Sequence record: NC_047767.1
DNA: 64,000 nt
Reading direction: 5' to 3' (one strand)
Origin: Staphylococcus phage vB_SscM-1
Positions within the stretch are counted from its first letter, which is position 1; each line of letters starts with the position of its first letter. A model generated the notes under the pieces. The model was not told the DNA's origin. It worked only from the letters and a program-made list of their open reading frames with translations, and made no database searches. This document shows positions 1-64,000 of this stretch, in pieces. The translations under genes and the position numbers were made by a program.

Positions 1-432
1 TCTTTTGGAAGAGACCTAAATATAACAAGAGACGAAGGGTACTTTAATGAAAGAGGTACTAGTGACGAGATATTAGGATTTACAGGAACTTCAGGAGACT
101 TAGATACTGTTACAGGAATAGGTAATATTAAACAACAATTACAGACAAGACTTTTAACACCTAGAGGTTCTTTAATGTTACACCCTGATTATGGCTCGGA
201 CTTACATGAGTTGTTTGGAAAGAATATTCCAGAGCAAGCTGTACTTATAGAGATGGAAGTATGTAGAACAATATTGTCAGATGGAAGAGTACAGTCCGCT
301 AATAACATAGACTGGAAGATAGAGGGTAATGAATACTCAGGAACTTACAGTGTAGAACTAAAATCAGTAGAAGAATCAATAAGACTTGTATTAGAAGCAG
401 ATGAAACAGGTGTGTTTGCTCTATTTGAATAG
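1..432 (+). CDS. 3' part of a baseplate/tail structural protein. The reading frame is open from base 1, so the gene is 5'-truncated by the window edge.
   Basis: Frame 1 is open from position 1 to the stop at 432. It lies directly upstream of the baseplate genes and shares their codon usage. Confidence 0.55.
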   Translation, partial: SFGRDLNITRDEGYFNERGTSDEILGFTGTSGDLDTVTGIGNIKQQLQTRLLTPRGSLMLHPDYGSDLHELFGKNIPEQAVLIEMEVCRTILSDGRVQSANNIDWKIEGNEYSGTYSVELKSVEESIRLVLEADETGVFALFE

Positions 433-447
433 GAAGGGATAAAAGAC

Positions 448-1494
448 ATGAAAACTAGAAAACTAACACATATACTATCTAGGATGATAGATAAAACAAT
501 GATATCTACTAGTAAACTAACAGACTTCACACCCGGTTCAGCGGTAAGGTCTTTACTAGAGGCTGTATCATTAGAGATAGAACAGTTTTATATATTAACA
601 AAAGAAAATATTGAATGGGGAATAGAAGAGGGTATTATAGAGGCTTTTGACTTTGATAAGAGGCAAGAAAGAAGAGCCTATGGAGAAGTTACTTTAACAT
701 TCTATAATCCTTTAGAAGAAAGAATGTACATACCGAAAGGAACAACATTTTCTTCTACTAGACAACAGTACTCCCAACAATTTGAAACACTTGTAGACTA
801 CTATGTATCAGAAGGTTCTACAGATGCTATTGTAGAAGTCTATGCTAAAGAACCAGGTATAATAGGTAATGTACCAGAAGATACAATTAATGTCATGTCT
901 TCTGCTTCTACGCTCATTAAATCTGTAACCAATGAATACTCATTCTCTACAGGACAAGAACAAGAGACACAAGAAGAGTTAAAAAGAAGATTCCATGCAT
1001 ATGTAGAATCAAGAGGTAGAGCTACAAATAAATCTATTAGATATGGTACATTACAAGTACCAGATGTTACAGGTGTATATGTACATGAAGAAGTAGGATA
1101 TGTTAATGTATATGCACATGATAAAAATGGTAATCTACCTATAGAAATGAGACAGGATATTATATCATCTATAGAGGACTATAGACCTAGTGGTATTAAA
1201 TTAGATGTAACACCGGTAGTAAAATTAGATACAGATGTTACAGTTAAAGTTACAATATCTAATAAAGCAAGAATAGGAGAATCATTACAATTACACGTAG
1301 AGAGTGTTATAAGAGGTTATTTAAATAATATGGGTGTATCTGATAACTTTGTACTAGCTGACTTAACACAAGCTATTATGAATATCGATGACATACTTAT
1401 ATACGATGTAAGTTTTACAACACCTCAAAGTAATATTACAACTAAACCAGAAGAAATTATAAGAGCAGGAAAAATATCAGTAGAGCTTGTATAA
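448..1494 (+). CDS. Baseplate structural protein, 348 aa. Its position matches a baseplate J/wedge-like gene in SPO1/Twort-like phages.
   Basis: RBS GGAAGGGA before the ATG. It is translationally coupled with the neighbouring structural genes. The assignment is by synteny only. Confidence 0.4.
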   Translation: MKTRKLTHILSRMIDKTMISTSKLTDFTPGSAVRSLLEAVSLEIEQFYILTKENIEWGIEEGIIEAFDFDKRQERRAYGEVTLTFYNPLEERMYIPKGTTFSSTRQQYSQQFETLVDYYVSEGSTDAIVEVYAKEPGIIGNVPEDTINVMSSASTLIKSVTNEYSFSTGQEQETQEELKRRFHAYVESRGRATNKSIRYGTLQVPDVTGVYVHEEVGYVNVYAHDKNGNLPIEMRQDIISSIEDYRPSGIKLDVTPVVKLDTDVTVKVTISNKARIGESLQLHVESVIRGYLNNMGVSDNFVLADLTQAIMNIDDILIYDVSFTTPQSNITTKPEEIIRAGKISVELV

Positions 1495-1506
1495 GGAGGA
1501 TAAAAT

Positions 1507-4500
1507 GTGAGTAATTTTTTAAAAAATCTACATCCATTATTAAGACGTAAGAAAAACCCTAAAGATAATGAAGATGTAAACTACGCTTTGATTAAAGTGT
1601 TAAATGAAGAAATGAATTTAATAGAGCAAGATGCTATTGAGAGTAAACTACAATCCTCCCTTAAATCTTCTACAGGTACTTATTTAGATAACTTCGGAGA
1701 TTGGTTTGGAGTGTATCGTAAAAAAGACGAAGATGATGAGAAATATAGAGCTAGAATTATTAAATATTTACTCTTGAAAAGAGGAACAAATAATGCTATA
1801 ATAGAAGCTATAAAGGATTACCTAGAAGATAGTAATGTAGACGTTAGTATTTATGAACCTTTTAGAAACATCTTTTATACAAACAAATCACACTTAAATG
1901 GTCATGACCATTTAATGGGTTACTACTACAACTTTGCTATTATTAATGTTTCTATCGGAAGCTATTTCCCTATGGAGATTGTAGATGTTATAAATGAATT
2001 TAAGCCAGCAGGTGTAAAGTTCTATGTAACATACGATGGAGGAGGTACTAATACAGGTAACTCAGTTATTAAGGTTCTAGATGAACCAGTTAGTATTGAT
2101 GTATACCAAAATATAGATAGACTTAGCGGGTACTCTGAAACTTTTTACGGTCATATTAATATGGGATTAAGAAAAGTTAGTTATGACAGTAAAACAGATA
2201 TATTTAAAACCAATAATAGTAAAATTAATAGTAATGATGTGTTAACAGGTTCCTCTAGTATAGGTAGAGCATTTCATAACTACGCATACAAGACAAACTT
2301 TGTATATAATCCTACTAGAACATCTACTGTATCCGAGATACAAAAGGTACTAGATGAAAAAGGTAGAGAGTTACCTTTAGAATATTATATCAATACCACA
2401 GAAAAGAATAGAGCATCAGTATACCTAGATATAGAGTCTACAACAGGTACATCTTTTATATATAATAACTTAAATTTAAGAGAATACTTTAGCCAGTACA
2501 AACCGGAATTACTACAAGGGGATACACAGGATATTAAAAATGCTATATCTTCTTATGTAGGAGTAGCAACATTTGATTTATTCATGGAGGCTTTAATTTC
2601 TCCTGATGATGTTGTATCTACACAAACACAAGTATTTGATTTCTCAATAGGTAAATGGGTAACAATAAATAGTAGTGAAATAACTTATGGTATGAAAAAT
2701 GTAGGAGCAGAGCTAGGATATATAAAAGACTACATGAATAATGAGCTTAACATGTTCACAAGAGTTTCTATAGCATCTTCAAGTGATGTCACAGTTAATA
2801 TAAATTATCTAGACCTACTATTTTACCATTATACACCAGATGTTTATACAGTTAAACCTTATAAAGGTCTAATAGAGTACTATATAGAACTAGATAGGTT
2901 AAGTTATGTAGACGCTTTTAAAGTAGCTTCATTAAACAATGGGGATATCATTTCAAAAGTAGGATATGAACCTATGGGGTATGTTAGGGTAGTTGGAGAG
3001 TCTAATGAGCCTAAAAATATAATTCATATAAACGATACAGCAGAGCCTCCAATACCTGTGTATGAATTTCAAATAATAACTGATGAAAATGATGTATTTA
3101 ATTATAGGGATACTAAATATTTAATTGAGTTTGATATAGCAGGAGAAGATGCTAGTTTTGTGAAAGATTTATATGTTTACCCTGCTTTTATTTTAGAAGA
3201 CTTTAGTGATTATAGTATAATAAATAGTACAGGTGCTAAAGTATCTATTACTAATACTAAAGGTAGAGCTATAGTAGAAGTTCCTAGTTATGTAGATTTT
3301 GAAAAGTATACCAAGATGTTTATTCAACTAAGTACTTATAATTATCAAGAAAGAGAAGACTTAAAACCAGGTGAAGTAATATATGCAGAGCCATATAAAA
3401 TAAGTTTTAATAACATTACAGTTCAAGATATTTATGAAAGTACAGACCAAGCACCAGACCCAACAACTAGAATAAATAATGCTTTTGTTGATAATAGAAC
3501 AATAGACGGTACACCAGGTAGAGGGAACTCAGGACAAGATGGTAATATCTTGCATAATGAAGCCTATACTCTTAAAACACCAGGAGTTTACAACCCTAAA
3601 GAGTATAAGATACTAGATAATATAACTTTTAGAAAACCTATTGAAACTGGTAAAACCTACACAGTCCAAATTAAAGGTAAGTTAGGTTCTGATAGGACTG
3701 GGTGGGGTGTATATAACTCTAGTGGGTATATGAATGAACTATATGGAAATGGTAGTGGTACTATTAATGAAAACGACTATAATCCAAAAACTGGGATATA
3801 TACTAAAACATTTGTAGCCCCTGAACCAGACCCTACAACTGGTAATCATAGAGAACGATTAAATACGGATATAGAAATATATCAATTCCCTAAAAGTGGA
3901 ACTAGTCAAAGTACAATAGAATGGATAAAGATAGAAGAGGGTTCACAAGCTACTAAAGCAGGGTACCAGTTTGCTTATTATACAATGGCTTATTTACCTA
4001 AAGGTGAATACGATATATATTATAAAGCAAAGGTAGAGGTACAAGAAGGGGAATTAGATATGGTAACCATACTAGATTTCCCTAATACTATAACAAACAC
4101 AGACCCTAAATTTTTCGTACCAATAGAAAATGGATATGTAAAAGGTAAGATATCTGTAAACCGTACAGACACCGAAGGTAGATTACTAATATATGCCGGA
4201 CTAGCAGGAGCAACAGCAGGGAATAAGATTAGGTTCAGTGAGTTAGAGGTTTACTATTCTACAGACCCCGTAGGATATGTAGAGAACGAGATTATATTAA
4301 AAGATTCCTCTGGAAATATATTACCTACAGAAAAAGTTTACACAGAATATACCACACCTAATAGTGTATATAATGGTCAAAAAACTTATAATTACTCTGT
4401 TATGTTGCATGGTTCTTATACTAATATTGCAGAAATAGAATTCAGAGGTAAAGGTAAGGTAGATAATCTCAAATTGCAATACACTAGATATCCTATACCT

Positions 4501-5034
4501 AGTTCATGGAATACTCTATATGAAGCTGATACTATAGAACCTAACCCAGATTCATTTAGTTTAAAATATGATAATGAGTTAAGAGACTTATACGGATTAG
4601 AACTTATAGATTACTCTAGATTAAATGCCTTTTCACTTGTCAAATTACAATCTTTATGGGATACTACTATAGAGGAAATAACAAGCTCTACAGGTACATT
4701 TACAGATATGCCGGATAGCTATTTTAATGCTACATGGCAATATATAGATAGACTAGATGAAATTACTATAGGTAGTATGAGTATTCTTGATGACATAGCA
4801 GGAGGAATGATAGATAACTCTATACAGACTGTAACTGTAAGAAGAAAACCTACTATAAGTCAATATACAGATACAGATAATAATTCCGTAGCAGAACCTC
4901 AGTATACAGAGGACATAACAATGGGTTCCCCTAGAAGGATTAATGAATTAAGTGAAGTAACTATGATAGATGAGACAATTAATATAGATAGAAGAATAAA
5001 AGTTATAGATACCTATACAGAGCAAAAAACATAA
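1507..5034 (+). CDS. Large baseplate/tail morphogenetic structural protein, 1175 aa.
   Basis: GTG start 6 nt after GGAGGA. The size and position are typical of myovirus baseplate/tail-fibre network proteins. No enzymatic motif was recognised. Confidence 0.5.
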   Translation: MSNFLKNLHPLLRRKKNPKDNEDVNYALIKVLNEEMNLIEQDAIESKLQSSLKSSTGTYLDNFGDWFGVYRKKDEDDEKYRARIIKYLLLKRGTNNAIIEAIKDYLEDSNVDVSIYEPFRNIFYTNKSHLNGHDHLMGYYYNFAIINVSIGSYFPMEIVDVINEFKPAGVKFYVTYDGGGTNTGNSVIKVLDEPVSIDVYQNIDRLSGYSETFYGHINMGLRKVSYDSKTDIFKTNNSKINSNDVLTGSSSIGRAFHNYAYKTNFVYNPTRTSTVSEIQKVLDEKGRELPLEYYINTTEKNRASVYLDIESTTGTSFIYNNLNLREYFSQYKPELLQGDTQDIKNAISSYVGVATFDLFMEALISPDDVVSTQTQVFDFSIGKWVTINSSEITYGMKNVGAELGYIKDYMNNELNMFTRVSIASSSDVTVNINYLDLLFYHYTPDVYTVKPYKGLIEYYIELDRLSYVDAFKVASLNNGDIISKVGYEPMGYVRVVGESNEPKNIIHINDTAEPPIPVYEFQIITDENDVFNYRDTKYLIEFDIAGEDASFVKDLYVYPAFILEDFSDYSIINSTGAKVSITNTKGRAIVEVPSYVDFEKYTKMFIQLSTYNYQEREDLKPGEVIYAEPYKISFNNITVQDIYESTDQAPDPTTRINNAFVDNRTIDGTPGRGNSGQDGNILHNEAYTLKTPGVYNPKEYKILDNITFRKPIETGKTYTVQIKGKLGSDRTGWGVYNSSGYMNELYGNGSGTINENDYNPKTGIYTKTFVAPEPDPTTGNHRERLNTDIEIYQFPKSGTSQSTIEWIKIEEGSQATKAGYQFAYYTMAYLPKGEYDIYYKAKVEVQEGELDMVTILDFPNTITNTDPKFFVPIENGYVKGKISVNRTDTEGRLLIYAGLAGATAGNKIRFSELEVYYSTDPVGYVENEIILKDSSGNILPTEKVYTEYTTPNSVYNGQKTYNYSVMLHGSYTNIAEIEFRGKGKVDNLKLQYTRYPIPSSWNTLYEADTIEPNPDSFSLKYDNELRDLYGLELIDYSRLNAFSLVKLQSLWDTTIEEITSSTGTFTDMPDSYFNATWQYIDRLDEITIGSMSILDDIAGGMIDNSIQTVTVRRKPTISQYTDTDNNSVAEPQYTEDITMGSPRRINELSEVTMIDETINIDRRIKVIDTYTEQKT

Positions 5035-5081
5035 TATTTATAATACAGGTATGTAAACTTTAAAAATATTCAGGTATATAG

Positions 5082-5110
5082 TTGACACATAAGTATAATT
5101 GTGTTATAAT
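5082..5110 (+). promoter_or_regulatory. Sigma-A consensus promoter: TTGACA, 17 bp spacer, TATAAT.
   Basis: TTGACA at 5082-5087 and TATAAT at 5105-5110. A second TATAAT lies at 5094-5099. Confidence 0.6.
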
Positions 5111-5193
5111 ATATGTATGCTTAACTATATACCTGTTATATTAATTACGAGCATAAAAACAAACAAAATAGTTTATGAAAGGAATTAATAACT

Positions 5194-5715
5194 ATGGCAA
5201 TAGCAACTTATAATTCAAGTGTAGAATTAGCTAAATATTTAGTTAGTAAAGCAGATTCTACATATCTAACGATTGGTAAAACAACTCCGTGGTCAAATGA
5301 AACAAAACCACCACAACCAGATGAAAACACAACAGCACTACAAGAGGTAATAGGGTATAAAAAGGCAACTAAAGTAACACTTGTAAGACCTTTTCAGACT
5401 CCTCAAGATGATGGAAAAGATACAATTTCTTATGGAAATACAGAATGGGTTATTGTACCTACAGAGAAAGCAACAGAAGAGGGAGCTAAGTGGCTCTATT
5501 TAGAAAGTGAAGTTGTTGGAGATGAGTTACCTTTAGGAACTTATAGACAAGTAGGATTTGTAATTGACCTTGTACCAAAAACAGGTATTAATAAGTTTAA
5601 CTTACTTCCTAGTGAAGTACAGAACACAGGAACATTAATGTTCTTTGATAACAAACAGTTCCAAAATAGAACAGAGCAAGTAACATCAAAAGAGAGAATG
5701 GTTATTCAGATTTAA
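5194..5715 (+). CDS. Tail/baseplate-associated structural protein, 173 aa.
   Basis: RBS, position inside the structural module. Confidence 0.4.
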
Positions 5716-5732
5716 GAAAGGGAGATTAATTG

Positions 5733-8700
5733 ATGGCATATAATTTTAGTTCAACACCATATTTAGATAGGTTTAATCCAGCTAAACACCATACAAGAGT
5801 ATTGTTTAACCCAGATAGACCTTTACAACAGTCTGAACTTAATGAAATGCAATCTATACAAACCTATTACCTTAAAAATTTAGGAGACTCTATTTTTAAA
5901 GACGGAGATAAACAATCAGGCTTAGATTTTACCTTAGATACAAACAAGGTACTGAAAGTAAATCCAGGGTATGTATATATTGATGGTAAATTAAGATACT
6001 ACAATAGTGAGTCTACAGTAAGACTTACAGGAGTAGGAAGAGAAACAGTTGGAATTAAGATAGAAGAAAGAATTGTAACACCTGATGAGGATAGTTCATT
6101 ATTAGACCAAACAAGTGGAGTACCTAGTCATTTTTCTAAAGGTGCAGACCGTTTAGAAGAGAAAATGACTCTAACATTAAATGACCCTACCTCAGCTACA
6201 ATTTATACATTCCAAGATGGGGATTTATATATTAAAGCTACAAGTCCAGAGATGGATAGAATTAATAAGGTACTAGCAGAACGTACTTACGATGAGTCAG
6301 GTTCATATAAAGTAAGTGGATTTGAATTATTCTCAGAGGGTAATGCTGTAGATGAAGACCATATATCACTTGTAGTAGATGCAGGGAAAGCATACGTATT
6401 AGGTTATAGTGTTAATAAACCTGTATCAACAAGAATTAATGTACCTAAATCATATGAACTAGGTACATCTGAGAACGAAAGTACAATATTTAATACCTCT
6501 ACAGGTTCTATTAGCTTAGCTAACTCACCTGTAAAAGATATTAATAGAGTTACAGCTCAAGTATTAGTAGATAAAGAGAGAGTAACAAGAGGAGCTATTG
6601 GAGATGGTCAAGACTACCTCTCTAACAACACAGCCTTTGAAGTTGTAAAAGTATGGACTGAAACAAGCCCAGGACAAACAACTAAGGAATACAAACAAGG
6701 TGAAGATTTTAGATTAATAGACGGACAAGCAATTGATTGGTCACCTTCTGGTCAAGAACCAAGTGGAGGTACAAGTTATTATGTATCTTATAAATACAAT
6801 AAACGTATGACAAAAGATGTAGACTATACAGTTACTACTACAGGTGAAGGTGTAGGTAAGAAATGGTACTTAAACTTTACACCATCTGGAGGAGCTAAAC
6901 CGATTGACCAAACAGTTGTATTGGTAGACTATACTTACTATTTAGCTCGTAAAGATGCTGTAGTACTAGACAAAGAAGGTAACATAACTGTAATAGCAGG
7001 ACAACCAAATATTTTAAGACTTGTTTCACAACCTATAAGAATTGACCCTAATACATTACAGTTAGGAACAATTACAGTTCTCCCAGATTCAGAAGATGCA
7101 GAGTGTTTAACTTATGCAGTAACTAGACTATCTATGGAAGACTTACAGAAGGTTAAAAAACGTGTAGATGATTTAGAAATAAATCAAGCTATAAACGCTT
7201 TAGATGATGGAGCTATGGAAGGTCAAAACCCTCTAACACTACGTTCAGTATTTAGTGAAGGTTTCATTAGTTTAGATAAGGCAGATATTACTCATCCAGA
7301 CTTTGGGGTAGTATTTAGTTTTGAGGATGCAGAAGCAACACTAGCTTATACAGAACAAGTAAATGCACCTGATATTATAGAAGGGGTATCTACAGCTCAC
7401 GTATGGGGTAGATTAGTCTCAGCACCATTCACAGAAGAGAGAACAATCTATCAAGGACAAGCTTCTGAAACGATGAATGTTAATCCTTATAATATACCTA
7501 ATAAACAAGGGGTATTAAAATTAACACCAAGTGAAGATAACTGGATAGAAACAGAAAATGTAACTATCACAGAACAAAAAACTAAGAAGATTACTATGAA
7601 CAGATTCTGGAGACATGGTGCTTCTCACTATAACGAAACAGAACACTATTTATACTCTAACTTACAATTAGATGCAGGTCAAGTATGGGAAGGTAAGTCA
7701 TACTCTTATGATAAAACTCATGGGCGTACAGGTACGCTTCTAGAGTCTGGAGGTCAACGTACTTTAGAGGAAATGATTGAGTTTATTAGACAAAGAGATG
7801 TTAAGTTTACTGTAAAAGGATTACATCCTAATGACAATAACCTAGTATTACTCTTCGATGGTGTTAGATGTGCTATAACACCTGATACAGGATATAGAAA
7901 AGGCTCAGAAGATGGAAGCATTATGACAGATGCTAAAGGGGTAGCAAAAGGTACATTCAGAATACCTCCAGGTATCCGTTGCGGTAACAGAGAAGTAACA
8001 CTTAAGAACGTAGATTCTACAAGTTCTACAACTTACTCAGCACATGGTCGTAAGAAAATAACACAGGATATTATTCTTAGAACAAGAGTTACAGTTAACT
8101 TGGTAGACCCATTAGCACAGTCATTCCAGTACGATGAAAACAGAACTATTTCATCTGTAGGATTATACTTTGCTAGTAAAGGTGATGCAAGTTCTAACGT
8201 ACTAGTACAGATTCGTGGAATGGGTGACCAAGGTTTCCCTAATAAAACAATCTATGCAGAAACGGTTATGAACGCAAGTGATATTAAAGTATCTAACAAT
8301 GCTAGTGCAGAAACAAGAGTATACTTTGAAGACCCTATGATGGCAGAAGCAGGTAAGGAATATGCTATTGTTATCATTACAGAGTCGGATGCTTATACAA
8401 TGTGGTTAGGTACTAGAACTAAACCGAAGATTGATAAGCCTAATGAAATCATCTCAGGTAACCCTTACGTTCAAGGTGTTCTATTCAGTTCATCTAACGC
8501 ATCTACATGGACTCCTCACCAAAACTCCGACCTTAAATTTGGGGTGTATACTTCTAAATTTGATGAGACAGCTACAATAGAGTTTGATTCTATTAAAAGC
8601 GTAGAAGCAGACAGAATCGTATTAATGTCTACTTACTTGACTCCTGATAATACAGGGTGTAGCTGGGAGATTAAGATTATCTTTGACGACATGGATGAGA

Positions 8701-9191
8701 ATGTAACATTTGACTCTATTGAATGGCAACCAATTGGTAATTATCAAGATACAGAGCTTTTAGGACTAGCAAGAGAAGTTAAACTTAAAGCTACATTTAA
8801 GTCTAACAGATATATCTCACCATTAATGAGTGTTAGTGATTTAACGTTTACTACATTCTTAACAGAGCTAAAAGGTTCTTATGTAGGAAGAGCTATTGAT
8901 ATGTCAGAAGCTCCTTATAACACAATCAGATTTAGTTATGAAGCATTCCTTCCTAAAGGTACTAAAGTAGTACCTAGATATTCTGATGACGATGGTAAAA
9001 CATGGAAAACATTTACTAAAGCACCTACTATTAAGAGAACAAATAACGAGTTCTCTCAATATGTAATAGATGAAAAAGTAAAATCATCAGGTAAAAATAC
9101 GAAGCTCCAAGTAAGACTAGATTTATCTACTGAGAATAGCTTCTTAAGACCAAGAGTAAGAAGACTAATGGTCACAACTCGTGATGAGTAA
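5733..9191 (+). CDS. Tail fibre / adsorption-associated protein, 1152 aa.
   Basis: AAGGGAG RBS 8 nt before the ATG at 5733. It is a very large structural ORF followed by an intrinsic terminator. In related phages this position holds the long tail fibre / adsorption protein. Confidence 0.5.
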   Translation: MAYNFSSTPYLDRFNPAKHHTRVLFNPDRPLQQSELNEMQSIQTYYLKNLGDSIFKDGDKQSGLDFTLDTNKVLKVNPGYVYIDGKLRYYNSESTVRLTGVGRETVGIKIEERIVTPDEDSSLLDQTSGVPSHFSKGADRLEEKMTLTLNDPTSATIYTFQDGDLYIKATSPEMDRINKVLAERTYDESGSYKVSGFELFSEGNAVDEDHISLVVDAGKAYVLGYSVNKPVSTRINVPKSYELGTSENESTIFNTSTGSISLANSPVKDINRVTAQVLVDKERVTRGAIGDGQDYLSNNTAFEVVKVWTETSPGQTTKEYKQGEDFRLIDGQAIDWSPSGQEPSGGTSYYVSYKYNKRMTKDVDYTVTTTGEGVGKKWYLNFTPSGGAKPIDQTVVLVDYTYYLARKDAVVLDKEGNITVIAGQPNILRLVSQPIRIDPNTLQLGTITVLPDSEDAECLTYAVTRLSMEDLQKVKKRVDDLEINQAINALDDGAMEGQNPLTLRSVFSEGFISLDKADITHPDFGVVFSFEDAEATLAYTEQVNAPDIIEGVSTAHVWGRLVSAPFTEERTIYQGQASETMNVNPYNIPNKQGVLKLTPSEDNWIETENVTITEQKTKKITMNRFWRHGASHYNETEHYLYSNLQLDAGQVWEGKSYSYDKTHGRTGTLLESGGQRTLEEMIEFIRQRDVKFTVKGLHPNDNNLVLLFDGVRCAITPDTGYRKGSEDGSIMTDAKGVAKGTFRIPPGIRCGNREVTLKNVDSTSSTTYSAHGRKKITQDIILRTRVTVNLVDPLAQSFQYDENRTISSVGLYFASKGDASSNVLVQIRGMGDQGFPNKTIYAETVMNASDIKVSNNASAETRVYFEDPMMAEAGKEYAIVIITESDAYTMWLGTRTKPKIDKPNEIISGNPYVQGVLFSSSNASTWTPHQNSDLKFGVYTSKFDETATIEFDSIKSVEADRIVLMSTYLTPDNTGCSWEIKIIFDDMDENVTFDSIEWQPIGNYQDTELLGLAREVKLKATFKSNRYISPLMSVSDLTFTTFLTELKGSYVGRAIDMSEAPYNTIRFSYEAFLPKGTKVVPRYSDDDGKTWKTFTKAPTIKRTNNEFSQYVIDEKVKSSGKNTKLQVRLDLSTENSFLRPRVRRLMVTTRDE

Positions 9192-9194
9192 ATT

Positions 9195-9217
9195 GAGGGG
9201 CTTTGCCCCTCTTTTTT
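9195..9217 (+). terminator. Rho-independent terminator.
   Basis: A GAGGGGC-TTT-GCCCCTC hairpin is followed by TTTTTT, immediately after the stop at 9191. Confidence 0.75.
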
Positions 9218-9244
9218 CTACATAATAAAAAAAGGAGAGGTAAT

Positions 9245-9406
9245 ATGCCACAAGAATATAGAGACCCTTATTCAAAAGCTAAGTTGTTTATACCTACTCA
9301 ACAAGAGAAGACAATTTCTCAAATGGAGGAAGAATTAAGGGATAAGCTATCCCAAGTTGATGAAGTATTAGCAAGATTGAATAAAGCAGAGAAAGGAAAT
9401 AAATAA
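9245..9406 (+). CDS. Small hypothetical protein, 53 aa.
   Basis: AAAGGAGAGG RBS 5 nt upstream of the ATG at 9245. The earlier start in the ORF track has no RBS. Confidence 0.4.
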   Translation: MPQEYRDPYSKAKLFIPTQQEKTISQMEEELRDKLSQVDEVLARLNKAEKGNK

Positions 9407-9407
9407 T

Positions 9408-11138
9408 ATGAGTTTTTCATTTGTAAGCATAAAAGAAACTGATAGACTTAAAGATGTATACCCCAAGATAAATGCAATAGGGGAAGAGTTAAGTAAACCT
9501 AACAGTATTTATAAACAATTAAATGATTTAAAAACTACTGTATCCAAGTATCAAACGTACAAGTTGACAACAGATACAGGACAATATACAAGTGGTCAAG
9601 TTATTAATTTAGATACAGTACAGGGTTCTAAGACAGTATATGGTACAATCACTAATCCACCTAAAGGACTTTCAGGAGAAGGGTGGATAAGTTATAAAGA
9701 GTCAGAAGGTTCTAATACCACTCTTGTAAACTTTTACCCGATAGATAGTGATAGTATATATACTAAAGTACGTAAATTACCTAAGCAAACACAAAACCCT
9801 AACTTATTACATGATACAACATTCTCAGGATTACCTATGTATGGTTCTTACACATTACCCGAAGGTGTATGGTGGGATACTAATGGGGATAGAACTACAG
9901 TTAACTACCCAGACCCTACCGTTAAATATCAAGGTATTAATACAGTAAGATTACAAGATACATCTACAACTTACCCTATGTTAAGACATAAAGGTTTAGA
10001 GGTAGGTAAAGATGTAAATATAGGAGATAAAGTAACACTTAGTGTGTATGTTTATACACCGGATAAGTCATTATTTAATGGGAATAACGCCTATATTACA
10101 ATAACAGGATATCCCGGTGAAATAGGTTCTAGTAACACTAGCTTAGCTACAACTACTGTATATGAAAGTGATTTGGAAAATAGCCAATGGAAAAAACTAA
10201 CATGTACAGCTACAGTTCCAAGTACAGTAGGGGGTTCACCTATACAATATGTTAGTGCCATGTTAAGACTAAGCTTAACTAAAGGTGGTTTTGATAATGG
10301 ACTTAAAGTTTATTATGCACTACCTAAGTTAGAAAAGGGCACGGTAGCAACACCTTATGTATCACACCCGGACGATAAGATACAGTTTAATGAGCTATGG
10401 TCAGAGTGGTCGGAACAAAAGAGTAAGTTACAATCAACTAATGATAGTGTTACGGATATACATTATGATAACTACTTTAAGTATGCATGGTGGAGAGATA
10501 AAGTAGGTACTAGAACCTTACAAGATTTAGCCTATGAATTACCACAAGGGTTCCATACATTCTATGCACAAAGAGGTATACCAGGAATATTACCGGATGC
10601 TAGTATTAGAGGTATGATTAATGTAGACTATGATGAAGGGCATATAGATTCTAAGTATAAATTCGTTCAAATGTATTATATGGATTATTTTGGTAACTTC
10701 TATACTCAATATTACGATGCTAATAAAGGTTGGTATGAACCTATAAAAAGTATTGGTTCAAAAGAACTTTGGACTGGTACACAAGACATCGGTAGTAACC
10801 TTAACTATATATTTAATTTACAAGATAATATAAATAATTACGATTATATAGAGATTGAATATTATACAAATAGTTCAAGCAGATTTACCGAAACTAGAAA
10901 GTTAAAAGTTTTAAGTAATTCTGCATTAGCTATTACAACTACTAGAATGGATGCTCATGACCCTACAGGTACATCTATAAGTACATGGCAAGCAGAGTTT
11001 TCCATAGATAATAACACTCAAATAACAGCTAAATATTGTAAACGTATACTTGTTAATGCTAGTGGTAATAGTTCTGTACTTGGTCAAAATACCTCAGGAT
11101 TATTTACAATAAAACGTATCGTAGGGATTAAGGAATAG
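9408..11138 (+). CDS. Receptor-binding / tail-fibre protein, 576 aa.
   Basis: Translationally coupled to the upstream gene. The size and position match the first RBP of Twort-like/SPO1-like phages. Confidence 0.45.
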   Translation: MSFSFVSIKETDRLKDVYPKINAIGEELSKPNSIYKQLNDLKTTVSKYQTYKLTTDTGQYTSGQVINLDTVQGSKTVYGTITNPPKGLSGEGWISYKESEGSNTTLVNFYPIDSDSIYTKVRKLPKQTQNPNLLHDTTFSGLPMYGSYTLPEGVWWDTNGDRTTVNYPDPTVKYQGINTVRLQDTSTTYPMLRHKGLEVGKDVNIGDKVTLSVYVYTPDKSLFNGNNAYITITGYPGEIGSSNTSLATTTVYESDLENSQWKKLTCTATVPSTVGGSPIQYVSAMLRLSLTKGGFDNGLKVYYALPKLEKGTVATPYVSHPDDKIQFNELWSEWSEQKSKLQSTNDSVTDIHYDNYFKYAWWRDKVGTRTLQDLAYELPQGFHTFYAQRGIPGILPDASIRGMINVDYDEGHIDSKYKFVQMYYMDYFGNFYTQYYDANKGWYEPIKSIGSKELWTGTQDIGSNLNYIFNLQDNINNYDYIEIEYYTNSSSRFTETRKLKVLSNSALAITTTRMDAHDPTGTSISTWQAEFSIDNNTQITAKYCKRILVNASGNSSVLGQNTSGLFTIKRIVGIKE

Positions 11139-11150
11139 GAGGATAATAAA

Positions 11151-11498
11151 TTGAAATATATAAATGTAAAACAAGATGGTTACCTAGGTATAAACATTAA
11201 TAATGATACTAGAGTAATAAATGGTTATGTGTTATCCGGTGGGGTAGGAGAGCAAGATATTATTATCCATGAGAGCGTATTACCTTATAATTTCTATGAC
11301 GAGTTTATTGTAGGTAAATTTAAGTATTATAGAGAGACGGGTGAAGTTATAGAGGACTATAACTTCGTACCTCCTAACTACGATATACAAGAACCTATAC
11401 CGGAACAAGAAACAGTATCTAAAGAAGAATTTGATAGTTTAAAAAATGAATTAGATGAAATGAGAAAACTATTAGAGAAATTATTAGGAGGTAAATAA
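11151..11498 (+). CDS. Small protein with a C-terminal coiled coil, 115 aa. Possibly a tail-fibre assembly factor.
   Basis: TTG start 8 nt after AGGAGG. Heptad-like C-terminus (KNELDEMRKLLEKLL). Confidence 0.35.
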   Translation: MKYINVKQDGYLGININNDTRVINGYVLSGGVGEQDIIIHESVLPYNFYDEFIVGKFKYYRETGEVIEDYNFVPPNYDIQEPIPEQETVSKEEFDSLKNELDEMRKLLEKLLGGK

Positions 11499-11500
11499 TA

Positions 11501-12853
11501 ATGGCTCTTGACAACTTTAATGAATTAACTAAAAATAATAATGTTAAAGACATGACAGATGCAATTAATAGTATAGGTTTGGAACTATCTAAACCTAGAA
11601 ATGTATTTGAATTAGTATCTGATTTACAAGTACAAGTTAAAAATACACAACTAAAAGCTATTACTACAGATAAGGGATTAAGTAAAGTACCTACAGGAAC
11701 AAGAATTTTAGATGTAAAAGAGGTAGGTGTTTACTACTATAGTGCTAGTACTTTAGCTACAAAGACAGATAAACCAGAGATGAACTCTCAAGATACTGTA
11801 CTAGTTGTTACACCAACAAATGATGCATCTGTAGTAGTACAGACTATATACCCTTTAACTGTAAGTGGTAATGCTATTCAACAAGCCTATAGGGTTGTTA
11901 TAGGTAATACAGCAGGAGATTGGGTTTATCTTAAAGGTTTAGTAGGAGGAAACACAAATTCTATAAGTGGAGTAAACCTAGATACTTTCTCTACCCCTGG
12001 AGAATATTTTATTTCCGGCTCAACAGGACTACCAGAAGGAGAGACAGAAGGACTACTAAAAGTATACAGAGGTACTAATAATAAAATTGTACAAGAATTC
12101 ATATCTAGCTTAACAAAAAGTAAATATTTCAAAATAACAAGCATTTCAACAGGATGGATAAAAGAATTAGAACCTAAAACTTTAAGTAAATACACATTAG
12201 GTGGAATTAACGATGAAGGTCAAGGAACTTTTGGTTTACTAATATATATAAGTGATAACAAAACATTTCAACAAGCTATAACAGACCATATAGCAAAAAC
12301 AGGACAACCTACATTTACATTTTATGTACAAGGTGGTGTTACAGGAAACCCACTAGGGGGTTTAAGTGGTAGAGGTATATTTGTATGTGAGTCTACTAGT
12401 GAAAGTGCACTAAGTAATAACTTATATGGTGTGTACCATGTAATATCTACACTAGGTACATTAATTACCGGTTCTGTTATTGGTGGAGACTGGCGTATAC
12501 CTAAGGGTTCAGATTCTACAACTACTTTATGGACTGGTGTTAAAGAGTTCACAAGTAAAACAACGGAAACTATGAACTATAGCTCTAATGACTTTGATTA
12601 CTTTAAGGTATATGTTACTATAGGAGGAACTAATAGTAACTCTATCTATAGACAAGGGTTTGAATTTGGTAAGCATAGTGCTAACAAATATAAGGTATCA
12701 AGTGTAAATGTACCTTCAAGTGGAACTACGTTAGAGTACTTTATGTGTTCAATATCATTTAATGGTAATAAATTTACAATTGATGAATATAATACTAAAA
12801 CTAATGGTAAGTGTTACGTAACGGAGATAGTAGGTATAAAGAGACCTATTTAA
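11501..12853 (+). CDS. Second receptor-binding/tail-fibre protein, 450 aa.
   Basis: Coupled to the upstream gene. It is the last gene before the terminator that closes the structural operon. Confidence 0.45.
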   Translation: MALDNFNELTKNNNVKDMTDAINSIGLELSKPRNVFELVSDLQVQVKNTQLKAITTDKGLSKVPTGTRILDVKEVGVYYYSASTLATKTDKPEMNSQDTVLVVTPTNDASVVVQTIYPLTVSGNAIQQAYRVVIGNTAGDWVYLKGLVGGNTNSISGVNLDTFSTPGEYFISGSTGLPEGETEGLLKVYRGTNNKIVQEFISSLTKSKYFKITSISTGWIKELEPKTLSKYTLGGINDEGQGTFGLLIYISDNKTFQQAITDHIAKTGQPTFTFYVQGGVTGNPLGGLSGRGIFVCESTSESALSNNLYGVYHVISTLGTLITGSVIGGDWRIPKGSDSTTTLWTGVKEFTSKTTETMNYSSNDFDYFKVYVTIGGTNSNSIYRQGFEFGKHSANKYKVSSVNVPSSGTTLEYFMCSISFNGNKFTIDEYNTKTNGKCYVTEIVGIKRPI

Positions 12854-12860
12854 TTATTAA

Positions 12861-12888
12861 AGACTAGATTAATTTCTAGTCTTTTTTA
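12861..12888 (+). terminator. Rho-independent terminator (AGACTAGA-TTAATT-TCTAGTCT then a T-run).
   Basis: A perfect 8-bp stem, a 6-nt loop and TTTTTT. The same element recurs at 39869-39896. Confidence 0.75.
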
Positions 12889-12889
12889 T

Positions 12890-12918
12890 TTGACTTAAAA
12901 GGGTAAGTGTGGTATAAT
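12890..12918 (+). promoter_or_regulatory. Sigma-A promoter TTGACT, 17 bp, TGgTATAAT (extended -10) driving the helicase operon.
   Basis: -35 at 12890-12895 and -10 at 12913-12918. The T-run of the terminator runs straight into the -35. Confidence 0.65.
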
Positions 12919-12951
12919 ATAAAGAGTGTAAGAAGGGATAAGGAGAATTAC

Positions 12952-14706
12952 ATGAAATTAATAGTAAAAAACTTATACACGTACGTAAATTTTGAAGAAG
13001 GTGATTATTATTTAAAGGATGTATTCTTAAAACGAGTACATAAGACAATAGGAGCAAGGCAAGATGGCTTTCAGTTTAGTCCTGCGTATAAAAGAGGTAG
13101 TTGGGACGGTTATGTAGACTTTTATGATTATGAGGAAAACAAATTTCCTACAGGACTATTACCAAAAGTAACTAACCTTTTGGGTGAACTACAAACTAGA
13201 TATTCTTTTCAGTATGATATAGAGTATCAGAGAGATGAGAGTTTCTTAGCTGAGGAAGATATAGATGAAGAGATAACTTTGTTAGACAATAATGTAGGTG
13301 AGATAACTTTAAGAGGTTATCAGTATGAAGCTGTGTATAATAGTCTAACATACTATAATGGTATAGTCCACGTAGCCACAAATGGAGGAAAAACTGAAAT
13401 GGCTAGTGGTATAATAGACCAACTTCTTCCACAATTAAGAAAAGGAGAACGTATAGCATTCTTCACAGGTTCGTCAGAAATATTTCATCAGTCAGCAGAT
13501 AGACTTAAAGAAAGACTAAACATACCTATAGGTAAAGTAGGAGCAGGACAATTTGATGTTAAACAAGTAACAGTTGTTATGGTTCCTACAATGAATGCTA
13601 GTTTAAAAGACCCTGCACAGGGTGTTAAGGTCACACCTAAGCAGAACATTAGTAAAAAGATAGCAACAGAAATATTACCTAAGTTTGAAGGAGGAGGAAG
13701 TAATCAAAAGAAATTACTTTCAATGTTAATAAAAGGATTTCAACCTAAAACTAAGGTAGACCAAAACGTTAAAGATACACTTATAAAAGTATATGAACAG
13801 AGTAATAGTGACTCAGAAGTGCTAATGAATTTAAGAGCCTTTAATGCAGACTACCAAAGTATTATAAGAGAGAAGAATACAAGTAAGTATGATAAGTATA
13901 AGAGAATGAGAGAATTTTTAGATTCTGTAACAGTGATGATAGTTGATGAAGCCCACCATTCTAAATCAGATACGTGGTATTTAAATCTTATGACTTGTGA
14001 GAACGCATTATACAGAGTAGCATTAACAGGTTCTATTGATAAGAAAGATGAAATGCTTTGGATGAGATTACAAGCCTTGTTTGGTGATGTAATAGTTAGG
14101 ACAACTAACTCTTACCTTATAGACCAAGGACATTCTGCCAGACCTACTATAAATATGATACCTATAGCACAGCCAACAGATATAGAAGATGTTAAAGAAT
14201 ATAGGGAAGCATATGATAAAGGTATAACAAATAATAGTTTTAGAAATAAAGTTATTGCAAAACTAGCAGAAAGATGGTATAATAATGACAAGGGTGTTTT
14301 AATCATTGTAAACTTTATCCAACATGGTGAAAATATTTCTGAACTGCTAGATGATTTAGGTGTAGAGCATTACTTTTTACACGGAGAGATAGACTCTAAC
14401 ACAAGGAAAGAAAAGCTTAACGACATGAGAAGTGGTAAGCTTAAAGTTATGATTGCAACATCACTTATTGATGAAGGTGTAGATATCTCTGGTATTAATG
14501 CACTTATACTAGGAGCAAGTGGTAAATCACTAAGACAAACACTTCAACGTATTGGTCGTGCTTTACGTAAGAAGAAAGATGATAATACAACACAGATATT
14601 CGATTTTAATGATATGACACATAGGTTCTTATTAGGTCATGCAGGAGAAAGATTAAAGATATATGATGAAGAGGAATTTGAAGTAAAATATGTAGGGAAA
14701 AAATAA
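12952..14706 (+). CDS. SF2 DEAH-box DNA helicase.
   Basis: Motif I is ATNGGKTEMA, motif II is MIVDEAHHS, motif III is ALTGS and motif VI is QTLQRIGRALR. AAGGAGAA RBS before the ATG at 12952. Confidence 0.85.
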   Translation: MKLIVKNLYTYVNFEEGDYYLKDVFLKRVHKTIGARQDGFQFSPAYKRGSWDGYVDFYDYEENKFPTGLLPKVTNLLGELQTRYSFQYDIEYQRDESFLAEEDIDEEITLLDNNVGEITLRGYQYEAVYNSLTYYNGIVHVATNGGKTEMASGIIDQLLPQLRKGERIAFFTGSSEIFHQSADRLKERLNIPIGKVGAGQFDVKQVTVVMVPTMNASLKDPAQGVKVTPKQNISKKIATEILPKFEGGGSNQKKLLSMLIKGFQPKTKVDQNVKDTLIKVYEQSNSDSEVLMNLRAFNADYQSIIREKNTSKYDKYKRMREFLDSVTVMIVDEAHHSKSDTWYLNLMTCENALYRVALTGSIDKKDEMLWMRLQALFGDVIVRTTNSYLIDQGHSARPTINMIPIAQPTDIEDVKEYREAYDKGITNNSFRNKVIAKLAERWYNNDKGVLIIVNFIQHGENISELLDDLGVEHYFLHGEIDSNTRKEKLNDMRSGKLKVMIATSLIDEGVDISGINALILGASGKSLRQTLQRIGRALRKKKDDNTTQIFDFNDMTHRFLLGHAGERLKIYDEEEFEVKYVGKK

Positions 14707-14722
14707 GAAAGGAGCTTATAAA

Positions 14723-16345
14723 ATGGGAAGTGTTAAACTTAAAAGAAAACTACTTGACTATATTAAAGACAACGCAAAGGATAACTTATTTACAGTAGGT
14801 ACGAAAAAAGAAATAGCAGAGTGCTTAGATTCAACTGTACCGACAATAAATAAACATCTTAAAACATTAGAAGAAGAGAAAGAAGTGGTAGTAGTTTCTA
14901 AACCAGGAAGAAATGGTGGGGTTATTATTACAGTACTGGATAATATCCATAACTCAGAAGAGTTTAAAGAATTCAAAAACTCTAGTGATGACATCATTAC
15001 TTCTACTAAAAAATATGCAGAAGACTTAAGAGATAAACACTTCCCTACTTATAAGTATCAAAGAAAAGAAGTAAGAAGAAGAACTAAAAAAGAGATGATA
15101 GAATACAATGCTATAAAAGATGAGAAGAGAAAAATAGTTCTTGACATGAACTTAGCATTAAGTACATCTCCTTACCCTACAAGAGAAATCTTCAATATGT
15201 CTTATGACCCAGAAGGATTTTTCAAAGCTTATATACTATGTAAGTTATATGACCAATACTGTATATCTCACATGTATGCTAAGTATACGACACATAAGCA
15301 ACTAGCTAATGACTACACGTTAAAACCAGAGGAAATGACAAGACATAGTGAACTATCAAAATATTACTACCAACAATTTGTAATGTTGCTTCCTAGGAAT
15401 AGTGCTAGTGAAGAATTTTTTGGTAGTAGGAACTTCAATACTTTCTATAACTTCTACATAAAAGTAAAAGATAGAAAGGATTTTAACATTTTTAAATACA
15501 TACAAAACGTATTTAAGAATGTTAGCTTCTCTTATGAGAATGGTTATTATAAAAACCCTATACCTGCACCTAACTATTTTAGTTCTGATAAATATATACA
15601 GTCTTATGAAAATTATATACAAGGAATTAAAAAAGGTGTTAACAAAACAAACAGACACTTAGGAGCTGTAGAAGGGCTTATAAGTTCTAAAGATTACACA
15701 AACAATCCCGCATTATCTCAGCTACAACAAATGTATAGTGTAGGATTAAATAATGAAGTACATGATATAGAAGAGATGTTTAAACATGCATTAGACTTAG
15801 AAGAAGTAGAATTCGGATATATTAGAGATGTTAAGCATTTGACATTACTAAACTTTAGTAATAAAGTAGATAAAGCTATACAGGAATTTGAAGAGCAGGA
15901 TAAGGAGATTATGAATAAGTTTGTTAAACAGCTTATTATTAATGAGTATGCTCCAACATCTTTCCCTAAAACAGCTCATGTGTCTATGTTCCCAATGCAA
16001 AGACATCATATGGTATCAGAACTTAGATACCAAAATAAATCTATAAAAGATAATGCTTTAAACATAGGCTTGGTATCTACTAACCCTGATACTGAATTAT
16101 TAGACAACCAAGACTTAGTAAACCTAACACAGGTTGCATATGATTATATAACAATGAGTAAATACAATTCTAATTATTATGTTATTAGGATGTTTGCAGA
16201 CTTTATGGGATATGAAGTAAACTTAAAAGATGTTAAGAGAATTATTGAAAAATATTCTGTAAAAGACTTGATTCCATTAACAAAGTATGGTATGCTAGAC
16301 TATGAAGAAATTAAGAGAGAGAATGAGGGAGCTAAACATGAGTAA
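14723..16345 (+). CDS. Rep-like / replication-associated protein with an N-terminal HTH, 540 aa.
   Basis: HTH-like segment TKKEIAECLDSTVPTINKHLKTLEE. Lies between two helicase genes. Confidence 0.4.
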   Translation: MGSVKLKRKLLDYIKDNAKDNLFTVGTKKEIAECLDSTVPTINKHLKTLEEEKEVVVVSKPGRNGGVIITVLDNIHNSEEFKEFKNSSDDIITSTKKYAEDLRDKHFPTYKYQRKEVRRRTKKEMIEYNAIKDEKRKIVLDMNLALSTSPYPTREIFNMSYDPEGFFKAYILCKLYDQYCISHMYAKYTTHKQLANDYTLKPEEMTRHSELSKYYYQQFVMLLPRNSASEEFFGSRNFNTFYNFYIKVKDRKDFNIFKYIQNVFKNVSFSYENGYYKNPIPAPNYFSSDKYIQSYENYIQGIKKGVNKTNRHLGAVEGLISSKDYTNNPALSQLQQMYSVGLNNEVHDIEEMFKHALDLEEVEFGYIRDVKHLTLLNFSNKVDKAIQEFEEQDKEIMNKFVKQLIINEYAPTSFPKTAHVSMFPMQRHHMVSELRYQNKSIKDNALNIGLVSTNPDTELLDNQDLVNLTQVAYDYITMSKYNSNYYVIRMFADFMGYEVNLKDVKRIIEKYSVKDLIPLTKYGMLDYEEIKRENEGAKHE

Positions 16346-17777
16346 AAAAATAAAAGAGGTTATTTTACACAAATCTATGAAAGACCTTAACTTTGCTAAG
16401 GATGTATTAACTAATTTACCTGGTAAACTATTTGAAGAGAGTATAGATATGAAGTCTATATTTACTGTTTTAAAGAGAACAGCTCATACATCAAGCAGTA
16501 TATCAGGAGAATCTTTAGCAGTTAAACTAGAGGACTTAATGGGTCGTAACAAGCATTCAGAGGATGAAATAACGAACGCTTTAGCATATATGGATAAATT
16601 GTACACTGTACAAATAGATGACCGTGATGAGTCTCTAAACAGTGAAATAGAGAAGTATGTAAAGACAGAAATGTCTAAAGATATCTTAACAAAGTTTATC
16701 ATAGAAAATAAACAAGAAGACTCTGAGAACTTAACAGAGCTTGTAACAAAGTTAAAAGAAATTGAAGTAAAAGATATTTCAGGTACATCCGGAGAATTCA
16801 TTGATTTCTTTGAAGATGGTCATAAGAAATTAGAAGCCTTAAAACATATTGCATCTAACAAGTTCTCTACAGGCTTCGATGCTATAGATAGACAAATTGA
16901 AGGCGGTATTGCTAGAGGAGAAGTTGGGCTAGTTATTGCACCTACCGGAAGAGGTAAGTCTTTAATGGCTTCTAACTTAGCAAAGAACTACGTAAGAAGT
17001 GGACTTAATGTTTTATACATTGGTTTAGAGGAAAAAATGGATAGAATGGTTCTTAGAGCAGAGCAACAAATGTTAGGTGTAGACAAGAGTATGTTAATGA
17101 ATGAAGACATGACTCTTAATGAAGAAGTATTTAATGCCTTACAAAGTAAGTATGAACAGAATAGAGAGGTATTAGGAAACTTTTATATCTCTAAACATAT
17201 GCCACAACAAGTATCTCCTAACCAGTTAGAGCAGATAATTCTTAATACTTCTATTAAAAAAGATAAACATATAGATGTAGTAATTGTTGACTACCCTAAA
17301 TTAATGAGAAACCCTTATGAAAAATACAGTTCTGAATCAGAAGCTGGAGGTAGACTATTCGAGGATATCCGAAGATTAGCTCAGCAATATGGGTTTGTAT
17401 GTTGGACTCTAGCACAAACAAACCGTGGAGCTTACAGTTCAGATGTTATTACAAGTGAGCACGTTGAGGGTTCAAGAAAAATACTTAACGCAGTTGAGGT
17501 TTCTCTTGTAGTTAACCAAAAAGATGAAGAGTTTAAAAATGGTTTCTTAAGACTTTATTTAGATAAAGTACGTAACAGTTCTAACACAGGAGAAAGATTT
17601 GTAAACCTTAAAGTAGAACCTTCTAAGATGAGAGTTAGAGACGAGACACCAGAAGAAGAACAAGAACATAAACAGATACTTTCTGATAATGGTTCAGAAG
17701 ATACAAGTAGATTTACAAAGAAGGAACAAAAGATTGAAGCAGTCAATAGTTCTTTCGGAGGAGAATTAATAGAATAA
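16338..17777 (+). CDS. DnaB-like (RecA-fold) replicative helicase.
   Basis: Walker A is GLVIAPTGRGKSLMASNLA and Walker B is DVVIVDYPKLM. GAGGGAG RBS before the ATG at 16338. Overlaps the upstream gene by 8 nt. Confidence 0.75.
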   Translation: MSKKIKEVILHKSMKDLNFAKDVLTNLPGKLFEESIDMKSIFTVLKRTAHTSSSISGESLAVKLEDLMGRNKHSEDEITNALAYMDKLYTVQIDDRDESLNSEIEKYVKTEMSKDILTKFIIENKQEDSENLTELVTKLKEIEVKDISGTSGEFIDFFEDGHKKLEALKHIASNKFSTGFDAIDRQIEGGIARGEVGLVIAPTGRGKSLMASNLAKNYVRSGLNVLYIGLEEKMDRMVLRAEQQMLGVDKSMLMNEDMTLNEEVFNALQSKYEQNREVLGNFYISKHMPQQVSPNQLEQIILNTSIKKDKHIDVVIVDYPKLMRNPYEKYSSESEAGGRLFEDIRRLAQQYGFVCWTLAQTNRGAYSSDVITSEHVEGSRKILNAVEVSLVVNQKDEEFKNGFLRLYLDKVRNSSNTGERFVNLKVEPSKMRVRDETPEEEQEHKQILSDNGSEDTSRFTKKEQKIEAVNSSFGGELIE

Positions 17778-17792
17778 ATTTAAACATACCAC

Positions 17793-17821
17793 TTGACATT
17801 TTATATGTTAGGTGGTATAAT
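17793..17821 (+). promoter_or_regulatory. Sigma-A promoter TTGACA, 17 bp, TGgTATAAT.
   Basis: -35 at 17793-17798 and -10 at 17816-17821, upstream of the recombination-nuclease operon. Confidence 0.6.
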
Positions 17822-17851
17822 TGTTTTATAAACAATAAAGGAGAGGTTATT

Positions 17852-18034
17852 ATGGAAATAGAATTTGATTATGAGGAGTTAGTCATTAACTATATCAATG
17901 AAAAAGGAGAAGTAGTTGATTGTGTAGAGTACTATGAAACTTTCGAGGACTTACCAGATATACTAACTAGATTAGCAAAAGATGCTAGTGAAGGCAAAAA
18001 ACTAAAAATTACAGTAAAGGGAGGAAGAAAATAA
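17852..18034 (+). CDS. Hypothetical protein, 60 aa.
   Basis: AAGGAGAGG RBS. Translationally coupled (ATGA overlap) to the next gene. Confidence 0.45.
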   Translation: MEIEFDYEELVINYINEKGEVVDCVEYYETFEDLPDILTRLAKDASEGKKLKITVKGGRK

Positions 18035-19053
18035 TGAAATTTTTATTCTTTACAGACAGTCATTTTCATTTATTTACAAATTATGCAAAACCAGATGAGC
18101 AGTATGAAAATGATAGATTTAGAGAACAGATAGAAGCATTACAAAAAGTGTTTGACATTGCTAAAGAAGAAAAAGCAACAGTTATATTTGGAGGGGATTT
18201 ATTCCATAAACGTAACGCAGTAAACACTAAAGTATATAATTCAGTATTTAGTACTTTTGCTAAAAACCAAGATGTACAAGTATTACTACTTAGAGGTAAT
18301 CATGATGCAACAACAAATTCATTATATACCGATTCTAGTATTGATACTTTTGATTATTTACCTAATGTTGATGTAATCAAATCACTCAGCACTGTAACTA
18401 AAGATAATGTTAATATTGTATTCACTGCTTATGGAGATGAAACAAAGGAAATAAAAAGTTATATCAAGAACAGTTATGACAAAGATATGGTGAATATTCT
18501 AGTAAGTCATCTAGGTGTAGAGGGTTCATTAGTAGGTAAAGGTTCACATAGGTTGGAGGGTGCTTTTGGATACCAAGACTTACAACCAGATTTATATGAT
18601 TTCATTCTATTAGGTCACTATCACCGTAGACAATATTTCAGTAACCCTAATCATTTATATGGAGGGTCTTTAATGCAACAATCATTTTCTGATGAACAAG
18701 AGGCTAATGGTGTACATTTAATTGATACAGGAAAAATGACTACAGAATTTATTCCTATTGAAACAAGAAAGTTTATTACAGTACAAGGAGATAATATTCC
18801 TGAGAATATAGATGAGTTAGTAGAGCAAGGACATTTCATTAGATTTATAGGTACACCAGAACAAGCTAAGGCATTAGAATTAGATGAAGTAGAGTCAAAT
18901 GTACAAGTACAAATGAAAAAGAAATATACAGTAGAGAAACGTATAGACTCGGAGGTCACAGATGACCCTGTAACGATTGCTTCTAGCTACGCTGATAAAT
19001 ACTACCCAGAAGCTAAAGATAAGATTGTAGAGTGTCTTAAGGAGGTTTTATAA
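18034..19053 (+). CDS. sbcD: SbcD/Mre11-like recombination exonuclease (calcineurin-like metallophosphoesterase).
   Basis: Motifs FFTDSHFH, GGDLFH, GNHD and LLGHYH. Confidence 0.8.
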   Translation: MKFLFFTDSHFHLFTNYAKPDEQYENDRFREQIEALQKVFDIAKEEKATVIFGGDLFHKRNAVNTKVYNSVFSTFAKNQDVQVLLLRGNHDATTNSLYTDSSIDTFDYLPNVDVIKSLSTVTKDNVNIVFTAYGDETKEIKSYIKNSYDKDMVNILVSHLGVEGSLVGKGSHRLEGAFGYQDLQPDLYDFILLGHYHRRQYFSNPNHLYGGSLMQQSFSDEQEANGVHLIDTGKMTTEFIPIETRKFITVQGDNIPENIDELVEQGHFIRFIGTPEQAKALELDEVESNVQVQMKKKYTVEKRIDSEVTDDPVTIASSYADKYYPEAKDKIVECLKEVL

Positions 19054-19421
19054 TGACTTGGTATGATAAATTTAAAGACAATGTAGATACAAGTAAATTA
19101 GATGTAGATAGATTAACCGAAGATTTAGTTAAGTATGTTGAGAACACAAGACCTAAAATAAGAAAATTAGACATTTCAAATGTAGAAGATACTAACCTAG
19201 ACAAACGTAAACCTTTACTACAATTTGTAGATTATGATAATGTAGTAGAGAACATATGTAATGTAAAAGATATTAATGAAGGGCTAGAAAAGATAAGTCA
19301 GATACTAAAAGATAGTAACTATGAGAGTCATTATTTTAGAACATATGAAATAGAGGGCATGTGGCATATAGATTATGGTTCACATACTACACAATTTAGA
19401 GTTACGAAAGGGGATAACTAA
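19053..19421 (+). CDS. Hypothetical protein, 122 aa.
   Basis: Translationally coupled between the sbcD-like and sbcC-like genes. Confidence 0.4.
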   Translation: MTWYDKFKDNVDTSKLDVDRLTEDLVKYVENTRPKIRKLDISNVEDTNLDKRKPLLQFVDYDNVVENICNVKDINEGLEKISQILKDSNYESHYFRTYEIEGMWHIDYGSHTTQFRVTKGDN

Positions 19422-21355
19422 TGGTTGTATTTAAAAGAGTAGAAATGAATAACTTTATGGCAGTAAAAGAAGCAACTTTAGACTTAGACAATAGAGGGTT
19501 AGTACTTATAGAAGGGAAAAATAAATCCAACGATTCATTTACTTCCAATGGGGCATCTAAGACAACTCTTATTACATCTATTACTTATGCTTTATATGGT
19601 AAGACAGAGAAGGGTTTAAAAGCAGATGAAGTTGTTAATAGAATTGAGAAAAAGAATACGTATGTTAAACTAACATTCTTTGTTGGTGACGATGAGTATA
19701 GAATTGAGAGATATAGGAAAGATAAAACACATAAAAATAAGGTATTGTTATTCTGTAATGATAAGGAGATAACAGGCTCTACTAATGATGTAACAGATAA
19801 AGCTATACAAGACCTGTTCGGTATTGAGTTTAACACCTATGTCAACGCTATTATGTACGGACAAGGAGATATTCCTATGTTCAGTCAAGCAACAGATAAG
19901 GGTAAAAAAGAAATACTTGAATCTATTACTAATGTAGAAGTATATAAAAAAGCACAAGATGTTGCTAAAGAAAAAATAAAAGAAATAGAACAAGAGCAAC
20001 AATCTAAAGAGTCAGATATTAATCAACTTAAATTTAAGGTTAGTATGTTAGAAGAGCAATATGACAAAGACTTAGACTATTACAAAAGTGTGATGGAACA
20101 AAAGAAACAAGAAGAGGAGTCTATCGAACAAGCTAAAAAAGAAGCTGAGAAACAAAGAGAAGAGATAAGCAAACAGATTGAAGAAGTTAAAAATAATATT
20201 CCTCAAGTAGAGGAAACAGAGTTTGAATTCTCAGATAGTTATTACAAAGCTCAAGAAGCAATTAATAAACTAGAAACTCATAAGAAAGATAAGTTATTAC
20301 CTGCAGAACAAGAAGTTACTACTACTTTTAATATCATAAAATATGATATTACAGAGTTAAATAAAAAACATTCTCAACTAGATACTAGTGACCATTGCCC
20401 TGTATGTGGTTCTCCTATTAATAATTCACATAAGGTAAAAGAGCAAGAGAATATTCAGGAGCAACTAGAAGTTAAGAAAAAACAACTAGAGCAATACCAA
20501 GAAGCTCTTAACAAAATAGAAGATAAAAAATTAGAATTAGAATCAAAGAAAGAAAAGATACAAAACATTATGCAAGTTGAGGAAGAAGACAAGAATAAAC
20601 ACCAACAAGAAATTCAAGAACAATATAGAAAACAACAAAGCTATTATGCTAAAATTAGTGAATTAGAAAATAAAAAGAATAGTATCACAGACCCTGTATT
20701 AAATGATTATTCATATATTAAGAAACCTGATAAAGAAGAACATAAAAAAGGGGTAACATTTATTAACTTAACTATTGACAAACTGAGTGAAGATGTGTTA
20801 CAATTAGAGAGTAATAAAGTACAGTACCAACAAGCAGTAGAAGCTTTCGGTAATAAAGGTATACGCTCAGTAGTACTAGACTTTATAACACCTTTCTTAA
20901 ATGAGAAAGCTAATGAATACCTACAAGTATTATCAGGCTCTGATATAAGTGTAGAATTCCAAACACAAGTAGAGAACACGAAAGGGGAACTTAAGGATAA
21001 GTTCGATGTAATAGTTACAAATTCAAATGGAGGAACAAGCTATAAGTCTAACTCAGCAGGAGAACAAAAGCGTATAGACTTAGCAATCAGTTTTGCTATA
21101 CAAGACCTTATTATGAGTAAGGATGACATATCAACAAACATTGCCTTATACGATGAATGTTTTGATGGACTAGACACGGTAGGTTGTGAAAATGTAATCA
21201 AGTTATTAAAAGATAGATTAAAAACAGTAGGAACAATTTTTGTTATTACGCACTCAGAATCACTCAAACCATTATTTGAAAATGTTATTACAATGGTTAA
21301 AGAGGAAGGCGTATCAAGATTAGAAAAGGAGAATAATAATGAAGTTAAAAATTAA
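19421..21355 (+). CDS. sbcC: SbcC/Rad50-like ATPase.
   Basis: N-terminal P-loop region ending in ITYALYGK. A long K/E-rich coiled coil. Zinc-hook CPVCG. ABC signature SAGEQKRIDLAISFA. Walker B LYDECFDGLD. Confidence 0.8.
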   Translation: MVVFKRVEMNNFMAVKEATLDLDNRGLVLIEGKNKSNDSFTSNGASKTTLITSITYALYGKTEKGLKADEVVNRIEKKNTYVKLTFFVGDDEYRIERYRKDKTHKNKVLLFCNDKEITGSTNDVTDKAIQDLFGIEFNTYVNAIMYGQGDIPMFSQATDKGKKEILESITNVEVYKKAQDVAKEKIKEIEQEQQSKESDINQLKFKVSMLEEQYDKDLDYYKSVMEQKKQEEESIEQAKKEAEKQREEISKQIEEVKNNIPQVEETEFEFSDSYYKAQEAINKLETHKKDKLLPAEQEVTTTFNIIKYDITELNKKHSQLDTSDHCPVCGSPINNSHKVKEQENIQEQLEVKKKQLEQYQEALNKIEDKKLELESKKEKIQNIMQVEEEDKNKHQQEIQEQYRKQQSYYAKISELENKKNSITDPVLNDYSYIKKPDKEEHKKGVTFINLTIDKLSEDVLQLESNKVQYQQAVEAFGNKGIRSVVLDFITPFLNEKANEYLQVLSGSDISVEFQTQVENTKGELKDKFDVIVTNSNGGTSYKSNSAGEQKRIDLAISFAIQDLIMSKDDISTNIALYDECFDGLDTVGCENVIKLLKDRLKTVGTIFVITHSESLKPLFENVITMVKEEGVSRLEKENNNEVKN

Positions 21356-21998
21356 TAATAAGGATAGAGGAGACCTAGTAGTCTTCCATAAGAATAAGGA
21401 ATATAAGGAAATAAAAGTACCATTAGATAATCTAGAAGAGTGGTATCCTTTTAGCTTTGCTTATGAATATAAATTAGATAAGTTTGGTAAAGCATTGGAG
21501 CTTAAGAGACTACGCTCTACACTACCAACATCTTATGGTATAAGTGACAATTCAACACACACAGTAAGTAAGGATAGTTGTAAGTGTGATTTACTGACAT
21601 GGGTTAACCCAGCAGTTAAAAGAGAGAATATGAGAGTTATTGCAAAAGCTAAGAGTTATGGTTTACCAGTTATTAATGAACCTTACACTAAGCAAGATGT
21701 AAATAGAGGTATGAAAGAACTAGGAGTTATCTTCAACAACTTAAAAGACATTGTTGTTAAAAGATACTTAAAAGATAAGTCAGAAGAAGAGATTAAAAGA
21801 TTTAACATGAAAGCAGAAGAAAACCAATTAAGTGAAGCTTTGCAGAAAAGTGATGTAGCTGTTGATTTAACTTATAGTGAGTTAGGTCAAGTATACAGAA
21901 TGTTAACACTTATGAAAAAAATAGTAAGACACAGAGAAGCAGTAAATATGGATATGGATATCTATAAGAACTATGAAGAACTATTAAATACAATCTAA
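21339..21998 (+). CDS. Hypothetical protein, 219 aa. In Twort-like phages the gene at this position encodes an anti-sigma factor, but that cannot be shown from this sequence.
   Basis: Overlaps the end of the sbcC-like gene. No recognisable motif. Confidence 0.35.
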   Translation: MKLKINNKDRGDLVVFHKNKEYKEIKVPLDNLEEWYPFSFAYEYKLDKFGKALELKRLRSTLPTSYGISDNSTHTVSKDSCKCDLLTWVNPAVKRENMRVIAKAKSYGLPVINEPYTKQDVNRGMKELGVIFNNLKDIVVKRYLKDKSEEEIKRFNMKAEENQLSEALQKSDVAVDLTYSELGQVYRMLTLMKKIVRHREAVNMDMDIYKNYEELLNTI

Positions 21999-22010
21999 GG
22001 AGGTACAGCC

Positions 22011-23090
22011 ATGAGATTTGAAGACTTTTTAACAGATGAACTAGGGCAACCTAAAGAGAATACAATTGGTGAGCTTAGGTATTGCTGTCCTTTCTGTGGA
22101 GAAACAAAATATAAGTTCTATGTTAAACAATCAATAGACTCTTCAAATGGATTGTACCACTGTAAGAAGTGTAATGAAAAAGGTAATCCTATAACTTTTA
22201 TGAAGAAGTATTACGGGGTTAATGGTAAACAGGCAGTAGACCTATTAGATAGTAAAAGCATAGATATAGAAAGACAAGAAATTATACAATTTAATAATAA
22301 TGACTTGACTGAATCTGAAAAGCTTATACTGATGATGAGAGGGGTAGATAATTATAGAGATTATGTTAAAAAAGTACCTCCTCCTTTACCCGTAGGATTT
22401 AAATACATTAAGGATAATCTTAATAATAAAGAAGTAGCACCTTTCTTGATATATCTCAAAAACAGAGGTATAACACTAGAACAAATTATCGAACATAACA
22501 TAGCATATATAATAAATGGGTATTGTTATTCAAGAGGTAATAATGGTGAAACTAAGAAAATAACTTTAAGAAATAGTATAATATTCTTTACTTATAATTC
22601 TAAAGGTAAGTACTTATACTGGAATACTAGAAGTATAGAGCCTAATCCTTATCTTAAATCCATTAATGCTCCCGCACAGGAACATGAACTAGGTAAAAGA
22701 GATGTTATATTTAATCTTAACAGAGCTATGAAGGAGAAAATGATAGTTATAACAGAAGGTGTGTTTGATGCTCTTACCTACCAACAGTATGGAATAGCAA
22801 CTTTTGGTAAGCAGGTAACAGAAGAACAGCTTAATTTGTTAAGAGAGTATATACCTGTAAGTACACCAATTATGATTATGCTAGACAGTGATGCAATGGA
22901 ATTTAGTGTAGAGCTTGCTAAGAAACTCTATATTACACATAAAAGAGTATATGTAATACCTCATGGTGACTTAGATGCCAATGATTTAGGGGTAGAGAAA
23001 GCTTTTAGTTTATTAAAAAATAGAGTACTAGCAAGTCCTGAAGGATTACAAAGTTATTTTTTACAACAAAAACTTTCTAAATGGGCTTGA
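22011..23090 (+). CDS. DNA primase (zinc-binding domain plus TOPRIM).
   Basis: CCPFCG...HCKKC zinc ribbon. TOPRIM motifs ITEGVFDAL and MLDSDAME. Confidence 0.8.
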   Translation: MRFEDFLTDELGQPKENTIGELRYCCPFCGETKYKFYVKQSIDSSNGLYHCKKCNEKGNPITFMKKYYGVNGKQAVDLLDSKSIDIERQEIIQFNNNDLTESEKLILMMRGVDNYRDYVKKVPPPLPVGFKYIKDNLNNKEVAPFLIYLKNRGITLEQIIEHNIAYIINGYCYSRGNNGETKKITLRNSIIFFTYNSKGKYLYWNTRSIEPNPYLKSINAPAQEHELGKRDVIFNLNRAMKEKMIVITEGVFDALTYQQYGIATFGKQVTEEQLNLLREYIPVSTPIMIMLDSDAMEFSVELAKKLYITHKRVYVIPHGDLDANDLGVEKAFSLLKNRVLASPEGLQSYFLQQKLSKWA

Positions 23091-23115
23091 CTAGAACAAA
23101 TATTTATGATATAAT
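23087..23115 (+). promoter_or_regulatory. Sigma-A promoter TTGACT, 17 bp, TATAAT, overlapping the primase stop codon.
   Basis: -35 at 23087-23092 and -10 at 23110-23115. Confidence 0.55.
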
Positions 23116-23144
23116 AGTACTTAAGAAATTAAGGAGGAATTTAA

Positions 23145-23462
23145 TTGGAACATAAAGATAATATTTATTCATTTATTGATGCTTACATGTTAGCTTTAGA
23201 AGCTAATGATGAAGCAGAGCAAAAAAGGTTAGAGGATTATGGTGAAACAGTTACAGCAAACCTTACTCAGGTTGCTCAAGCTATAACAACTCTTACACAA
23301 GGAGTAAGTAGACATATTCAAGATGTCGAGCAGAACAATGAACTTAATCTAAACATTCTAATTGATGCACTTTATCAAGCAGGAATGATTACAGATGACG
23401 TTTTAAAACATATTGAAGAATCAGTAAATAAATTAGAAGAAACTAAAGGAGAAGAAGAATAA
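23145..23462 (+). CDS. Hypothetical protein, 105 aa.
   Basis: AAGGAGG RBS. Confidence 0.45.
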   Translation: MEHKDNIYSFIDAYMLALEANDEAEQKRLEDYGETVTANLTQVAQAITTLTQGVSRHIQDVEQNNELNLNILIDALYQAGMITDDVLKHIEESVNKLEETKGEEE

Positions 23463-23920
23463 TGACAAAAGTTACAAGCACACACTCAAAAGGAATTAAC
23501 GATAATGAATTAAACATGTGGTTAGAGGCAGTTACTAGAAACACAGTAAATGGAGAAACTATTACACCTGACCAAGCTAAGCATTTAGATAGATTAGCAA
23601 ACCGTAGCGTATCTTTAGAAGAAGCTACTCGTATCGCACAAACATTAGTAAGTGCAGATGCACAATATACTACTCAATACTTAAACCAACTTTTCAATAT
23701 TGTTGATATTTTCCAAATTGTTATGGAAGATGAGTTAGGTTTAACAGAGGAGCAATTCAAGAAGGCTTCGGAGAAAGTAAAAGAGAAGCGTGAAGAGTTA
23801 TTAGAGAAAGAACAAGAAAAGGTAAGAGAAGCATCAAAAGATGCACAAGAAGAAGCTCTAAAGGAAATCAAGGAAAAGAAAGAAGAAAAAATTGTACAAA
23901 TGAAGTCTAGAAATGACTAA
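23462..23920 (+). CDS. Hypothetical coiled-coil protein, 152 aa.
   Basis: ATGA coupling. K/E-rich C-terminus. Confidence 0.4.
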   Translation: MTKVTSTHSKGINDNELNMWLEAVTRNTVNGETITPDQAKHLDRLANRSVSLEEATRIAQTLVSADAQYTTQYLNQLFNIVDIFQIVMEDELGLTEEQFKKASEKVKEKREELLEKEQEKVREASKDAQEEALKEIKEKKEEKIVQMKSRND

Positions 23921-24524
23921 TTCAAAGAAAAAGGGAGATAAGTTTGAAAGAAAGATTGCCAAGATTCTTGGTGATTGGTGGGGAGTAAAATTTAATAGAA
24001 CACCTCAGAGTGGAGGAGCTAGTTGGGCTTCAAGTAATAACGCTGTAGGTGATATACTCCCTCCTGCACATGCAGGATTTCCTTTAGTAATTGAATGTAA
24101 ACATAGAGAAGAATGGACTATGGATAATGTACTTCTTAATAACAGAGAACCACATACATGGTGGGCTCAAGTTATAGGTGATAGCAGTACTGTAAATAAA
24201 GCACCTTGTTTGATATTCACAAGGAATAGAGGTTCTATCTATGTTGCATTACCTTATATAGAGCAGGTTTACCTTGATTTAAGAGATAAGTCGTTTCCTA
24301 TAATGAGAACAGACTTTATTATTGAAAATATTAGAAAAGATAAATTATATTATGATGTGCTGATAACTACGATTGATGGGTTGACCAGTTTACCTACCTC
24401 TTATATTATTAGTCACTACGGAAATTTTAAGACGACAGAATATAAAAAAGTTGAGTCAGAGGTAACTAAAAAAACCTCTATAGAGGAAGATACAATTATT
24501 GATGACCTTCTTAACAATATATAA
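23913..24524 (+). CDS. Putative Holliday-junction resolvase-like nuclease (PD-(D/E)xK-like).
   Basis: N-terminal GDKFERKIAKIL followed by D...E.K spacing (VIECKHRE). The position matches the resolvase gene of related phages. Confidence 0.35.
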   Translation: MTNSKKKGDKFERKIAKILGDWWGVKFNRTPQSGGASWASSNNAVGDILPPAHAGFPLVIECKHREEWTMDNVLLNNREPHTWWAQVIGDSSTVNKAPCLIFTRNRGSIYVALPYIEQVYLDLRDKSFPIMRTDFIIENIRKDKLYYDVLITTIDGLTSLPTSYIISHYGNFKTTEYKKVESEVTKKTSIEEDTIIDDLLNNI

Positions 24525-24544
24525 AGAATGGAGACAGATGCAAT

Positions 24545-24859
24545 ATGGCAATGAAAGATGTAACAAGTGAAGAGTATAAAGAACAAAAAGGAGAAGGTTT
24601 AAAAATAGTAGACCTTTGGGCTCCTTGGTGCGGTTCTTGTAAGATGCTTAACCCTACAGTAGAAGGTTTAGCAAGTGAATATGAAAATGACCTAGATATT
24701 TTAAAGGTTAATATAGATGAAGAAGAGGATATAGCTAGTGAATTAGATGTCATGAGTATTCCTACTCTAGTGTTCTTTAAAGATGGAGAAAAAGTAGAAA
24801 GTCTTACTGGATTCCAACCTAAAGAAAAAATACAACAACTGATTGAAAAACATAAATAA
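24545..24859 (+). CDS. Thioredoxin-like protein.
   Basis: WAPWCGSCK active site and a cis-Pro SIPTL motif. Confidence 0.75.
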   Translation: MAMKDVTSEEYKEQKGEGLKIVDLWAPWCGSCKMLNPTVEGLASEYENDLDILKVNIDEEEDIASELDVMSIPTLVFFKDGEKVESLTGFQPKEKIQQLIEKHK

Positions 24860-24868
24860 TAGGAGGAC

Positions 24869-26221
24869 ATGACTTTGATTACGCAAATTAAGAAAAGAGA
24901 TGGGTCTATTGTAGAATATGACCTTAATAAAGTAACTAATGCTATCTTAAAAGCTAACTCAGAAACAAATGAGTACTTAGAGGATAGCATTGATATTCTA
25001 GTAGATGATGTAGATAGCTTATTAGAAGAAAAAGAGGAAGTACTTACAGTTGAGTGTGTACAGGATATGGTAGAAAAGGTACTACTAGGCAGTGAGTTTA
25101 AAGAGACAGCTAAAGAGTACATCTTATATAGAGATAAAAGAGATAGAGAAAGACGTAGAGATATCTTTAAAGCAAGAAAAGAGTTAAAACCATATGAGTA
25201 TCCGGAGTTATTAGAATACATTAGAGCTATTCAAAATAGTTATTGGGTTCACACAGAGTTTAACTACACAAGTGATATTCAAGATTACATGCAGAATGTT
25301 AAACCTCATGAGCGTACAGCTATTAAAAATGCAATGTTAGCTATTGCACAAGTAGAAGTATCAGTTAAGACATTCTGGGGAGACTTATATCACCGTATGC
25401 CTAAATGGGAAACAGGAGCAGTAGGAGCTACATTCTCAGAGTCAGAAGTACGTCATGCAGATGCATACTCTCACTTAATAGAGTTACTAGGACTTAATGA
25501 TGAGTTCAAGAACATTGATAATATTCCAGCATTAAAAGAGCGTGTAGATGAATTATCAATGCATATAAAACTAAGTAAGAGTGAAGAGGATAAAGACTAC
25601 GTATTATCTGTATTATTATTCTCATTATTTATTGAGCACGTATCATTATTTAGTCAATTCTTAATCATGATGAGTTTTAACAAACATAAAAACTTATTTA
25701 GAGGATTATCAAACGCAATCGAAGCTACAAGTAAAGAGGAACAGATTCATGGTCTATTTGGTATTGAGCTTATTAATATCATAAGAGAAGAGCACCCTGA
25801 GTGGTTCGATGAAGAAATGGAGAAAGCAGTTTATGAAGCTTGTAAACATTCTCTTGAAGCAGAAATAAAAGTTATTGACTGGCTTTATGAAGATGGAGAA
25901 TTAGAATTCTTACCTAAAAAGGTAGTACAAGAGTTTATTAAGAACAGACTTAATAATTCTTTAGAGGCAGTAGGATACGAGAAGTTATTTGAAATTGATG
26001 AAGAACTTATCGAAGAAACAGCATGGTTCGATGACGAAGTAATCAGTACAAAATTAACAGACTTCTTGTCTAAACGTTCAGTTAACTATACTAAGTTTAC
26101 AAACTCAGTAACAGAAGATACATTATTCTCTTCAACATCAGAATTTGAAAACTCAGAAAAAGAAATCAGTAAAGATAAAGTAAACGAGATTTTACGCTTA
26201 CGTATGCTAACAAGAGGATAA
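24869..26221 (+). CDS. nrdB: Ribonucleotide reductase small subunit (R2, ferritin-like) with an N-terminal ATP-cone domain.
   Basis: Residues 1-95 give an ATP-cone (KKRDGSIVEYDLNKVTNAI ... AKEYILYRDKR). The rest is R2 (SYWVHTEFNYTSDIQDY, PHERTAI, SEVRHADAYSHL metal ligands). Confidence 0.75.
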   Translation: MTLITQIKKRDGSIVEYDLNKVTNAILKANSETNEYLEDSIDILVDDVDSLLEEKEEVLTVECVQDMVEKVLLGSEFKETAKEYILYRDKRDRERRRDIFKARKELKPYEYPELLEYIRAIQNSYWVHTEFNYTSDIQDYMQNVKPHERTAIKNAMLAIAQVEVSVKTFWGDLYHRMPKWETGAVGATFSESEVRHADAYSHLIELLGLNDEFKNIDNIPALKERVDELSMHIKLSKSEEDKDYVLSVLLFSLFIEHVSLFSQFLIMMSFNKHKNLFRGLSNAIEATSKEEQIHGLFGIELINIIREEHPEWFDEEMEKAVYEACKHSLEAEIKVIDWLYEDGELEFLPKKVVQEFIKNRLNNSLEAVGYEKLFEIDEELIEETAWFDDEVISTKLTDFLSKRSVNYTKFTNSVTEDTLFSSTSEFENSEKEISKDKVNEILRLRMLTRG

Positions 26222-26238
26222 CATAGGAGGAAATTATA

Positions 26239-27921
26239 TTGGAACAGTTTGAATGGTTAAATACAGATTCAAGAGTATTCTTGGAGAGAGGATACTTAAG
26301 TGAGGGTGAAACACCTGAGCAACGTATTAGAGATATAGCAGATACAGCAGAGGAGATTTTAGGAATCGAAGGATTCTCTGATAAATTTTATTACTACATG
26401 GGTAGAGGTTACTACTCATTATCTAGTCCTGTATGGTCTAACTTCGGTAAAGATAGAGGACTAAGTATTAGTTGTTTTGGTTCATACACAGGAGACTCTA
26501 TACCTTCTATTTTAGGTACAGCAAGTGAAGTAGGGGTTATGAGTAAATTTGGAGGAGGAACAAGCGGTTACTTTGGTAAAGTAAGACCTAGAGGTTCTGA
26601 TATTACTAATAATGGTAAGACAAGCGGTTCTGTACACTTCATGAAGTTATTTGAACAAATGACAGATACTATCTCTCAAGGTAATACACGTAGAGGTAGA
26701 TTTAGTCCTTACTTACCTATCGACCACCCAGATATTGAAGAATTCTTAGAAATTGGTACAGAAGGTAACCCTATTCAAAACATGACACATGCAGTAACTG
26801 TTACAGATGATTGGTTACAAGATATGGTTAACGGAGATTTAGAGAAACGTAAAATATGGGCTAAGGTTCTTACACGTAGAACTCAATTAGGATTCCCTTA
26901 CATCATGTTCAGTGATAACGCAAACAATAATACAGTAGACGTATATAAAGATAAAGGGATGAAGATTAATAACTCAAACTTATGTTCTGAAATATTCCTA
27001 CCTAATAATGAAGAAGAATCATTTGTATGTTGTTTATCTTCAATGAATTTAGTACACTATGAAGAGTGGAAAGACACAGATGCAGTTGAAGTATTAACTT
27101 ACTTCCTTGATGCAGTAATGTCTGAGTTCATTTCAGACTTAGAGAAAATGAGAGACTCAGAAGATATTGAGAAGAGAGAATCATTTAGATTAATGGAAAG
27201 AGCTTATAACTTCTCTAAACGCCACCGTGCATTAGGATTAGGAGTACTTGGATGGCACTCTTATTTACAATCTAAAATGATACCTTTTGAAAGTGTAGAA
27301 GCTAGTCGTCTTAACACACAAATATTCTCATTCATCAAGAAGAAAGCATACAAAGCAAGTAAAGAACTAGCAGAATTATTCGGTGAACCAGAATTACTAC
27401 AAGGTTATGGTAGAAGAAATAGTACACTACTAGCATTAGCTCCTACTACTTCAAGTTCATTTATCTTAGGTCAAGTATCTAAGTCTATTGAACCATTCAT
27501 GAGTAACTATTATGTAGTAGACACAGCTAAAGTTAAGAAAACAATGATTAACCCTTACCTTAAGGAACTACTTAAAGAAAAAGGTAAAGATACTAAAGAA
27601 GTACTAGAAAGTATTAGAGACTATGATGGTTCAGTACAACACTTAGACTTCTTAAATCAAAGAGAAAAAGATGTATTTAAAACATATGGTGAAATTAACC
27701 AGTATAACATTTTAGACCAAGCAGGAAGTAGACAGTATTACATTGACCAAGGACAATCAATTAATATTATGGTTAATCCTAAGCATGTAACAGCAGAAGA
27801 ACTTAATGAGCTTTACCTCTTTGCATGGGCTAACGGTATTAAATCTTTATATTACCAACACGGTACTAACTCAGCTCAACAGTTTAACTTATCTAAATTA
27901 TGTATCAACTGTGAAGCTTAA
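26239..27921 (+). CDS. nrdA: Ribonucleotide reductase large subunit (R1 catalytic core), 560 aa. It lacks the N-terminal ATP-cone/helical region.
   Basis: TTG start 8 nt after AGGAGG. Active-site NSNLCSEIFLP, SISCFGS, FVCCLSSMNL, C-terminal KSLYYQH and CINC. Confidence 0.8.
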   Translation: MEQFEWLNTDSRVFLERGYLSEGETPEQRIRDIADTAEEILGIEGFSDKFYYYMGRGYYSLSSPVWSNFGKDRGLSISCFGSYTGDSIPSILGTASEVGVMSKFGGGTSGYFGKVRPRGSDITNNGKTSGSVHFMKLFEQMTDTISQGNTRRGRFSPYLPIDHPDIEEFLEIGTEGNPIQNMTHAVTVTDDWLQDMVNGDLEKRKIWAKVLTRRTQLGFPYIMFSDNANNNTVDVYKDKGMKINNSNLCSEIFLPNNEEESFVCCLSSMNLVHYEEWKDTDAVEVLTYFLDAVMSEFISDLEKMRDSEDIEKRESFRLMERAYNFSKRHRALGLGVLGWHSYLQSKMIPFESVEASRLNTQIFSFIKKKAYKASKELAELFGEPELLQGYGRRNSTLLALAPTTSSSFILGQVSKSIEPFMSNYYVVDTAKVKKTMINPYLKELLKEKGKDTKEVLESIRDYDGSVQHLDFLNQREKDVFKTYGEINQYNILDQAGSRQYYIDQGQSINIMVNPKHVTAEELNELYLFAWANGIKSLYYQHGTNSAQQFNLSKLCINCEA

Positions 27922-27950
27922 TCCCTTTAAAGAAAAGAGGAAACTATATT

Positions 27951-28268
27951 ATGGATAGAGAAGAAGGTTTAAGGTTACTTAATAATACAAGTAAAGTATT
28001 TGAAGGTAAGGAAGACTTTTTGTATGTTACAGATGTTTACGATGCATCAAAGATACTATATGGTAAAGATGATAAGAGTGTAGACTCTAATACAGTTATG
28101 GCTCAAGTAGACTTTGTTTATAAGAGTGAATACTACATCTTACAGTATAATGCAGGTAGACAAGCTACAAAGCTTATTATGGCAAATGAAAATGGAACAG
28201 TCGATAGAACTGTAAACATTAATGAGTTTAAAGATATTATAAAATCAATTCAAAAGGATGGTAAATAA
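27951..28268 (+). CDS. Hypothetical protein, 105 aa.
   Basis: RBS AAGAGGAAA. Confidence 0.4.
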   Translation: MDREEGLRLLNNTSKVFEGKEDFLYVTDVYDASKILYGKDDKSVDSNTVMAQVDFVYKSEYYILQYNAGRQATKLIMANENGTVDRTVNINEFKDIIKSIQKDGK

Positions 28269-28271
28269 GAT

Positions 28272-28583
28272 ATGAAGGAAGTTACATCATTAGGTAATTT
28301 AAGTGCTACAATTAAGGAAAAGAAGGATGCCATTGTTATCATGGTACAAGACAATTGTGCAAAAAGTGAAATTATTAAGAACACAATTCCTTTATTAGAA
28401 GAAGACATTGAAAAGCCTATTCTATTACTAGACTTAGATGCAAAAGACGTAAATAGAGAAAAAGCAGAGGAGCTTTTCGGTTCTGAAACACCTGCTTTAA
28501 TAGGTTATAAAGATGGAGAAAGAAAAGATGTATACGCAGGTAACATCACTCCTACACAATTAGTTAAATTAGATAATTTGTAA
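28272..28583 (+). CDS. Hypothetical protein, 103 aa.
   Basis: Coupled to the upstream gene. Confidence 0.4.
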   Translation: MKEVTSLGNLSATIKEKKDAIVIMVQDNCAKSEIIKNTIPLLEEDIEKPILLLDLDAKDVNREKAEELFGSETPALIGYKDGERKDVYAGNITPTQLVKLDNL

Positions 28584-28591
28584 AATTTAAT

Positions 28592-28620
28592 TTGCAAATC
28601 CTCTACAAGTATGTTATAAT
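28592..28620 (+). promoter_or_regulatory. Sigma-A promoter TTGCAA, 17 bp, TATAAT (TATGTTATAAT).
   Basis: -35 at 28592-28597 and -10 at 28615-28620. Confidence 0.5.
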
Positions 28621-28650
28621 TAAAATAACATACAAGGTGGAGGATTTTTT

Positions 28651-29394
28651 ATGGCTAAAAATAAAACATTAACTATTTATAACAGTGATAGGTATTTTAA
28701 TATAGATACAAAAGATAAAGACAAAATAAGTGAACACATTAAAGTAACAAGATTGAATGAGGATGAAGTAGAACAAGACCTGGATATCATTAAGAACAAA
28801 TCTACAAGATATAAACTTAAAGATGATAAAAGTTACATACTATTTAATGAGAAGTATAACAATGATAGACTAATTGAGAAGGTATGTAACCATGGAGGAG
28901 AAGTAACTTACTACACAGAGTCTGTAGTACCTTATTATGTATTAAAGCAGTTATCCAACAGTAATAACTCATCAGTAGTTTATAAAATGAGAGAATCATT
29001 TACTAACAGAGAGATTGATAACATAGCGTTATCTTTTATGGGTACTAAGGTTATTATTGATATCTCAGTAGTACTACCTAACGTTAACCCTTATGAAATA
29101 CTAAGAAACTTGCACCCTATTAAAACAAATGTAGATGAAGTACATTTAACATTCCCTAGACTTAAAGAGATAGAGCCAGGACAAGAAAGGTTTTATACAT
29201 TTGATGGGGAAGGGTATGAACTATTAGCTAAATACAAGGTAGACTTTGCAGAAAGAGTTAGAGTATCTTTATCTGTATGGAAAATGTATATCTATATACT
29301 AACTAGTGAACACGACCATCAAGAAGTCACAAAAGAGATAGACAAGCTAAGAGCAGAGAAAAAGGTCAGATTTAAGGGTGGTAACCGTGGATAA
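28651..29394 (+). CDS. Hypothetical protein, 247 aa.
   Basis: AAGGTGGAGGA RBS. Confidence 0.45.
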   Translation: MAKNKTLTIYNSDRYFNIDTKDKDKISEHIKVTRLNEDEVEQDLDIIKNKSTRYKLKDDKSYILFNEKYNNDRLIEKVCNHGGEVTYYTESVVPYYVLKQLSNSNNSSVVYKMRESFTNREIDNIALSFMGTKVIIDISVVLPNVNPYEILRNLHPIKTNVDEVHLTFPRLKEIEPGQERFYTFDGEGYELLAKYKVDFAERVRVSLSVWKMYIYILTSEHDHQEVTKEIDKLRAEKKVRFKGGNRG

Positions 29395-29698
29395 AATATC
29401 AGCTAACAGAAAAGACATTGCAAGAAAAATATCGGAGTCTACAGGTTATTATATGAAAGATATAGAAGAGATACTGGATGCCGAAGCAGAAGCTATAGTG
29501 GAATTAATAGAAGAGGGTTATACTAAGGTTAAGAGCCATAAACTTATGCAGATAGAAGTAGTAGAGAGAGATAGCAAGAAAGCATGGAATGGACTTAAAA
29601 AAGAATACTATACATTACCTAGTAAAAAGGTATTAAAACTAAAGACTCTTAAGCAACTAGAACAAGCAGAAGAGAACATTAATAGAGTAGATGATTAA
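29387..29698 (+). CDS. HU/IHF-family (TF1-like) DNA-binding protein.
   Basis: The sequence aligns with bacterial HU, including its beta-arm region (KKAWNGLKKEYYTLPSKKVLKLKT). GTG start at 29387 (an earlier GTG at 29378 is also possible). Confidence 0.55.
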   Translation: MDKISANRKDIARKISESTGYYMKDIEEILDAEAEAIVELIEEGYTKVKSHKLMQIEVVERDSKKAWNGLKKEYYTLPSKKVLKLKTLKQLEQAEENINRVDD

Positions 29699-29716
29699 AT
29701 TCATCTACTTTTTTAT
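29686..29716 (+). terminator. Rho-independent terminator whose T-run leads into the next -35.
   Basis: AGTAGATGA-TTAAAT-TCATCTACT hairpin plus TTTTTT. Confidence 0.65.
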
Positions 29717-29745
29717 TTGACAAAGTATAAATAGTATGATATAAT
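29717..29745 (+). promoter_or_regulatory. Sigma-A promoter TTGACA, 17 bp, TATAAT upstream of the DNA polymerase.
   Basis: -35 at 29717-29722 and -10 at 29740-29745. Confidence 0.6.
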
Positions 29746-29773
29746 GTTATTAACATTGAAAGGAGAGAGATGT

Positions 29774-32700
29774 ATGAAAGTATTAGTACTAATGGATTTC
29801 ATTAGAGAGGAACACTACTCTGTAAGTAAAGAGGGTAAACCTACATTTAATCTTTTTAATACAACTAATGGTAAAACATTAAAGAGTATTATGGAGAAGA
29901 CAACAGGACTTAAAAGAACAGTACAACAAAAAGATTATGATATTGCATATGTTTATAATCAAATACCTACACCTATCAGAAATGATTATGGTAAGATTAT
30001 CAAGTATCAGGATGTTAAACAATCAGAGGTTAAACCTTTTTATCCTGCACTAACTAAACAGATAGTAGATAAGGGGTATGACATCATAGTACCGACTGGT
30101 AAGCTAGGAGTTAAGTTCTTACTTAATGTATCAAGCATAGGAACTGTTAGAGGGGTTCCAGAAAAGGTTACATTAGAGAATGAAGGTAAGGAGCATTCTG
30201 TATGGGTATTACCAACTTACAGCATAGAATATACTAATGTGAATAAGAATGCTGAGAGACAGGTATTAGCAGACTTTAAAACACTAGGTAAGTTTGTACA
30301 AGAAGGTGAAAAGGTATTTAAACCTTCTGAGGTTTCTTACGAGCTAGTTACAGACATAGAAAGAGTAAGAGAAATATTTAATAAAGAAATTAAAAATGAT
30401 AATGAAGACGGGTATGACATAACAGCATGGGATTTAGAGACTAACTCTTTACAACCTGATAGAGAAGGTAGTAAACCTTTAGTACTTTCTATGTCCTGGT
30501 CTAATGGTCAAGGTGTTACAATACCTATCTACAAAGCTGATTTCCAATGGGCTAATGGTCAAGAGGATATCAATGAGATACTTAGCTTACTAAAAGAATG
30601 GGTAGCAAGTAATGAAGATATTAAAGTACTGCACAATGCTACGTACGATATTAACTTCTTAATGACTACTTTAGGATTTAAGAACTTTGAAAACAACAGA
30701 GATACAAAAGTAGGTTGGTATCTAGCAGTAACTCAAGAGCAAGCAGAGTCTTTACGTTTATCAGATTTAGCTTACGAAGTAACAGACCAAGGAGGATATG
30801 ATAAACCTCTAGAAGAGTACAAAGTATGGTTTGTCAATAAGCTATTAAGATTTTTCTCAGATAAAATTAAAGATATTCAGAAAGAAAATAAGAAGGTTGC
30901 TAAAAAAGAGTTTGATGTTAAGGCACCTGAATATAAAGAGTGGTTAGAAAATAAGTTATCAACAACTAGTGTTACTCTAGATGAAACAGATAAGAAGTTC
31001 GGAGTAACAGAGCACCAAAAGAAATTCCAAATTTTAGGATTACTACCTGAGGTAGTTAACTTAAATATGACAATGGATGAAGACTTTAAAGAAGTAGCTA
31101 ACCAATCACCTGAGTATATGAGCTTATCAGATAACGCTAAAAGATATACATTAGATACAGCTATCAGATTAATTAATACTCATGGAAGTAATACAGAAGT
31201 AGTAAATGAGGTTGATGGAAGTAAATTCAACTATGACTGGATTCCATTAGAATTAATGCATCCTTATGCTAGTGGAGATACTGATGTGTGTAGACGTATA
31301 TACTGTGAAGTAGTAGACAGATTAAAAGAGCAGAAGAGAGATAAGGCTTTTGACTTATTAAATAGAGACTACCCACGACTTATTAGAACATTAGCTAGAA
31401 TTCAATCTAACGGATTACATTGTGACCTAGATTATATGTACAGTAATGATACGAGCTATGAAATTGAGCTAGAAAATACTGTAAATAAAATGAGGGAGCA
31501 CTGGTCTGTAAAAGAGTTTGAAGAATATCAATATGGGTTGTATGAAGCAGGGTTAGAAGAGTTTAGTAAACCTAAGTCTGAGAGAGACCCTGAGATTGAA
31601 TCATATAGAACTAAGTTTAAAGATAATAAATGGATGTTCTCACCTGCATCAGGAGTACACAAAGGTAAAGTAGTATATGATATCTTAGGCGTTAACGTAC
31701 CTTATGGTAAAGAGACTGTTAAAGATAAACCTTTTAATAATGGAACTAAGGAACAAGACCTAACATGGGAAGACTACAAAACAGATGCTAGTACACTTAA
31801 GCAAGCTCTTGCTAATGTAGAAAGAGAAGAAGATAAAGAGATAATTGAATTACTATTATACTATGCTTCTTTAAATACTAAGAGAAACTCTTTTACTAAG
31901 AAATTACCTAATCGAGTAAACAAGAATACAAGTAAACTACACGGAGGGTTTAACTCTACAGGTACAGCAAGTGGTCGTTTGAGTAGTAGTAACCCTAACC
32001 TTCAACAGCTACCTTCTCACACATCAGATGTAAATAAGTTTGACTATAAACACCCTGTTAAACGTTCATTTACATCAAGATTTGATAACGGTGTAATACT
32101 ACAAGCCGATTACTCAGCCTTAGAGATGCGTATTACAGCATTATATACAGATGATAGAGAAATGCTAGAGATGTTCTTAACAGGTCAAGATATCCATAAA
32201 AATACAGCAAGTATTATGTATAATAAAAAAATGGAAGATGTTACAGCAGAAGAAAGACAAGCTAGTAAAGCAGTAGCATTCGGATTAATTTATGGTGAAT
32301 CTCCATTCTCCTTTGCAGGTAAGAATGGTATGGCAGTAGAGGAAGCAGAAGAGATATTTGAGAAGTTCTATTCAAATAAACCTGCTATTAAGAGTTCTAT
32401 TGATAAAACACATGAGTTTGTACAAAAGCATGGCTATGTAGAAACTATGAATGGTCATAGAAGAAACATCCTTTCAGCTACATCAAATGATAAGAAAATT
32501 AAGAATGAGGGCTTAAGACAGTCCTTTAATACAATCATTCAAGGTACAGGTGGATACCTTACTAATATGGCTATTACATTCATAGATGACTTTATTGAGA
32601 AGTACAACATGAAGTCTAAACTAGTTGCAACTGTGCACGATAGTATTGTAGTAGACACACACCCAGATGAAGTATATACTATGGGTAAGGTAGTAGTACA

Positions 32701-32986
32701 TGTAATGGAAAATCTCCCTTATGACTTCTTGAAGATTGATATTAATGGTGAGAGAAGACAGTACCCTATTGATGCTGATATGGAAATTGGATTAAACTAC
32801 AATGACCTTGTAGAATTTAATGAAGAAGAAATGAAAACCTTTAATAGCTTTAAGGGGTATATCCAATATAAGATGGCTCTTCAAACTGTTAAGGACTACT
32901 TTGAGTCAGATAAGTTAACAGAAGAACAAATGAACTATGGTATTAGTAAGATTGAAGAAAAGAAAAATAAATATCAACAAATTTAG
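29774..32986 (+). CDS. Family-A DNA polymerase with a 3'-5' exonuclease domain, intron-less.
   Basis: Exo I WDLETNSL, Exo II YDINFL and Exo III YASGDTD. Pol motif A ADYSALEMRI, motif B RQASKAVAFGLIYG and motif C TVHDSIVVD. AAAGGAGAGAG RBS before the ATG at 29774. Confidence 0.9.
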   Translation: MKVLVLMDFIREEHYSVSKEGKPTFNLFNTTNGKTLKSIMEKTTGLKRTVQQKDYDIAYVYNQIPTPIRNDYGKIIKYQDVKQSEVKPFYPALTKQIVDKGYDIIVPTGKLGVKFLLNVSSIGTVRGVPEKVTLENEGKEHSVWVLPTYSIEYTNVNKNAERQVLADFKTLGKFVQEGEKVFKPSEVSYELVTDIERVREIFNKEIKNDNEDGYDITAWDLETNSLQPDREGSKPLVLSMSWSNGQGVTIPIYKADFQWANGQEDINEILSLLKEWVASNEDIKVLHNATYDINFLMTTLGFKNFENNRDTKVGWYLAVTQEQAESLRLSDLAYEVTDQGGYDKPLEEYKVWFVNKLLRFFSDKIKDIQKENKKVAKKEFDVKAPEYKEWLENKLSTTSVTLDETDKKFGVTEHQKKFQILGLLPEVVNLNMTMDEDFKEVANQSPEYMSLSDNAKRYTLDTAIRLINTHGSNTEVVNEVDGSKFNYDWIPLELMHPYASGDTDVCRRIYCEVVDRLKEQKRDKAFDLLNRDYPRLIRTLARIQSNGLHCDLDYMYSNDTSYEIELENTVNKMREHWSVKEFEEYQYGLYEAGLEEFSKPKSERDPEIESYRTKFKDNKWMFSPASGVHKGKVVYDILGVNVPYGKETVKDKPFNNGTKEQDLTWEDYKTDASTLKQALANVEREEDKEIIELLLYYASLNTKRNSFTKKLPNRVNKNTSKLHGGFNSTGTASGRLSSSNPNLQQLPSHTSDVNKFDYKHPVKRSFTSRFDNGVILQADYSALEMRITALYTDDREMLEMFLTGQDIHKNTASIMYNKKMEDVTAEERQASKAVAFGLIYGESPFSFAGKNGMAVEEAEEIFEKFYSNKPAIKSSIDKTHEFVQKHGYVETMNGHRRNILSATSNDKKIKNEGLRQSFNTIIQGTGGYLTNMAITFIDDFIEKYNMKSKLVATVHDSIVVDTHPDEVYTMGKVVVHVMENLPYDFLKIDINGERRQYPIDADMEIGLNYNDLVEFNEEEMKTFNSFKGYIQYKMALQTVKDYFESDKLTEEQMNYGISKIEEKKNKYQQI

Positions 32987-32995
32987 GTAAAAGTA

Positions 32996-33024
32996 TTGAC
33001 AAGTAGTATTTCTTATGTTATACT
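32996..33024 (+). promoter_or_regulatory. Sigma-A promoter TTGACA, 17 bp, TATACT (TATGTTATACT).
   Basis: -35 at 32996-33001 and -10 at 33019-33024. Confidence 0.55.
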
Positions 33025-33054
33025 ACTTGTATACTAATAAAAGGAGGAATTATT

Positions 33055-33201
33055 ATGGGAAGTTGGTTAGATTTTCTTCTAGACGATGATGGTGACGTTG
33101 CAGAAACTTTACGTGACCTATCGGATGAAGATAGAGAGAATGAGTATAGCAAGTCAGAGGAGTACGGTGACTCGTATATGCCTCCGCAGAGAGGATGGTA
33201 A
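33055..33201 (+). CDS. Small, highly acidic protein of 48 aa (MGSWLDFLLDDDGDVAETLRDLSDEDRENEYSKSEEYGDSYMPPQRGW). The ORF track misses it.
   Basis: AAAGGAGG RBS 7 nt upstream and its own consensus promoter. Only a larger antisense ORF is listed at this position. Confidence 0.45.
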   Translation: MGSWLDFLLDDDGDVAETLRDLSDEDRENEYSKSEEYGDSYMPPQRGW

Positions 33202-33204
33202 TAC

Positions 33205-33687
33205 ATGGATATACAATTAGATAGTTTAGACTTCGATAAATTTACCATCAAAGATAAGAATGGTAATAATATTACAATCAGTATAAGAGATGAGTTAGTT
33301 ATTAATGAAACTAATATTCAACAGGAGTTTTTAAATCAATCAGGTAAGTATGCTTATTGGGCAAACTTATTAGAGATTATTAGGCACCATTCAGAAACAG
33401 AAAACATTAAGTTAGAATCTTTAGGTTCACAGCTTAATTTACAGGTTAGACAGCAGTACAAAGCAAGCGGTGAGAAGCCTACTAAAGATATGGTAGAGTC
33501 AGCAATATACACTGACCCTAGTTATCAGGCACAATTAAAGGAAGTAAAGAAATGGGAATATAGAACTAAGCAATTCCAATATATTGTTAAGGCATTTGAA
33601 CAGCGTAGTTTAATGTTAACACAATATGGAGCAGACTTAAGAAAGACTAATGCTCATGTAGGAAGTTCCAACCCTTATTCTTATTAA
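33205..33687 (+). CDS. Hypothetical protein, 160 aa.
   Basis: Coupled to the upstream small ORF. Confidence 0.45.
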   Translation: MDIQLDSLDFDKFTIKDKNGNNITISIRDELVINETNIQQEFLNQSGKYAYWANLLEIIRHHSETENIKLESLGSQLNLQVRQQYKASGEKPTKDMVESAIYTDPSYQAQLKEVKKWEYRTKQFQYIVKAFEQRSLMLTQYGADLRKTNAHVGSSNPYSY

Positions 33688-33704
33688 ACTTAGGAGGACT
33701 ATTC

Positions 33705-34016
33705 ATGGCTAAAGAAGCAAAACCTAGAATTCTTGCACAAAAACTTAAAGAGGCAAGACTTAAATACATGAAAGAGCACAACATTGATTTTATTAAAATG
33801 CTTGAACTTGAAGAGACTGAAAAGGTTAAACATGAAGCAGTACTAGTATTATATAATAAAACATTTGACACAAGTAAAGAAATGACCCTGGAGGGTGACT
33901 ATCATAGTCTTATGATAGGTTCTGAGCTAATTTTTAAAGGTAGAATGGAAGATAGAATAGAGTCATCTAACTATACTTTAAAAATTAAAGAAGTAAAATT
34001 GATTGATAAGAAATAA
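33705..34016 (+). CDS. Hypothetical protein, 103 aa.
   Basis: TAGGAGG RBS. Confidence 0.45.
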   Translation: MAKEAKPRILAQKLKEARLKYMKEHNIDFIKMLELEETEKVKHEAVLVLYNKTFDTSKEMTLEGDYHSLMIGSELIFKGRMEDRIESSNYTLKIKEVKLIDKK

Positions 34017-34044
34017 AATATACGATAATAATTTCAGAATTAAC

Positions 34045-34073
34045 TTGACAAACACAGATGTGTATGTTATAAT
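34045..34073 (+). promoter_or_regulatory. Sigma-A promoter TTGACA, 17 bp, TATAAT (TATGTTATAAT).
   Basis: -35 at 34045-34050 and -10 at 34068-34073. Confidence 0.6.
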
Positions 34074-34122
34074 ATATAGGTAATAAAAAAATAAAACTAA
34101 TTACAGAGGAGAGAATTATATT

Positions 34123-35316
34123 ATGTCAGCATTCCAAGATTTTTTAAAACAAGAAAAGAAACAATTAGAAAGTGCAGGATTTAACAATAACGATGGAGGA
34201 GAACGTTATACACCTAAGAACCCGGTATTAAGATTAGGTAAAGTTAAAGATGCTAATGGTCAAAAAGTAGATAAGAAAGAGGCTTATGTACGTATCTTAC
34301 CACCTGTAGAGCAAGGTTCTATGGCATTTGCTAAAGGTTTCCGTACAACAGGTATTAACTACAGTAAGAAAGATGGTTCACAAGGTTTCTCAGGTTTAAC
34401 ATTACCTTTAGAGGAAGGTTCATCTGTTATCGACCCATTCATTGCAGGTTGGATTAGAGATGGTGTAGCTTTCAGTTTATACCCTAACAAACCGGCTACA
34501 CGTTACTTTATTCATGTTGTAGAGTATGTACCTACAGCTAATGGTATTCAACCACGACAAGATGCTCAAGGTAACTTACTAATTCAACCTATGGAAATTA
34601 CTAAAACAGCTTATGACTCATTGATTGGTAAGTTAGAAGACCAATTCTTATCACCATCACCTAATGCAGATTTCCGATTCATTTCAGAAAATGAAGCATT
34701 CTTAGTTAAATTCACTAAAGCTGAAAAAGGTCAAACTTCATGGGGATTAGATGTTTACTCTAATCAAAACTTAGGAGCTTTACCAAACAACTGGAGAGAA
34801 TTAACTTCTGACTTAGAAGCATTAGCAAAACCTACAGAAGAACAAAACCCTAACTTTGTTAACTTCTTAATTAACAATGTAAATAACACAGAGTTATCTG
34901 TAGACAACTTTAAGTTTAACCGTGAGTCTAACGTATTAGGTGCAGAGCCAACACAAGAACCAACTCAAGATAGCATTGAAAGCCAGTTACCTGGTAACTT
35001 GGCACCTCAGCAAGGATATAACCAATCACAACAAGGTCAAGTAGGGGAATATGCACAACCAGGTGTAAATCAAACACCACCACAGCAACAATCACAACCT
35101 TTACCAGGAACACAGCAACCTATTGATAATACACAACAAGGGCAAGGTAATCCATTTGAAGGCTTTGACCCTAGTCAAATGAGTGCACCTCAACAACCAG
35201 TACAACAACAGCAACCAGCACAACCTCAACAGCCAGTGCAACCACAATCTAGTACTTCTAACGGTATGGGAGCAATTGATGATGTGTTAGAAGGATTAGA
35301 TTTAGATAACTTATAA
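34123..35316 (+). CDS. Putative single-stranded-DNA-binding protein, 397 aa, with a Q/P/G-rich linker and an acidic C-terminal tip.
   Basis: The C-terminal third is low-complexity Q/P-rich and ends in the acidic DDVLEGLDLDNL, like SSB linker-tip architecture. It sits between the polymerase and the RecA-like gene. Confidence 0.35.
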   Translation: MSAFQDFLKQEKKQLESAGFNNNDGGERYTPKNPVLRLGKVKDANGQKVDKKEAYVRILPPVEQGSMAFAKGFRTTGINYSKKDGSQGFSGLTLPLEEGSSVIDPFIAGWIRDGVAFSLYPNKPATRYFIHVVEYVPTANGIQPRQDAQGNLLIQPMEITKTAYDSLIGKLEDQFLSPSPNADFRFISENEAFLVKFTKAEKGQTSWGLDVYSNQNLGALPNNWRELTSDLEALAKPTEEQNPNFVNFLINNVNNTELSVDNFKFNRESNVLGAEPTQEPTQDSIESQLPGNLAPQQGYNQSQQGQVGEYAQPGVNQTPPQQQSQPLPGTQQPIDNTQQGQGNPFEGFDPSQMSAPQQPVQQQQPAQPQQPVQPQSSTSNGMGAIDDVLEGLDLDNL

Positions 35317-35327
35317 GAACTAACTTA

Positions 35328-35358
35328 ATAGAGTGCTTTAAGCACTCTATTCTTCTAT
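35328..35358 (+). terminator. Intrinsic terminator.
   Basis: ATAGAGTGCT-tta-AGCACTCTAT hairpin followed by TTCTTCTATT. Confidence 0.55.
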
Positions 35359-35390
35359 TGAATATAATACGAAAGGTGTAATGTAATATT

Positions 35391-36623
35391 ATGGCAAGAG
35401 CTAAAAAAGGAAAAGAAATAGATACAACAGATTTAAATGTTATTGACTTAGGTAAAGAATTAGGTTTAGGACTAATGACAGATTCAAATAGAGCAAACAT
35501 TACAAATGTTATTCCTACTATGGTACCTCAATATGATAGTATTATGGGTGGAGGATTACCTTTAGGAAGACTTGTAGAGGTTTATGGAATTCCAGGTTCA
35601 GGTAAATCTACTTTTGCAGTTCACTTATCTAAGTTAACTACTGAAATGGGAGTTATCACAGTATGGATTGATGTTGAAGGTACAGCAGATAACAACCGTA
35701 TGGAACAACTAGGAGTAGACGTAAGTAAGCTATTTACTATTCAAGCAGGAGAAGGTAGACTTAAGAAGACTGTAGAGCTTTCTGTAGAGCAAGTAGGTAA
35801 AGAGTTAGAGTATTGGATAGATACATTCAATGAGAAGATGCCAGGGGTACCTATTGTCTTTATTTGGGATTCTCTAGGAGCTACACGAACAGAGAAAGAG
35901 ATTGAGAATGGTATTGATGAGAAACAGATGGCTCAAAAGGCAGTAGCCACTCAGAAAGTAGTAAATGCTATTACACCTAAGCTTAATGAAACTAACACAG
36001 GGGTTATTATTATTAACCAAGCAAGAGATGATTTAAAAGCAGGTATGTATGGAGACCCTGTTAAATCAGGTGGGGGTAAAGCCTTTGAACATGCCGCCAG
36101 CCTAAGACTTAAGATTGATAGAGGGGCAGAAGCAGATTATAAACAAATAGATGAGCTTACTGGAGAGAAAAGTTATAGAGGGCACTTAATGAAAGTAACA
36201 ACTAAGAAGTCTAAGTTATCTCGACCAGGACAAACAGCTAAAACTTTACTAGCTTCTGATTACCAATTAGAGGGCGGATTAAAAATCAATGGTATTGACC
36301 CTGAGTTCATGATTTATCAAGAAGCAGTTAATCTAGGACTTATTACAAAAGGTACATGGAGAAACTATGTAACACTTAACGGAGAAGAAGTTAAGCTATA
36401 TGATAAAGATTGGGTACCTCGATTAAAGAATGATAGAGAACTATATCTAGAGATATTCAAACGTGTGTATGTAGAATACTTCCCTAATGGATTTGCACCA
36501 TTAGACAATACTAAAGTAGACGTTACGATGTTAGAGGAGTTTAAGGTATTAAAAGATTTCTACGAGGAATTAGAGAAAGAGGAACCTAAAGGAGAATCCA
36601 CTGAAAAGGAATCAGATGAATGA
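35391..36623 (+). CDS. RecA/UvsX-like recombinase.
   Basis: Walker A GIPGSGKSTFA and Walker B IVFIWDSLGA. Confidence 0.8.
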   Translation: MARAKKGKEIDTTDLNVIDLGKELGLGLMTDSNRANITNVIPTMVPQYDSIMGGGLPLGRLVEVYGIPGSGKSTFAVHLSKLTTEMGVITVWIDVEGTADNNRMEQLGVDVSKLFTIQAGEGRLKKTVELSVEQVGKELEYWIDTFNEKMPGVPIVFIWDSLGATRTEKEIENGIDEKQMAQKAVATQKVVNAITPKLNETNTGVIIINQARDDLKAGMYGDPVKSGGGKAFEHAASLRLKIDRGAEADYKQIDELTGEKSYRGHLMKVTTKKSKLSRPGQTAKTLLASDYQLEGGLKINGIDPEFMIYQEAVNLGLITKGTWRNYVTLNGEEVKLYDKDWVPRLKNDRELYLEIFKRVYVEYFPNGFAPLDNTKVDVTMLEEFKVLKDFYEELEKEEPKGESTEKESDE

Positions 36624-36973
36624 TAGAAAACAACTTAATTGATGAAAACATAGCAAGAGTTAAAGGTTCTCTTGAAAATACTCATACCTTAGAAGTAGTA
36701 CCTGAACCCTATAAGAAGATAGCAGAGCGTTTTGAGGAAGTAAAAAGAAAAGGAGAGTCTGTAATACTAGAGGAGGGAAGTTTCCCTCACACAGACTCTA
36801 CAGTTGTTTATATAGAGCATATAGCAGATAGATGGGTAGGAGGTTACTCTATTACTCGACACGAAGGGGAAGAGATAAAACTACCTAAAACTATACATTA
36901 CTCAGATATATACATTCAAGATAAATCACACAAAGTCAAGATTATATTTGAAGGAGCCAACCCATATGAGTAA
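36620..36973 (+). CDS. Hypothetical protein, 117 aa.
   Basis: ATGA coupling to the recA-like gene. Confidence 0.4.
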   Translation: MIENNLIDENIARVKGSLENTHTLEVVPEPYKKIAERFEEVKRKGESVILEEGSFPHTDSTVVYIEHIADRWVGGYSITRHEGEEIKLPKTIHYSDIYIQDKSHKVKIIFEGANPYE

Positions 36974-37625
36974 TACAAACAATGGTAATAGATATGTAGT
37001 AGATATGGATGGTATCCCTTATGAATTTGGAAGAGATATTGATAAACTACTAAATAAATACAAAAATTTACGATGGGCTTTATATCATAAATATGCAGGA
37101 ATATTAGCCCATGACTTTGAAAGAGAAGAGCTTAGAGAGTATATAGATGAGCAATTTATTAAATTAGTAAAAGAATATGATATACACAGTAATGTAGACT
37201 TCCCAGGATATATCAAAGCTAAATTAACACTAAGGGTTCAAAACAGCTATATAAAAAAGAATGAGAAGTACAAAAGAAATGAAATGTTAGGTAAAAAAGA
37301 TTACACTGTAGAATCTTTAACAGAAGCTATTAACTCTGACTTTGAAGATAGTGAAATACTAAATTATGTGTTTGATGGTATTGAGTTTACAACTTTACAA
37401 AGTGAATTACTTAAAGAACTTCTTCTTAATGAAGATAGAGAAGACGATGCACATGTCATTTCTCAAGTAGCCAATAAGCTAGATATTAAGCGTAAAGATG
37501 TAGCAAAAGAGCTTACTGAGTTAAAGGACTATGTTAGGTTTAAATTAAATGCTTACTATGAACATAATAGAAGAGTAGAACTTAATACAGGAAGAGTTTA
37601 CACAGAGAATAATGTATGGGAATAA
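36966..37625 (+). CDS. Putative phage sigma factor, about 219 aa.
   Basis: Region-2-like segment FPGYIKAKLTLRVQNSYIKK and a C-terminal HTH (ISQVANKLDIKRKDVAKEL). GAAGGAG RBS before the ATG at 36966. Position is as in related phages. Confidence 0.45.
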   Translation: MSNTNNGNRYVVDMDGIPYEFGRDIDKLLNKYKNLRWALYHKYAGILAHDFEREELREYIDEQFIKLVKEYDIHSNVDFPGYIKAKLTLRVQNSYIKKNEKYKRNEMLGKKDYTVESLTEAINSDFEDSEILNYVFDGIEFTTLQSELLKELLLNEDREDDAHVISQVANKLDIKRKDVAKELTELKDYVRFKLNAYYEHNRRVELNTGRVYTENNVWE

Positions 37626-37705
37626 ATAACTGAATAAGGAAGACAGAGCCTCTTGTTAGTGTTATATTAATTGTGAAAATATAAATAGCAAGGAGGCTTT
37701 TTCCT

Positions 37706-38050
37706 TTGGAAAAAAAATTTAATCCGGAAGATTTTGAGAAAGCTATTGATACAGTAGAGGTAATGGTTCCTAATGCATCAGATGTAAGAAGAAAATTTAG
37801 TGAATTTGTACCTATGATTGTATCTATATTAGCAATGATAAATATATTGGTAACATCTATGACAGGTAAAGAATTAATTCCTTTTGCAGATGACCAAGTA
37901 TACCTAGTAGTATCCGGTGTAGTATCTGTAGGAGCAATTTTATGGACTGCATGGAAGAATACTAATTTCTCTAAAAAAGCAAAACAGCGTGAAGAGATAG
38001 CAAACCAAGTAATATCAAAACCCAAAGTTAAAGACATTATTAAAAAATAA
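37706..38050 (+). CDS. Small membrane protein, 114 aa.
   Basis: TTG start 8 nt after AAGGAGG. Two hydrophobic helices. Confidence 0.45.
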   Translation: MEKKFNPEDFEKAIDTVEVMVPNASDVRRKFSEFVPMIVSILAMINILVTSMTGKELIPFADDQVYLVVSGVVSVGAILWTAWKNTNFSKKAKQREEIANQVISKPKVKDIIKK

Positions 38051-38067
38051 GATTGGAGTAATCAATT

Positions 38068-38706
38068 ATGGCTAAGAAAGATATCAGAGAAGTATTAAAA
38101 CAAGAAACAGTAACAGTTAAAGACAAGTATTTACAAGTTAAAACATTTAGAGATGGTTACACACGTACTCACGAAGGGCAATACTCATATAAAGTTGTAG
38201 AGCAAGGTACAGACTTATTCTTATTCCCTGTTCAAACAAACGGTAAAGGTGTTCTTAAAGTAATGAAGAACTCACCTATCGCTTACACAGATGGTGACAA
38301 CATTCATTTCGTAGTTAACACATTAACAGACCCTTATACACAAGCTTTTATCCGTACAGAAGATATTAAAGGCTTAGATAAAGGTAAACAATTAATTCAA
38401 GCATTCTTAGCGTTTGTAGAAGACCGTTTCCGTTTTGGTGTATACAACGTATTTGTTGCAGAAACTAAAGAAGACGTTATGGGATTAATTGACCCAGAAG
38501 CTACAGATGCTGACGAAGTTAAAGAAGTTAATGAAACAGCTCATGAAGACTTAGTAGCACAGTTCCCAACAGGTAACGCTCGTGAAGATGTTAAAGCTGT
38601 AGACTCAGGAGAAGGTCAAGGAGACACTTCTGAAAACAAACCAGAAGAACCAAAAGACCCTGAAGTTACACCAGGAGAAGAAGATGCAGAAGTAGGTACA
38701 GAATAA
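38068..38706 (+). CDS. Hypothetical protein with an acidic C-terminal tail, 212 aa.
   Basis: RBS. Precedes the Ig-like proteins. Confidence 0.4.
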   Translation: MAKKDIREVLKQETVTVKDKYLQVKTFRDGYTRTHEGQYSYKVVEQGTDLFLFPVQTNGKGVLKVMKNSPIAYTDGDNIHFVVNTLTDPYTQAFIRTEDIKGLDKGKQLIQAFLAFVEDRFRFGVYNVFVAETKEDVMGLIDPEATDADEVKEVNETAHEDLVAQFPTGNAREDVKAVDSGEGQGDTSENKPEEPKDPEVTPGEEDAEVGTE

Positions 38707-38722
38707 TATAGGAGGTATTTAA

Positions 38723-39244
38723 ATGGCAACTAAGTTAAACCTATATAAAGGTAACACAAAAATTAAAAGTGTTGACAAGGCAATAGAAGGTAGAACAACT
38801 ATACAGATAACAGAACTAATCCCTAACACAGAGTATGCTAAAGGGGATTATGCATTAACATATTCTAATGATAGTGGTGAATCTAACAGAGTAGATGTAC
38901 CTGCATTTAAGACATTACCTATAGGCGTTCAGACAATAACATTAGATGTAGACACTTTAGAATTAACTGAGGGGGATACACACCAACTAGTAGCTACAGT
39001 TAAGCCAGATAATGCTACAGATAAAACGGTTAAGTTTACAACAGATTCAGAAGCTACTGCTACAGTAGATTCTAATGGTATAATTACAGCTATTAAAGAA
39101 GGTACAGCTAATATTAAAGCCACTTCAACTAGCGGTAATAAAACAGATATCGTTATTGTAACTGTAAAAGCTAAAGAGATAGAACCACCTCAAAATATCG
39201 TAGTAGAACCTAGTGATGTTAACACTATGGTTACAGCTGAATAG
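38723..39244 (+). CDS. Bacterial Ig-like (Big_2) domain protein, probably structural/decorative.
   Basis: Classic Big_2 segment TLDVDTLELTEGDTHQLVATVKPDNATDKTVKFTTDSEATATVDSNGIITAIKEGTANIKATSTSGNKTDIVIVTV. Confidence 0.65.
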   Translation: MATKLNLYKGNTKIKSVDKAIEGRTTIQITELIPNTEYAKGDYALTYSNDSGESNRVDVPAFKTLPIGVQTITLDVDTLELTEGDTHQLVATVKPDNATDKTVKFTTDSEATATVDSNGIITAIKEGTANIKATSTSGNKTDIVIVTVKAKEIEPPQNIVVEPSDVNTMVTAE

Positions 39245-39258
39245 ATAGGAGAATAGAG

Positions 39259-39861
39259 ATGAGTAATGTGTATAATAAAGCAGACATGGTATTAATTGTA
39301 GCGGACTCTAAAGGTTTAGACGAGAATGGTGAACTAAAAAGTGATGATTCTATATTAGGTATGTCAGGTTACGTAGATGGTAAGTTTAAGGCTGAGTCTG
39401 TAGTAGAAGCAGACAAGGAATACAAAAAAGGAGACCTTGTTTGTGCTTTTATTACATTTAATGAAGAAACAGAAAGTAATGAAATCATTTCAAAATGGGT
39501 GGATGTTCCTGGTTTTAAAACAAATCCTATCCCTATAACTGATATTACTACTAAAGGTAACTTAGAAGAAACACTTGAAGCTAATAAAGATTCTTATTTA
39601 GACGTTGATTTAATAGGTACCGAAGATTCAAAATATGGTACTGTTCAAAAAGGTATAGACAATACTAAAACAATTAAAATATCAGCAGAAAGTTCTGACC
39701 CTACAATAGTAGAAATAATGGAAACAAGTATACGTAGAGGTAGTACTAACCTAGTTTATAATGTTTCTTATAGAACATTAAAAGCAGGAGAAGCTACTAT
39801 ATCTATAAAACATGAGTACCTTGATAAAACAATAACTAGAGAAATAACAGTTACAGAGTAA
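39259..39861 (+). CDS. Probable Ig-like-fold structural protein, 200 aa.
   Basis: Beta-rich C-terminal half resembles an Ig-like domain. Followed by a terminator. Confidence 0.35.
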   Translation: MSNVYNKADMVLIVADSKGLDENGELKSDDSILGMSGYVDGKFKAESVVEADKEYKKGDLVCAFITFNEETESNEIISKWVDVPGFKTNPIPITDITTKGNLEETLEANKDSYLDVDLIGTEDSKYGTVQKGIDNTKTIKISAESSDPTIVEIMETSIRRGSTNLVYNVSYRTLKAGEATISIKHEYLDKTITREITVTE

Positions 39862-39868
39862 GTATTTA

Positions 39869-39896
39869 AGACTAGATTAATTTCTAGTCTTTTTTT
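39869..39896 (+). terminator. Rho-independent terminator. The hairpin is identical to the one at 12861-12882.
   Basis: AGACTAGA-TTAATT-TCTAGTCT plus TTTTTT. Confidence 0.75.
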
Positions 39897-39898
39897 AT

Positions 39899-39927
39899 TT
39901 GACAAACAACTAATAGTATGTTATACT
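39899..39927 (+). promoter_or_regulatory. Sigma-A promoter TTGACA, 17 bp, TATACT.
   Basis: -35 at 39899-39904 and -10 at 39922-39927. Confidence 0.55.
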
Positions 39928-39961
39928 TACATAGTAATAAAAAACAATAGGAGGAATATGA

Positions 39962-40210
39962 ATGGAAACTATTTTATTTAGAAATAACAATGACCATGTA
40001 AAAGTGAAGAAAGCAATGGAGAACAAGGAGAAGCATATTGTTGTTAAATTTGATGAAGTATCAGTAAACAACCTTAACGTTCAAGGTATGATGAATGCAA
40101 TCCAGGACTATCTAGTTATCTATGACTACAGAGTGAAAGAATATGGTAAAGATAACTCATCAGATAACGAAGATATGTTAGGTTATTTATATGAAAGAGT
40201 AGGTGACTAA
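39962..40210 (+). CDS. Hypothetical protein, 82 aa.
   Basis: TAGGAGG RBS. Confidence 0.45.
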   Translation: METILFRNNNDHVKVKKAMENKEKHIVVKFDEVSVNNLNVQGMMNAIQDYLVIYDYRVKEYGKDNSSDNEDMLGYLYERVGD

Positions 40211-40970
40211 CATGTTAGTAATTATTAATAGCTTGCATACCCAAGTAAAAATTGTTGAAGAAGCTTTAACTAAAATATCAGGTTCTCATATCCATATAGA
40301 TATTGCAGATAACTTAGAGACAGCTATTGATAAGATAGACTACATGGAAGAGTCTACTGATGAGCTTGTAGTATTAGCAGGGTTTATATTTAACCATAGA
40401 GAAGTTAATAAATGGCTAATAGAAAGAGGTAAGGTAATATTTGTATCGGATATAGGAACTTTACCGGTAGACCTTATAACAGTAGAGGAGCATATGAAAC
40501 ATTACTCTCTTATGCACCAGTTACTTATACTATTAGAAGGTAATGAAGAATACAATATACCCCATGAGCTCTATGTAGAAGCTCAAGAGGCAACTAATTG
40601 GTTTAATCTAAAACCATCTAATAAAGAATTTTTAAATAAATGTACAATAAAACTTGACTTACTGAAAGAAAAGTGTTATAATAAAGGTAATATTTACTTG
40701 ATTTATGAAAATGACCCTAGCACTAAGATATTGTTGGCACATCACATACTAGATGATTTAGATAAGGGAATTGTTATAACAGGTTCTCAAACAAGGTCAT
40801 CTAATGATATACTAACATTCTACTGCAAGGGTATTAATATGGAGAACTTAACTCAACTATTTGGGCAACCATATAATCCTGAGTCTAACATCTTCAGTAC
40901 TTTCATACCTAGTCAAGTAGATGTACTTGGAAATAATATACTAAAGTTCATAAAGGAAGGAAGCAATTAA
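40203..40970 (+). CDS. Hypothetical protein, 255 aa.
   Basis: GTG (40203) or ATG (40212) start overlapping the upstream stop. Confidence 0.4.
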   Translation: MTNMLVIINSLHTQVKIVEEALTKISGSHIHIDIADNLETAIDKIDYMEESTDELVVLAGFIFNHREVNKWLIERGKVIFVSDIGTLPVDLITVEEHMKHYSLMHQLLILLEGNEEYNIPHELYVEAQEATNWFNLKPSNKEFLNKCTIKLDLLKEKCYNKGNIYLIYENDPSTKILLAHHILDDLDKGIVITGSQTRSSNDILTFYCKGINMENLTQLFGQPYNPESNIFSTFIPSQVDVLGNNILKFIKEGSN

Positions 40971-42220
40971 TGGATAATAAATTCACAACCGTAGAAGAAT
41001 TATATGCTGTAGTCATTGGAGTACAGTTAAAAGATGAGGGAAAGGTCGTATCAGCTAAGTTCAACAAGATAATTGGTGAGCTAGGGTTAGATAGAGTTTC
41101 TGTCAATGATATTAAGGATATCGTAGAAGAGATTAGAAATGATGAGTATCTTACAGAATTAAAGAATAGTGCTATTGAAGGAAAAATAACACTAGGAGAT
41201 TTAAGAAGCGTAGAGGATAAGAAAGTATTTAATGGTAATGACTACCACAAAGTAGTATCTACTTATGTAGCAGAGAATGAGAAAGTATTATCAGACCTTA
41301 GAGAAATCAGAAGGCATAATAAAGAAGGTGCCTATCTTCAAATGCTAATGGAAGGTTTAAAGGATTCCTTAGTAGATGAACTAGATGGTAAGAGTTACAT
41401 TGATAAAGAGATTGTAGATTCTAGAGGAGAAAAGGAACTAGTAGTATTACTGAGTGATTTTCATATTGGTTACGTCAATAGAGACCTAACTCATGGTGGT
41501 TACTTCTTTAGTGTACTTAAGAAAAGACTAAATCAGTTTATGCAAGAAACAATCCTCACAATCCAAGAACGCAATATTAATAATGTTACAGTATACTTTG
41601 TAGGTGACTTAGTAGAACATATTAGTATGAGAGAGGTAAACCAAGCATTTGATACAGAGTTTACTTTAGCAGAACAAATTTCTAAAGGAACTAAGGTACT
41701 AGTAGATGTTTTAGGAACGCTTTCAGAACATACAAACGGTGAATTAAGATTCGGTATGATTGGTGGAAACCATGACCGATTACAAGGTAATAAGAATCAT
41801 AAAGTATATAATGATAATGTTTCTTATATTGTGCTAGATACATTATTCTTACTACAAGAAACAGGAGCACTACAAGGCATTACCCTTATTGATAATAGGG
41901 AAGATGTTTATACAATAAGAGATAATGTAGCAGGTAAGGAGATTATTGTTAACCATGGAGACTTCTTAAAAGGTAAAGGTAATCATATTAATAAGTTTAT
42001 TATTGATAAGTCAATAGACTTACTTATTTCAGGACATGTACACCACTTCTCTGCAAGGCAAGAAGACTTTGCTAGAATGCATATTGTAGCTTCTTCTCCT
42101 ATGGGATATAACAACTACGCTAAAGAACTTAATTTATCTAAAACAAAGCCTTCTCAACAATTAGTTATACTAGATAATAACGTAGAAGACATTGAGATTA
42201 AAACAGTATTTTTAGATTAG
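40970..42220 (+). CDS. Calcineurin-like metallophosphoesterase (second Mre11/SbcD-like phosphoesterase) with a 150-aa N-terminal extension.
   Basis: Motifs LLSDFHIGY, VGDLVEH, GGNHD and ISGHVHH. Confidence 0.7.
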   Translation: MDNKFTTVEELYAVVIGVQLKDEGKVVSAKFNKIIGELGLDRVSVNDIKDIVEEIRNDEYLTELKNSAIEGKITLGDLRSVEDKKVFNGNDYHKVVSTYVAENEKVLSDLREIRRHNKEGAYLQMLMEGLKDSLVDELDGKSYIDKEIVDSRGEKELVVLLSDFHIGYVNRDLTHGGYFFSVLKKRLNQFMQETILTIQERNINNVTVYFVGDLVEHISMREVNQAFDTEFTLAEQISKGTKVLVDVLGTLSEHTNGELRFGMIGGNHDRLQGNKNHKVYNDNVSYIVLDTLFLLQETGALQGITLIDNREDVYTIRDNVAGKEIIVNHGDFLKGKGNHINKFIIDKSIDLLISGHVHHFSARQEDFARMHIVASSPMGYNNYAKELNLSKTKPSQQLVILDNNVEDIEIKTVFLD

Positions 42221-42230
42221 GAGAGATAAT

Positions 42231-42590
42231 GTGAGTTATATTTTAAATATTATTATAGTGGTTATTATTATAACAACAATTAATTCAGTAAGTACAGTTC
42301 TACAGATTCGTTCTGTAGAAAGAGAAAGAGTGAAAGAAGGTTATGCACCTTTTAGTAACTTTGATTACTACTACCCTATAGGTTCATGGGTACTAGGAAC
42401 CATAGTATTAATTATCCTAGCTTTATTTGTTAGATATATACCTGAGCCTACTAACCTATGGTGGGTATTACTAGCTTGTTTAGTTGTAGTTATTATACAC
42501 TTCGTAGCAGGGTTGATTTCCTCAGGTATACTATCTGTATTACAAGCTAATAAAGTAAAAAAGGATAATCAACAGCAACTTAACCAATAG
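42231..42590 (+). CDS. Membrane protein, 119 aa.
   Basis: GTG start after GGAGAG. Three hydrophobic segments. Confidence 0.4.
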   Translation: MSYILNIIIVVIIITTINSVSTVLQIRSVERERVKEGYAPFSNFDYYYPIGSWVLGTIVLIILALFVRYIPEPTNLWWVLLACLVVVIIHFVAGLISSGILSVLQANKVKKDNQQQLNQ

Positions 42591-42616
42591 AAGCAAGTTA
42601 TACTTGCTTCTTTTTT
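42590..42616 (+). terminator. Rho-independent terminator.
   Basis: GAAGCAAGT-TA-ACTTGCTTC hairpin (9 bp stem, 2-nt loop) plus TTTTTT. Confidence 0.7.
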
Positions 42617-42632
42617 ATACTTATGTTATAAT
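42604..42632 (+). promoter_or_regulatory. Promoter (TTGCTT -35 inside the terminator stem, 17 bp, TATAAT as TATGTTATAAT).
   Basis: -10 at 42627-42632. Confidence 0.45.
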
Positions 42633-42651
42633 AATAGTGAGGTGAAAATTT

Positions 42652-43182
42652 ATGAATTTTGATTTTAGTGCATTTGATGACAGTTCGGTAAAAATGAGAG
42701 TTAGTGAAGGTGTTTATTACTTTGAGGACAATCCTATATACATTGTAGAGCATGTAGAAGAAGACTTGCATGAGTATGTAATGGTATATGATGTTCAAGA
42801 AGGTACAAAAGAACCAATGAAGAAGTTTACAACTGAGCCTGTTAATACACGTACAATACCAGGAGGTACTAAACTAAGTGATATTATAAAGAGTAGAATA
42901 CCCCCTAGAATACAGTATAAAAAGGTAATACATGAGCCTATATTTGTTTCTAATATTATTCATATGGGTACAGATACTGTAACAGGTAAAGTAGGTAAAG
43001 GTTTCTTTGAAAGAGCTAAAGATAAAGAAATACTTTCAGAGAGTGGGCGTAAAGTAATTCCTGGAGCGTATACAGGTATCTTTATAGGTCTCAGCAATAT
43101 TGAGTGGAGAAAGTCTTATACACCTTTAGAAAGTGTTATAGAGAACTACAGAAGACAGAGAGAAGACCGTATAAATGTCTGA
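42652..43182 (+). CDS. Hypothetical protein, 176 aa.
   Basis: GAGGTGAAAA RBS. Confidence 0.45.
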   Translation: MNFDFSAFDDSSVKMRVSEGVYYFEDNPIYIVEHVEEDLHEYVMVYDVQEGTKEPMKKFTTEPVNTRTIPGGTKLSDIIKSRIPPRIQYKKVIHEPIFVSNIIHMGTDTVTGKVGKGFFERAKDKEILSESGRKVIPGAYTGIFIGLSNIEWRKSYTPLESVIENYRRQREDRINV

Positions 43183-43927
43183 TAACGTACAATTCTATGA
43201 GCAGGATATAAAGAATCTAATTAGAACTAAAAAACATATGTTTAAAGATGATAATATTACGAGTGATATTAAAGATATAAAGATATTCAATGAAAAAGTA
43301 ATATGTCAAGGTAAATGTAGAACAGATTGTTTAGTTCTTGATAGAAATGGTACTGTAATGGGCATTGAGATAAAGACTGAAAGAGACTCCACTCAAAGAC
43401 TCAATAAACAATTGCAGTACTACAGCTTAGTATGTGAGTATGTTTATGTTATGTGTCATGATAAGCATGTACCTAAAGTAGAACAAATCATTAAAAGATA
43501 TGGTCATAAGCATGTAGGTATCATGAGCTACATAAACTTTAAGGGTAAACCTATGGTAGGTAAGTACAAACAAGCTACACCATCCCCTCATAGAAGTCCT
43601 TATCATACACTTAACATACTTTGGAAAGCTAACCTTCTTGTTATGCTTAAACAAATAAGAGACCCTCATACGTATAGAACAGGGTACAGTTATAATGCTG
43701 ATGGTAGATATAGTGGTGGTGAAGGTAACTTCTCTCAAACAACTCAGAGTAAAAGAATGAAAAAGTATTCCATCATTAATCAGATAATAAAGTACTTAGG
43801 GGTAGAAAATACTTATAAGTTATTTACAAGAGTTGTTATTTATGGTTATAATAATAGATGGGAAGTTATAGAAGAGGATTTCTTTAATACTGTAAAAAAT
43901 GGGGTAAAGAATATCAATGAAAAATAG
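43175..43927 (+). CDS. Putative PD-(D/E)xK-type nuclease, 250 aa.
   Basis: D...EIK spacing (CLVLDRNGTVMGIEIKTERD) as in VRR-NUC / restriction-endonuclease-like folds. Confidence 0.35.
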   Translation: MSDNVQFYEQDIKNLIRTKKHMFKDDNITSDIKDIKIFNEKVICQGKCRTDCLVLDRNGTVMGIEIKTERDSTQRLNKQLQYYSLVCEYVYVMCHDKHVPKVEQIIKRYGHKHVGIMSYINFKGKPMVGKYKQATPSPHRSPYHTLNILWKANLLVMLKQIRDPHTYRTGYSYNADGRYSGGEGNFSQTTQSKRMKKYSIINQIIKYLGVENTYKLFTRVVIYGYNNRWEVIEEDFFNTVKNGVKNINEK

Positions 43928-44360
43928 AAATGGTAGAAATAATATTCAACACCAACCTGTAAACTTTGCACCTACTAATTTATTAGGTGGTACAGGTAAT
44001 AACTCTTTCTATAAGAAGAAACCAGGAGAGCATAAAGATGGAGCTAAGACAATTGTATATAAGCTTCTGTTCACTAAGAGGTTTGACTACGTATCACAAA
44101 AGGATATACAGATGCAAAAGAAATATGCTCTAAACCTTATTAGTGACTCTCTAGGTATAAAAGAAGAGTTCTTAACACTTAAGCAAAAAGGTAAGAAAGT
44201 AGAAGAAATACTGCACACAGATAGAGTATTCTATGTACACAGAGGTAAGAAATTAATTGGTAAGTGTAGTATAAGGGAGCAAAGAACCTTTAAAGGTACA
44301 CACTTAATATATGTATTTAAAACAAGACATAGAACGTCTGGTAAAAAGAAAGGACAATGA
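43917..44360 (+). CDS. Highly basic hypothetical protein, 147 aa.
   Basis: K/R-rich. Overlaps the upstream gene. Confidence 0.4.
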   Translation: MKNRNGRNNIQHQPVNFAPTNLLGGTGNNSFYKKKPGEHKDGAKTIVYKLLFTKRFDYVSQKDIQMQKKYALNLISDSLGIKEEFLTLKQKGKKVEEILHTDRVFYVHRGKKLIGKCSIREQRTFKGTHLIYVFKTRHRTSGKKKGQ

Positions 44361-44363
44361 TAG

Positions 44364-45203
44364 ATGTATTCAACAAATAAGGAAAAAGAAATAAAAGTAA
44401 ATACTTTACTTAGAAGACTTACAGATAAGAGTACTCAACTAGTAGGGATATCTTACTCTAGTGATAAATTCCCTAATGGTATTTTATGTGAGCCTTATAT
44501 AGATTCTATCCAATCAGAGGATGGTAGCTTAGAATTCTCTTCTAAAATATTCATGACAGAGAATGACAAGCTAAATATGAAATACTTTGATGGTAGCTTA
44601 GAACATTCAGGGTTAGGATTTGTAAGAATAGAGCAAGCTCTAGAGGAAGTAAAGCAGAACACAGGATTAATAACTGGTCTTATGTTAAAGGATACTACGC
44701 TTTCTACTACTAAAAAGATTGACTTAGTGAGTACGTTCATAAATCCTACAGTTACTTATCAAACAATAAAGTTATTGGATTATACATTCACTATATACAA
44801 GATTAAAGAAACAATGAATGAGTTTACTCACATAGTAAACTTAATGGTAACTGAAAAACTTTATGATGGTCAAACTTTATTAGGTATGCTAGAGGGTGAG
44901 AAGTTTAGTAAGCCTCAAACGTTACAGCTATTCAGATTATTAGCAGGAGATAAGCTAATTAATAAAGAAATAGCAGGAGCTTATATAGAAACATCTGATG
45001 CTAGATTTAGCTTATATAACACTCATGAAACAGGTGTTTTCGTAGTCACTTCAGGAGACAAGATTTCTATTGCTTGTGGTCAATCATTTATTAATTTTGA
45101 TATAGCTTCTATGGTTAGTTCTAATCTTAAAAGAGTATCTACAGATAAGTATACACTAGAAGTAAAACTAAAAAATAATAGAAAGTTAAATATTTTCATT
45201 TAA
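44364..45203 (+). CDS. Hypothetical protein, 279 aa.
   Basis: Coupled to the upstream gene. Confidence 0.4.
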   Translation: MYSTNKEKEIKVNTLLRRLTDKSTQLVGISYSSDKFPNGILCEPYIDSIQSEDGSLEFSSKIFMTENDKLNMKYFDGSLEHSGLGFVRIEQALEEVKQNTGLITGLMLKDTTLSTTKKIDLVSTFINPTVTYQTIKLLDYTFTIYKIKETMNEFTHIVNLMVTEKLYDGQTLLGMLEGEKFSKPQTLQLFRLLAGDKLINKEIAGAYIETSDARFSLYNTHETGVFVVTSGDKISIACGQSFINFDIASMVSSNLKRVSTDKYTLEVKLKNNRKLNIFI

Positions 45204-45207
45204 AGTG

Positions 45208-45236
45208 TTGACAATCTCTTCCTCCTATGTTATAAT
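45208..45236 (+). promoter_or_regulatory. Sigma-A promoter TTGACA, 17 bp, TATAAT (TATGTTATAAT).
   Basis: -35 at 45208-45213 and -10 at 45231-45236. Confidence 0.6.
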
Positions 45237-45272
45237 ATAATTATAAAATAACAATAGAGAGGAAGATTTATT

Positions 45273-45791
45273 ATGTTAGGATTTATTATTATGATTATGA
45301 TTTGGGTAGGAGTAGTTGCAGTGTTTGCATTTTTGATTAACACAAATATGAAGATGAGCAACTACACATTTTTTGGAGCAGATGTATTAGCTATTGGAGC
45401 TTTATCAGCAGGTAGAATGGCAGTTAACGCAGGGTTCTTAGCAAGTTTTGTATCAATGATACCATTTATTGGGGGGTTACTTTCAGTACCTTTATACTTA
45501 TTTATGGTAGTATGTTTGATTCACGCATTCCCTTTACTATTTGGATGGGTAGTAGCAATCGTCATGGGTATTATTGGAGATGAATTACTATTTGCTTTAC
45601 CAGTGCCAATGTTAAAGTTCTATAACTACTTTACACATATTAGTTTAGATGAGTTAATTGCTTATAAAGAGGGTAGAGTAGAAGAGTGCTGGGATATTTT
45701 CTTCCTAAAAGAAGACTTAGAACATAACCCAGAATTCATTAAGCATCAGATGGATTGGTACAAAGACGAACTATCTAAGCAAGAAAAGTAA
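45273..45791 (+). CDS. Polytopic membrane protein, 172 aa.
   Basis: GAGAGGAAG RBS. Four or five hydrophobic helices. Confidence 0.45.
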   Translation: MLGFIIMIMIWVGVVAVFAFLINTNMKMSNYTFFGADVLAIGALSAGRMAVNAGFLASFVSMIPFIGGLLSVPLYLFMVVCLIHAFPLLFGWVVAIVMGIIGDELLFALPVPMLKFYNYFTHISLDELIAYKEGRVEECWDIFFLKEDLEHNPEFIKHQMDWYKDELSKQEK

Positions 45792-46144
45792 TAATTATAC
45801 GTGTTTTCCATAAACAAAATAAACTGTAAATACAGTAATTTTTTCTACATGATAATTAGCACATAAAAAGGTATTTTTGAAACAATAAAAATATTTTTAA
45901 TAATTTCATATGGTACAAGGGTAAAAGAACTCTATATTATATTACTATTAAGTGTATTTTTTGAGTGTACCACAGTACTAAAATGAAAAGAGTACAGAAA
46001 TTATGATATATTATATAGTGTAAGGGTGAAAACAGCACTATGACAACATTTGTTTGTGTATTGAACACTATTTCATTAAATGAGGTATTCAGTATATCTG
46101 TTTACTAAAATAATACACATAAAAGGTTAGGAAGGTATATTATA
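45792..46144. other. A 353-nt AT-rich gene-free region at the boundary between the large-gene modules and the small-gene array.
   Basis: No ORF on either strand. Repeated GTrYAAGGGTrAAA motif at about 45916 and about 46020. Confidence 0.5.
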
Positions 46145-46873
46145 ATGGCTAGAAAAAAGAATTTAAAGAATAAAAACAAAGGTAACTTATCTGTAGTTCC
46201 TACTAAGGAAACTAAACTACAGCAACTGTACAATAATAAGTTATTACGCTCTAAGGTAGATAACGCTTTAGATGAGGACATTAAGTATGATGATATATTA
46301 GAGTTATGTAAGGAATATGATTTAGAATTATCACATTCAGCACTAACTAGGTATAAACAGAAAAGAAAAGAAGCTATTGAAAATGGGTGGGATTTAGGAG
46401 AATACTTAGATAATAGAAAGAAATCTAATGTAGATTCTATTAAAAATAAAGAAGTAGATATCCTAGATAGTGAAGAATTAACACCATTCCAAGAATCTGT
46501 TAAACATACGCAGACAATCTATGATGATATTCAAGTATTAGAATCTATTATTCAAAAAGGTATGGCAGGTTTAAACTATGTAGAAACACTAGACCCTGCA
46601 TTAATGCTTAGAGCAATAGAAACAAAGTCTAAAATTACAGATAACCAATTAAAAGGTATGAGCCTAATAGGTATACGGGAGCTACAACTTAAACAAACAG
46701 CTAAGGAAACAGCTATGAGTGAAGTACTACTAGAATTCGTACCTGAAAATAAACATGAAGAAGTGTTACAGCGTATGGAAGACCTAGAAAAAGAATTCTA
46801 TAAAAACCTAGATTTAGATGAAGAAGACAAAAAATTTAAGGAAGCACTCGATAGAGTAGGCTATACTTTTTAA
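46145..46873 (+). CDS. Hypothetical protein, 242 aa, with a basic N-terminus and an HTH-like segment.
   Basis: RBS AGGAAGG. DDILELCKEYDLELSHSALTRYKQ resembles a DNA-binding HTH. Confidence 0.4.
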   Translation: MARKKNLKNKNKGNLSVVPTKETKLQQLYNNKLLRSKVDNALDEDIKYDDILELCKEYDLELSHSALTRYKQKRKEAIENGWDLGEYLDNRKKSNVDSIKNKEVDILDSEELTPFQESVKHTQTIYDDIQVLESIIQKGMAGLNYVETLDPALMLRAIETKSKITDNQLKGMSLIGIRELQLKQTAKETAMSEVLLEFVPENKHEEVLQRMEDLEKEFYKNLDLDEEDKKFKEALDRVGYTF

Positions 46874-46888
46874 TGTGAGGGGAATCTA

Positions 46889-47362
46889 ATGGAAGACATG
46901 AAACTATTATCATTAAAACCGGTGGAAGAAGCAACACCTATTGATGATATACAACAAATTATTAAACACTTATTTGAGGGTAAAGTACTGAGAGTAGACC
47001 AAGATGATGACGGAGTAGTACTAGTACGTATAGGAGTTAAGCACCCTCTTACAGAGATATCAAGAGAAGTAGACAAAGAAACTTTCTATTATAAGAGGTA
47101 TTGGTTACCCTACAATGTATCTATTAATGCACTTGTAACTTATAATGTATACTTAGATGAAGCGTATATAGAACACAATAATAAGTTTAAAGTAGGAGAT
47201 ATTGTAGAATATGATAGAGGAGATAAAGTACCTGAGAACAACTACAGAGATGTTGCTAAGGTACAGAGTGTCCTACAAGATGAAAACGGGAAAGGTTATT
47301 ACTATAAATTATCAGGAGATATGACAGTTTATAGAGAAGAAGAGTTGACAAAGGCAAAATAG
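46889..47362 (+). CDS. Hypothetical protein, 157 aa.
   Basis: GAGGGGAA RBS. Confidence 0.4.
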   Translation: MEDMKLLSLKPVEEATPIDDIQQIIKHLFEGKVLRVDQDDDGVVLVRIGVKHPLTEISREVDKETFYYKRYWLPYNVSINALVTYNVYLDEAYIEHNNKFKVGDIVEYDRGDKVPENNYRDVAKVQSVLQDENGKGYYYKLSGDMTVYREEELTKAK

Positions 47363-47373
47363 TATGTTATAAT
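47345..47373 (+). promoter_or_regulatory. Sigma-A promoter TTGACA, 17 bp, TATAAT, embedded in the 3' end of the upstream CDS.
   Basis: -35 at 47345-47350 and -10 at 47368-47373. Confidence 0.55.
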
Positions 47374-47405
47374 ACAGTTATATTAAAGTAAAGGAGCAAG
47401 ATAAT

Positions 47406-47858
47406 ATGATTATTTATCCAACAAAAGAGGAAGAAAGATTAATTAACAATACCAAAGCAAAGAAAGATTTTACACCTTTGAAGCAAGGTAGTAAGTTCAA
47501 GCATGAGAGAGAAAAGAATATTGTAGAGATGTATAACGACCATGTACCTGTTAAGGACATACAGTCAAAACTAGGTGTAAGTGCAGGACTAATTTATACA
47601 GTACTAAACAATCATAAAGTTTCTAAGAAGAACAATAGCTCTAAGTTACTTAAGAAGATTGGTCATATTTTAGATAATCCTGAAACTGTAAAAAACATCA
47701 TTGTAGACTATCAGTTTATGAGCTTGAAAGACATTTATAGAAAGTATAATATTCATAAGAATGGTCTATACTATATATTGGATTTATATGAAGTAGACAG
47801 AAAGTCTTCTGAGAAGGAAGAGATTCTTTCAAAAGTAGATGAAATTATCGTAGAATAG
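47406..47858 (+). CDS. Putative HTH DNA-binding protein, 150 aa.
   Basis: HTH-like VKDIQSKLGVSAGLIYTVLN. Confidence 0.4.
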   Translation: MIIYPTKEEERLINNTKAKKDFTPLKQGSKFKHEREKNIVEMYNDHVPVKDIQSKLGVSAGLIYTVLNNHKVSKKNNSSKLLKKIGHILDNPETVKNIIVDYQFMSLKDIYRKYNIHKNGLYYILDLYEVDRKSSEKEEILSKVDEIIVE

Positions 47859-47869
47859 GATGATTATAT

Positions 47870-48568
47870 ATGAAGGAAAAGAAATCACTTAGAGATAGCA
47901 TCAATAACTTAAAGCAAGATAATTTCCCTTATGACGACATCAGTGACCTTACAGAAGAACCTAAAGAGGAAAAGAACTATACATTAGAAGAACTTAAGAG
48001 TAGCTTATTAGATAACCCAGGGTTAGAGGAAGTAGTAGGAGCATTTGAAAAAACTTCTAAGAATACACCTAAGGGTACTTTAATTCATACTAATGTAGAC
48101 CTAGAGTCTTCTGATTTAATTGGTATACCTCCAGGTCAGTACATTGGTATTGGTAATGGCTCTGCACTATATCATGCTCAGATGAAAGGTTTAATGGAGG
48201 GTGCTCCTAGAAGTACGGTAGAGAAATCTCAAGTATATGTACCTTTACTTCGTATAGAAAACTTCGTTGACAAGTTTAGTCAAGCAGACCTTGTAATAGC
48301 TATTAAGAATAGACAGCAGATTACAGACCTTACAGGGGATGAAATGGAGTGGCTACTAACAGGTGTTAATAAGATTACTCAATTAAGTATTATTAGCAAG
48401 ACAGATATTATAGCTAAAATTGAAGATACTTTAGAGAACTATGATAAGCTTGTAGAACCTAAAAAAATAATTCAACACTTCATTAAACTTAAGGATATGT
48501 TACCTAACCCAACTAGTAAAATGCTCTACTGTGACATTCTTAATGAATGCGTATTAGTTATAGATTAA
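47870..48568 (+). CDS. Hypothetical protein, 232 aa.
   Basis: RBS GGATGA. Confidence 0.4.
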   Translation: MKEKKSLRDSINNLKQDNFPYDDISDLTEEPKEEKNYTLEELKSSLLDNPGLEEVVGAFEKTSKNTPKGTLIHTNVDLESSDLIGIPPGQYIGIGNGSALYHAQMKGLMEGAPRSTVEKSQVYVPLLRIENFVDKFSQADLVIAIKNRQQITDLTGDEMEWLLTGVNKITQLSIISKTDIIAKIEDTLENYDKLVEPKKIIQHFIKLKDMLPNPTSKMLYCDILNECVLVID

Positions 48569-48625
48569 CAATTTAACTTCTCTTATATTATAAGGGAAGT
48601 TATTTTTATAAGGAATGGTGAGATT

Positions 48626-49030
48626 ATGAGGAAAAACCTAATTATTACAATACTTTCATGCATTGTGTTGTTCCTTTCTATATTTTTGTACATGTATATA
48701 ACAACTAATTATGAAGCACCAACTAGAAACATACAGATTAATACAAATGAAAAAGGGAAAATTACTAATGAGAATGTAGAGTTTGTTAAATCTGTTACAC
48801 TAAAAAGGGTAAGGGATGATAAAGCCTGTTTTGTAGAACCTTTACCAAACTACCTGCCAGGTAGAACAAGTACATCCTGTGTTGATACAAGATATTATAA
48901 ATCTAGCCAGTTTGGAGAGGGTGTAAAGTTTAAAATACTGAGAGTCTACACAAAAGACTCTAACGGAGACATAGTTCATACGTATATGTTTAGTAGAGAG
49001 TTAGATGAGGAAAAACCAGTAGAAGAGTAA
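48626..49030 (+). CDS. Membrane-anchored/secreted protein, 134 aa.
   Basis: N-terminal hydrophobic helix, cysteine-containing ectodomain. Confidence 0.4.
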   Translation: MRKNLIITILSCIVLFLSIFLYMYITTNYEAPTRNIQINTNEKGKITNENVEFVKSVTLKRVRDDKACFVEPLPNYLPGRTSTSCVDTRYYKSSQFGEGVKFKILRVYTKDSNGDIVHTYMFSRELDEEKPVEE

Positions 49031-49103
49031 GGTGTGGTGATATTGTATACTTTAATAATTATACTTGGAATAGCAATTATATATTATTTAATTAGAAAAG
49101 ATT

Positions 49104-49132
49104 GAGTCAGAAGGTTGACTCTTTCTTTTTTT
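49104..49132 (+). terminator. Rho-independent terminator.
   Basis: GAGTCA-gaaggt-TGACTC hairpin plus TTTCTTTTTTTT. Confidence 0.7.
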
Positions 49133-49143
49133 TATGTTATAAT
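49115..49143 (+). promoter_or_regulatory. Promoter whose -35 (TTGACT) lies in the 3' stem of the terminator. 17 bp spacer, TATAAT (TATGTTATAAT).
   Basis: -35 at 49115-49120 and -10 at 49138-49143. Confidence 0.5.
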
Positions 49144-49175
49144 ACTTATACAATCAATTAAGGAGGAAATAAACT

Positions 49176-49790
49176 ATGAGTAATAGATTTGATAGAAACT
49201 TAGATAATGACTTTAAGAAAGGACTATTACGGTTACATTTAAATAACTTATATGAGTTAGATGAGCAGTTACGTGCAATGTTAGATAGCACAACGGTAAC
49301 TACACTTAGACCATTACAATTATCAATATTTCATTATTTTATTGAAGAGGTAATGGTAAGGAACTTGAAACCTATACTCGAAGGAAAAGGTATCTTAAGA
49401 GCTAAATGGAAAGTATTTAGGTTACTAGGTACTAAGGAAGCTATAAAGTTTAATGAAACATATAAGAGGTTAGTTATGTCTACTGCCTATTTAGCTGAGG
49501 TAGCTGAGGATGTAGATTACGCGTACCATAAATTCCCTGTAAAAGTTAAAGGAAATGGAACAAGTAGTATTGATGGTTACGCAGTGAGCCTTAACAGAAT
49601 AGACTACTATATGGTATACTTAACAAAAGGAGTTACAATGGTATACCCAGATGGTCAAACTAAGGCATTCAGAGATTTCAAAATTATTAACTTTAAGAAT
49701 AAGGATAAAGAGATAACAGATAAGGAGTTCACCAATGTAGATGGAGCAGTATTCCTTATTACAGAAGTATCATTGGAGGAGGAAGAATAA
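49176..49790 (+). CDS. Hypothetical protein, 204 aa.
   Basis: AAGGAGG RBS. Confidence 0.45.
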   Translation: MSNRFDRNLDNDFKKGLLRLHLNNLYELDEQLRAMLDSTTVTTLRPLQLSIFHYFIEEVMVRNLKPILEGKGILRAKWKVFRLLGTKEAIKFNETYKRLVMSTAYLAEVAEDVDYAYHKFPVKVKGNGTSSIDGYAVSLNRIDYYMVYLTKGVTMVYPDGQTKAFRDFKIINFKNKDKEITDKEFTNVDGAVFLITEVSLEEEE

Positions 49791-49966
49791 TGAGAGATAC
49801 ATTAGCTGTAGCAACTAGATATGAAGTATTAAAAGGTCTCTATGAAGGAGACCATTTAGTATCAAAGGATGATTTCATTGAAGCTCAAGGAGAGTATATT
49901 GAGGCACTAAAAGAAGATATAGAATATCAAAAAGAACTTATAGAGGAGTATAGATACAATGATTAG
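49790..49966 (+). CDS. Small protein of 58 aa (MRDTLAVATRYEVLKGLYEGDHLVSKDDFIEAQGEYIEALKEDIEYQKELIEEYRYND). The ORF track misses it.
   Basis: GGAGGAGGAAG RBS 6 nt upstream. TAATG start overlap and ATGATTAG end overlap with the flanking genes. Confidence 0.45.
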   Translation: MRDTLAVATRYEVLKGLYEGDHLVSKDDFIEAQGEYIEALKEDIEYQKELIEEYRYND

Positions 49967-50303
49967 AATTTATTCAATAGGATTTATTTACCAAGTACTA
50001 AGACAAGCACTTATACTATTCTTTGTTTATGGTTTAGTAAATTTAGTAGGGCTAATAATACCTATCGAACACACATGGGTAGTTACATTTATTATCATTT
50101 TTGCATTAAGATTCATTATAGATTGGATAGATTCTGCTAATGATGTAGCTTACAAAATGATTCATGAGAAAATGAATGACGAAGAAAAAAGTGAAGAATT
50201 TAGAAAGTTATTAGAAAAGTTAGAAGAAGAAAAAAGTGAAGAATTTAGAAAGTTATTAGAAAAGTTAGAAGAAGAAAAAATAAAAAGGGTTGACATTAGT
50301 TAA
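49959..50303 (+). CDS. Membrane protein, 114 aa, with an internal tandem duplication (EEKSEEFRKLLEKLE x2).
   Basis: Two N-terminal hydrophobic helices. Contains the 45-bp perfect repeat. Confidence 0.45.
   Translation: MIRIYSIGFIYQVLRQALILFFVYGLVNLVGLIIPIEHTWVVTFIIIFALRFIIDWIDSANDVAYKMIHEKMNDEEKSEEFRKLLEKLEEEKSEEFRKLLEKLEEEKIKRVDIS
50181..50280 (+). repeat. Perfect 45-bp tandem duplication (two full copies plus a 10-nt partial third) inside a CDS.
   Basis: 50181-50225 is identical to 50226-50270 (GAAGAAAAAAGTGAAGAATTTAGAAAGTTATTAGAAAAGTTAGAA). Confidence 0.95.
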
Positions 50304-50318
50304 CCCTTATGATATAAT
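50290..50318 (+). promoter_or_regulatory. Sigma-A promoter TTGACA, 17 bp, TATAAT. The -35 is embedded in the inverted repeat AGGGTT-N10-AACCCT.
   Basis: -35 at 50290-50295 and -10 at 50313-50318. Confidence 0.6.
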
Positions 50319-50348
50319 ACAATTATAAAATTAAAGGAGAGATACAAT

Positions 50349-50699
50349 ATGTCAGAGATTAAAAAAGAGAAAGACTACGTTGAATTATCTTTTAGAAATA
50401 AAATAGGTGGTAAACATGTATTTGACACAGCAGAAGAAGCTTTAGATTGGGCAGATGAAAGAGGTTATGAGCCTGAGGAAATTAAAGTAGTAGAGAAAGA
50501 AGGACAGTACCTATACAGAAGCACTCTATGGGATACTGAAGAGCAAGCAGAAGTTATTAGAGATATTGTTAACATGTACGCATCAGCACACCCAGAGGAG
50601 CATCTATACGCAGGAGAGGCTTACAACTTCATTAAGATTCTTTCTATTATAGATAATCCTAATGAGTTAAAAGCTAAAGTAAAAGACATATTTAAATAG
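50349..50699 (+). CDS. Hypothetical protein, 116 aa.
   Basis: AAAGGAGAG RBS. Confidence 0.45.
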   Translation: MSEIKKEKDYVELSFRNKIGGKHVFDTAEEALDWADERGYEPEEIKVVEKEGQYLYRSTLWDTEEQAEVIRDIVNMYASAHPEEHLYAGEAYNFIKILSIIDNPNELKAKVKDIFK

Positions 50700-50710
50700 G
50701 AGGTAGAGTA

Positions 50711-51091
50711 ATGTTTAATACATTCGAAGATATTAGAGATAGAATTCTAGAACATCTAGATAGCATAAAGAGTAATGAAGAGGTATGTATAGTACAATAT
50801 TGTAAAGACCCTTTTACTGATATTGATATCATAAAGCTTCGTGTACAGAATTATGTAATTTTAAAAGAGCAGAAAAAAGTAACTTTCATGGTCAACGGTG
50901 AAACAGTACAACAGGGTACACTAACACCGGGTTATAGTCCTGTAGATGGTACTATCAGTAACATAGCAGATTTTACAATCTTAGGCTCAAAGTTTGATAA
51001 ACTAGAGGAGTATGTAGATTACCTTCAGTCACAAGGTAAGAATGTAAAATTAAAAAAAGTAGACATACTTCATAGTATTAGGAATACGTAG
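50711..51091 (+). CDS. Hypothetical protein, 126 aa.
   Basis: TAGGAGG RBS. Confidence 0.45.
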   Translation: MFNTFEDIRDRILEHLDSIKSNEEVCIVQYCKDPFTDIDIIKLRVQNYVILKEQKKVTFMVNGETVQQGTLTPGYSPVDGTISNIADFTILGSKFDKLEEYVDYLQSQGKNVKLKKVDILHSIRNT

Positions 51092-51101
51092 GGTAGATAT
51101 C

Positions 51102-51284
51102 ATGGATTTTGCACAGCATTTAAAACAAGAGAAAGAGAAACTAGGAACACCTAAGTTTAAACAGAAGCAAGAACCTGTAAGAAGGTTTACAGATGAGCAA
51201 AAGAAAGAACTTTGGAAGCGGGTTAAATCTAAATCTTCTTACATTGATTTAAGAAAAGATATTGACAAATACACATATCTATAG
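51102..51284 (+). CDS. Hypothetical basic protein, 60 aa.
   Basis: Coupled to the upstream gene. Confidence 0.4.
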   Translation: MDFAQHLKQEKEKLGTPKFKQKQEPVRRFTDEQKKELWKRVKSKSSYIDLRKDIDKYTYL

Positions 51285-51290
51285 TATAAT
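51262..51290 (+). promoter_or_regulatory. Sigma-A promoter TTGACA, 17 bp, TATAAT that transcribes into a 255-nt non-coding structured region.
   Basis: -35 at 51262-51267 and -10 at 51285-51290. Confidence 0.6.
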
Positions 51291-51545
51291 ACTATTATAA
51301 GCTACAGAAAGTTATTCACCTCTAAGGGATTGAGATATCGAACCCTTACCTGGGAAGGGAGGTCTTATGTAGGTACGACAGGTGCTTTCCGGTACAATAA
51401 CAAAAAAAATAAGAAAAAGGTTCACTTTAGATTTTTACTAGAGTAAGATAGCGGAAACTATCTTACTTACCTAGAGCACATAGGCAAGTGCTTGTGTGTT
51501 GTAGGTAGGTTTAACCTGCTACTTAATTAAAGGAGGAATATATTA
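51291..51545 (+). ncRNA. Candidate structured non-coding RNA or long 5' leader.
   Basis: GC-richer than the flanks. No ORF. Hairpins at 51323-51348, 51442-51467 (10-bp perfect stem AGTAAGATAG/CTATCTTACT) and 51506-51530. An RBS-ATG-TAG start-stop at 51355-51372. Confidence 0.3.
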
Positions 51546-51857
51546 ATGGAGAGAGTTATGGATTCTATTGACAAAGCTACAGGCGTTACCTGGGGAGCTT
51601 TAGTAACTCAACAGGTATTTTATGGAATAGGAATGATTATCTTAGCATCACTAGCATTGTTAGGTTTATATGTAATCTTGAAGAGGGTTACAATTAGAAA
51701 TATTAGCTTCAATGTATCATTAGTAATGTTATTCTTGACAGTAGTAAGTATTGCATTATTAGGATATGGATTTATGCATGTAATCAATCCTGGATATTAT
51801 GCTTTACAGGATATGAAAGATTCTTCATTCCAGTTTATTGATGCAGTTAAGCACTAA
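51546..51857 (+). CDS. Small membrane protein, 103 aa.
   Basis: AAGGAGGAA RBS. Two TM helices. Confidence 0.45.
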   Translation: MERVMDSIDKATGVTWGALVTQQVFYGIGMIILASLALLGLYVILKRVTIRNISFNVSLVMLFLTVVSIALLGYGFMHVINPGYYALQDMKDSSFQFIDAVKH

Positions 51858-51862
51858 AACCA

Positions 51863-51896
51863 AATAGGTATATACTAATTATGGTATATACCTATT
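51863..51896 (+). terminator. Strong hairpin (13-bp perfect stem), a probable terminator.
   Basis: AATAGGTATATAC-taattatg-GTATATACCTATT followed by ATTTAT. Confidence 0.5.
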
Positions 51897-51914
51897 ATTT
51901 ATAGGAGGTACATC

Positions 51915-52109
51915 ATGAGATATAACAATAAAGCATTTAACTTAATGGATAACCTAAACTTAGATTTGAAAAAGAAGATTACTAAGGTTACAGTTAAGTA
52001 TGGAGATAACGTGGTAATATACCATGTAGGTAATAAGCAACATGAGTTTACATTTGAGGAGTTAGTAAAAGGTGAGATAACTTTAGAGAGGTTTGAGAAA
52101 TCAAAATAG
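51915..52109 (+). CDS. Hypothetical protein, 64 aa.
   Basis: TAGGAGG RBS. Confidence 0.45.
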   Translation: MRYNNKAFNLMDNLNLDLKKKITKVTVKYGDNVVIYHVGNKQHEFTFEELVKGEITLERFEKSK

Positions 52110-52112
52110 GAG

Positions 52113-52442
52113 ATGATTACAATGGAATCTGTTCTGCAAAGTATAGAAGGTATAGAGAAAGTAGATACACCTACAGAACTAAGTAGGGCATTATTACTCA
52201 GTATGTTTAACACTGAGATTGATGATGAGTCAGAAGTAGAGTTAGAGAAGAGTTATGTAATGATAGGTAAGTTAAACTTTATTAAAGGGATGTTATCTAA
52301 TGAAGTACTGAAAGAAAGTAATTATGTAGATAAGATTGTTAAGATTGATTTACCAGATTACGTTAAGTATGATGTGATTAATTTAGCTATTACTAAGCTA
52401 GATGAAATGATTCACCAATTAAAAATAAAGAGAGGGTTATAA
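52113..52442 (+). CDS. Hypothetical protein, 109 aa.
   Basis: RBS GGAGATGA. Confidence 0.4.
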   Translation: MITMESVLQSIEGIEKVDTPTELSRALLLSMFNTEIDDESEVELEKSYVMIGKLNFIKGMLSNEVLKESNYVDKIVKIDLPDYVKYDVINLAITKLDEMIHQLKIKRGL

Positions 52443-52445
52443 ATT

Positions 52446-52784
52446 ATGACAAACAATGAGAGATATGAATTATTAAAACAGACGAGATTTTCACTTTTAG
52501 GAAACCTAGGAGCATTTCTAATATTAGCTACAGGTGAACCTGTTCAGTTACACAATGAATCTGATTATATGGCTTTAAAGAATACAGAAGGTGTATTAGT
52601 AGAGATTAAAGATTTACTAGTGCATGACCATACATGGAAGGTAGAGAAAGAGCCTGCATTACAAGATGGTATTGCTAAGATTGTACAAGCTATTCAAGTA
52701 GTATGTTCAGAAATGAATAATCTTGTTGATAAGATGAATAGTGAGTATATAGCAGGAGCAGTAAATGACATGTTTAATGAATAA
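52446..52784 (+). CDS. Hypothetical protein, 112 aa.
   Basis: Coupled to the upstream gene. Confidence 0.4.
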   Translation: MTNNERYELLKQTRFSLLGNLGAFLILATGEPVQLHNESDYMALKNTEGVLVEIKDLLVHDHTWKVEKEPALQDGIAKIVQAIQVVCSEMNNLVDKMNSEYIAGAVNDMFNE

Positions 52785-52794
52785 AACTTTTAAA

Positions 52795-52829
52795 AGAGGC
52801 TTGACAGCCTCTTTTTTATATGATATAAT
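52795..52829 (+). promoter_or_regulatory. Terminator-promoter hybrid. The loop of the AGAGGC-TTGACA-GCCTCT hairpin is the -35 hexamer. It is followed by TTTTTT, a 17 bp spacer and TATAAT.
   Basis: -35 at 52801-52806 and -10 at 52824-52829. Confidence 0.6.
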
Positions 52830-52859
52830 AAGGGTAACTTATTAAAGGAGGTACAACTA

Positions 52860-53075
52860 ATGATACTTTTAAATATGCTATTAACCATATTGATACTAGG
52901 AATAAACGCAGTAACATTATTCCTATTATTCATAGGTCTTAGATACTTAGATACTAAGTTGATGGATAGTAAACACAGAGAGCCTATAATGATTACAGCA
53001 ATGTTTATTTACTCAACAGTTATGATAATATTTAGTAAGTTATTAAAAGAAGGGTTTACTGTTATATGGGGTTAA
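52860..53075 (+). CDS. Small membrane protein, 71 aa.
   Basis: AAAGGAGG RBS. Two TM helices. Confidence 0.45.
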   Translation: MILLNMLLTILILGINAVTLFLLFIGLRYLDTKLMDSKHREPIMITAMFIYSTVMIIFSKLLKEGFTVIWG

Positions 53076-53101
53076 TTTAAAGACAAATAGGAGGAGAAGT
53101 T

Positions 53102-53485
53102 ATGGAAAATTTAAGAAATATGCAAATTGAAATTGGAGGGTATGTTCTTTCTGTAAGTATAGAACACTTCAACACAATTAATGGTAAAAGGAAACTAGTT
53201 GATTACCATCATATTAAAACTAAGAGGCAGAAAAACTTTAGGAAAACTAAAGAATTTTATAATGAGTTTAAGAAGATTAAAGTCAATAGAAATAAATTTG
53301 ATGAACTTCATGAGTGGGTAAGTATATATGATGATGCAACATTAGAAGATGTTGTAAACAATAAAGAAATGGTATTAGAAATTTTAGGGTTAGAAGAACA
53401 TTCACTTTTAGTTTACACAAAAAAGGCAATAAAAGAGTGTATAGAAGCTAGAGTAGAAGAAGAGTTAAATGAGCTAGATGGGTAA
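53102..53485 (+). CDS. Hypothetical protein, 127 aa.
   Basis: TAGGAGGAG RBS. Confidence 0.45.
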   Translation: MENLRNMQIEIGGYVLSVSIEHFNTINGKRKLVDYHHIKTKRQKNFRKTKEFYNEFKKIKVNRNKFDELHEWVSIYDDATLEDVVNNKEMVLEILGLEEHSLLVYTKKAIKECIEARVEEELNELDG

Positions 53486-53513
53486 AATGAAGATTTTGTA
53501 AGGAGGAGAAAAC

Positions 53514-53834
53514 ATGAAAAAAGAAGTATGGTTTTATACATTTGTTTCCATATTATTAATAATGCTCTTTGCTACATTTTACGTAAGCTTAAAAGATATG
53601 AAAGATAATAATATTTATGAAGGAGAAGTTACCGGTATTGAGCATAGACACCCAACTGGTAAGTATAACCCTAGAGACAGATATGTAGTTAACATAGAGA
53701 AAGATGGAAAGCAGAACAGTTTTCGTGTTTCACAAGTTGAGTATAAAGCAATTAAAGTGGGTATGTATCTAGTTTGGGATAATGAAGAGGGAAAAGTAAA
53801 AGAGTTAAGAGAAAGTAAATATGAAAGAAATTAA
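53514..53834 (+). CDS. N-terminally anchored membrane protein, 106 aa.
   Basis: AAGGAGGAG RBS. Confidence 0.45.
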   Translation: MKKEVWFYTFVSILLIMLFATFYVSLKDMKDNNIYEGEVTGIEHRHPTGKYNPRDRYVVNIEKDGKQNSFRVSQVEYKAIKVGMYLVWDNEEGKVKELRESKYERN

Positions 53835-53846
53835 GGAGGTTAAACT

Positions 53847-54302
53847 ATGGAATTTATAGACAAGTATAATGTTATTAAAGCTTATGATATATCAAACGTT
53901 TACTTACCGGGATTTATTTTGATACCTTGTGATAAATACGGGGTACAAATATATTATGATTGTGATATGATTTATTATTCTAAAGGTAAGGTATTGAGTT
54001 ACCCTAGTAATAAACCACTAAGAAAAATAAAAAATTTAAGTGCTTATTATAAAGTATATAAAGAAGATGGAAAGGATAAAGAATTAATTAGAATAGTTAC
54101 AAATTTTATCTATAGAGAGTATAAAGAAAGTATGCGTGGTAATGAGTTTAACGAAGAATTTACACCAGAGGAATTTGAAATATATAAAGAGGCTTATGAA
54201 AAAGAATGGGATAATGCTATTTATAAAAGAGCATTTAGTTTTGATGAGCTTAAAGAAAAAGGTTCAATTAAAACAGAATTACCCAATCTTTTCGATGAGT
54301 AA
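53847..54302 (+). CDS. Hypothetical protein, 151 aa.
   Basis: AAGGAGG RBS. Confidence 0.45.
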   Translation: MEFIDKYNVIKAYDISNVYLPGFILIPCDKYGVQIYYDCDMIYYSKGKVLSYPSNKPLRKIKNLSAYYKVYKEDGKDKELIRIVTNFIYREYKESMRGNEFNEEFTPEEFEIYKEAYEKEWDNAIYKRAFSFDELKEKGSIKTELPNLFDE

Positions 54303-54343
54303 TTAAATAGTTGATACACTACAAACATTAGGAGGAGATATAG

Positions 54344-54655
54344 GTGGATTATACAACTTACTTAGATTTATTTGACGTTATGGAAGAAGAAAAAGAAATG
54401 TGGGTAGGAGAATACCATTTGAGATTTTTAAGAAAAGTTACATCAATATCTATACGTATTAGTAAAAGGATTAATGGAGATGGACTACTTAAAAAGGTAA
54501 CAGAATTATACCCTGAATACTATTGCTATAACATAACAGAAATAGAAAAGTATGATACCCTTACAGAGTATCTTAAAGATTTAGAACATATTAAAGAGCA
54601 GGTAGAAAAAGAAAAAAGAGAACGTAACGAAGCAGTTTATAAGTTCTTACAGTAA
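54344..54655 (+). CDS. Hypothetical protein, 103 aa.
   Basis: GTG start after TAGGAGGAG. Confidence 0.4.
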   Translation: MDYTTYLDLFDVMEEEKEMWVGEYHLRFLRKVTSISIRISKRINGDGLLKKVTELYPEYYCYNITEIEKYDTLTEYLKDLEHIKEQVEKEKRERNEAVYKFLQ

Positions 54656-54667
54656 GGAGGAGTAATC

Positions 54668-55495
54668 ATGATGGATAAGGATATTAAGCAAGCTATAGAG
54701 AAGAGAAAACAATACTTAGATAGCCAGAAAGTATTTAGTAACCCTGATGAATTTCAATGGGGTATGTATAAAGGTAAAGAAATAACTAAAAAACCTATAT
54801 TCCAATCACACGATAGTCCTCTTCTTTTTGCAGGAGAGATTGTTTTAAGTGTAACTATTTTTGTAGCAGGATTCACAGGGTTTATACTTGGCATGTTAGG
54901 TAACCTTCTAATAGGTTCTCCTTTACTAATTTTAAGTATACTACTACTTGTTACCTTTCTTATAAATACTAATGGTATACCTAAGTTTGTTCCTACTAAA
55001 GGGAATAAGTATAACAACTTAGGAGACTATAACAAAGAGAAGTATGCAAGATTACACAAGCTTATCTATGTAAAGGGTGAATTCTACAGAGTATGGTATG
55101 TAAGATATATACTAGGATTAGATGAAACTGAGTTTAAAGCATCAGACAGTATTAACCTGATGCTTCGAGATAACTACTCACGTTATGGAGGTACTACGTA
55201 TCTACATAGAGGTATTAGTCATGGCATACCTTATATAGAAGAAGTAAAATCCGAACCTGAAGAAGAAGAAGTGGATGAAGGAGAACTAGATAGAGTAAGG
55301 AACCTATTAATGGATGCTGATAGAGATAGAGAGCATTGGCTTAACAGTTTAACCACTACAAGATTCCTGGACTATGACGAGTTCTTGCATATACTAGATA
55401 CAGAGAAAGCTGTGGAAGAAGCTAAAGAACTAGATAGTAAAGTTTCTCAGTTTGAAGAGTATATGAATCACAAAAATAAAATAAAAAAACTTTAG
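54668..55495 (+). CDS. Membrane protein, 275 aa (two TM helices, acidic C-terminal region).
   Basis: AAGGAGGAG RBS. Confidence 0.45.
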   Translation: MMDKDIKQAIEKRKQYLDSQKVFSNPDEFQWGMYKGKEITKKPIFQSHDSPLLFAGEIVLSVTIFVAGFTGFILGMLGNLLIGSPLLILSILLLVTFLINTNGIPKFVPTKGNKYNNLGDYNKEKYARLHKLIYVKGEFYRVWYVRYILGLDETEFKASDSINLMLRDNYSRYGGTTYLHRGISHGIPYIEEVKSEPEEEEVDEGELDRVRNLLMDADRDREHWLNSLTTTRFLDYDEFLHILDTEKAVEEAKELDSKVSQFEEYMNHKNKIKKL

Positions 55496-55533
55496 CACTA
55501 CCTATTGACATAGGTAGTGTTTTATAGTATAAT
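55496..55533 (+). promoter_or_regulatory. Terminator-promoter hybrid. The -35 TTGACA sits in the loop of the CACTACCT/AGGTAGTG hairpin. TTTT, a 17 bp spacer and TATAAT follow.
   Basis: -35 at 55505-55510 and -10 at 55528-55533. Near-identical to the element at 58633-58670. Confidence 0.6.
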
Positions 55534-55567
55534 ACTAGTATAAACAAGTTAAAGGAGATTGGTAATT

Positions 55568-55840
55568 ATGCATGAACTACAAGGAGTACAAACATTATTC
55601 AATAAGTTAGAGGATAGACTAGGAGGTATGGCTGTATATGGAGGTAAACACTTAGGGTACAAAGATAACCTAAAAGCTAGGTTGGGAATTGACAGTACAG
55701 CTTTTGAAGTGTTATACTTTGATGAGTTAGATGAATACTTAGAAACACCAGAAGATTTCCATTTACACAATGATAACTCAAAAGTAGATTGGATTGAAGT
55801 ATGGGAGCAGTTAAACAAAATTGAAAGAGAACTTATTTAA
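55568..55840 (+). CDS. Hypothetical protein, about 90 aa.
   Basis: AAAGGAG RBS 10 nt before the ATG at 55568. Confidence 0.45.
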   Translation: MHELQGVQTLFNKLEDRLGGMAVYGGKHLGYKDNLKARLGIDSTAFEVLYFDELDEYLETPEDFHLHNDNSKVDWIEVWEQLNKIERELI

Positions 55841-55854
55841 AGGAGGTTATAGTC

Positions 55855-56097
55855 ATGTATGAGATATATAGTTTATATTTAATCAATGAGAATGAAAAAA
55901 AGGCTTTCTACATGGGTATGCAAAACCACCAAGACCATTACCTTAAAACTATTGCTAAGGAACGATTAGAAGTAAGTAAATACTTTGATAGGTATGTTAT
56001 TATAGGTGTGTTAAAAGGAAATAAGGATGAGCTAGAAGGTTATAAAATATTAGACCCTTTTAGTAAGGAATGGGAAGAATATGACAAAGAATTATAG
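55855..56097 (+). CDS. Hypothetical protein, 80 aa.
   Basis: AAAGGAGG RBS. Confidence 0.45.
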   Translation: MYEIYSLYLINENEKKAFYMGMQNHQDHYLKTIAKERLEVSKYFDRYVIIGVLKGNKDELEGYKILDPFSKEWEEYDKEL

Positions 56098-56109
56098 GAG
56101 GGATAATTT

Positions 56110-56298
56110 ATGGTAGATTGCTTTTATACAATAAGAACAGTAGATGGTAAAAAGTATTCTTACAATAGTCGTAACAGGACACTAATCTCTACATATAAAG
56201 ATGTTATGGATTATGATTATGTAGAGGTAACTAAATGGGCTAAAGATACAATAGTCCTTATTAATACTAAACATATAGTATCTATTGAACGATGGTAA
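56110..56298 (+). CDS. Hypothetical protein, 62 aa.
   Basis: TAGGAGGGA RBS. Confidence 0.4.
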   Translation: MVDCFYTIRTVDGKKYSYNSRNRTLISTYKDVMDYDYVEVTKWAKDTIVLINTKHIVSIERW

Positions 56299-56317
56299 AT
56301 AATAAGGAGGAACTATA

Positions 56318-56728
56318 ATGAAAAATATAGAAGAGTTATTAAGCATTATTACAAAAGGTATGAGTGAGAAAGATATTGAACTCACTCACATAGATTTATA
56401 TGAAAAAGCAGTAAGTATTAATAGGGAAGTAAAGGTTTGTATAGGGGATGATTGGTTTTTAGTTTGTAGAATAGAGTTTTGTGGTAGTTTTACAACTTTT
56501 AAAGCCTATTCTACTGATTCAATGTTGGATAAAGTTTTAGAGTTACTCACAGAGGATGACTGGTTACCTGGAGATGATATTGAAAATGATTTAGAATGTT
56601 GTACCTTAGTAGTAGAGAATGATTGTTATAGATTATTATATAATGATTATAGTATATCTGATAGAATGACATTAAACTATTTAAAAAGTAACTATACTAA
56701 TGCTAGTTTGGAAAAAAGGTTAAGATAA
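56318..56728 (+). CDS. Hypothetical protein, 136 aa.
   Basis: TAAGGAGG RBS. Confidence 0.45.
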   Translation: MKNIEELLSIITKGMSEKDIELTHIDLYEKAVSINREVKVCIGDDWFLVCRIEFCGSFTTFKAYSTDSMLDKVLELLTEDDWLPGDDIENDLECCTLVVENDCYRLLYNDYSISDRMTLNYLKSNYTNASLEKRLR

Positions 56729-56741
56729 GGAGGAGACAAAT

Positions 56742-57092
56742 ATGGAAATGCAATTTTATGAGGATTTAAAGAAATTTATTTTTGGTAATTCTAAGGAATA
56801 TGAACCAGGTGTATTTAAGGTTAAGGTAAAGAATAAAGGTATTACCTATCAACTAAGTTGTCATAAAAGTGTAAGTAGAGCCGGTTGGTATGTAGACATT
56901 ACAAGGGTTAATTATGAATATGATGTTAGTGTACGTGTATCTACCTACACCTTAGGTAAGTTACCTAACTTTGAGACCTTAGAGCAAGTTTTTGATTTTG
57001 AGAGAGAGTTATATGAGGCTAAAGAGAAAGAAGAACTAGAAAGAAAAAGAAGATTAGATATTATGTTAGAGAACGTTACTATTGTAGAGTAG
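56742..57092 (+). CDS. Hypothetical protein, 116 aa.
   Basis: TAAGGAGGAG RBS. Confidence 0.45.
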   Translation: MEMQFYEDLKKFIFGNSKEYEPGVFKVKVKNKGITYQLSCHKSVSRAGWYVDITRVNYEYDVSVRVSTYTLGKLPNFETLEQVFDFERELYEAKEKEELERKRRLDIMLENVTIVE

Positions 57093-57105
57093 GAGGGAAC
57101 TAATT

Positions 57106-57606
57106 ATGAGTAATTATGATTCACTTAGTGCTAGTACTAAAACAGATGCTATTTGTAAGCTTATAGACTACTACCATAGCTTACCAGATAAAGAGGAGGA
57201 ACCAACAAATATGGATTATGAAACATTTCTAAGATTTTTTGATAAGCTAAGGGAAGAAGAGCGTATAAGTATAGGTGAGTATGTAATCAAATATAAAGAT
57301 GAACCCGTTATAAGACCGGATAGCTATAAGAGTATAAACTACTTTAGAGACGATTATATGATAGGGGAAGACTATATTAAAGAGTACTATAAGTTAGGAG
57401 AAATTATGCCTACTCTTGACACTAGCTTTGATATCAGTGGTATTAAGAAATATGCTAAGCTTAAAGACTACCTAGACTATCTATATAAAAGTAACATAGA
57501 AGAACTAAAGAGACAAGAACAAGAAAGAGAAAGAGAACTACTAGAGAGACAAAGAGAAGAAGAACTAAAAGAGAAGAAACTAAATGATTTCTTAGATATT
57601 AATTAA
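57106..57606 (+). CDS. Hypothetical protein, 166 aa.
   Basis: TAGGAGGGA RBS. Confidence 0.45.
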   Translation: MSNYDSLSASTKTDAICKLIDYYHSLPDKEEEPTNMDYETFLRFFDKLREEERISIGEYVIKYKDEPVIRPDSYKSINYFRDDYMIGEDYIKEYYKLGEIMPTLDTSFDISGIKKYAKLKDYLDYLYKSNIEELKRQEQERERELLERQREEELKEKKLNDFLDIN

Positions 57607-57626
57607 AACATAGAGGAGAGTTTACA

Positions 57627-58031
57627 ATGAAAGTAGAAGATAAAGTATTAGAGAGAATTGATTCACTCGGAGGTAAGATAGATAATATCAGTCAGCACGC
57701 ATGGGAATCTTTAGTAAAGTATCAAATTATACATGGTATTATAGACCTTATAGTAGGTATTGTAGTTATAGCTTTAACTATATTCCTATGGAAAGTGTTT
57801 ATTAACCAATGTAAAAAGGTAAATAGTGAAGATTATGCTCGTAGTTTACTATTTGAAGACGATGAGGATTTATCCATTATAGGTATTGTTTATATACTAT
57901 TAGTATTCCTGTTGACAATAATTGCCTTTGTGTACCTAGTAACAGGGGCACCTACAGATATTATGAAAATAGTAAACCCTGAAGTATTTGTTGTAAAAGA
58001 TTTAATTGACCAAGCTAAAGGAGGAAATTAA
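57627..58031 (+). CDS. Membrane protein, 134 aa.
   Basis: AGAGGAGAG RBS. Two TM helices. Confidence 0.45.
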   Translation: MKVEDKVLERIDSLGGKIDNISQHAWESLVKYQIIHGIIDLIVGIVVIALTIFLWKVFINQCKKVNSEDYARSLLFEDDEDLSIIGIVYILLVFLLTIIAFVYLVTGAPTDIMKIVNPEVFVVKDLIDQAKGGN

Positions 58032-58033
58032 TT

Positions 58034-58276
58034 GTGAATAAAGGTACTATTGAAGAAATAATCGTAACAACTACAAGCTCTAACATTCAAGATAGAGGTA
58101 TGCTTATTATTGAAGAAGGAATAACTGACCTACCATTAGACCAGGTACTAACTAGAATTGAAGATGGAATAGAAAGTAACACTAGTATCAGAATACCACA
58201 TAAAAACTACAAGGGTTATACAAGACTATTCCCTCAGTTTATCGTAAGCTATGATGTTTATATAGAGGAGGAATGA
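58034..58276 (+). CDS. Hypothetical protein, 80 aa.
   Basis: GTG start after AAAGGAGGAA. Confidence 0.4.
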   Translation: MNKGTIEEIIVTTTSSNIQDRGMLIIEEGITDLPLDQVLTRIEDGIESNTSIRIPHKNYKGYTRLFPQFIVSYDVYIEEE

Positions 58277-58279
58277 TAA

Positions 58280-58621
58280 ATGAAATACATTGGTAAGGAT
58301 TACACATTAGAAGGAAGTCCTGAAGAGATAAAGGAGTTTTTAAGTAAGGAAAATAGTAGTACACCTTTATACAATAGATATAAGTTAACAGAAGACTTAT
58401 TACTATTTTATGAAAATGTAGAAACTATTATGGAAGCTAATAGAGGAGAGTATAATGGTTTCACATGGATACCAGAGCGTGGATATGAAGCACCTAAAGG
58501 TACTGTATTAGACTATGTAAGAGATAGAGATAAGTGTAAGATATTTAGGAATGAAAAAGGTACAGAGGTTAAAGTATCTAAGAGGGATATAGAGCAAGGA
58601 AGGTTAATTCCTTTAAAATAA
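58280..58621 (+). CDS. Hypothetical protein, 113 aa, carrying the paralogous N-terminal motif LEGSPEEIKEFL.
   Basis: AGAGGAGGAA RBS. Confidence 0.45.
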   Translation: MKYIGKDYTLEGSPEEIKEFLSKENSSTPLYNRYKLTEDLLLFYENVETIMEANRGEYNGFTWIPERGYEAPKGTVLDYVRDRDKCKIFRNEKGTEVKVSKRDIEQGRLIPLK

Positions 58622-58632
58622 AAAAACTTTAA

Positions 58633-58670
58633 CTCTACCTGTTGACATAGGTAGAGTTTTATAGTATAAT
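58633..58670 (+). promoter_or_regulatory. Terminator-promoter hybrid. The CTCTACCT/AGGTAGAG hairpin carries TTGACA in its loop. TTTT, a 17 bp spacer and TATAAT follow.
   Basis: -35 at 58642-58647 and -10 at 58665-58670. Confidence 0.6.
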
Positions 58671-58715
58671 AAGAGTATAAACAATAAAAGATACATTTTA
58701 TAGGAGGAGTTAATT

Positions 58716-59225
58716 ATGAGTAATATAGATGATAAATTTGACAGTATATTGGAAGAAATATCAAATATGACTGATGAACAAATTGAAAGTATTAATAAGG
58801 ATTTAAAAATAAAAGAAGAGAAGAGAGATTTAATTTCAAGGAAAGCTGAGAACAAAGATTTTGATTTAAGTAAAATGTTTGGAGTGGTAATAGATATATA
58901 TGGAAGTGTTTCGACAGAAGATATTCTTTATTCTTATGAAGATAAGTACAAATATTTATACCCAAATGAAGAATTTATGCACCAAGAGCTAGATTCTATA
59001 TGTGTTTATATCAATAACTTTTACAACAATAATAAAATGGAATACCCTCCATTCTATATAGACACTTACTTTGGTATAGATATTTACTTACGATATAACG
59101 ATAAGTTGTTTAGATATTTTTATATGCAAGGACAAGGAACAGCCGAAGGTTTTACTAAAGGTGGCTTAGATAAGAAAGTTAAGTATTGCCTAAATTTAAA
59201 TACTGAGACAGTTGAAAGGATTTAA
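58716..59225 (+). CDS. Hypothetical protein, 169 aa.
   Basis: TAGGAGGAG RBS. Confidence 0.45.
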   Translation: MSNIDDKFDSILEEISNMTDEQIESINKDLKIKEEKRDLISRKAENKDFDLSKMFGVVIDIYGSVSTEDILYSYEDKYKYLYPNEEFMHQELDSICVYINNFYNNNKMEYPPFYIDTYFGIDIYLRYNDKLFRYFYMQGQGTAEGFTKGGLDKKVKYCLNLNTETVERI

Positions 59226-59256
59226 AACATACATTTTATAGAGGAGATGATTGGAA

Positions 59257-60360
59257 ATGAAAACTGAATATAAGTATCAAGTAGGTGAAGTAGTTAATGA
59301 AACACTGAGGATAATAAGTCAGACAAGAACTTTACCCAATAAAAGGAATAAAACAAATAAAGCTTATGAAGTACAAAGCTTAGTATACCCTGATGCACCT
59401 ACATATATATCATCTGAATCAACTTTAAAAAGGGGATGTGGGTGCTCCTATAACTATGGTAAGAGAGTGTATGCAGGCAATTCATTGTATAGTGTAGAGC
59501 ATATCAGACCCTACTTAATAGATATAAAAGAAGCAAAAAAAATTGCAAAAAGTTCAACTAAAAAAATTAATTTTAAATGCTCTCAGTGTAACATAGTTAA
59601 AAAAATGGCTCCTTACACTCTTATCAAGCATGGTATTATGTGTCCTAAATGCTCTAAAGGTACTAGTTACCCAGAGTTATTCATGATGGCTTATTTAGAG
59701 GTAAAAGGAATTGAGTATGAGTATCAAAAAGTATTTGATGATTTACCTAATAGAAGATTTGATTTTTATTTACCTAAAGAGAATGTGGTAATAGAGACTC
59801 ATGGAGTACAGCATTATAGCAATTCTAGTGCATGGAACAACTTAAGTACTACAACACAATCTGATAAAGAAAAACAGGAGTATTGTAGAGCTAATAATAT
59901 ATCTTATATAGAGATAGATGCAAGGAAAAGTAACTTTAAATTTATTAAAGACAGTGTGACTGATAGCAATTTATCTAACATAAATAGTAAAGAGAATGAG
60001 TTAATACTTAAACACATAGAAAATAATAAGAGGTATTGCACAAAAGAAATAGTTAAACTTTACAAAGAAGGTAGGAGTACTATTGAAATAGCTAAGATAT
60101 ACAGTATAAGCTATACAACTGTTAACAATATTTTATTGAGAAACGACATAACTATAAGGAGTGCAAAACAAGTCAGGAGTAAACCCGTAAGGTGTGTTAA
60201 TATAAATAAGATTTTTAATAGTATATCAGAGGCTTGTGTGGAACTAAATATAAGTAACTCTGTGAGAAGTAACATATCTAGGGTGTGCAAGGGTAATGGA
60301 AACTATGCAGGTAAACACCCAGTAACAGGAGAAAAGTTAAAATGGGAATATGTTGACTAG
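59257..60360 (+). CDS. Freestanding homing-endonuclease-like protein. It has a Zn ribbon, a putative nuclease core and two C-terminal NUMOD1-type HTH repeats.
   Basis: CSQC...CPKC Zn ribbon. RFDFYLPKENVVIETHGVQHY core. Two repeats of the type TIEIAKIYSISYTTVNNIL and SISEACVELNISNSVRSNISRVCKG...GEKLKWEYV, like the DNA-binding tails of phage GIY-YIG/HNH homing endonucleases. Confidence 0.5.
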   Translation: MKTEYKYQVGEVVNETLRIISQTRTLPNKRNKTNKAYEVQSLVYPDAPTYISSESTLKRGCGCSYNYGKRVYAGNSLYSVEHIRPYLIDIKEAKKIAKSSTKKINFKCSQCNIVKKMAPYTLIKHGIMCPKCSKGTSYPELFMMAYLEVKGIEYEYQKVFDDLPNRRFDFYLPKENVVIETHGVQHYSNSSAWNNLSTTTQSDKEKQEYCRANNISYIEIDARKSNFKFIKDSVTDSNLSNINSKENELILKHIENNKRYCTKEIVKLYKEGRSTIEIAKIYSISYTTVNNILLRNDITIRSAKQVRSKPVRCVNINKIFNSISEACVELNISNSVRSNISRVCKGNGNYAGKHPVTGEKLKWEYVD

Positions 60361-60406
60361 TAGCAAAGAAACCTTCACACATAAGTAACATAAAGTGGAG
60401 TAATCT

Positions 60407-60505
60407 ATGTTGACTATTAAAACAATTAAAGAAACAATATTAGAGCAACCTGGGATTTTCGTTCTCTCTCCCACTCGTACAGCCTTATACTACCGACTTG
60501 GTTGA
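60407..60505 (+). CDS. Possible 32-aa peptide (MLTIKTIKETILEQPGIFVLSPTRTALYYRLG) in the non-coding region downstream of the endonuclease gene.
   Basis: AAGTGGAG RBS 6 nt before the ATG. Low confidence, because it lies in a structured region. Confidence 0.2.
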   Translation: MLTIKTIKETILEQPGIFVLSPTRTALYYRLG

Positions 60506-60762
60506 TTACTCAACTAACCAACCTCATTGTACACAACTTAATTGTGCTTGATGGTATGCTTATCTACTCTTATGTAACCTTTATCTTATAGTAAGAAGCG
60601 GTAACCTTAGCTTATATACTATTAATGTGGTATATAATATGTATAATACTGGTACTGATGTATCAAGGGCTCAAGATGTATTTGTGAATAAGGTTGTATA
60701 AAAGACTCCACTTTCCCTAGGGTTAGTATTCATAAAAATGAATAAATGTATAAAATTAATCC

Positions 60763-60791
60763 TTGACACCCGCTTCATCTTATGTTATAAT
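60763..60791 (+). promoter_or_regulatory. Sigma-A promoter TTGACA, 17 bp, TATAAT (TATGTTATAAT) with CCGCTTC in the spacer.
   Basis: -35 at 60763-60768 and -10 at 60786-60791. Confidence 0.6.
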
Positions 60792-60823
60792 AAGAGTATA
60801 AATAATAAAGGAGATTGATAGTT

Positions 60824-61126
60824 ATGAATATTAAAGAGATTACGGTAAGGTTAGCAAAGGTCATTCAAGAGAAGGATGCAGAAGTATTCAGTATGATTAT
60901 ACGAGATAAGAAGGATAAGACTAAGCCTAGTAGTATTACCCTTAATGGTGTAGCAGACCTATTCATGTTAGAAGCGGATGGTGTTATATTGTACTCAGTT
61001 AAGTTTATGGGTGAGGAAGTACTTAGAAGTTGGAGTAAGACTGGAGCATTAGAGACTGTAGTATACTATGCTCAGGAGTATGCAGATAATAGAGCACATT
61101 ACAATAAGATTAAGAACAGTATATAG
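60824..61126 (+). CDS. Hypothetical protein, 100 aa.
   Basis: AAAGGAG RBS before the ATG at 60824. Confidence 0.45.
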   Translation: MNIKEITVRLAKVIQEKDAEVFSMIIRDKKDKTKPSSITLNGVADLFMLEADGVILYSVKFMGEEVLRSWSKTGALETVVYYAQEYADNRAHYNKIKNSI

Positions 61127-61137
61127 GAGGAATAGAC

Positions 61138-61521
61138 ATGGATAGAAAGCTATTTAAAGACTTATTAGAGTACATCAAAGAGAATGGGTATGAGGATAAA
61201 GGAAGGTTCCCAACACATAACTACAAATCGTTAGATGTAACCTTATTAACTTTCGATTTTAAACTACAAATTAGCTATGTGTTTGATATGTTAGATAATA
61301 TGGTAGTGTTAAAGGGTATAGATGTAATAGATGTAGACAAAGGTGAGTGGATAGGTCATTTACTTGATTGTGAATTTCGTACACTTACCGATTGGCATGA
61401 TTATAAAGATATGAAACTTCGTGACATTATAGATGTCATGTTAATAGACCATAAAAAGAGCTGGGGAATTTATGAGGAAGAACCAAAAGAAGTAAGAGTT
61501 AAAGATTTCTTATATGGGTAA
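61138..61521 (+). CDS. Hypothetical protein, 127 aa.
   Basis: TAGGAGGAA RBS. Confidence 0.45.
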   Translation: MDRKLFKDLLEYIKENGYEDKGRFPTHNYKSLDVTLLTFDFKLQISYVFDMLDNMVVLKGIDVIDVDKGEWIGHLLDCEFRTLTDWHDYKDMKLRDIIDVMLIDHKKSWGIYEEEPKEVRVKDFLYG

Positions 61522-61527
61522 TAACTG

Positions 61528-61556
61528 TTGACAACTGATTCTACCTATGTTATAAT
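61528..61556 (+). promoter_or_regulatory. Sigma-A promoter TTGACA, 17 bp, TATAAT (TATGTTATAAT).
   Basis: -35 at 61528-61533 and -10 at 61551-61556. Confidence 0.6.
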
Positions 61557-61584
61557 AAGGTATGAATATTAAGGAGGAGTAGAC

Positions 61585-61836
61585 ATGGAAGTAATCAGAA
61601 CGTTTTACGCAGTATATAGAGACGGTAAATTAGTTAAGAGAGGGTTAGGTAGAGATGACCTTATCTCAGGCTTATACAACTCCTGGAGGAAGGGTGTTAC
61701 TAAGGTGATACCTTTTACCTTTAACAATGGTTCAGGAATGTACTTTGATGATATAGATGTACCTAGCTTAGTAGAAGCGGTTAATGAAGAAGGTGTTCTT
61801 AAGATAGAGGTAAGTTATAGTACACAAGAAATTTAA
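61585..61836 (+). CDS. Hypothetical protein, 83 aa.
   Basis: TAAGGAGGAG RBS. Confidence 0.45.
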   Translation: MEVIRTFYAVYRDGKLVKRGLGRDDLISGLYNSWRKGVTKVIPFTFNNGSGMYFDDIDVPSLVEAVNEEGVLKIEVSYSTQEI

Positions 61837-61854
61837 GAAGTTGGGTGTTAAGGG

Positions 61855-61883
61855 TTGACAACCGCTTCTTAGTATGGTATAAT
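61855..61883 (+). promoter_or_regulatory. Sigma-A promoter TTGACA, 17 bp, TGgTATAAT with CCGCTTC in the spacer.
   Basis: -35 at 61855-61860 and -10 at 61878-61883. Confidence 0.6.
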
Positions 61884-61914
61884 ACTAGTATAAACAATAG
61901 GGAGGAAGATAATT

Positions 61915-62340
61915 ATGAATACAATGAAATTATTAGAGGGTATTACAAGTAGATTAAATATTAATGATATTAAGGTAAGTAAAATTGTATTGGTAGGGGC
62001 TATGATAGAGCTAGAGGGTGTTATGAGTATTGTAAATTACTCCAAGGATGATAGTAAAGATTATGACTATAGAGTAGCTACCCGTGATTCTGTAGAGTAT
62101 TTTAATAATACTAGACTTGCTACAGATGCTATTATCAAAGAGGTTAGGAAGTTTAAAGAATTTAAAGCAGGTCGTATTGTAGAGAATGATGGTAAGAAGT
62201 TTATGCTTGTACCTGTTGAAGGGACTACTGAGTGTTTCCATCTACTAGACTTAGATACACTTGAAGTAAATCGTGAATGGGTATCTGATATAGAACTATA
62301 CAAAAATGATTATTATTTATCAGGAGGAGAAGCGGAATGA
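61915..62340 (+). CDS. Hypothetical protein, 141 aa.
   Basis: TAGGGAGGAAG RBS. Confidence 0.45.
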   Translation: MNTMKLLEGITSRLNINDIKVSKIVLVGAMIELEGVMSIVNYSKDDSKDYDYRVATRDSVEYFNNTRLATDAIIKEVRKFKEFKAGRIVENDGKKFMLVPVEGTTECFHLLDLDTLEVNREWVSDIELYKNDYYLSGGEAE

Positions 62341-62906
62341 AATTAAATTTCGAGACTAACATTGCAGAGGGTACACCTGAGGAGCTAGTAGAATACTTAA
62401 GATTAGTAGAAGGGAATAGCACAGAAGAACCAGAAGAAGCGGAAGAACCTTCTACAGAACTTAAAGTAGGAGATAAGGTAAGAGTATTAAACAGTCTCTA
62501 TGGAGCTGAAGGAGAGGCTACTGTAACTAAGGTACTAGAAGGTGGTAAGGTAGAGATAGCAGGTACAAGTAATTATGGTACTTATTTAACGAACTGGAGT
62601 AACTGTGTATCCTTCCTAGAGAAGATAGAAGAGGAAGAAGATGTAGAAGTAGAAGAAGCGGATGGACTTCTAGGTTACAGATACTGGTACTTAGACACTG
62701 CTAACTTTAATAAATTTGTTGTACTAAAAGCAAGAGCTAATTACTTTGAAGATTCAATAGGTAAGAGATACACTTATCAGGCTGTAAGCGGGTATGTAAA
62801 ACCTATTGACAGAGAAGATGCTTATGTAAAATTTGATTTTGCTGAAAGAAAAGGAGCTCTATTAAGTTACTACCCTACAGTAGATATCTTTCAGATTAGT
62901 TATTAA
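62337..62906 (+). CDS. Hypothetical acidic protein, 189 aa, carrying the paralogous N-terminal motif AEGTPEELVEYL.
   Basis: AGGAGGAG RBS. ATGA overlap with the upstream gene. Confidence 0.45.
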   Translation: MKLNFETNIAEGTPEELVEYLRLVEGNSTEEPEEAEEPSTELKVGDKVRVLNSLYGAEGEATVTKVLEGGKVEIAGTSNYGTYLTNWSNCVSFLEKIEEEEDVEVEEADGLLGYRYWYLDTANFNKFVVLKARANYFEDSIGKRYTYQAVSGYVKPIDREDAYVKFDFAERKGALLSYYPTVDIFQISY

Positions 62907-62908
62907 TT

Positions 62909-62927
62909 GAAGCGGGTTAACCGCTTC
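62909..62927. repeat. Perfect palindrome GAAGCGGGTTAACCGCTTC (two inverted GAAGCGG heptamers around a GTTAAC core).
   Basis: Read directly. It is part of the GAAGCGG motif cluster. Confidence 0.9.
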
Positions 62928-63026
62928 TCCTACTTAGAGTATATAAGTAGTTGTATATTGTAAGTAGGAGTGGTAATCCTACAGTTCTTGTAAAGGAACC
63001 ATTTTGGTTTGTTCCGACAAGCCGAA

Positions 63027-63058
63027 CCCTCTATCTCAGAAATAGGGGGTTTTTATTT
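63027..63058 (+). terminator. Rho-independent terminator.
   Basis: CCCTCTAT-ctcagaa-ATAGGGGG hairpin (one G-U pair) plus TTTTTATTT. Confidence 0.65.
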
Positions 63059-63063
63059 AGGTG

Positions 63064-63092
63064 TTGACATATACTAAGTAGTATGTTATAAT
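63064..63092 (+). promoter_or_regulatory. Sigma-A promoter TTGACA, 17 bp, TATAAT (TATGTTATAAT).
   Basis: -35 at 63064-63069 and -10 at 63087-63092. Confidence 0.6.
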
Positions 63093-63122
63093 TGATATAT
63101 AATCAATAAGGAGGAAGCGGTT

Positions 63123-63290
63123 ATGGTAGTTTTAATTATAGTACAGATTTTGTTATTAGTATTACAGATTTTATCATTGGTGTTACTTATCAAAACAGAT
63201 GATGATTTCTGGTTATTTATTTCAAATATATTCTTTGCAGGTGTAGTTGGAATGATGGTTTATATTTTAATGTCTTATGGACTCGTATAA
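63123..63290 (+). CDS. Small hydrophobic membrane protein of 55 aa (MVVLIIVQILLLVLQILSLVLLIKTDDDFWLFISNIFFAGVVGMMVYILMSYGLV). The ORF track misses it.
   Basis: AAGGAGGAAG RBS and its own consensus promoter. Two TM helices. Confidence 0.5.
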   Translation: MVVLIIVQILLLVLQILSLVLLIKTDDDFWLFISNIFFAGVVGMMVYILMSYGLV

Positions 63291-63303
63291 AGGAGGAATT
63301 AAA

Positions 63304-63903
63304 ATGAAACTAGAAACTAAGTATGGAGTACTAGAGGGTACTGTAGAAGAGTTTAAAGAACTATTAGAAGGTAAGAAAGACTTAAGTTACTTCTCAGGTG
63401 AAGCGGAAGAGGATATTAAACCAACGTATAAGATTGTTAATAAGGATACGATAGATTATAATTCAGGAGTACGTATTTTTAAAGGTATAGTACTTGAACA
63501 CACATCAAGAGATTGGTATACAACAAAGAGTATGTATACAGATACGGTGGGTAACCTTTATGAATTACATGAGAGTGACCTAGATGATTATAATATGTCT
63601 TGGGTAGATGCTAAGTTTAAGTCATTTAAGGATAAAGACCTTTTACTTATTCAGAAAGAGGAAGATAAGTATAAAGTAGTTAAAGAGGATATTTATTTCC
63701 CTATGGATGGTAATAGTGTTCTTGAGAAAGGTACAGTATTGATTGAAGGTAGTATTAATTCTTATAAAGACTCTTTAGGTAACACCTATCGTTTAAGCCT
63801 AGATACAATAGAAGATAAGTTAGAAGGAGTTTACGGTAGTGTAGGACTTCGTTTTGAAGAACATAAGCTTAATAACAAATTATATAAAGTAGAATTACCT
63901 TAG
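63304..63903 (+). CDS. Hypothetical protein, 199 aa, carrying the paralogous N-terminal motif LEGTVEEFKELL.
   Basis: AAAGGAGGAA RBS before the ATG at 63304. Confidence 0.45.
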   Translation: MKLETKYGVLEGTVEEFKELLEGKKDLSYFSGEAEEDIKPTYKIVNKDTIDYNSGVRIFKGIVLEHTSRDWYTTKSMYTDTVGNLYELHESDLDDYNMSWVDAKFKSFKDKDLLLIQKEEDKYKVVKEDIYFPMDGNSVLEKGTVLIEGSINSYKDSLGNTYRLSLDTIEDKLEGVYGSVGLRFEEHKLNNKLYKVELP

Positions 63904-64000
63904 AATCAATTCTAAGGGTACTCAGAGTCTCATAGAGAGCCTTTAAGGTTAAAGTAGAGGGATTGTTAGGAAAAGGTCTACCGCTTCTCTATAAGGATTA

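Follow-up and report, generated by a model that had tools for sequence, protein, structure and literature searches.

The closest described relatives of the enzyme reported here are the class Id (NrdAi/NrdBi) aerobic ribonucleotide reductases (RNRs). This class is defined, among other traits, by the lack of NrdI, and no NrdI is found near more than 260 class Id β genes (review PMC8463856). The catalytic subunit NrdAi, whose median length is 564 aa (PMC9669993), never carries an ATP-cone (PMC5794259, PMC8463856), and a conserved Tyr in the tail of the β subunit has been described (PMC8463856). The gene order β then α is typical, being found in 70 of 104 operons of the clade, and this also holds for β-borne cones (PMC9669993). 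Viruses were already listed in the 2018 paper on this enzyme type (Rozman Grinberg et al. eLife, PMC5794259). Our literature search turned up no biochemical data on a class Id enzyme from a phage.

Here we analyzed a stretch of 64,000 nucleotides of Staphylococcus phage vB_SscM-1 (NC_047767.1), hereafter the window. Its trx-nrdB-nrdA locus very probably encodes a class Id RNR that works by the steps proposed below, with an additional C-terminal tail on NrdB. The phage RNR is a known enzyme type, and a cone on the small subunit is normal for class Id and common in phages. Three features are new: the clade-specific tail of NrdB, a recombinant relative in which the cone was retained, and a degenerate CxxS motif in the Tio-like redoxin encoded downstream.

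Gene content and class of the locus

Table 1. Features of the RNR locus, with coordinates in the window.
Feature	Coordinates	Strand	Basis
trx, canonical thioredoxin, 104 aa, W28-C29-G-S-C32 (WCGSC)	24545..24859	+	Pfam Thioredoxin, E=9.3e-28
nrdB, class Id radical-generating subunit (NrdBi) with N-terminal ATP-cone	24869..26221	+	450 aa ORF
ATP-cone domain, NrdB residues 6-93, predicted allosteric on/off sensor	24884..25147	+	PF03477
Ferritin-like dimetal core, NrdB residues 104-377	25178..25999	+	PF00268 (Ribonuc_red_sm), E=1.5e-55
Canonical disordered C-terminal segment, NrdB residues 396-420	26054..26128	+	aligns to ends of 5OLK, 6SF4, 6CWO
Clade-specific NrdB tail, residues 421-450: SSTSEFENSEKEISKDKVNEILRLRMLTRG	26129..26218	+	linker and short predicted amphipathic helix
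nrdA, class Id catalytic subunit (NrdAi), 560 aa, TTG start, no ATP-cone	26239..27921	+	TIGR02510
NrdA residues 516-524 (HVTAEELNE), helix preceding the YY pair, predicted β-tail docking segment	27784..27810	+	yeast R1 alignment
Exchangeable cassette, nrdB core and nrdA	25100..27950	+	identity drop against L004
Backbone ORF, 105 aa, homologue of Kayvirus ORF112	27951..28268	+	tblastn, 30% identity, E=1.3e-12
Tio-like thioredoxin-fold protein, 103 aa, degenerate C29-A-K-S32	28272..28583	+	52% identity to Staph1N Tio, E=1.8e-30

The two RNR ORFs that a preliminary description had delimited are real, and its assignment of the second part of the 450-aa protein to a ferritin-like R2 was borne out by the profile match in Table 1. 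TTG at 24875, which would give a protein of 448 aa, is more likely to be the true start of nrdB than ATG at 24869. The Shine-Dalgarno spacing is 8 nt to this TTG and 2 nt to the ATG, and the TTG start agrees with the starts of all homologues and with the length of 448 aa annotated for phages ZCSS1 and SscM-1. The best PDB match of NrdB was the Leeuwenhoekiella blandensis structure 5OLK (E=7.4e-160, 59.5% identity over 417 residues, collinear), and other close solved β subunits were 6SF4, 8DQ3, and 6CWO. 5OLK was also ranked first by Foldseek when the AF2 model was searched, with TM-scores of 0.87-0.91 to class Id β structures. The Leeuwenhoekiella precedent named in the preliminary description is the best match by both sequence and fold.

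The metal ligands E163, E193, H196, E256, E291, and H294 of NrdB, of which E193 and H196 lie in the motif SEVRHADAYSHL, correspond to E170, E200, H203, E263, E298, and H301 of L. blandensis. Likewise, the class Id signature K167, W170, Y200, and T287 corresponds to K174, W177, Y207, and T294 of L. blandensis, and K71 and T191 of Flavobacterium johnsoniae correspond to phage K167 and T287. All these residues are invariant or nearly so in alignment A1. In published work, class Id β subunits are recognized by Glu as the first ligand, the retained second-sphere Tyr, the six ligands, a Lys that projects from a distorted first core helix three residues before a conserved Trp, and a Thr hydrogen-bonded to the Tyr. 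All of these residues are present.

The TTG start codon of nrdA is preceded by an AGGAGG Shine-Dalgarno sequence 8 nt upstream. NrdA matched TIGR02510 with 752 bits (cutoff 602) over model positions 13-560 of 560. Its PDB matches, spanning residues 3-559, were 6DQX (E=1.4e-221) and 6DQW (E=1e-187), entries of ~575 aa labeled 'Ribonucleoside-diphosphate reductase, alpha chain' that are attributed to class Id through a citation chain only. The key residues are C79, N247, C249, E251, C264, Y538/Y539, and the C-terminal C555-x-x-C558. The motifs singled out in the preliminary description, NSNLCSEI (N247, C249, E251), the YY pair, and CINC (C555/C558), are among them, although the first conserved Cys is C79 and does not lie at about residue 40. 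According to alignment offsets, the N-terminus is ~146 residues shorter than that of E. coli NrdA and ~98 shorter than that of NrdE, not ~200 as first estimated. No ATP-cone was matched in NrdA with Pfam, and Ribonuc_red_lgN matched residues 12-74 just below the cutoff (E=8.9e-6); NrdA retains part of the all-α N-domain. Since 560 aa is a normal length for NrdAi, the protein is not 'N-terminally truncated' as had been supposed; its minimal length, the lack of a cone, and membership in TIGR02510 are what is expected of a class Id α subunit. The order of nrdB (end at 26221) and nrdA (start at 26239) had been observed correctly, but it is the typical one.

It was also correct that NrdI is missing: tblastn with a genuine Kayvirus NrdI as the query detected none in the 64-kb window (best E 0.4 over 19 aa), which is a trait of class Id rather than an oddity. 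The class Ib models scored far under their cutoffs (TIGR04170, 137 against 750; TIGR04171, 56.8 against 355), so that neither NrdE nor NrdF was recognized, and the identity between NrdA and Kayvirus NrdE is only 23%. Sequence analysis directly establishes the domain architecture, membership in the subclass, the conservation of all signature residues, and the absence of NrdI.

Thioredoxin-like genes flank the pair, as had been described. The trx product, encoded immediately upstream of nrdB, scored 115.4 bits against TIGR01068 (cutoff 96.8) and is likely to be the dedicated reductant of the C-terminal Cys pair of NrdA. A thioredoxin gene is also found alongside the RNR module in other stretches compared (L002, L169, L003/L004, and L008). 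Downstream, one ORF separates nrdA from the Tio-like gene, a backbone gene common to Kayvirus whose product matched Pfam Thioredoxin weakly and below the cutoff (E=9.4e-4). In Kayvirus, the slot equivalent to trx-nrdB-nrdA is filled by nrdI-nrdE-nrdF, with nrdI at the place of trx. The occupation of an identical slot by a different module supports independent acquisition or module replacement, in line with the earlier suggestion that the enzyme was acquired separately from that of the nrdIEF-bearing relatives.

By analogy with the biochemistry of L. blandensis, Facklamia ignava, and F. johnsoniae, we propose the following mechanism. The metal site of NrdB would be dimanganese and would be oxidized by superoxide, without NrdI, to a Mn2(IV,III) cofactor that itself starts radical transfer, a stable tyrosyl radical being absent as in other class Id enzymes. 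Tyr200 in the second sphere would be kept off the metals by Thr287, and Lys167 would line the access channel. The radical would travel from Tyr407 in the NrdB tail via Y538/Y539 to C249 of the minimal 560-aa NrdA, and the active-site disulfide of NrdA would be re-reduced via C555/C558 by the adjacent phage thioredoxin. Overall activity would be set on the β subunit: with ATP in the cone NrdB would be a dimer and form the active α2β2 complex, and with dATP the cones would pair to give an inactive β4 tetramer.

The C-terminal tail of NrdB and its possible partner site

The canonical C-terminal segment of NrdB, which AF2 predicts to be disordered, contains Y407 within 'NYTK' and terminates with '...EDTLF'. 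Y407 is the probable radical-transfer Tyr and '...EDTLF' the probable α-docking end. The protein does not stop there. It continues with a tail, 25-30 aa long in the proteins that possess it, with the conserved motif K..VN..LR[LM][RK]M[LI], in which AF2 places a helix at residues 435-449 with low confidence. No solved or characterized class Id β subunit compared has this tail, and neither does any of the 111 other unique NrdB termini in the survey, one of which (L099) bears an unrelated 11-aa extension. Tailed proteins form a single monophyletic clade in which the tail is under constraint, and each tailed context examined was a phage or prophage. In this clade the canonical end is also altered: R/K after NYxK is replaced by F, and DDLF by DTLF.

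Changes are found on the α side as well. NrdA residues 516-524 map, approximately, to residues 721-729 of yeast R1 at an offset of +205, and in yeast these residues form subsite 1 for the β peptide (PMC3483043). Within the segment, H516 is a clade-specific insertion and E520 is a Lys-to-Glu reversal; Glu is present in 6 of 6 tailed systems, whereas all 111 tail-less systems have K/R at this position. The tail co-varies absolutely with NrdA positions 516, 520, 542, and 551, as it does with the canonical β motif beside it. This pattern suggests that the tail may be part of a remodeled α–β docking interface. We tentatively propose, as a plausible but by no means secure reading, that a phage-restricted class Id sub-lineage remodeled β docking: the acidic 'K-R...DDLF' peptide, which is usually terminal, turned into 'K-F...DTLF' and was followed 25-30 aa later by a conserved basic amphipathic helix (K..VN..LRLRML), and α changed at H516, E520, 542, and 551. 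If true, this would be a previously undescribed mode of α–β recognition in class I RNRs, through which the two phage subunits could pair only with each other or the enzyme could be tethered elsewhere. Our proposal draws on one evolutionary event, the approximate yeast mapping, and the low-confidence AF2 helix.

It is also quite possible, if somewhat doubtful, that the tail lies outside the α–β interface, either as a tolerated read-through remnant or as a docking peptide for another phage or host protein, for example one in a complex for dNTP synthesis or a replisome complex. With a dN/dS of ~0.2-0.3, the tail changes more rapidly than the core (0.04), and the weakly predicted helix and the restriction of tails to phages and prophages in the contexts examined would also fit this reading. 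Moreover, the class Ib NrdF of Kayvirus also extends 13 aa beyond the canonical end, which hints at a habit of phage lineages independent of the type of α. Against this reading stand the persistence of the motif among proteins that are only ~62-65% identical, the co-variation with α and with the neighboring β motif, the swapping of the nrdB core and nrdA as a single unit (see below), and the absence of the motif from every other protein of the window.

The ATP-cone, its retention on recombination, and the annotation of the locus

The proposal that R2 carries an ATP-cone withstood the profile check: PF03477 matched over model positions 2-88 of 88 with E=4.8e-18 and 65.9 bits (cutoff 25.8). The phage cone is 45% identical to that of L. 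blandensis. K9, R10, K21, and R95 are invariant in the alignment of homologues, and R95 corresponds to Arg102, the one nucleotide-contact residue that the text of the L. blandensis description names explicitly. At the cone-cone interface, D66, E69, K82, I85, and R88 are identical to L. blandensis, and the remaining two of the seven residues, L73 and L86, are conservative changes (M80 and I93 in L. blandensis). The cone was modeled by AF2 with a pLDDT of 80-90, and its dN/dS of 0.07-0.12 indicates strong purifying selection (~0.04 for the core).

When the window was compared with L004, a syntenic metagenomic phage contig, nucleotide identity was 90-98% in the flanks and fell to 63-82% (mostly 67-78%) in a cassette whose approximate breakpoints are the cone/core junction and the 3' end of nrdA. 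The ORF downstream of nrdA lies outside the swapped cassette, its identity being back to ~91%. The window and L004 alleles belong to different NrdBi subclades. In this recombinant relative, the nrdB core was exchanged together with nrdA, and the cone stayed in the phage backbone. This suggests that regulation by the cone can be carried over from one β core to another across two NrdBi subclades, and that docking cannot.

The presence of a conserved cone does not guarantee an off switch, as dATP does not inhibit the cone-bearing RNR of phage T4. The cone of the present phage might similarly bind nucleotides as an activator only, or be vestigial, so that dNTPs would be overproduced during infection. 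Unrestrained dNTP synthesis would benefit a phage, viral RNRs often lose regulation (Burnim et al., PMC9669993), and the two substituted interface residues may be read in the same direction. We nevertheless consider the loss of the dATP switch unlikely. The cone is almost as constrained as the catalytic core, the four invariant residues and five of the seven interface residues are preserved, and the retention of the cone while the remaining enzyme was replaced argues that it is selected in its own right.

A class Ia RNR with a di-iron site and a tyrosyl radical, the reading adopted in GenBank, where the genes of ZCSS1, UHP46, SscM-1, and others are labeled 'ribonucleotide reductase of class Ia (aerobic)', is very improbable and is contradicted by the sequence evidence. 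The first ligand is Glu163 and not Asp, Lys167 and Thr287 are present, and α has 560 aa and no cone, as opposed to ~760 aa with a cone. The best matches are class Id structures (6DQX/6DQW by citation) and TIGR02510, whereas the class Ia models stayed far under their cutoffs (NF006576, 28.5 against 346; NF006578, 81.6 against 813). Finally, the worry that a frameshift or assembly error artificially joined an independent ATP-cone ORF to nrdB, giving the 450-aa ORF, can be dismissed, because the same or nearly the same full-length protein is encoded by dozens of independently sequenced phage genomes and by metagenomes, and NrdB is collinear with 5OLK across the cone-core linker.

Contrary to the preliminary description, this architecture is nothing unusual among Twort-like phages. 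The same full-length NrdB is present in ~58 Staphylococcus phage records (Silviavirus Romulus/Remus/SA11/Stau2, Sciuriunavirus, and others), and NrdBi relatives were found on more than 550 IMG/VR viral contigs; with viral and cellular stretches taken together, their number exceeds 1,100. The cone was present in all of the best 80 of each collection.

Comparison with described systems

The L. blandensis NrdAi/NrdBi enzyme (5OLK, 6SF4/6SF5; PMC5794259, PMC6754362) shares with the phage enzyme the order of cone, linker, ferritin core, and disordered C-terminus in β, the cone-less α, the arrangement of β then α, and the absence of NrdI. Conservation between the two extends to all metal ligands, Lys174, Trp177, Tyr207, Thr294, Arg102, and most of the residues at the cone interface. 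From its FDWL motif, the L. blandensis α core measures 559 aa, and phage NrdA lacks the ~45-aa N-terminal extension of flavobacterial NrdA. Furthermore, phage NrdB runs 30 aa beyond the '...SDDLF' end of L. blandensis, its terminal motif is K-F...DTLF instead of K-R...DDLF, and position 520 of NrdA is Glu, against Lys in L. blandensis. Unlike its bacterial counterpart, the module is phage-borne and adjoins a thioredoxin gene.

The Facklamia ignava system (PMC6187632) is likewise a Bacillota-associated class Id RNR with a cone on β, nrdA just downstream, and a linked redoxin. F. ignava NrdB itself carries this redoxin as a fused glutaredoxin domain, whereas the phage has a separate thioredoxin gene. 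F. ignava NrdB lacks the C-terminal tail, having 327 residues after the cone compared with ~351 in the phage. The class Id enzymes of F. johnsoniae, Actinobacillus ureae, and Aggregatibacter (6CWO-6CWQ, 8DQ3; probably 6DQW/6DQX) resemble the phage enzyme in the minimal α and in the β metal site with its Glu/Tyr pairing, Lys, and Thr, but their β subunits have neither an ATP-cone nor a tail. Compared with 6DQX, phage α contains a 12-residue insertion at ~300-313 that is common to most NrdAi.

In Kayvirus (phages K, G1, and Staph1N), nrdI-nrdE-nrdF has the PDDEXK resolvase on one side and the ORF112/Tio genes on the other, as does the module described here, and plays the same role in the replication module; its β is also extended. 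The Kayvirus RNR differs in belonging to an NrdI-dependent subclass, with an NrdE of 704 aa and no functional ATP-cone. Kayvirus Tio keeps CGKC, and the homologue in the window has CAKS.

Class assignment of the phage ribonucleotide reductase

The phage belongs to Sciuriunavirus (Herelleviridae, Twortvirinae), and its nrd region is 99.4% identical to that of Staphylococcus phage ZCSS1; its NrdB has the same sequence as the SscM-1 protein. The two nrd ORFs recognized in the preliminary description were confirmed at their positions. In the first ORF, Pfam recognized an ATP-cone (residues 6-93; E=4.8e-18; 65.9 bits, cutoff 25.8; full model length) followed by a ribonucleotide reductase (RNR) small-chain domain (residues 104-377; E=1.5e-55). 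The second ORF contains an R1 barrel domain (E=8.6e-96), and its residues 12-74 weakly match the R1 all-alpha domain in its C-terminal part, just below the cutoff (E=8.9e-6). The R2 motif SEVRHADAYSHL with ligands E193 and H196, and the R1 motifs NSNLCSEI (N247, C249, E251), YY (Y538/Y539) and C-terminal CINC (C555/C558) are present as quoted. The enzyme architecture, a cone on R2 and a cone-less R1, had therefore been identified correctly. The Leeuwenhoekiella precedent was also correct, since PDB 5OLK, the entire chain of which aligns with NrdB residues 4-420 (E=7.4e-160, 59.5% identity), is the Leeuwenhoekiella blandensis NrdB that bears an ATP-cone. The next-best structures were other class Id β subunits (6SF4/6SF5, 8DQ3, 6CWO-6CWQ), and Foldseek with an AlphaFold2 model of NrdB (mean pLDDT 74.9; cone and core confident) returned the same structures, 5OLK first.

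NrdA residues 3-559 align with the solved α chains of ~575 aa, 6DQX (E=1.4e-221) and 6DQW. Their PDB label is ribonucleoside-diphosphate reductase α chain, and their probable attribution to class Id (A. ureae, F. johnsoniae) comes from citations in other papers (PMC9669993, PMC8463856). NrdA matched NCBIfam TIGR02510 ('NrdE-prime') over the full model length (752 bits, cutoff 602), and the NCBIfam class Ia and class Ib models scored far under their cutoffs for the RNR proteins of the window.

Functionally defined residues of L. blandensis were transferred onto the phage NrdB by alignment, and their conservation was read among 15 homologues. The six metal ligands (E163, E193, H196, E256, E291, H294) and the subclass-specific K167 (distorted first helix), W170 and second-sphere Y200 with its partner T287 are kept, and all are invariant or nearly so. 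In the literature, class Id is recognized by the Tyr/Glu pairing together with the Lys and the Thr (PMC8463856, PMC6754362), and these NrdB residues agree with that description. Class Id α subunits never bear a cone, and NrdI lies near none of more than 260 β genes (PMC8463856). The reported absence of NrdI from the 64-kb window was confirmed with a genuine Kayvirus NrdI as query (best E=0.4), and no second RNR was found there. On this sequence evidence, the RNR is a class Id enzyme with the cone on β, a known kind of enzyme, and the GenBank label 'ribonucleotide reductase of class Ia (aerobic)' on MW430345 (ZCSS1), PP995776 (UHP46), SscM-1 and others is wrong. The enzyme would be manganese-dependent, NrdI-independent and β-regulated, the metal chemistry being predicted by homology.

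The preliminary description had also regarded R1 as N-terminally truncated by ~200 residues, with its first conserved Cys at about residue 40, and the arrangement as unusual. These points did not hold. The first conserved Cys is C79, and alignment offsets give a deficit of ~146 residues when the protein is compared with E. coli NrdA and ~98 when it is compared with NrdE. NrdAi proteins are the shortest class I α subunits with a median of 564 aa (PMC9669993), so that the phage protein is of normal length. The β-then-α order occurs in 70 of 104 operons of the NrdAi clade, β-borne cones being found 'almost exclusively' with this order (PMC9669993); the arrangement is thus typical of the clade. 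By tblastn, full-length NrdB was found in ~58 Staphylococcus phage records (query coverage of 80% or more in 62 records), including Silviavirus Romulus, Remus, SA11 and Stau2 at 79% identity. IMG/VR yielded at least 554 contigs with NrdBi relatives, and cellular genomes (Flavobacteriaceae, Erysipelothrix, Bacillaceae and Patescibacteria among them) at least 558 stretches. Cone presence was judged by tblastn start coordinates and by Pfam. The best 80 of the at least 554 IMG/VR matches and the best 80 of the at least 558 cellular matches all aligned from residues 1-9, cone included. Because such full-length relatives are numerous in phage records, viral contigs and cellular genomes, the cone-nrdB fusion is not rare, and an assembly artefact is ruled out.

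An AGGAGG Shine-Dalgarno sequence precedes both genes. The nrdA TTG lies 8 nt downstream of its AGGAGG; in nrdB, the ATG is only 2 nt and the in-frame TTG 8 nt past it. The 448-aa form of NrdB is annotated in near-identical phages, and all homologues begin at the equivalent of this TTG, which is probably the true start rather than the ATG. Both RNR genes would then begin with TTG.

Features of the RNR region and the genes that follow
Feature	Position	Strand	Description
trx	24545-24859		directly upstream of nrdB; canonical thioredoxin, WCGSC; TIGR01068 above cutoff
nrdB	24869-26221	+	450 aa from ATG 24869; 448 aa from TTG 24875
nrdA	26239-27921	+	560 aa; TTG start
ORF112 homologue	27951-28268		30% identity to Kayvirus
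Tio homologue	28272-28583		52% identity to Kayvirus
Terminator-like hairpin	29684-29711		strong; 11-pair stem, then T-run
Promoter	29717-29745		perfect sigma-70 consensus: TTGACA, 17 nt, TATAAT, upstream TG
DNA polymerase I gene (polA)	29744-32986		single uninterrupted 1080-aa ORF

Predicted radical chemistry, regulation and redoxin supply

The steps of the mechanism were derived by homology to three characterised class Id enzymes. By analogy, NrdB would bind two Mn(II), which superoxide would oxidise to a stable Mn2(IV,III) cofactor without NrdI, and this cofactor, not a tyrosyl radical, would start radical transfer. The putative route leads from the conserved β tail Tyr Y407 through NrdA Y538/Y539 to C249, and the NrdA active site would be re-reduced by the C555/C558 pair. 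The C-terminal Cys pair of α is reduced in turn by a redoxin (PMC6187632), for which the adjacent phage thioredoxin is the obvious candidate; a Trx gene accompanies the RNR module in several other phages.

Activity is predicted to be set on β, with ATP giving β2 and the active α2β2. When dATP binds, two molecules per cone, the cones would pair to form an inactive β4. Oligomerisation, like the metal chemistry and the Trx coupling, is assigned to the phage enzyme by analogy. The cone residues K9, R10, K21 and R95 (Arg102 of L. blandensis) are kept, the cone-cone interface has 5/7 residues identical to L. blandensis and 2/7 conservatively replaced, and the cone dN/dS is 0.07-0.12. Regulation through β may be transferable to the phage enzyme because these residues are kept, dN/dS is low, and the cone survived the cassette swap described below. 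As a caveat, the T4 RNR has a cone, yet is not known to be inhibited by dATP.

The Tio-like thioredoxin-fold gene downstream was compared among the window, Kayvirus Staph1N (L167, 11541-11861) and two related loci (L007, 9198-9515; L008, 8082-8390). Its motif is CGKC in Kayvirus, CAKC in Silviavirus SA11, and a monothiol C-A-K-S in Sciuriunavirus (window, ZCSS1 and the related loci L003/L004). The SA11 locus, as far as retrieved, showed no separate trx; in the Sciuriunavirus phages with the C-A-K-S Tio, a canonical WCGSC thioredoxin is encoded ahead of nrdB. This distribution suggests that the new trx gene took over as the source of reductant and that Tio lost its resolving Cys.

Promoter-like sites were not above shuffle expectation (32 against 27.2 +/- 5.7), and no operon promoter was assigned. 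No + strand terminator was found between 24062 and 29684, so that a single transcription unit may cover trx, nrdB, nrdA and the four genes that follow them. The terminator-like hairpin is directly followed by the sigma-70 consensus promoter, just before polA.

Replacement of the RNR module within a conserved slot

The gene order in Kayvirus Staph1N is primase, two ORFs, resolvase, nrdI, nrdE, nrdF, ORF112, tio and, later, polA; in the window it is primase, two ORFs, PDDEXK resolvase, trx, nrdB, nrdA, the ORF112 and Tio homologues and, later, polA. The earlier proposal of a separate acquisition is borne out by this comparison, in that a class Id module replaced the nrdIEF type within an identical slot and the flanking order was kept. 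A conserved anchor gene was found in 341 Staphylococcus phage records, and from ~58 against 341 records it is estimated that about one sixth of staphylococcal Herelleviridae carry the class Id module. Twort-like staphylococcal phages thus fill one slot with two non-homologous solutions, either nrdIEF or trx plus a class Id enzyme with the cone on β.

The metagenomic phage contig L004, with synteny exactly as in the window, is 90-98% identical to it in the flanks and the first ~230 nt of nrdB. From ~25,100 to ~27,950, that is, from the cone/core junction to the nrdA end, identity falls to 63-82% (mostly 67-78%). At the start of nrdB in L003 and L004, the first 150-nt segment has 98% nucleotide identity to the window phage and the next 81%. 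Their alleles encode a tail-less NrdB core (protein of 420 aa) and a different NrdA of 567 aa, and the β cores of L004 and the window fall into different NrdBi subclades (NJ tree, no bootstraps). As judged from these alignments, this is a cassette swap with its breakpoint at the cone/core junction, in which the cone stayed with the backbone and the β core and α came from another NrdBi subclade, and module exchange is still ongoing. The Twort-like staphylococcal phages thus exchange RNR modules, and even parts of them.

Insertions were observed around these genes in several relatives. L003 has a 309-aa ORF between nrdB and nrdA and, immediately before polA, a gene resembling IS605 OrfB/TnpB (compared region 13888-15021). 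polA is split by endonuclease-bearing inserts in L004 (13028-17263) and Kayvirus (L167, 13055 onward). The window nrdA is uninterrupted; in relatives it is split into 2-3 pieces (L002, 7350-10412; L005, 7370-10713; L168, 2997-5091; L169, 9350-11396) by inserts encoding HNH, GIY-YIG or NUMOD homing endonucleases, and these interruptions look like group I introns or inteins. In some close NrdB homologues, namely P0031, P0071 and P0073 (750-776 aa) and P0035 (568 aa), a ~320-aa insert with weak LAGLIDADG similarity interrupts the ferritin domain; these are probably intein-containing NrdBs of related phages.

The NrdB tail and its possible docking on NrdA

All solved class Id β subunits end at the position aligned to phage F420, and the native L. 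blandensis nrdB ends '...SDDLF', as seen in its cloning primer. The phage NrdB runs 30 residues past F420 (SSTSEFENSEKEISKDKVNEILRLRMLTRG). In a survey of ~165 loci, the '[DN]DLF-stop' end was nearly universal and the long tail was restricted to a single clade (the window, L002, L005/L006, L007, L008, L009, L087 and L168-L170), which is monophyletic in the NJ tree. The genomic contexts of tailed nrdB examined were all phage or prophage-like (10/10). The tail is constrained (pN 0.22-0.28 against pS 0.55-0.81; dN/dS ~0.2-0.3, core ~0.04) and contains the conserved motif K..VN..LR[LM][RK]M[LI]. The AlphaFold2 model shows it, at low confidence, as a disordered linker leading into a short helix (435-449).

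Among 'bacterial' homologues, the one closest to the window NrdB is in Nosocomiicoccus ampullae (L002; CP079109, 1130917-1144251), where the 'chromosomal' tailed copy, one of these ten contexts, sits amid polA, methylases, DUF3310 and homing endonucleases. The phage-like region in L002, L169 and L170 has DNA polA, several DNA methylases, Dam, DUF3310, dUTPase and nucleoside deoxyribosyltransferase. The L002 region probably represents a prophage, or else phage DNA that was included in the assembly.

In Flavobacteriaceae (L126, which is L. blandensis, L108-L110, L116, L131, L137, L140 and others), the nrdA ATG lies 1-2 codons past the nrdB stop, in frame. Their NrdA has a conserved ~40-aa N-terminal extension (...Q[ED]L[VL][ND]ARK..L...), unlike phage and Bacillota NrdA. 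The idea that the tail is this extension relocated came from tblastn alignments running through the nrdB stop in L. blandensis and relatives; it was rejected, as the HMM scores of the real sequences fell inside the distribution obtained from 2,000 shuffles, and hhalign gave a probability of 0.14%.

Co-variation was scored on 117 unique α/β pairs, and the tail was found to co-vary absolutely with other positions of both subunits.

α and β positions compared between 6 tailed and 111 tail-less pairs
Position	Tailed	Tail-less
β, second D of 'DDLF'	Thr 6/6	Asp 111/111
β, residue after 'NYxK'	Phe or Tyr 6/6	Arg or Lys 111/111
α 516	one-residue insertion (H or N) 6/6	varies: gap 56, Met 50; alignment ambiguous
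α 520	Glu 6/6	Lys or Arg 111/111
α 542	Gly 6/6	Ser 109/111
α 551	Leu 6/6	Arg, Gln or Lys 109/111

A large indel of the tail clade in NrdA was considered and discarded: the 12-residue insertion relative to 6DQX is also present in tail-less enzymes, including L. blandensis, and the only clade-specific insertion is the single residue at 516. By gap-free alignment offset, α 516-524 corresponds approximately to yeast R1 721-729, which is subsite 1 of the pocket for the β C-terminal peptide (PMC3483043). A remodelled α-β docking interface is supported by the co-variation, by this mapping and by the exchange of the nrdB core together with nrdA. We tentatively propose that the conserved tail may provide a phage-specific variant of α-β docking, the co-variation representing one evolutionary event and the mapping being approximate.

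Alternatively, the tail may dock on something other than α. In favor of this reading, the class Ib NrdF of Kayvirus Staph1N (L167, 10161-11210) likewise continues for 13 aa (LDSKEYSTAKEFL) past '...DEDFSF', exactly where many solved NrdF chains stop; β subunits extended at the C-terminus are therefore seen in both types of RNR among Twort-like phages. The co-variation with α positions argues for docking on α, and a search of all window proteins found no second protein with a tail-like docking motif.

The conserved β tail with the co-varying α docking helix is the only new lead for RNR enzymology here, and if the tail does dock on α, the pair would suit as a test case for the coding of α-β specificity in class I RNRs. 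Several of the phages with this enzyme (Romulus, Remus, SA11, Stau2) are candidates for phage therapy, so that material for its study is readily available. The NrdB of F. ignava, unlike the phage NrdB, has no C-terminal extension.

What the first reader, a model, noticed from the sequence alone, without database searches (positions are those of the whole stretch)
51262..51545. Consensus promoter firing into a 255-nt GC-enriched, highly structured non-coding segment (candidate ncRNA or regulatory leader)
A perfect TTGACA-17-TATAAT promoter overlaps the stop codon of the upstream gene. The next start codon is 255 nt downstream. That spacing is exceptional in a region where genes are otherwise packed with 10-60 nt gaps. 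The segment has no ORF and is visibly GC-richer than its surroundings. It contains several stable hairpins, including the 10-bp perfect stem AGTAAGATAG-cggaaa-CTATCTTACT at 51442-51467 and GTAGGTAGGTTTAACCTGCTAC at 51506-51530. It also contains a minimal start-stop (GGGAGG, 4 nt, ATG TAG at 51367-51372). I tested a tRNA model against it (an ATCGAACC motif) and it failed, because that segment is just a hairpin with a 14-nt loop. Possible identities are a phage sRNA, a riboswitch-like or RNA-thermometer leader for the downstream membrane protein, or a degenerate ORF-less intron-like element.
Basis: seen in the sequence. Interest (0 to 1): 0.55.

Follow-up and report, generated by a model that had tools for sequence, protein, structure and literature searches.

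The report
Conserved structured leader RNA, staphylococcal phage
The 255-base gap behind a perfect early promoter in this Staphylococcus/Mammaliicoccus phage is a folded, non-coding RNA region that is more conserved than the genes around it. Its two-hairpin core recurs 11 kb away and in about 80 related phages, but its function is still only inferred.

Summary
TTGACA-17-TATAAT (51262-51290) overlaps the upstream stop codon, and the next start codon is 255 nt away. The other perfect promoters in the window sit 28-49 nt from their genes (one 83 nt).

The window is a Sciuriunavirus (Twortvirinae). The core 51291-51511 is not coding and is under strong purifying selection: 2.3% variable sites, against 27% at third codon positions. 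It folds far better than shuffles on the + strand only (z -5.5 versus -1.9). Every substitution in its local helices keeps the pair.

It has two domains. D1 (51323-51392) is genus-specific. D2 (51418-51517) is a junction of hairpins H3, H4 and H5.

A model built from D2 found a second copy at 62884-62979. Its H4-H5 pair occurs in about 80 Staphylococcus/Mammaliicoccus phage genomes, always stop codon - H4 - H5 - terminator - promoter - small membrane protein in the 11 loci examined. Covariation supports both hairpins, and H5 keeps two G.U pairs.

Rfam, tRNA, intron, small-ORF and pseudogene readings all fail. The ribosome-binding site is not unusually occluded.

The function is inferred, not shown. 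My best guess is a cis-acting recognition site for a dsRNA-binding factor, such as an RNase III processing or stability signal in early mRNA. A put-like antitermination RNA is the main rival.

The parts
51262..51290 (+). Sigma-70-type early promoter: TTGACA (51262-67), 17 nt, TATAAT (51285-90). The predicted transcription start is about 51297 (inferred).
   Evidence: It is invariant apart from 2 spacer positions in 8 related sequences.
51297..51322 (+). Invariant 5' segment of the leader. It includes CACCUCU (51317-51323), which is complementary to the SD-like words GGAGGU (51358-63), AGGUG (51380-84) and the real SD GGAGG (51532-36).
   Evidence: invariance. (predicted long-range pairing with the SD region, weak and not covarying).
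51323..51348 (+). Hairpin H1 of domain D1 (UAAGGG-A-UUGA-GAUA-UCGA-A-CCCUUA).
   Evidence: It is invariant in all relatives.
51350..51392 (+). Hairpin H2 of domain D1. It holds GGGAGG (51357-62) and AUG UAG (51367-72). The pair G51354.U51388 becomes A-U in the MSShimriz1 clade.
   Evidence: Model R1 finds no second copy anywhere.
51393..51417 (+). A-rich unpaired linker. The A8/A9 length polymorphism here breaks both small ORFs.
51418..51517 (+). Domain D2, a four-way junction. It has a closing helix (51418-22 / 51513-17), H3 (51424-51444), H4 (51445-51464, extendable to 51442-51467) and H5 (51465-51510). H5 is 9 bp, a G/G mismatch, 11 bp, and the loop AAGU.
   Evidence: H4 A-U<->G-C, U-A->U.G; H5 U-A->U.G. 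Model R2. H5 covariation with the second copy.
51501..51530 (+). Variable 3' junction. An alternative hairpin, GUAGGUAGGUUUAACCUGCUAC (51501-51522), competes with the lower stem of H5. The 47-nt insertion in ZCSS1 and ERR11489725 lies here.
   Evidence: 29% of sites are variable in 51512-51545.
51531..51857 (+). SD AGGAGG (51531-36) and the 103-aa membrane protein gene (51546-51857, PHROG 1486).
51863..51896 (+). A 13-bp AU-rich hairpin after the membrane-protein gene. It is terminator-like, with a weak U tail on the + strand.
62908..62971 (+). Second copy of the H4-H5 motif (type B). H4 is GAAGCGG-GUUAA-CCGCUUC (62909-62927). H5 is UCCUACUUA-G-AGUAUAUAA-GUAG-UUGUAUAUU-G-UAAGUAGGA (62928-62969). 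It starts right after the stop codon (62904-06) of a 189-aa ORF.
   Evidence: (R2: 38.6 bits, E 3.5e-9).
63027..63092 (+). Intrinsic terminator (CCCUCUAU-loop-AUAGGGGG plus a U-run, 63027-63058). It is followed by the perfect promoter 63064-63092 for a 55-aa hydrophobic ORF (63123-63290).

Best explanation
The gap encodes a functional, + strand, structured non-coding RNA (my confidence in that alone is about 0.85). It is transcribed early from the consensus promoter, and probably also by read-through from upstream. It forms the 5' leader of the membrane-protein mRNA.

The RNA is modular.
- D1 (hairpins H1 and H2) is a 5' domain found only in Sciuriunavirus.
- An A-rich linker follows.
- D2 holds an H4-H5 hairpin pair. 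This pair is one copy of a motif shared with a second locus in this genome and with about 80 staphylococcal Twortvirinae.

Mechanism (inferred, not shown; about 0.35). H5 is a two-turn RNA helix of 19-21 bp with a central G/G mismatch, two fixed G.U pairs and near-invariant sequence. I propose it is the recognition site of a dsRNA-specific factor, most likely host RNase III. H4 would be a purely structural companion hairpin.

Cleavage or binding there would process the early transcript. It would separate the upstream cistrons and D1 from the membrane-protein message, or trim the 3' UTR at the second locus. That would set the stability and yield of the flanking messages. RNase III sites do this in early mRNA of phage SP82 (same family) and T7.
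For: Shown:
1. Purifying selection. Only 5 of 221 sites vary in 51291-51511 among five genomes (2.3%). The figures are 15.5% for neighbouring coding DNA, 27.1% at third codon positions and 6.5% at second positions (Fisher p = 3e-10, 2e-20 and 0.014).
2. Strand-specific fold: z = -5.46 on + against -1.86 on -. The element is one of only two GC-rich, strongly folding gaps in 64 kb.
3. All substitutions in local helices keep pairing. These are G.U->A-U, A-U<->G-C and two U-A->U.G, and the wobbles work only on the + strand.
4. A covariance model built from D2 alone finds a second copy at 62884-62979 (38.6 bits, E 3.5e-9). It also finds the homologous sites in 10 other phage loci (E 5e-9 to 3e-6).
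5. H5 across 14 sequences of both types: 100% of 260 cells are paired. Four pairs changed on both sides, and 0 of 500 shuffles reach this. G.U and U.G are kept in 13/14 and 14/14 sequences.
6. H4 in type B: three independent double changes, 100% paired, with loops free to vary.
7. The H5-only model scores 30-47 bits higher on the + strand than on the - strand.
8. The motif is in 78-81 phage records, always in the sense orientation of the flanking genes.

Inferred:
- H5 has the length of an RNase III substrate.
- No terminator separates the upstream operon from this leader, so the hairpin lies between cistrons.
[quoted passage not shown] That could explain why sequence as well as structure is fixed.
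Against: - No transcript or cleavage data exist for any of these phages.
- There are only two copies per genome, unlike the five or so sites of T7. Most early gene junctions here have no such hairpin.
- At the second locus the motif sits only about 60 nt upstream of a strong terminator. Cutting there has no obvious benefit.
- RNase III does not explain why D1, the linker and H3 are even more conserved than H5.
- The near-invariance of about 40 nt across genera is more than dsRNA recognition usually needs.
- My recollection that the SP82 sites share sequence and an internal loop comes from memory of Panganiban & Whiteley 1983 and could not be checked.
- Diversity of the full type A element is tiny: 8 near-identical sequences. 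D1 and the closing helix therefore rest on thermodynamics alone.
Confidence: 0.38

Rival explanations
1. Processive antitermination RNA, working like HK022 put or B. subtilis EAR. The nascent H4-H5 pair binds the transcribing RNA polymerase, alone or with a phage factor, and makes it resistant to downstream terminators.
For: - The form fits: two directly abutting stem-loops of about 65-75 nt, one defined by structure only and one by sequence.
- The numbers and placement mirror putL/putR and nutL/nutR (from established knowledge). There are two copies per genome. One is just downstream of an early promoter (51262). The other lies after a gene and 50-75 nt upstream of a strong intrinsic terminator in all 11 loci aligned.
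- Genes 51915-52784 have no promoter of their own. They lie beyond the hairpin 51863-96, and several terminator-promoter junctions follow.
Against: - There is no similarity to any Rfam family, including EAR.
- At the second locus a perfect promoter follows the terminator at once, so read-through is not needed to express the next gene.
- The hairpin 51863-96 is a poor terminator on the + strand.
- There are no functional data.
Confidence: 0.2
2. Trans-acting or decoy RNA. The conserved core (about 215 nt, 51297-51511) is released from the leader by processing. It would then act on a host or phage protein or RNA, for example as a sponge or an anti-defence decoy. The membrane-protein gene would simply be the next gene.
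For: - The core is more conserved than second codon positions, while the junction to the gene is the most variable stretch (29%) and tolerates a 47-nt insertion.
- Homologous membrane-protein genes in other phages have no leader.
- It has its own consensus promoter.
- Phage K RNA-seq shows that Twortvirinae do express small non-coding RNAs (PMC9241854).
Against: - There is no intrinsic terminator or other defined 3' end before the SD.
- No target can be named.
- The type B copy has a terminator but no evident promoter of its own.
Confidence: 0.15
3. Riboswitch-like or thermometer leader that gates translation or transcription of the membrane-protein gene through alternative pairings. CACCUCU (51317-23) could pair with the internal GGGAGG or with the real SD. 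The H5 lower stem could alternate with the 3' hairpin 51501-22.
For: - The conserved 'aptamer' plus variable 'expression platform' pattern fits.
- MFE and alifold structures pair 51313-21 with 51531-40 in all variants.
- Alternative folds of near-equal energy appear in the MSShimriz1 and ZCSS1 variants.
Against: - The RBS opening energy is 4.2 kcal/mol, inside the 0.5-5.7 range of the other 14 early leaders.
- The long-range helix shows two broken pairs and no compensatory change.
- There is no terminator in the leader and no Rfam hit.
- The H4-H5 module also occurs in a 3' UTR, where it cannot gate an RBS.
Confidence: 0.08
4. DNA-level element. This could be an imperfect palindrome used as a protein-binding site, a single-strand initiation signal, or a replication or packaging signal near the terminal repeat.
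For: - Type B lies 0.65-1.6 kb from the left genome end, inside the long terminal repeat, in many phages.
- Its sequence is very conserved across genera.
- G.T pairs are tolerated in ssDNA hairpins.
Against: - Pairing is maintained by compensatory changes, and the conserved wobbles are valid on one strand only. That strand is always the sense strand of the flanking genes.
- Type A lies directly behind a consensus promoter.
- H4 conserves structure but not sequence, which is typical of RNA.
Confidence: 0.05
5. Remnant of a coding gene, an unannotated small ORF, or an ORF-less intron.
For: - Two ORFs of 38 aa (+) and 37 aa (-) exist.
- Three short collinear repeats link the leader to the start of the membrane gene.
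Against: - Both ORFs are split by the A8/A9 indel in the MSShimriz1 clade. They have no homologue outside the same six phages.
- A pseudogene would be less conserved than the neighbouring genes, not more.
- The membrane protein is complete without an upstream exon: SA1 has the full 103 aa with its own RBS.
- There is no intron model hit.
- The gapped leader-versus-CDS alignment is not significant (43 of 500 shuffles).
Confidence: 0.02

Closest known systems
RNase III processing sites in early mRNA of Bacillus phage SP82 (Herelleviridae) and of coliphage T7
   Same: - They are conserved hairpins of about two helical turns with an internal mismatch.
- They lie in non-coding stretches of early, host-polymerase transcripts.
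- Several copies per genome share sequence as well as shape.
- The Firmicute enzyme is described as narrow-specificity (PMC4838370).
   Different: - There are only two copies per genome here, against 3 to 5 or more.
- No sequence similarity could be checked.
- One copy lies just before a terminator rather than between cistrons.
- The type A copy is embedded in a larger, equally conserved structure (D1, H3).
- Cleavage has not been tested.
HK022 put RNAs (putL, putR) and lambda nut sites; B. subtilis EAR
   Same: - They are cis-acting elements in nascent early RNA.
- They consist of two adjacent stem-loops.
- There are two copies per genome, one promoter-proximal and one after the first gene and upstream of a terminator.
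   Different: - There is no sequence or covariance-model similarity (Rfam).
- The host is Gram-positive and the phage is a lytic myovirus.
- A promoter directly follows the terminator at the second site.
- Antitermination has not been tested.
Phage K small non-coding RNAs (snc001-007; PMC9241854), in particular snc007
   Same: - They are intergenic early-region transcripts of a Twortvirinae phage.
- snc007 occupies a gap that looks syntenic (60-aa ORF | gap | membrane proteins).
   Different: - snc007 is not homologous.
- It holds a promoter plus an unannotated hydrophobic ORF of about 25 aa.
- It does not fold better than shuffles (z = -0.9).
- Models R2 and R3 find nothing in the phage K loci scanned.
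5' mRNA stabilisers of Bacillus (STAB-SD; the SP82 polypurine stabiliser)
   Same: An SD-like polypurine word (GGGAAGGGAGG, 51352-62) lies in a 5' UTR and is not followed by a real ORF. Here it is followed by AUG UAG.
   Different: - The word lies about 60 nt from the predicted 5' end.
- It is partly paired inside H2.
- The spacing to the AUG is only 4 nt.
- Nothing about it could be tested.

Membership tests
Any Rfam 15 family (riboswitches, leaders, sRNAs, ribozymes, introns, EAR, 6S, SRP, and so on) | A covariance-model score at or above the family's gathering threshold. | tested here: not met
   There are 0 hits in the whole window at gathering thresholds. At E<=10 in 51000-51900 and 62800-63130 the only hits are eukaryotic or unrelated noise at 15-20 bits, against thresholds of 45-76.
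tRNA / tmRNA / tRNA-like | A cloverleaf with a T-arm and anticodon arm detectable by ARAGORN. | tested here: not met
   ARAGORN finds no gene in 64 kb. The AUCGAACC word lies in H1, a 6+4-bp hairpin.
Riboswitch / RNA thermometer leader | An expression platform that occludes the RBS or forms an intrinsic terminator. | tested here: not met
   The RBS opening energy is 4.2 kcal/mol, within the 0.5-5.7 range of the other early leaders. There is no terminator in the leader. A 47-nt insertion before the SD is tolerated.
Riboswitch / RNA thermometer leader | The leader is associated with the regulated gene across relatives. | tested here: not met
   Homologues of the membrane-protein gene in SA1, IPLA-C1C, PSU5, V1SA15 and BS1 follow the previous gene by 1-35 nt (137 nt in Madawaska). 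None has this element.
Group I / ORF-less intron | It interrupts a gene whose exons rejoin into one reading frame, and it has a conserved catalytic core. | tested here: not met
   The flanking ORFs are separate genes. The membrane protein is complete (103 aa, with its own RBS) in SA1 without any upstream exon. No intron model hits.
RNase III processing site (SP82 / T7 type) | An RNA helix of about 20 bp or more (two turns), often with an internal mismatch, supported as a real structure. | tested here: met
   H5 is 9 bp + G/G + 9-11 bp. It is 100% paired in 14 sequences, 4 pairs changed on both sides, and 0 of 500 shuffles reach this.
RNase III processing site (SP82 / T7 type) | It lies in a non-coding part of an early multi-gene transcript. 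| tested here: inconclusive
   The position fits: there is no terminator between the upstream operon and the leader, and the second copy lies in a 3' UTR. No transcript map exists.
RNase III processing site (SP82 / T7 type) | Cleavage by RNase III in vivo or in vitro. | not testable with these tools
   This needs rnc-mutant end mapping or an enzyme assay.
put / EAR-type antitermination RNA | Two adjacent stem-loops in nascent RNA, placed promoter-proximal or upstream of terminators. | tested here: met
   H4 and H5 abut without a spacer. One copy is 150 nt from a promoter. The other is 50-75 nt upstream of a terminator in 11 of 11 loci.
put / EAR-type antitermination RNA | It causes terminator read-through in cis. 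| not testable with these tools
   This needs reporter or Term-seq experiments.
Independent sRNA gene | Its own promoter and its own terminator or a defined 3' end. | tested here: inconclusive
   Type A has a consensus promoter but no terminator before the SD. Type B has a terminator but no evident promoter, since it starts at the stop codon of the upstream ORF.
Twortvirinae H4-H5 motif (defined here) | A 7-bp hairpin of free sequence, directly followed by C[CU]UAC[CU]UA-G-AG...UUG-UA[AG]GUAGG. This is a long hairpin with a G/G mismatch and two G.U pairs, on the sense strand. | tested here: met
   Both window copies and 10 other phages match.

The most novel reading that the evidence does not exclude
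The H4-H5 pair is a factor-independent or phage-factor-dependent antitermination RNA, working like put, in lytic Gram-positive myoviruses. The type A leader would be a composite in which a genus-specific sensor or scaffold domain (D1) has been fused to it. That would make it a programmable 'licence to read through' for one early operon of phages used in therapy.
Probability: 0.15. Interest if true: 0.75.

Novelty: new variant of a known kind. Interest (0 to 1): 0.5.

Why it matters
Twortvirinae are the main therapeutic phages against staphylococci, yet their early gene control is known only at the level of promoters.

This work defines a previously unlisted structured RNA motif. It is absent from Rfam 15 and from the transcriptome papers I could read. 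It has real covariation support, is present in about 80 genomes, and has a composite, extremely conserved version in Sciuriunavirus.

If it is an RNase III or antitermination signal, it would show how these phages process or extend early transcripts. It would also give a compact cis element for engineering expression in staphylococcal phages.

If the core acts in trans, it would be a new phage RNA effector.

Either way it is a concrete target for experiments, with exact coordinates and testable mutants.

Tried and rejected
- **Rfam.** Gathering and permissive thresholds on both loci gave nothing.
- **tRNA/tmRNA.** ARAGORN found none.
- **Distant homologues of the full type A element.**
  - blastn at E<=10 over 50,697 phage records found only six Sciuriunavirus genomes.
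  - An exact 27-mer in IMG/VR found none.
  - A 21-mer in JGI metagenomes gave one chance hit in a high-GC contig.
  - GTDB genomes gave none.
  - A search with the membrane protein in IMG/VR found none.
  - A protein search plus contig look-ups added only three near-identical Logan contigs.
- **H5 pattern in GTDB and IMG/VR.** It gave one chance hit inside a gyrA gene and the known phage BS2. The motif is therefore not of host origin.
- **Homology to phage K snc007.** Rejected: that gap holds a promoter and a small hydrophobic ORF.
- **The upstream 60-aa ORF against K gp085.** No similarity.
- **Domain D1 paralogues.** None found.
- **More H5 copies, as a T7-like multi-site system would need.** None found in the window, in the UHP46 right arm or in the phage K loci.
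- **SD sequestration.** Not exceptional.
- **Tandem repeats of the ToxI antitoxin type.** None.
- **Small-ORF or pseudogene reading.** Rejected.
- **Leader as a diverged duplicate of the membrane gene.** A three-block chain test was significant, but a gapped alignment was not. This is left unexplained.
- **Hue et al. 1995 (PMC177050) on SP82.** The paper is not held.
Full report
**1. What the window is**

The region 50700-52200 is 97.6% identical to Staphylococcus phage UHP46. It is 91-94% identical to ZCSS1, MSShimriz1 and PG-2021_31/33/76. All are Sciuriunavirus (Herelleviridae, Twortvirinae), about 140 kb, infecting Mammaliicoccus sciuri and related hosts. The membrane protein is 100% identical to that of vB_SscM-1.

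The finding lies about 10 kb from the right end of the unique sequence, in the early region. The window then runs on into the start of the terminal repeat.

**2. The observation**

The sequence shows TTGACA at 51262-67, a 17-nt spacer and TATAAT at 51285-90. The TAG of a 60-aa ORF lies at 51282-84, inside the spacer. The next gene starts at ATG 51546 behind AGGAGG at 51531-36.

The window holds 15 perfect TTGACA-17-TATAAT promoters, all on the + strand. They stand 28-49 nt from their start codons, apart from one at 83 nt and this one at 255 nt. Only 11 stretches of 90 nt or more lack a + strand ORF.

The gap has 0.36 GC, against 0.21-0.24 for most other gaps. It is therefore GC-rich for intergenic DNA, though only a little above the window mean of 0.32.

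Folding gives -76.1 kcal/mol and z = -5.46 on the + strand, against z = -1.86 on the - strand.

**3. It is not coding and not a remnant**

The two small ORFs (38 aa on +, 37 aa on -) span an A8/A9 length polymorphism. It splits them in the MSShimriz1 clade and in one Logan contig. By tblastn they occur only in the same six phages, in two pieces in four of them.

Conservation is the strongest argument. In a five-genome alignment, 5 of 221 sites vary in 51291-51511 (2.3%). The figure is 15.5% for nine neighbouring genes, 27.1% at third codon positions and 6.5% at second positions.

The conserved block ends sharply at about 51511. The 34 nt up to the start codon are 29% variable. In ZCSS1 and ERR11489725 they carry a 47-nt insertion.

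A pseudogene would show the opposite pattern.

**4. Structure**

MFE, centroid and RNAalifold agree on the local helices.
- H1: 51323-48.
- H2: 51350-92.
- An unpaired A-rich linker.
- A four-way junction made of a closing helix (51418-22 / 51513-17), H3 (51424-44), H4 (51445-64) and H5 (51465-51510).

Variation among the eight available sequences is tiny, but every change in these helices keeps a pair.
- G51354.U51388 becomes A-U.
- A51448-U51461 becomes G-C, a double change.
- U51449-A51460 becomes U.G.
- U51472-A51503 becomes U.G.

The other changes fall in the linker or in a junction. The wobble intermediates are valid only on the + strand. That agrees with the asymmetry in folding energy.

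A predicted long-range helix between 51305-21 and the SD/start region has two broken pairs and no compensation. It costs only 4.2 kcal/mol to open, within the 0.5-5.7 range of the 14 other early leaders. I do not regard RBS sequestration as supported.

**5. Independence from the gene**

The 103-aa membrane protein (PHROG 1486) has homologues in 43 phage records. In SA1 (70% identity), IPLA-C1C, PSU5, V1SA15 and BS1 it follows the previous gene by 1-35 nt. In Madawaska the distance is 137 nt. None has this element.

The element is therefore a Sciuriunavirus addition, not an ancestral leader of this gene.

**6. The second copy and the wider family**

I built two covariance models: R1 from D1 and R2 from D2. 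R1 finds nothing else.

R2 finds a second site at 62884-62979 (38.6 bits, E 3.5e-9; 3e-11 without filters). There H4 is GAAGCGG-GUUAA-CCGCUUC and H5 is UCCUACUUA-G-AGUAUAUAA-GUAG-UUGUAUAUU-G-UAAGUAGGA.

This second site starts right at the stop codon of a 189-aa ORF. It is followed by further hairpins, an intrinsic terminator (63027-58), a perfect promoter (63064-92) and a 55-aa hydrophobic ORF. The whole gap folds with z = -7.3.

blastn with this site finds 78-81 phage records. Nearly all are Staphylococcus or Mammaliicoccus Twortvirinae of several genera. One is a Sextaecvirus. The hits usually lie 0.65-1.6 kb from the left end of the long terminal repeat.

All 11 loci that I fetched and aligned (10 other phages plus the window's own second copy) show the same order. 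That order is stop codon - H4 - H5 - hairpin(s) - terminator - promoter, and in most loci a small membrane protein comes next.

**7. Covariation with real diversity**

On 14 sequences of both types, the 20 pairs of H5 are standard pairs in 260 of 260 cells. Four pairs changed on both sides, and no shuffle of 500 reaches the observed score. Two wobble pairs, G.U and U.G, are kept in 13/14 and 14/14 sequences. A G/G mismatch separates the two halves everywhere.

H4 in type B shows three independent double changes (C-G to U-A, C-G to G-C, G-C to A-U). Its loops vary freely in length, and all cells are paired.

An H5-only model (R3) scores 65-75 bits on the + strand against 18-33 on the - strand. 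It finds exactly two copies in the window. It finds none in the last 40 kb of UHP46 apart from the orthologous one, and none in the phage K loci.

The H5 pattern is absent from 185,579 bacterial and archaeal genomes, apart from a chance hit inside gyrA. In IMG/VR it occurs only in the contig equal to phage BS2. It is therefore a phage motif, not borrowed from a host RNA.

**8. What it is not**

- No Rfam 15 family matches either locus, even at E<=10.
- There is no tRNA or tmRNA.
- There are no tandem repeats.
- Phage K snc007 lies in a similar-looking gap but is unrelated. That gap contains a promoter and an unannotated hydrophobic ORF of about 25 aa, and it folds no better than shuffles.
- The transcriptome papers on Kayvirus that I could read do not mention this motif, RNase III or antitermination.

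**9. How it most likely works**

Shown: this is a + strand RNA structure under strong selection. It is modular, and its H4-H5 module is shared with a family of sites in early or terminal-repeat non-coding DNA.

Inferred: H5 has the size of a two-turn dsRNA substrate and is fixed in sequence. H4 is fixed only in shape. That pattern suggests a sequence-selective dsRNA-binding factor.

My first choice is host RNase III. B. subtilis RNase III is described as a narrow-specificity enzyme with characterised sites in early mRNA of SP82, a member of the same phage family (PMC4838370, citing Panganiban & Whiteley 1983 and Mitra & Bechhofer 1994). T7 is the classical parallel (established knowledge).

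No terminator precedes promoter 51262, unlike several neighbouring promoters whose -35 box sits in the loop of a terminator hairpin. Upstream transcripts should therefore run into the leader. A cut in H5 would separate the messages and leave defined, structured ends.

The weak points are as follows.
- There are only two sites per genome.
- One site lies just before a terminator.
- RNase III does not explain the even stronger conservation of D1.

The main rival is a put-like or EAR-like antitermination RNA. The two-site layout is strikingly like putL/putR: one site promoter-proximal, one after a gene and before a terminator.

A released trans-acting RNA, a riboswitch-like leader and a DNA-level signal rank lower, for the reasons given under the rivals.

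**10. Novelty and verdict**

The element is a conserved, modular RNA. Its core is an undescribed motif family of staphylococcal Twortvirinae, and its full composite form is restricted to Sciuriunavirus.

The kind of thing is known: a structured cis element in phage early RNA. The motif and its composite are new, and the mechanism is open.

Interest is moderate (0.5). It would be higher if the antitermination or trans-acting reading proves right.

Noticed in passing
window 51260-51357 and 51566-51597: Three short direct repeats lie in the same order in both places. TATTGACAAA is at 51260-69 and 51566-75. AAGCTACAG is at 51299-307 and 51574-82. TTACCTGGGAAG at 51346-57 matches TTACCTGGGGAG at 51586-97. 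The second copies are contiguous, covering codons SIDKATGVTWGA of the membrane protein. The first copies are 29 and 38 nt apart. A chain test beat 1000 shuffles (26 against a maximum of 24). A gapped leader-versus-CDS alignment was not significant (43 of 500). SA1's gene lacks these matches. Unexplained.
   Followed up: partly
window 49104-49143, 52792-52829, 55496-55533, 58633-58670: Several early promoters are fused to the previous gene's terminator. The -35 TTGACA/TTGACT sits in the loop of a GC-containing hairpin, for example AGAGGC-TTGACA-GCCTCT and CACTACCTA-TTGACA-TAGGTAGTG. The T-run of the terminator forms the promoter spacer. The stems CTACCTA/TAGGTAG resemble the lower stem of H5.
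   Followed up: no
L016 1602-1827 (phage K NC_005880.2 127601-127826) and L008 about 978-1052 (PSU5): The published phage K 'snc007' gap contains a TTGACA...TATACT promoter, a strong RBS and an unannotated hydrophobic ORF of about 25 aa (MLFVIFILAVLFVLGFMNGWNSED). The ORF is conserved in PSU5. The 'sncRNA' may therefore be a small membrane-peptide mRNA.
   Followed up: partly
L020 1541-1586 and 1664-1709 (Stab23 terminal repeat): Stab23 carries two H5 hairpins 123 nt apart. The second has no H4, and they flank a terminator-like hairpin.
   Followed up: no
L002 about 2322-2368 (ZCSS1) and L015 (ERR11489725): A 47-nt insertion (ACTCTCGCAACTTTTAGTAAGCAGTAACAAGGGTAGCTAGTCACTACC) lies between H5 and the RBS. 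It adds a hairpin of its own, GGGUAG-CUAGUCA-CUACCC.
   Followed up: partly
window 49959-50303: The 114-aa ORF contains a perfect tandem duplication, EEKSEEFRKLLEKLEE x2. Relatives have shorter versions (291-294 nt genes), and this is the most variable 100-nt bin of the neighbourhood.
   Followed up: no
L003/L004 about 2729-3230 (MSShimriz1, PG-2021_31), equivalent to window about 51900: The MSShimriz1 clade has about 310 bp of extra DNA downstream of the membrane-protein gene, with small annotated ORFs. The match spans 1812 nt against a 1501-nt query.
   Followed up: no
window 45792-46144 and 60361-60814: These are two other long stretches (353 and 454 nt) without a + strand ORF of 45 aa or more. 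Neither folds better than shuffles (z about -1), and neither was examined further.
   Followed up: no
window 62870-63062 compared with relatives: The window's type B region is closest to PG-2021_19 (80.8%). It is only 76-87% identical to the Sciuriunavirus relatives that are 91-98% identical around the type A element. This suggests mosaicism at the left end of the terminal repeat. One 'Arcanobacterium' phage record also matched and was not inspected.
   Followed up: no

Follow-up and report, generated by a model that had tools for sequence, protein, structure and literature searches.

The probable repeat border and its features

The window, which is the whole 64-kb stretch of DNA analysed here, belongs to a Sciuriunavirus-like Herelleviridae phage of Staphylococcus/Mammaliicoccus. 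From position 60453 it carries four perfect σ70 promoters and small ORFs of unassigned function. Judged by homology at the border, 60453 is probably the left end of a long terminal repeat (LTR): the window sequence ..AACCTG followed by GGATTTTCGTTCTCTCTCCCACTC matches the annotated LTR border of phage K, ..TACCTG followed by GGAATTCTTTTACCTCTCTCACTC. The record of phage PG-2021_33 starts at the exact counterpart of 60453, and the ZCSS1 and UHP46 records begin approximately 26 bp (22–27) upstream of it. PhageTerm calls for relatives are 'pac' or 'unknown', and it is border homology that points to terminal-repeat status for the clade as a whole.

The heptamer GAAGCGG, which is the published Chi of S. 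aureus and the signal for the staphylococcal DNA-end-processing enzyme AddAB/RexAB, is present in 14 copies in the window when both strands are counted. Thirteen of these are within 60595–63987, nine on the + strand and four on the - strand. The features of this region are as follows:

60453..64000, + strand: putative LTR, first 3.5 kb (early, host-takeover-type region), placed by border homology; the window stops inside the LTR
60595..60601, + strand: Chi heptamer, non-coding, 142 bp inside the border; kept in ZCSS1 (169) and PG-2021_33 (142)
60770..60776, - strand: Chi heptamer one base past the -35 hexamer, in the spacer of a perfect σ70 promoter (TTGACAcCCGCTTC)
60971..60977, + strand: Chi heptamer in CDS 60824-61126, reads L-E-A-D; kept in ZCSS1 (545), flanks poorly conserved
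61774..61780, + strand: Chi heptamer in CDS 61585-61836, reads V-E-A-V
61862..61868, - strand: Chi heptamer in the spacer of a perfect σ70 promoter (TTGACAaCCGCTTC), directly after its -35; ZCSS1 keeps the copy (726)
62329..62335, + strand: Chi heptamer in the last codons of CDS 61915-62340 (G-E-A-E-stop); next start codon just downstream
62436..62442, + strand: Chi heptamer in CDS 62337-62906, acidic stretch E-E-A-E-E; ZCSS1 copy shifted 9 nt in the same stretch
62655..62661, + strand: Chi heptamer in CDS 62337-62906, reads E-E-A-D; kept in ZCSS1 (1733)
62909-62927, both strands: Chi hairpin, perfect palindrome GAAGCGGGTTAACCGCTTC (GAAGCGG gttaa CCGCTTC), directly 3' of the CDS 62337-62906 stop
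63114..63120, + strand: Chi heptamer overlapping the RBS of ORF 63123-63290 (AGGAGGAAGCGGTTATG)
63400..63406, + strand: Chi heptamer in CDS 63304-63903, reads G-E-A-E-E; kept in ZCSS1 (2539)
63981..63987, - strand: Chi heptamer, intergenic, 3' of CDS 63304-63903; kept in ZCSS1 (3114)

The original prediction had given all 13 of these positions and strands correctly, under a title that counted 12. It had also assigned copies to the promoter spacers at 60770 and 61862, to the RBS at 63114 and to coding sequence, contexts that hold here, with six copies in frame. The palindrome that it described at 62909/62921 is perfect, with a 7-bp stem (dG -8.2 kcal/mol, z -4.8) whose arms are Chi in the two orientations. 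The lone copy outside the repeat, placed by the prediction at 51225, starts at 51215; it is in a small ORF, is read in a different frame (W-K-R-V), and fits chance.

Enrichment and selection at the DNA level

The over-representation that had been claimed for the heptamer is real. Against the 14 copies observed, about 0.8 are expected, dinucleotide-preserving shuffles of the whole window averaging 0.78 and never exceeding 3. The comparison with a Markov expectation, proposed with the prediction, was made using a second-order model trained on 1–60452, which expects 0.035 copies beyond 60452, a span of 3548 bp that holds 13 (Poisson P(≥13) ~1e-29). In an unbiased k-mer comparison of 60430–64000 with the remaining window, GAAGCGG/CCGCTTC is the top enriched 7-mer (13 versus 1, p 7e-16). 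It is likewise the top repeat-enriched 7-mer in phage K (p 5e-25) and ZCSS1 (p 2e-31). The G+C content of the motif-rich region is near 0.33; elsewhere in the window it is 0.30–0.36, and mostly about 0.31–0.32.

Are the heptamers selected as DNA, or do they follow from the proteins encoded? The six in-frame copies are all read GAA-GCG-Gnn. As the prediction had supposed, GCG is rare as an alanine codon, at 1.2% (9/743) in the ORFs of 1–60452. In the ORFs after 60452 it makes up 6 of 32 alanine codons, and all six are inside GAAGCGG. The tripeptide E-A-(Gnn) is written GAAGCGG in 6/6 cases after 60452 and in 0/21 before. Within the repeats of relatives the same spelling is used in 12/13 cases in ZCSS1, 7/9 in phage K and 3/4 in Remus, versus 0/39, 0/34 and 0/26, respectively, outside the repeats. 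Selection on GAAGCGG thus targets the DNA and not the protein, which bears out what had been proposed.

The signal does not extend past the heptamer. The flanks of 65 copies hold almost no further information, and enrichment does not increase with k-mers longer than 7 bases. Copies are placed in free sequence: promoter spacers, hairpin stems, an RBS, intergenic DNA, and Glu-Ala codons using the rare GCG. Nearly all - copies are non-coding; the + coding strand encodes the - motif with difficulty.

Confinement to the repeat in related phages

Confinement of GAAGCGG to the repeat is extreme, and is common to Kayvirus, Silviavirus and Sciuriunavirus, although by megablast the repeats of the three genera have little DNA similarity to one another. 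Phage K has 20 copies per annotated 8486-bp LTR and none in its 131-kb unique part. In ZCSS1, 32 of 34 copies are in the first 12.3 kb. Among the 30 copies in the first 50 kb of PG-2021_33, which is the portion covered, 29 are in the first 13 kb and one is in the next 37 kb. Remus has 10 of 11 copies in an 8-kb early block (100.8–108.8 kb), and pSco-10 has eight in its first 978 bp and none in the following 49 kb. The array is not universal: there is no GAAGCGG in the 98 kb examined of Mammaliicoccus phage PMS3, nor in the 3.1-kb repeat of Listeria phage A511.

Conservation of motif positions, another check attached to the prediction, was assessed against ZCSS1, in which the repeat is 82% identical to that of the window and core genes are about 95.5% identical. 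Nine of 12 alignable window heptamers are intact there, versus 40% of all 7-mers (p 0.014); other copies have been gained, lost or shifted. The 60770 copy is kept (344) despite different neighbouring spacer bases, and both arms of the 62909–62927 hairpin are kept around a different loop. Two copies are specific to the window phage: at 62329 the aligned ZCSS1 sequence is GTAGCAG, and at 63114 it is AGGAGGAGAGAATTATG. Conversely, a + copy at 3070 in ZCSS1 pairs with the 3114 copy as a long inverted repeat, whereas the window has no such + partner. Among other phages, phage K has a heptamer at 129, comparable with the 60595 copy, and its PhageK_006, homologous to CDS 61585-61836 (45% protein identity), has the identical codons GAA GCG GTT. 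Sextaecvirus PT1-4 has a gene homologous to CDS 62337-62906 and, as there, a Chi hairpin.

Chi and the host AddAB enzyme

In S. aureus, DNA processing that starts at free ends and depends on AddAB halts at Chi in vivo (PMC8860600). GAAGCGG allows rolling-circle plasmid multimers to build up in this species, and the 2.82-Mb genome contains 335 copies, 89.7% of them co-oriented with replication (Halpern 2007, as related in bioRxiv 10.1101/2021.07.08.451572). That preprint describes a direct AddAB–GAAGCGG interaction as undemonstrated even in S. aureus. The phage repeats carry 2.4–3.7 copies per kb versus 0.12 per kb in S. aureus, a density approximately 20–30 times greater.

The heptamers are probably host AddAB (RexAB) Chi sites that selection has accumulated in the phage LTR. 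Under this reading AddAB would have access to the phage ends, Chi recognition would be the selected function, and the benefit could be protection, recombination or both. An injected linear genome would have both its double-strand ends free, and there AddAB would load, unwinding and degrading until it read 5'-GAAGCGG-3' on the 3'-ended strand. Entering from the right, the enzyme would read the + copies of the right-hand repeat, and entering from the left, the - copies of the left-hand repeat, the first of which in active orientation is the 60770 copy, 318 bp in. Each end being read in its own orientation, a single repeated sequence would need both. After Chi, 3'-strand degradation would be attenuated and RecA loaded onto the 3' tail. 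With that tail inside DNA present twice, the part lost would be redundant and the other repeat copy open to invasion, which could yield circles or concatemers and set off recombination-dependent replication. As a likely side effect, CRISPR spacers acquired from the ends through AddAB would come only from the outermost few hundred bases. The array would thus most likely stop the host enzyme from degrading the phage ends and make the same enzyme a helper in end joining. The excess of + over - copies, about 2:1, counts against this, as end protection does not predict it, and so does the lack of an array in the PMS3 sequence examined and in the A511 repeat. We found no experiment on AddAB action at these phage ends in the searchable literature, and no earlier report of a Chi array in Herelleviridae.

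The copies resemble S. aureus chromosomal Chi in all seven positions, in the lack of extension past the heptamer and in the CDS frame GAA GCG G. The chromosomal sites, however, average roughly one per 8.4 kb and lie for the most part in ORFs and in the direction of replication, whereas the phage copies are on both strands and often non-coding. Chromosomal Chi frequency has been argued to track codon usage, while the phage copies oppose that of the phage.

The closest precedent is phage P1. In P1 and its relatives, E. coli Chi clusters in or near the terminal redundancy, and P1 growth was shown experimentally to need RecA and RecBCD, for circularisation in the authors' view (Subramaniam and Smith). 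As here, host Chi is the top over-represented k-mer of P1, concentrated at the packaged DNA ends in both orientations and equally frequent in non-coding and coding DNA, and RecBCD/RecA-driven recombination between terminal repeats has been proposed. P1 differs in being a temperate phage with headful packaging, variable ends and a RecBCD-type system, whereas the window phage is virulent, with an apparently fixed repeat and an AddAB-type system. Chi density in P1 falls gradually from pac, but confinement in phage K is near absolute (0 of 20 outside the repeat). The dependence of P1 is experimental, while a role for Chi in the window phage is deduced from sequence.

Growth of lambdoid phages rich in Chi requires RecBCD (Genome Res 2025, PMC12315714). 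These phages too are enriched in host Chi and exploit the helicase-nuclease of their host rather than inhibiting it, but they are E. coli cos phages with no reported confinement of Chi to a terminal repeat. In Bacillus phage SPO1, AGCGG, the Chi of B. subtilis, is the top enriched 5-mer of the 13.2-kb terminal redundancy (46 copies there versus 97 in 119 kb, p 3e-13), an enrichment for which we found no published mention. Its terminal repeat also holds host-takeover genes and has host Chi on both strands with a + excess; the motif, however, is a 5-mer with a high background (97 outside), and the enrichment, at about 4-fold, is not absolute. Phage T5 has short cis-elements (an injection stop signal and nick sites) specific to a long terminal repeat with the first-expressed genes. 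These cluster near the inner repeat end, serve two-step DNA transfer and are unrelated to host Chi; E. coli Chi octamers number only two in the T5 repeat.

The prediction, which had not recognised the heptamer as host Chi, offered three roles. The closest is a terminal-repeat-associated signal: the tie to the terminal repeat stands, whereas a packaging or border signal is rejected, the LTR border having other conserved sequence. Replication or partition iterons fit poorly with a 7-bp motif that is irregularly spaced, found on either strand and scattered throughout the 8–13 kb repeat of relatives.

The third role, sites for a phage-encoded regulator of the early (terminal-repeat) transcription units, such as an early-promoter repressor, is also a poor fit and, even when widened to host DNA-binding proteins, an unlikely explanation. 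The motif is restricted to the early region, and CCGCTTC is one base past the -35 in two of the four perfect σ70 promoters of 60.3–64 kb; ZCSS1 has three promoters with the motif in a like position (344, 726, 1328), and phage K has a promoter-spacer copy at 436. But the phage K copy is in reverse orientation and at another position, two perfect promoters lack the motif, nine of 13 copies are outside promoters, and the CDS copies, made with a rare codon, are far from any. GAAGCGG has neither dyad symmetry nor a consensus beyond 7 bp. Moreover, an exact match to host Chi would arise by coincidence for only about 1 in 8000 heptamers, and in SPO1 it is the B. subtilis form of the motif that is enriched.

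Just as improbable is a cis-signal for machinery of the phage itself, whether a RecA-like recombinase, an SbcCD-like nuclease, replication, or a packaging system that duplicates the repeat. Such a signal would suit the strict confinement across three genera and the related motif enriched in the related phage SPO1, whose replication and recombination genes are homologous. PMS3 and A511, however, lack the array although their replication, recombination and packaging modules are the conserved ones of Herelleviridae, and the copies are irregular across the whole repeat rather than at its borders, where the sequence differs. SPO1 (AGCGG/GAGCGG) departs from the staphylococcal phages (GAAGCGG) in the way that their hosts' Chi sequences do. 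Since the B. subtilis and S. aureus Chi sequences are related and SPO1 is kin to these phages, a conserved phage reader of (G)A(A)GCGG keeps some slight probability.

A functionless by-product of acidic Glu-Ala-rich proteins, local composition or an amplified promoter/terminator module is scarcely credible: several copies do fall within acidic runs (EEAEE, for example) and there is resemblance among some of the promoter and hairpin contexts, but the codon test (GCG in all six in-motif alanines, never in the same tripeptides elsewhere) and the flank test on 65 copies contradict it, as do a G+C content close to that of the remaining window, independent gains at an RBS and a stop codon, and the same pattern in genera whose repeats share little by megablast.

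Mammaliicoccus is a recorded host of the closest relatives, and Chi GAAGCGG was defined in S. aureus. In the 13.7 kb of M. fleurettii sampled there are three copies of GAAGCGG, all co-oriented.

The GAAGCGG cluster and the putative border of the terminal repeat

The 64-kb window contains 14 exact copies of GAAGCGG or its complement, where dinucleotide-preserving shuffles gave a mean of 0.78 and a maximum of 3. Thirteen of these lie in 60595-63987, nine on the '+' strand and four on the '-' strand. The original prediction had every one of the 13 positions and strands exactly right; the count of 12 in its title should read 13, and the single copy that it noted elsewhere does exist, at 51215 rather than 51225. 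The over-representation claimed in the original prediction is borne out: a second-order Markov model that was trained on the remaining sequence predicts 0.035 copies in the end stretch. In a comparison of all k-mers between these two parts, GAAGCGG shows the strongest enrichment of any 7-mer in the end stretch, the G+C content of which is about the same as that of the remaining window. The copy at 51215 is within a small ORF, in another reading frame (W-K-R-V), and matches chance expectation.

GAAGCGG is the described Chi sequence of Staphylococcus aureus (Halpern et al. 2007, summarised in bioRxiv 10.1101/2021.07.08.451572). It lets high-molecular-weight rolling-circle plasmid DNA build up in this species, the 2.82-Mb genome of which has 335 copies, 89.7% of them co-oriented with replication, and its 3' part is the Chi of Bacillus subtilis, AGCGG (bioRxiv 10.1101/2021.07.08.451572). 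In S. aureus in vivo, chi sites bound the processing from free DNA ends that depends on the helicase-nuclease AddAB (RexAB), and this chi-bounded processing is abolished in an AddA nuclease mutant (PMC8860600). A host-genome scan with PBP2a as bait, which yielded 13.7 kb of Mammaliicoccus fleurettii and 21.7 kb of S. caeli, found three GAAGCGG, all on one strand, in the 13.7 kb of Mammaliicoccus DNA, too short a sample to decide the Chi of this genus.

Where in the phage genome does the cluster lie? The core genes of the window are approximately 95.5% identical to those of Staphylococcus phages ZCSS1 and UHP46 and approximately 93% identical to those of PG-2021_31/33/76 and MSShimriz1. All are Herelleviridae, Twortvirinae, with the genus Sciuriunavirus on file for ZCSS1 and PG-2021_33. 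The isolation hosts of these relatives were Mammaliicoccus sciuri, M. vitulinus or S. aureus, and the host range of those of the PG-2021 series covers 6-8 species. The final 3.5 kb of the window has only approximately 82% identity to ZCSS1, with several indels, and matches the beginning of the relatives' records. The PG-2021_33 record has window position 60453 as its first base, and those of ZCSS1 and UHP46 begin within approximately 26 bp upstream of it. The sequence at this point, ..AACCTG followed by GGATTTTCGTTCTCTCTCCCACTC, has a homologue in phage K, where ..TACCTG followed by GGAATTCTTTTACCTCTCTCACTC is annotated as the left border of the long terminal repeat (LTR). Because of this homology and the starts of the relatives' records, 60453 is taken as the probable left LTR border, which would place 3.5 kb of the LTR inside the window. 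The annotated LTR of phage K is 8486 bp, and read coverage gave a length of 8484 bp for that of its close relative, Kayvirus 812. PhageTerm assigned 'pac' or 'unknown', and not long direct terminal repeats, to the PG-2021 relatives.

The putative repeat part of the window has four perfect σ70 promoters with extended -10 elements and small ORFs for which neither Pfam nor PHROGs gave a functional clue. Early, host-takeover regions of such phages typically look like this. No Rfam family was above threshold in the whole window.

Chi arrays in related phages

Comparable arrays are present in several other staphylococcal phages.

Copies of GAAGCGG in comparison phages
ZCSS1: 32 copies in the first 12.3 kb, a '+'-strand early block (21 '+', 11 '-'); 2 elsewhere in 127 kb
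PG-2021_33: 29 copies in the first 13.0 kb (19 '+', 10 '-'); 1 in the next 37 kb
K (Kayvirus, S. aureus): 20 copies per annotated LTR (13 '+', 7 '-'); 0 in 131 kb of unique sequence
Remus (Silviavirus, S. aureus): 10 copies in 100.8-108.8 kb, an early block before '-'-strand genes; 1 elsewhere
pSco-10 (S. cohnii): 8 copies in the first 978 bp; 0 in the next 49 kb

The pSco-10 sequence is an incomplete Twortvirinae genome and was rejected as an independent phage family. In an unbiased k-mer comparison of the repeat with the rest of the genome, GAAGCGG ranks first among 7-mers in both K (p 5e-25) and ZCSS1 (p 2e-31). At 2.4-3.7 per kb, it is 20-30 times as dense in the repeats as in the S. aureus chromosome. 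Not all Herelleviridae have the array. GAAGCGG is absent from the 98 kb examined (1-50000 and 100001-147811) of Mammaliicoccus phage PMS3, which is also of the Twortvirinae, and from the 3.1-kb repeat of Listeria phage A511.

In Bacillus phage SPO1 (repeat 1-13185) the top repeat-enriched 5-mer is the B. subtilis Chi, AGCGG, with 46 copies (29 '+', 17 '-') versus 97 in 119 kb (p 3e-13), and the top 6-mer is GAGCGG. Thus the motif of the repeat appears to track the host version of Chi. A conserved phage factor is compatible with this comparison as well, because the Chi sequences and the phage groups are both related.

Is GAAGCGG avoided in the unique region of these genomes? This was considered and set aside; codon usage predicts just 0.2-0.7 in-frame copies per genome, so that the zero in-frame copies in the tested ORFs are uninformative on avoidance.

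Placement and conservation of the copies

The copies are found in several kinds of non-coding and regulatory sequence.

Non-coding and regulatory placements of the heptamer
60770 and 61862: in promoter spacers, directly after the -35 hexamer (TTGACAnCCGCTTC); likewise at 344, 726 and 1328 in ZCSS1
62909/62921: hairpin with two heptamers as arms, downstream of a gene, dG -8.2 kcal/mol
63114: in a ribosome-binding site

Hairpin pairs of this kind are present downstream of genes five times in ZCSS1 and twice in K, each providing both orientations together. Copies in coding sequences are read without exception as GAA-GCG-Gnn. The rarity of GCG, which the original prediction had suspected, is confirmed: it makes up 1.2% of Ala codons in the ORFs before 60453, and all six GCG codons after the border are inside the motif. 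Its suggestion of selection on the DNA also holds. Glu-Ala-(Gnn) is written as GAAGCGG in 6/6 cases in the repeat of the window and in 0/21 outside it; the corresponding figures inside and outside the repeat are 12/13 and 0/39 for ZCSS1, 7/9 and 0/34 for K, and 3/4 and 0/26 for Remus. Together with the copies in spacers, hairpins and the ribosome-binding site, this codon test establishes that Chi is selected as DNA, irrespective of coding, with the copies fitted into sequence that is free to vary.

Enrichment stops rising at seven bases in the k-mer comparison. The flanks of 65 copies from K, ZCSS1 and Remus match background except for a mild preference for T at +1/+2 (T at +1 in 41/65 copies, against a background of 45% after GG). 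They hold no longer site, and an extended motif was therefore rejected.

Copies on the '-' strand, which fit poorly into genes on the '+' strand, are nearly confined to non-coding DNA, as though the second orientation were being actively supplied. The ratio of '+' to '-' copies is approximately 2:1 in all phages analysed (window 9:4, K 13:7, ZCSS1 21:11, PG-2021_33 19:10, SPO1 29:17). The '+' excess persists in the part of the SPO1 repeat that has '-'-strand genes (10:6, too few for significance), and coding convenience may by itself be insufficient to account for it. The ORFs starting at 62337 and 63304 have similar N-termini (62337-62400, MKLNFETNIAEGTPEELVEYL; 63304-63370, MKLETKYGVLEGTVEEFKELL; 10/21 identical, E 0.036), and each has a Chi heptamer 95-100 bp downstream of the start codon, in or beside an acidic stretch.

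Between the window and ZCSS1, 9 of the 12 alignable heptamers are intact, versus 40% of all aligned 7-mers (p 0.014), and they are kept even with diverged flanks or hairpin loops. The copy at 61774 is retained with the same codons in the phage K homologue of its gene, the proteins being 45% identical. Other copies are private to the window phage (63114 and 62329) or to ZCSS1 (1284, 1328 and 3070), and that at 62436 is shifted by 9 nt relative to ZCSS1. Thus single sites are conserved and there is also turnover at constant density, as expected if site number and orientation outweigh exact positions.

The siphovirus PT1-4, a Sextaecvirus of another lineage, has a homologue of the ORF at 62337-62906 (PHROG 16491) with the adjoining Chi hairpin (87022-87042), which contains the sole two GAAGCGG copies in 88.6 kb of genome. 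This points to joint movement of gene and hairpin as a module; a single hairpin does not make PT1-4 an independent array, and it was rejected as such.

Could the heptamer have other functions? Copies in promoters may be operators of a transcription regulator, a role put forward in the original prediction. Such operators would leave the copies in coding sequences, hairpins and the ribosome-binding site, and the exact identity with Chi, unexplained. Their position relative to promoters is also not fixed, since the motif is in just two of the four perfect promoters of the window, 9 of the 13 copies are outside promoters, and the promoter-spacer copy of phage K is in the opposite orientation. Nor is there dyad symmetry or a consensus of at least approximately 12 bp, the sole dyads being the two-heptamer hairpins with their variable loops.

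The evidence speaks against a cis-signal for machinery of the phage itself. PMS3 and A511 share the conserved Herelleviridae modules and lack the array in the 98 kb and the 3.1-kb repeat examined, respectively, which makes a required signal for replication, recombination or packaging unlikely, and the copies are scattered over the whole repeat. Two further roles had been proposed in the original prediction. Iterons or partition sites, judged as direct repeats of approximately 17-22 bp with regular spacing in a compact region, do not fit 7-bp units on both strands, spaced 12 to more than 1500 bp apart and spread over 8-13 kb in relatives. As for a packaging or terminal-repeat-associated signal, the association with the repeat stands, but copies throughout the repeat speak against a packaging or border signal; the border itself has a different conserved sequence, CCTG/GGA..TCTCTC..CACTC (slash, border). 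Finally, a by-product of composition or peptide sequence is at odds with the codon and flank tests; the Glu-Ala-(Gnn) tripeptide coding test rules out an acidic-peptide or codon explanation.

A possible role in end processing, and neighbouring elements

AddAB enters at a double-strand end and reads Chi on the strand whose 3' end is at the entry point. An enzyme entering from the right genome end would read the '+' copies of the right-hand repeat, and one from the left genome end the '-' copies of the left-hand repeat. Since the left and right repeats are identical, both orientations would be required in the repeat; both are present in the window, K, ZCSS1 and PG-2021_33. In the window, the first correctly oriented copy comes 318 bp inside the putative left border, and the first such copies of phage K are 403 bp from the left end and approximately 565 bp from the right end. 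Once Chi is recognised, degradation would be attenuated and RecA loaded on a 3' tail within duplicated DNA, so that losses before Chi would be redundant and strand invasion of the second repeat would become possible for the tail. As a probable by-product, acquisition of CRISPR spacers from injected ends, which depends on AddAB (PMC8860600), would be limited to the outermost part of the repeat. For these phages we infer this AddAB/RecA mechanism by extension from established AddAB and RecBCD knowledge.

Tentatively, and with more doubt than confidence, we suggest a wider reading in which the LTRs of many Herelleviridae are host-specific 'Chi shields'. At these, AddAB would stop and RecA would join the repeats into circles or concatemers, confining spacer acquisition to a few hundred bases. 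The array would then be a hidden host-range determinant, because it would have to fit the Chi of whichever species is infected. If this is true, the top repeat-enriched k-mer could reveal the Chi of Gram-positive hosts.

The arrays resemble P1-type terminal redundancy, in which host Chi is likewise the top over-represented k-mer, concentrated in redundant DNA and present in both orientations. The same logic has been proposed for the P1 clusters, P1 growth requiring RecA and RecBCD, which its authors ascribe to circularisation (Subramaniam and Smith), and for Chi-rich lambdoid phages (PMC12315714). Unlike P1, the phages here are virulent, infect Gram-positive bacteria that have an AddAB-type enzyme, and have Chi confined almost absolutely to the repeat. 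The kind of feature is already known from P1. Our literature search, which covered papers other than subscription-only reviews, turned up none that connects Chi with terminal repeats in Twort-like or SPO1-like phages, and no data on dependence of Herelleviridae growth on host RecA or helicase-nuclease.

Phage therapy against staphylococci relies chiefly on kayviruses and their relatives, and SPO1 has long served as a model phage. It is little understood how their linear DNA survives host end-processing or how the terminal repeats are used after injection. A dense, repeat-restricted array of host Chi indicates a concrete mechanism involving AddAB/RexAB and RecA. If true, a strategy so far proposed for P1 and some lambdoid phages of E. 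coli would also belong to virulent phages of Gram-positive bacteria with AddAB-type enzymes, and the places where CRISPR adaptation can sample these phages would be predictable. Likewise, mismatch between phage and host Chi could restrict host range, and engineering or 'cleaning up' the terminal repeat of a therapeutic phage may delete a needed feature.

Other motifs are also concentrated in such repeats. The ZCSS1 repeat has 17 copies of GCTGGAG (15 '+', 2 '-'; 5065-11655, past the window end), against one in the remaining 127 kb, and this motif is placed like GAAGCGG, in coding sequences and hairpin arms (GCTGGAGctttCTCCAGC); its single window copy is at 17343. Its first five bases, GCTGG, are common to E. 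coli Chi, and it is the Haemophilus influenzae Chi variant GCTGGAGG minus the final G. It was rejected as a second Chi-like array, with three copies in the first 50 kb of PG-2021_33 and none in K or the 98 kb of PMS3. The first 8 kb of PMS3 has no AGCGG, and its early block repeats longer elements with GCTAGCC and CAGATCTG. The phage K LTR (234-4875) has seven copies of CCCTAGG versus none outside. Tandem CTATCCTA/TAGGAT arrays are present in K (2274-2586) and ZCSS1 (3132-3210, just past the point equivalent to the window end); PMC6445280 notes TAGGAT at the border of a duplication. Phage T5 has two E. coli Chi octamers in its first 50 kb, at 8127 and 8689 and both '+'; both are in the 10.2-kb terminal repeat and none is in the next 40 kb, too few sites for independent support.

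Within the window, a 260-bp intergenic stretch (51262-51545) follows a near-consensus promoter (TTGACA..17..TATAAT); it has G+C-rich segments that could pair, and neither an ORF nor an Rfam match. The octamer TACCTGGG, which spans the K LTR border, occurs at 51347 and 51587. Directly upstream of the repeat border, at 59251-60360, is a 369-aa ORF with homing-endonuclease and HNH matches (PHROGs 9084 and 559) and a C-terminal helix-turn-helix. In ZCSS1 this ORF is missing there, and tandem 11-bp repeats (ACACATAGACA) lie in its stead in the final approximately 100 bp of the record; the corresponding site in phage K has 35-bp tandem repeats.
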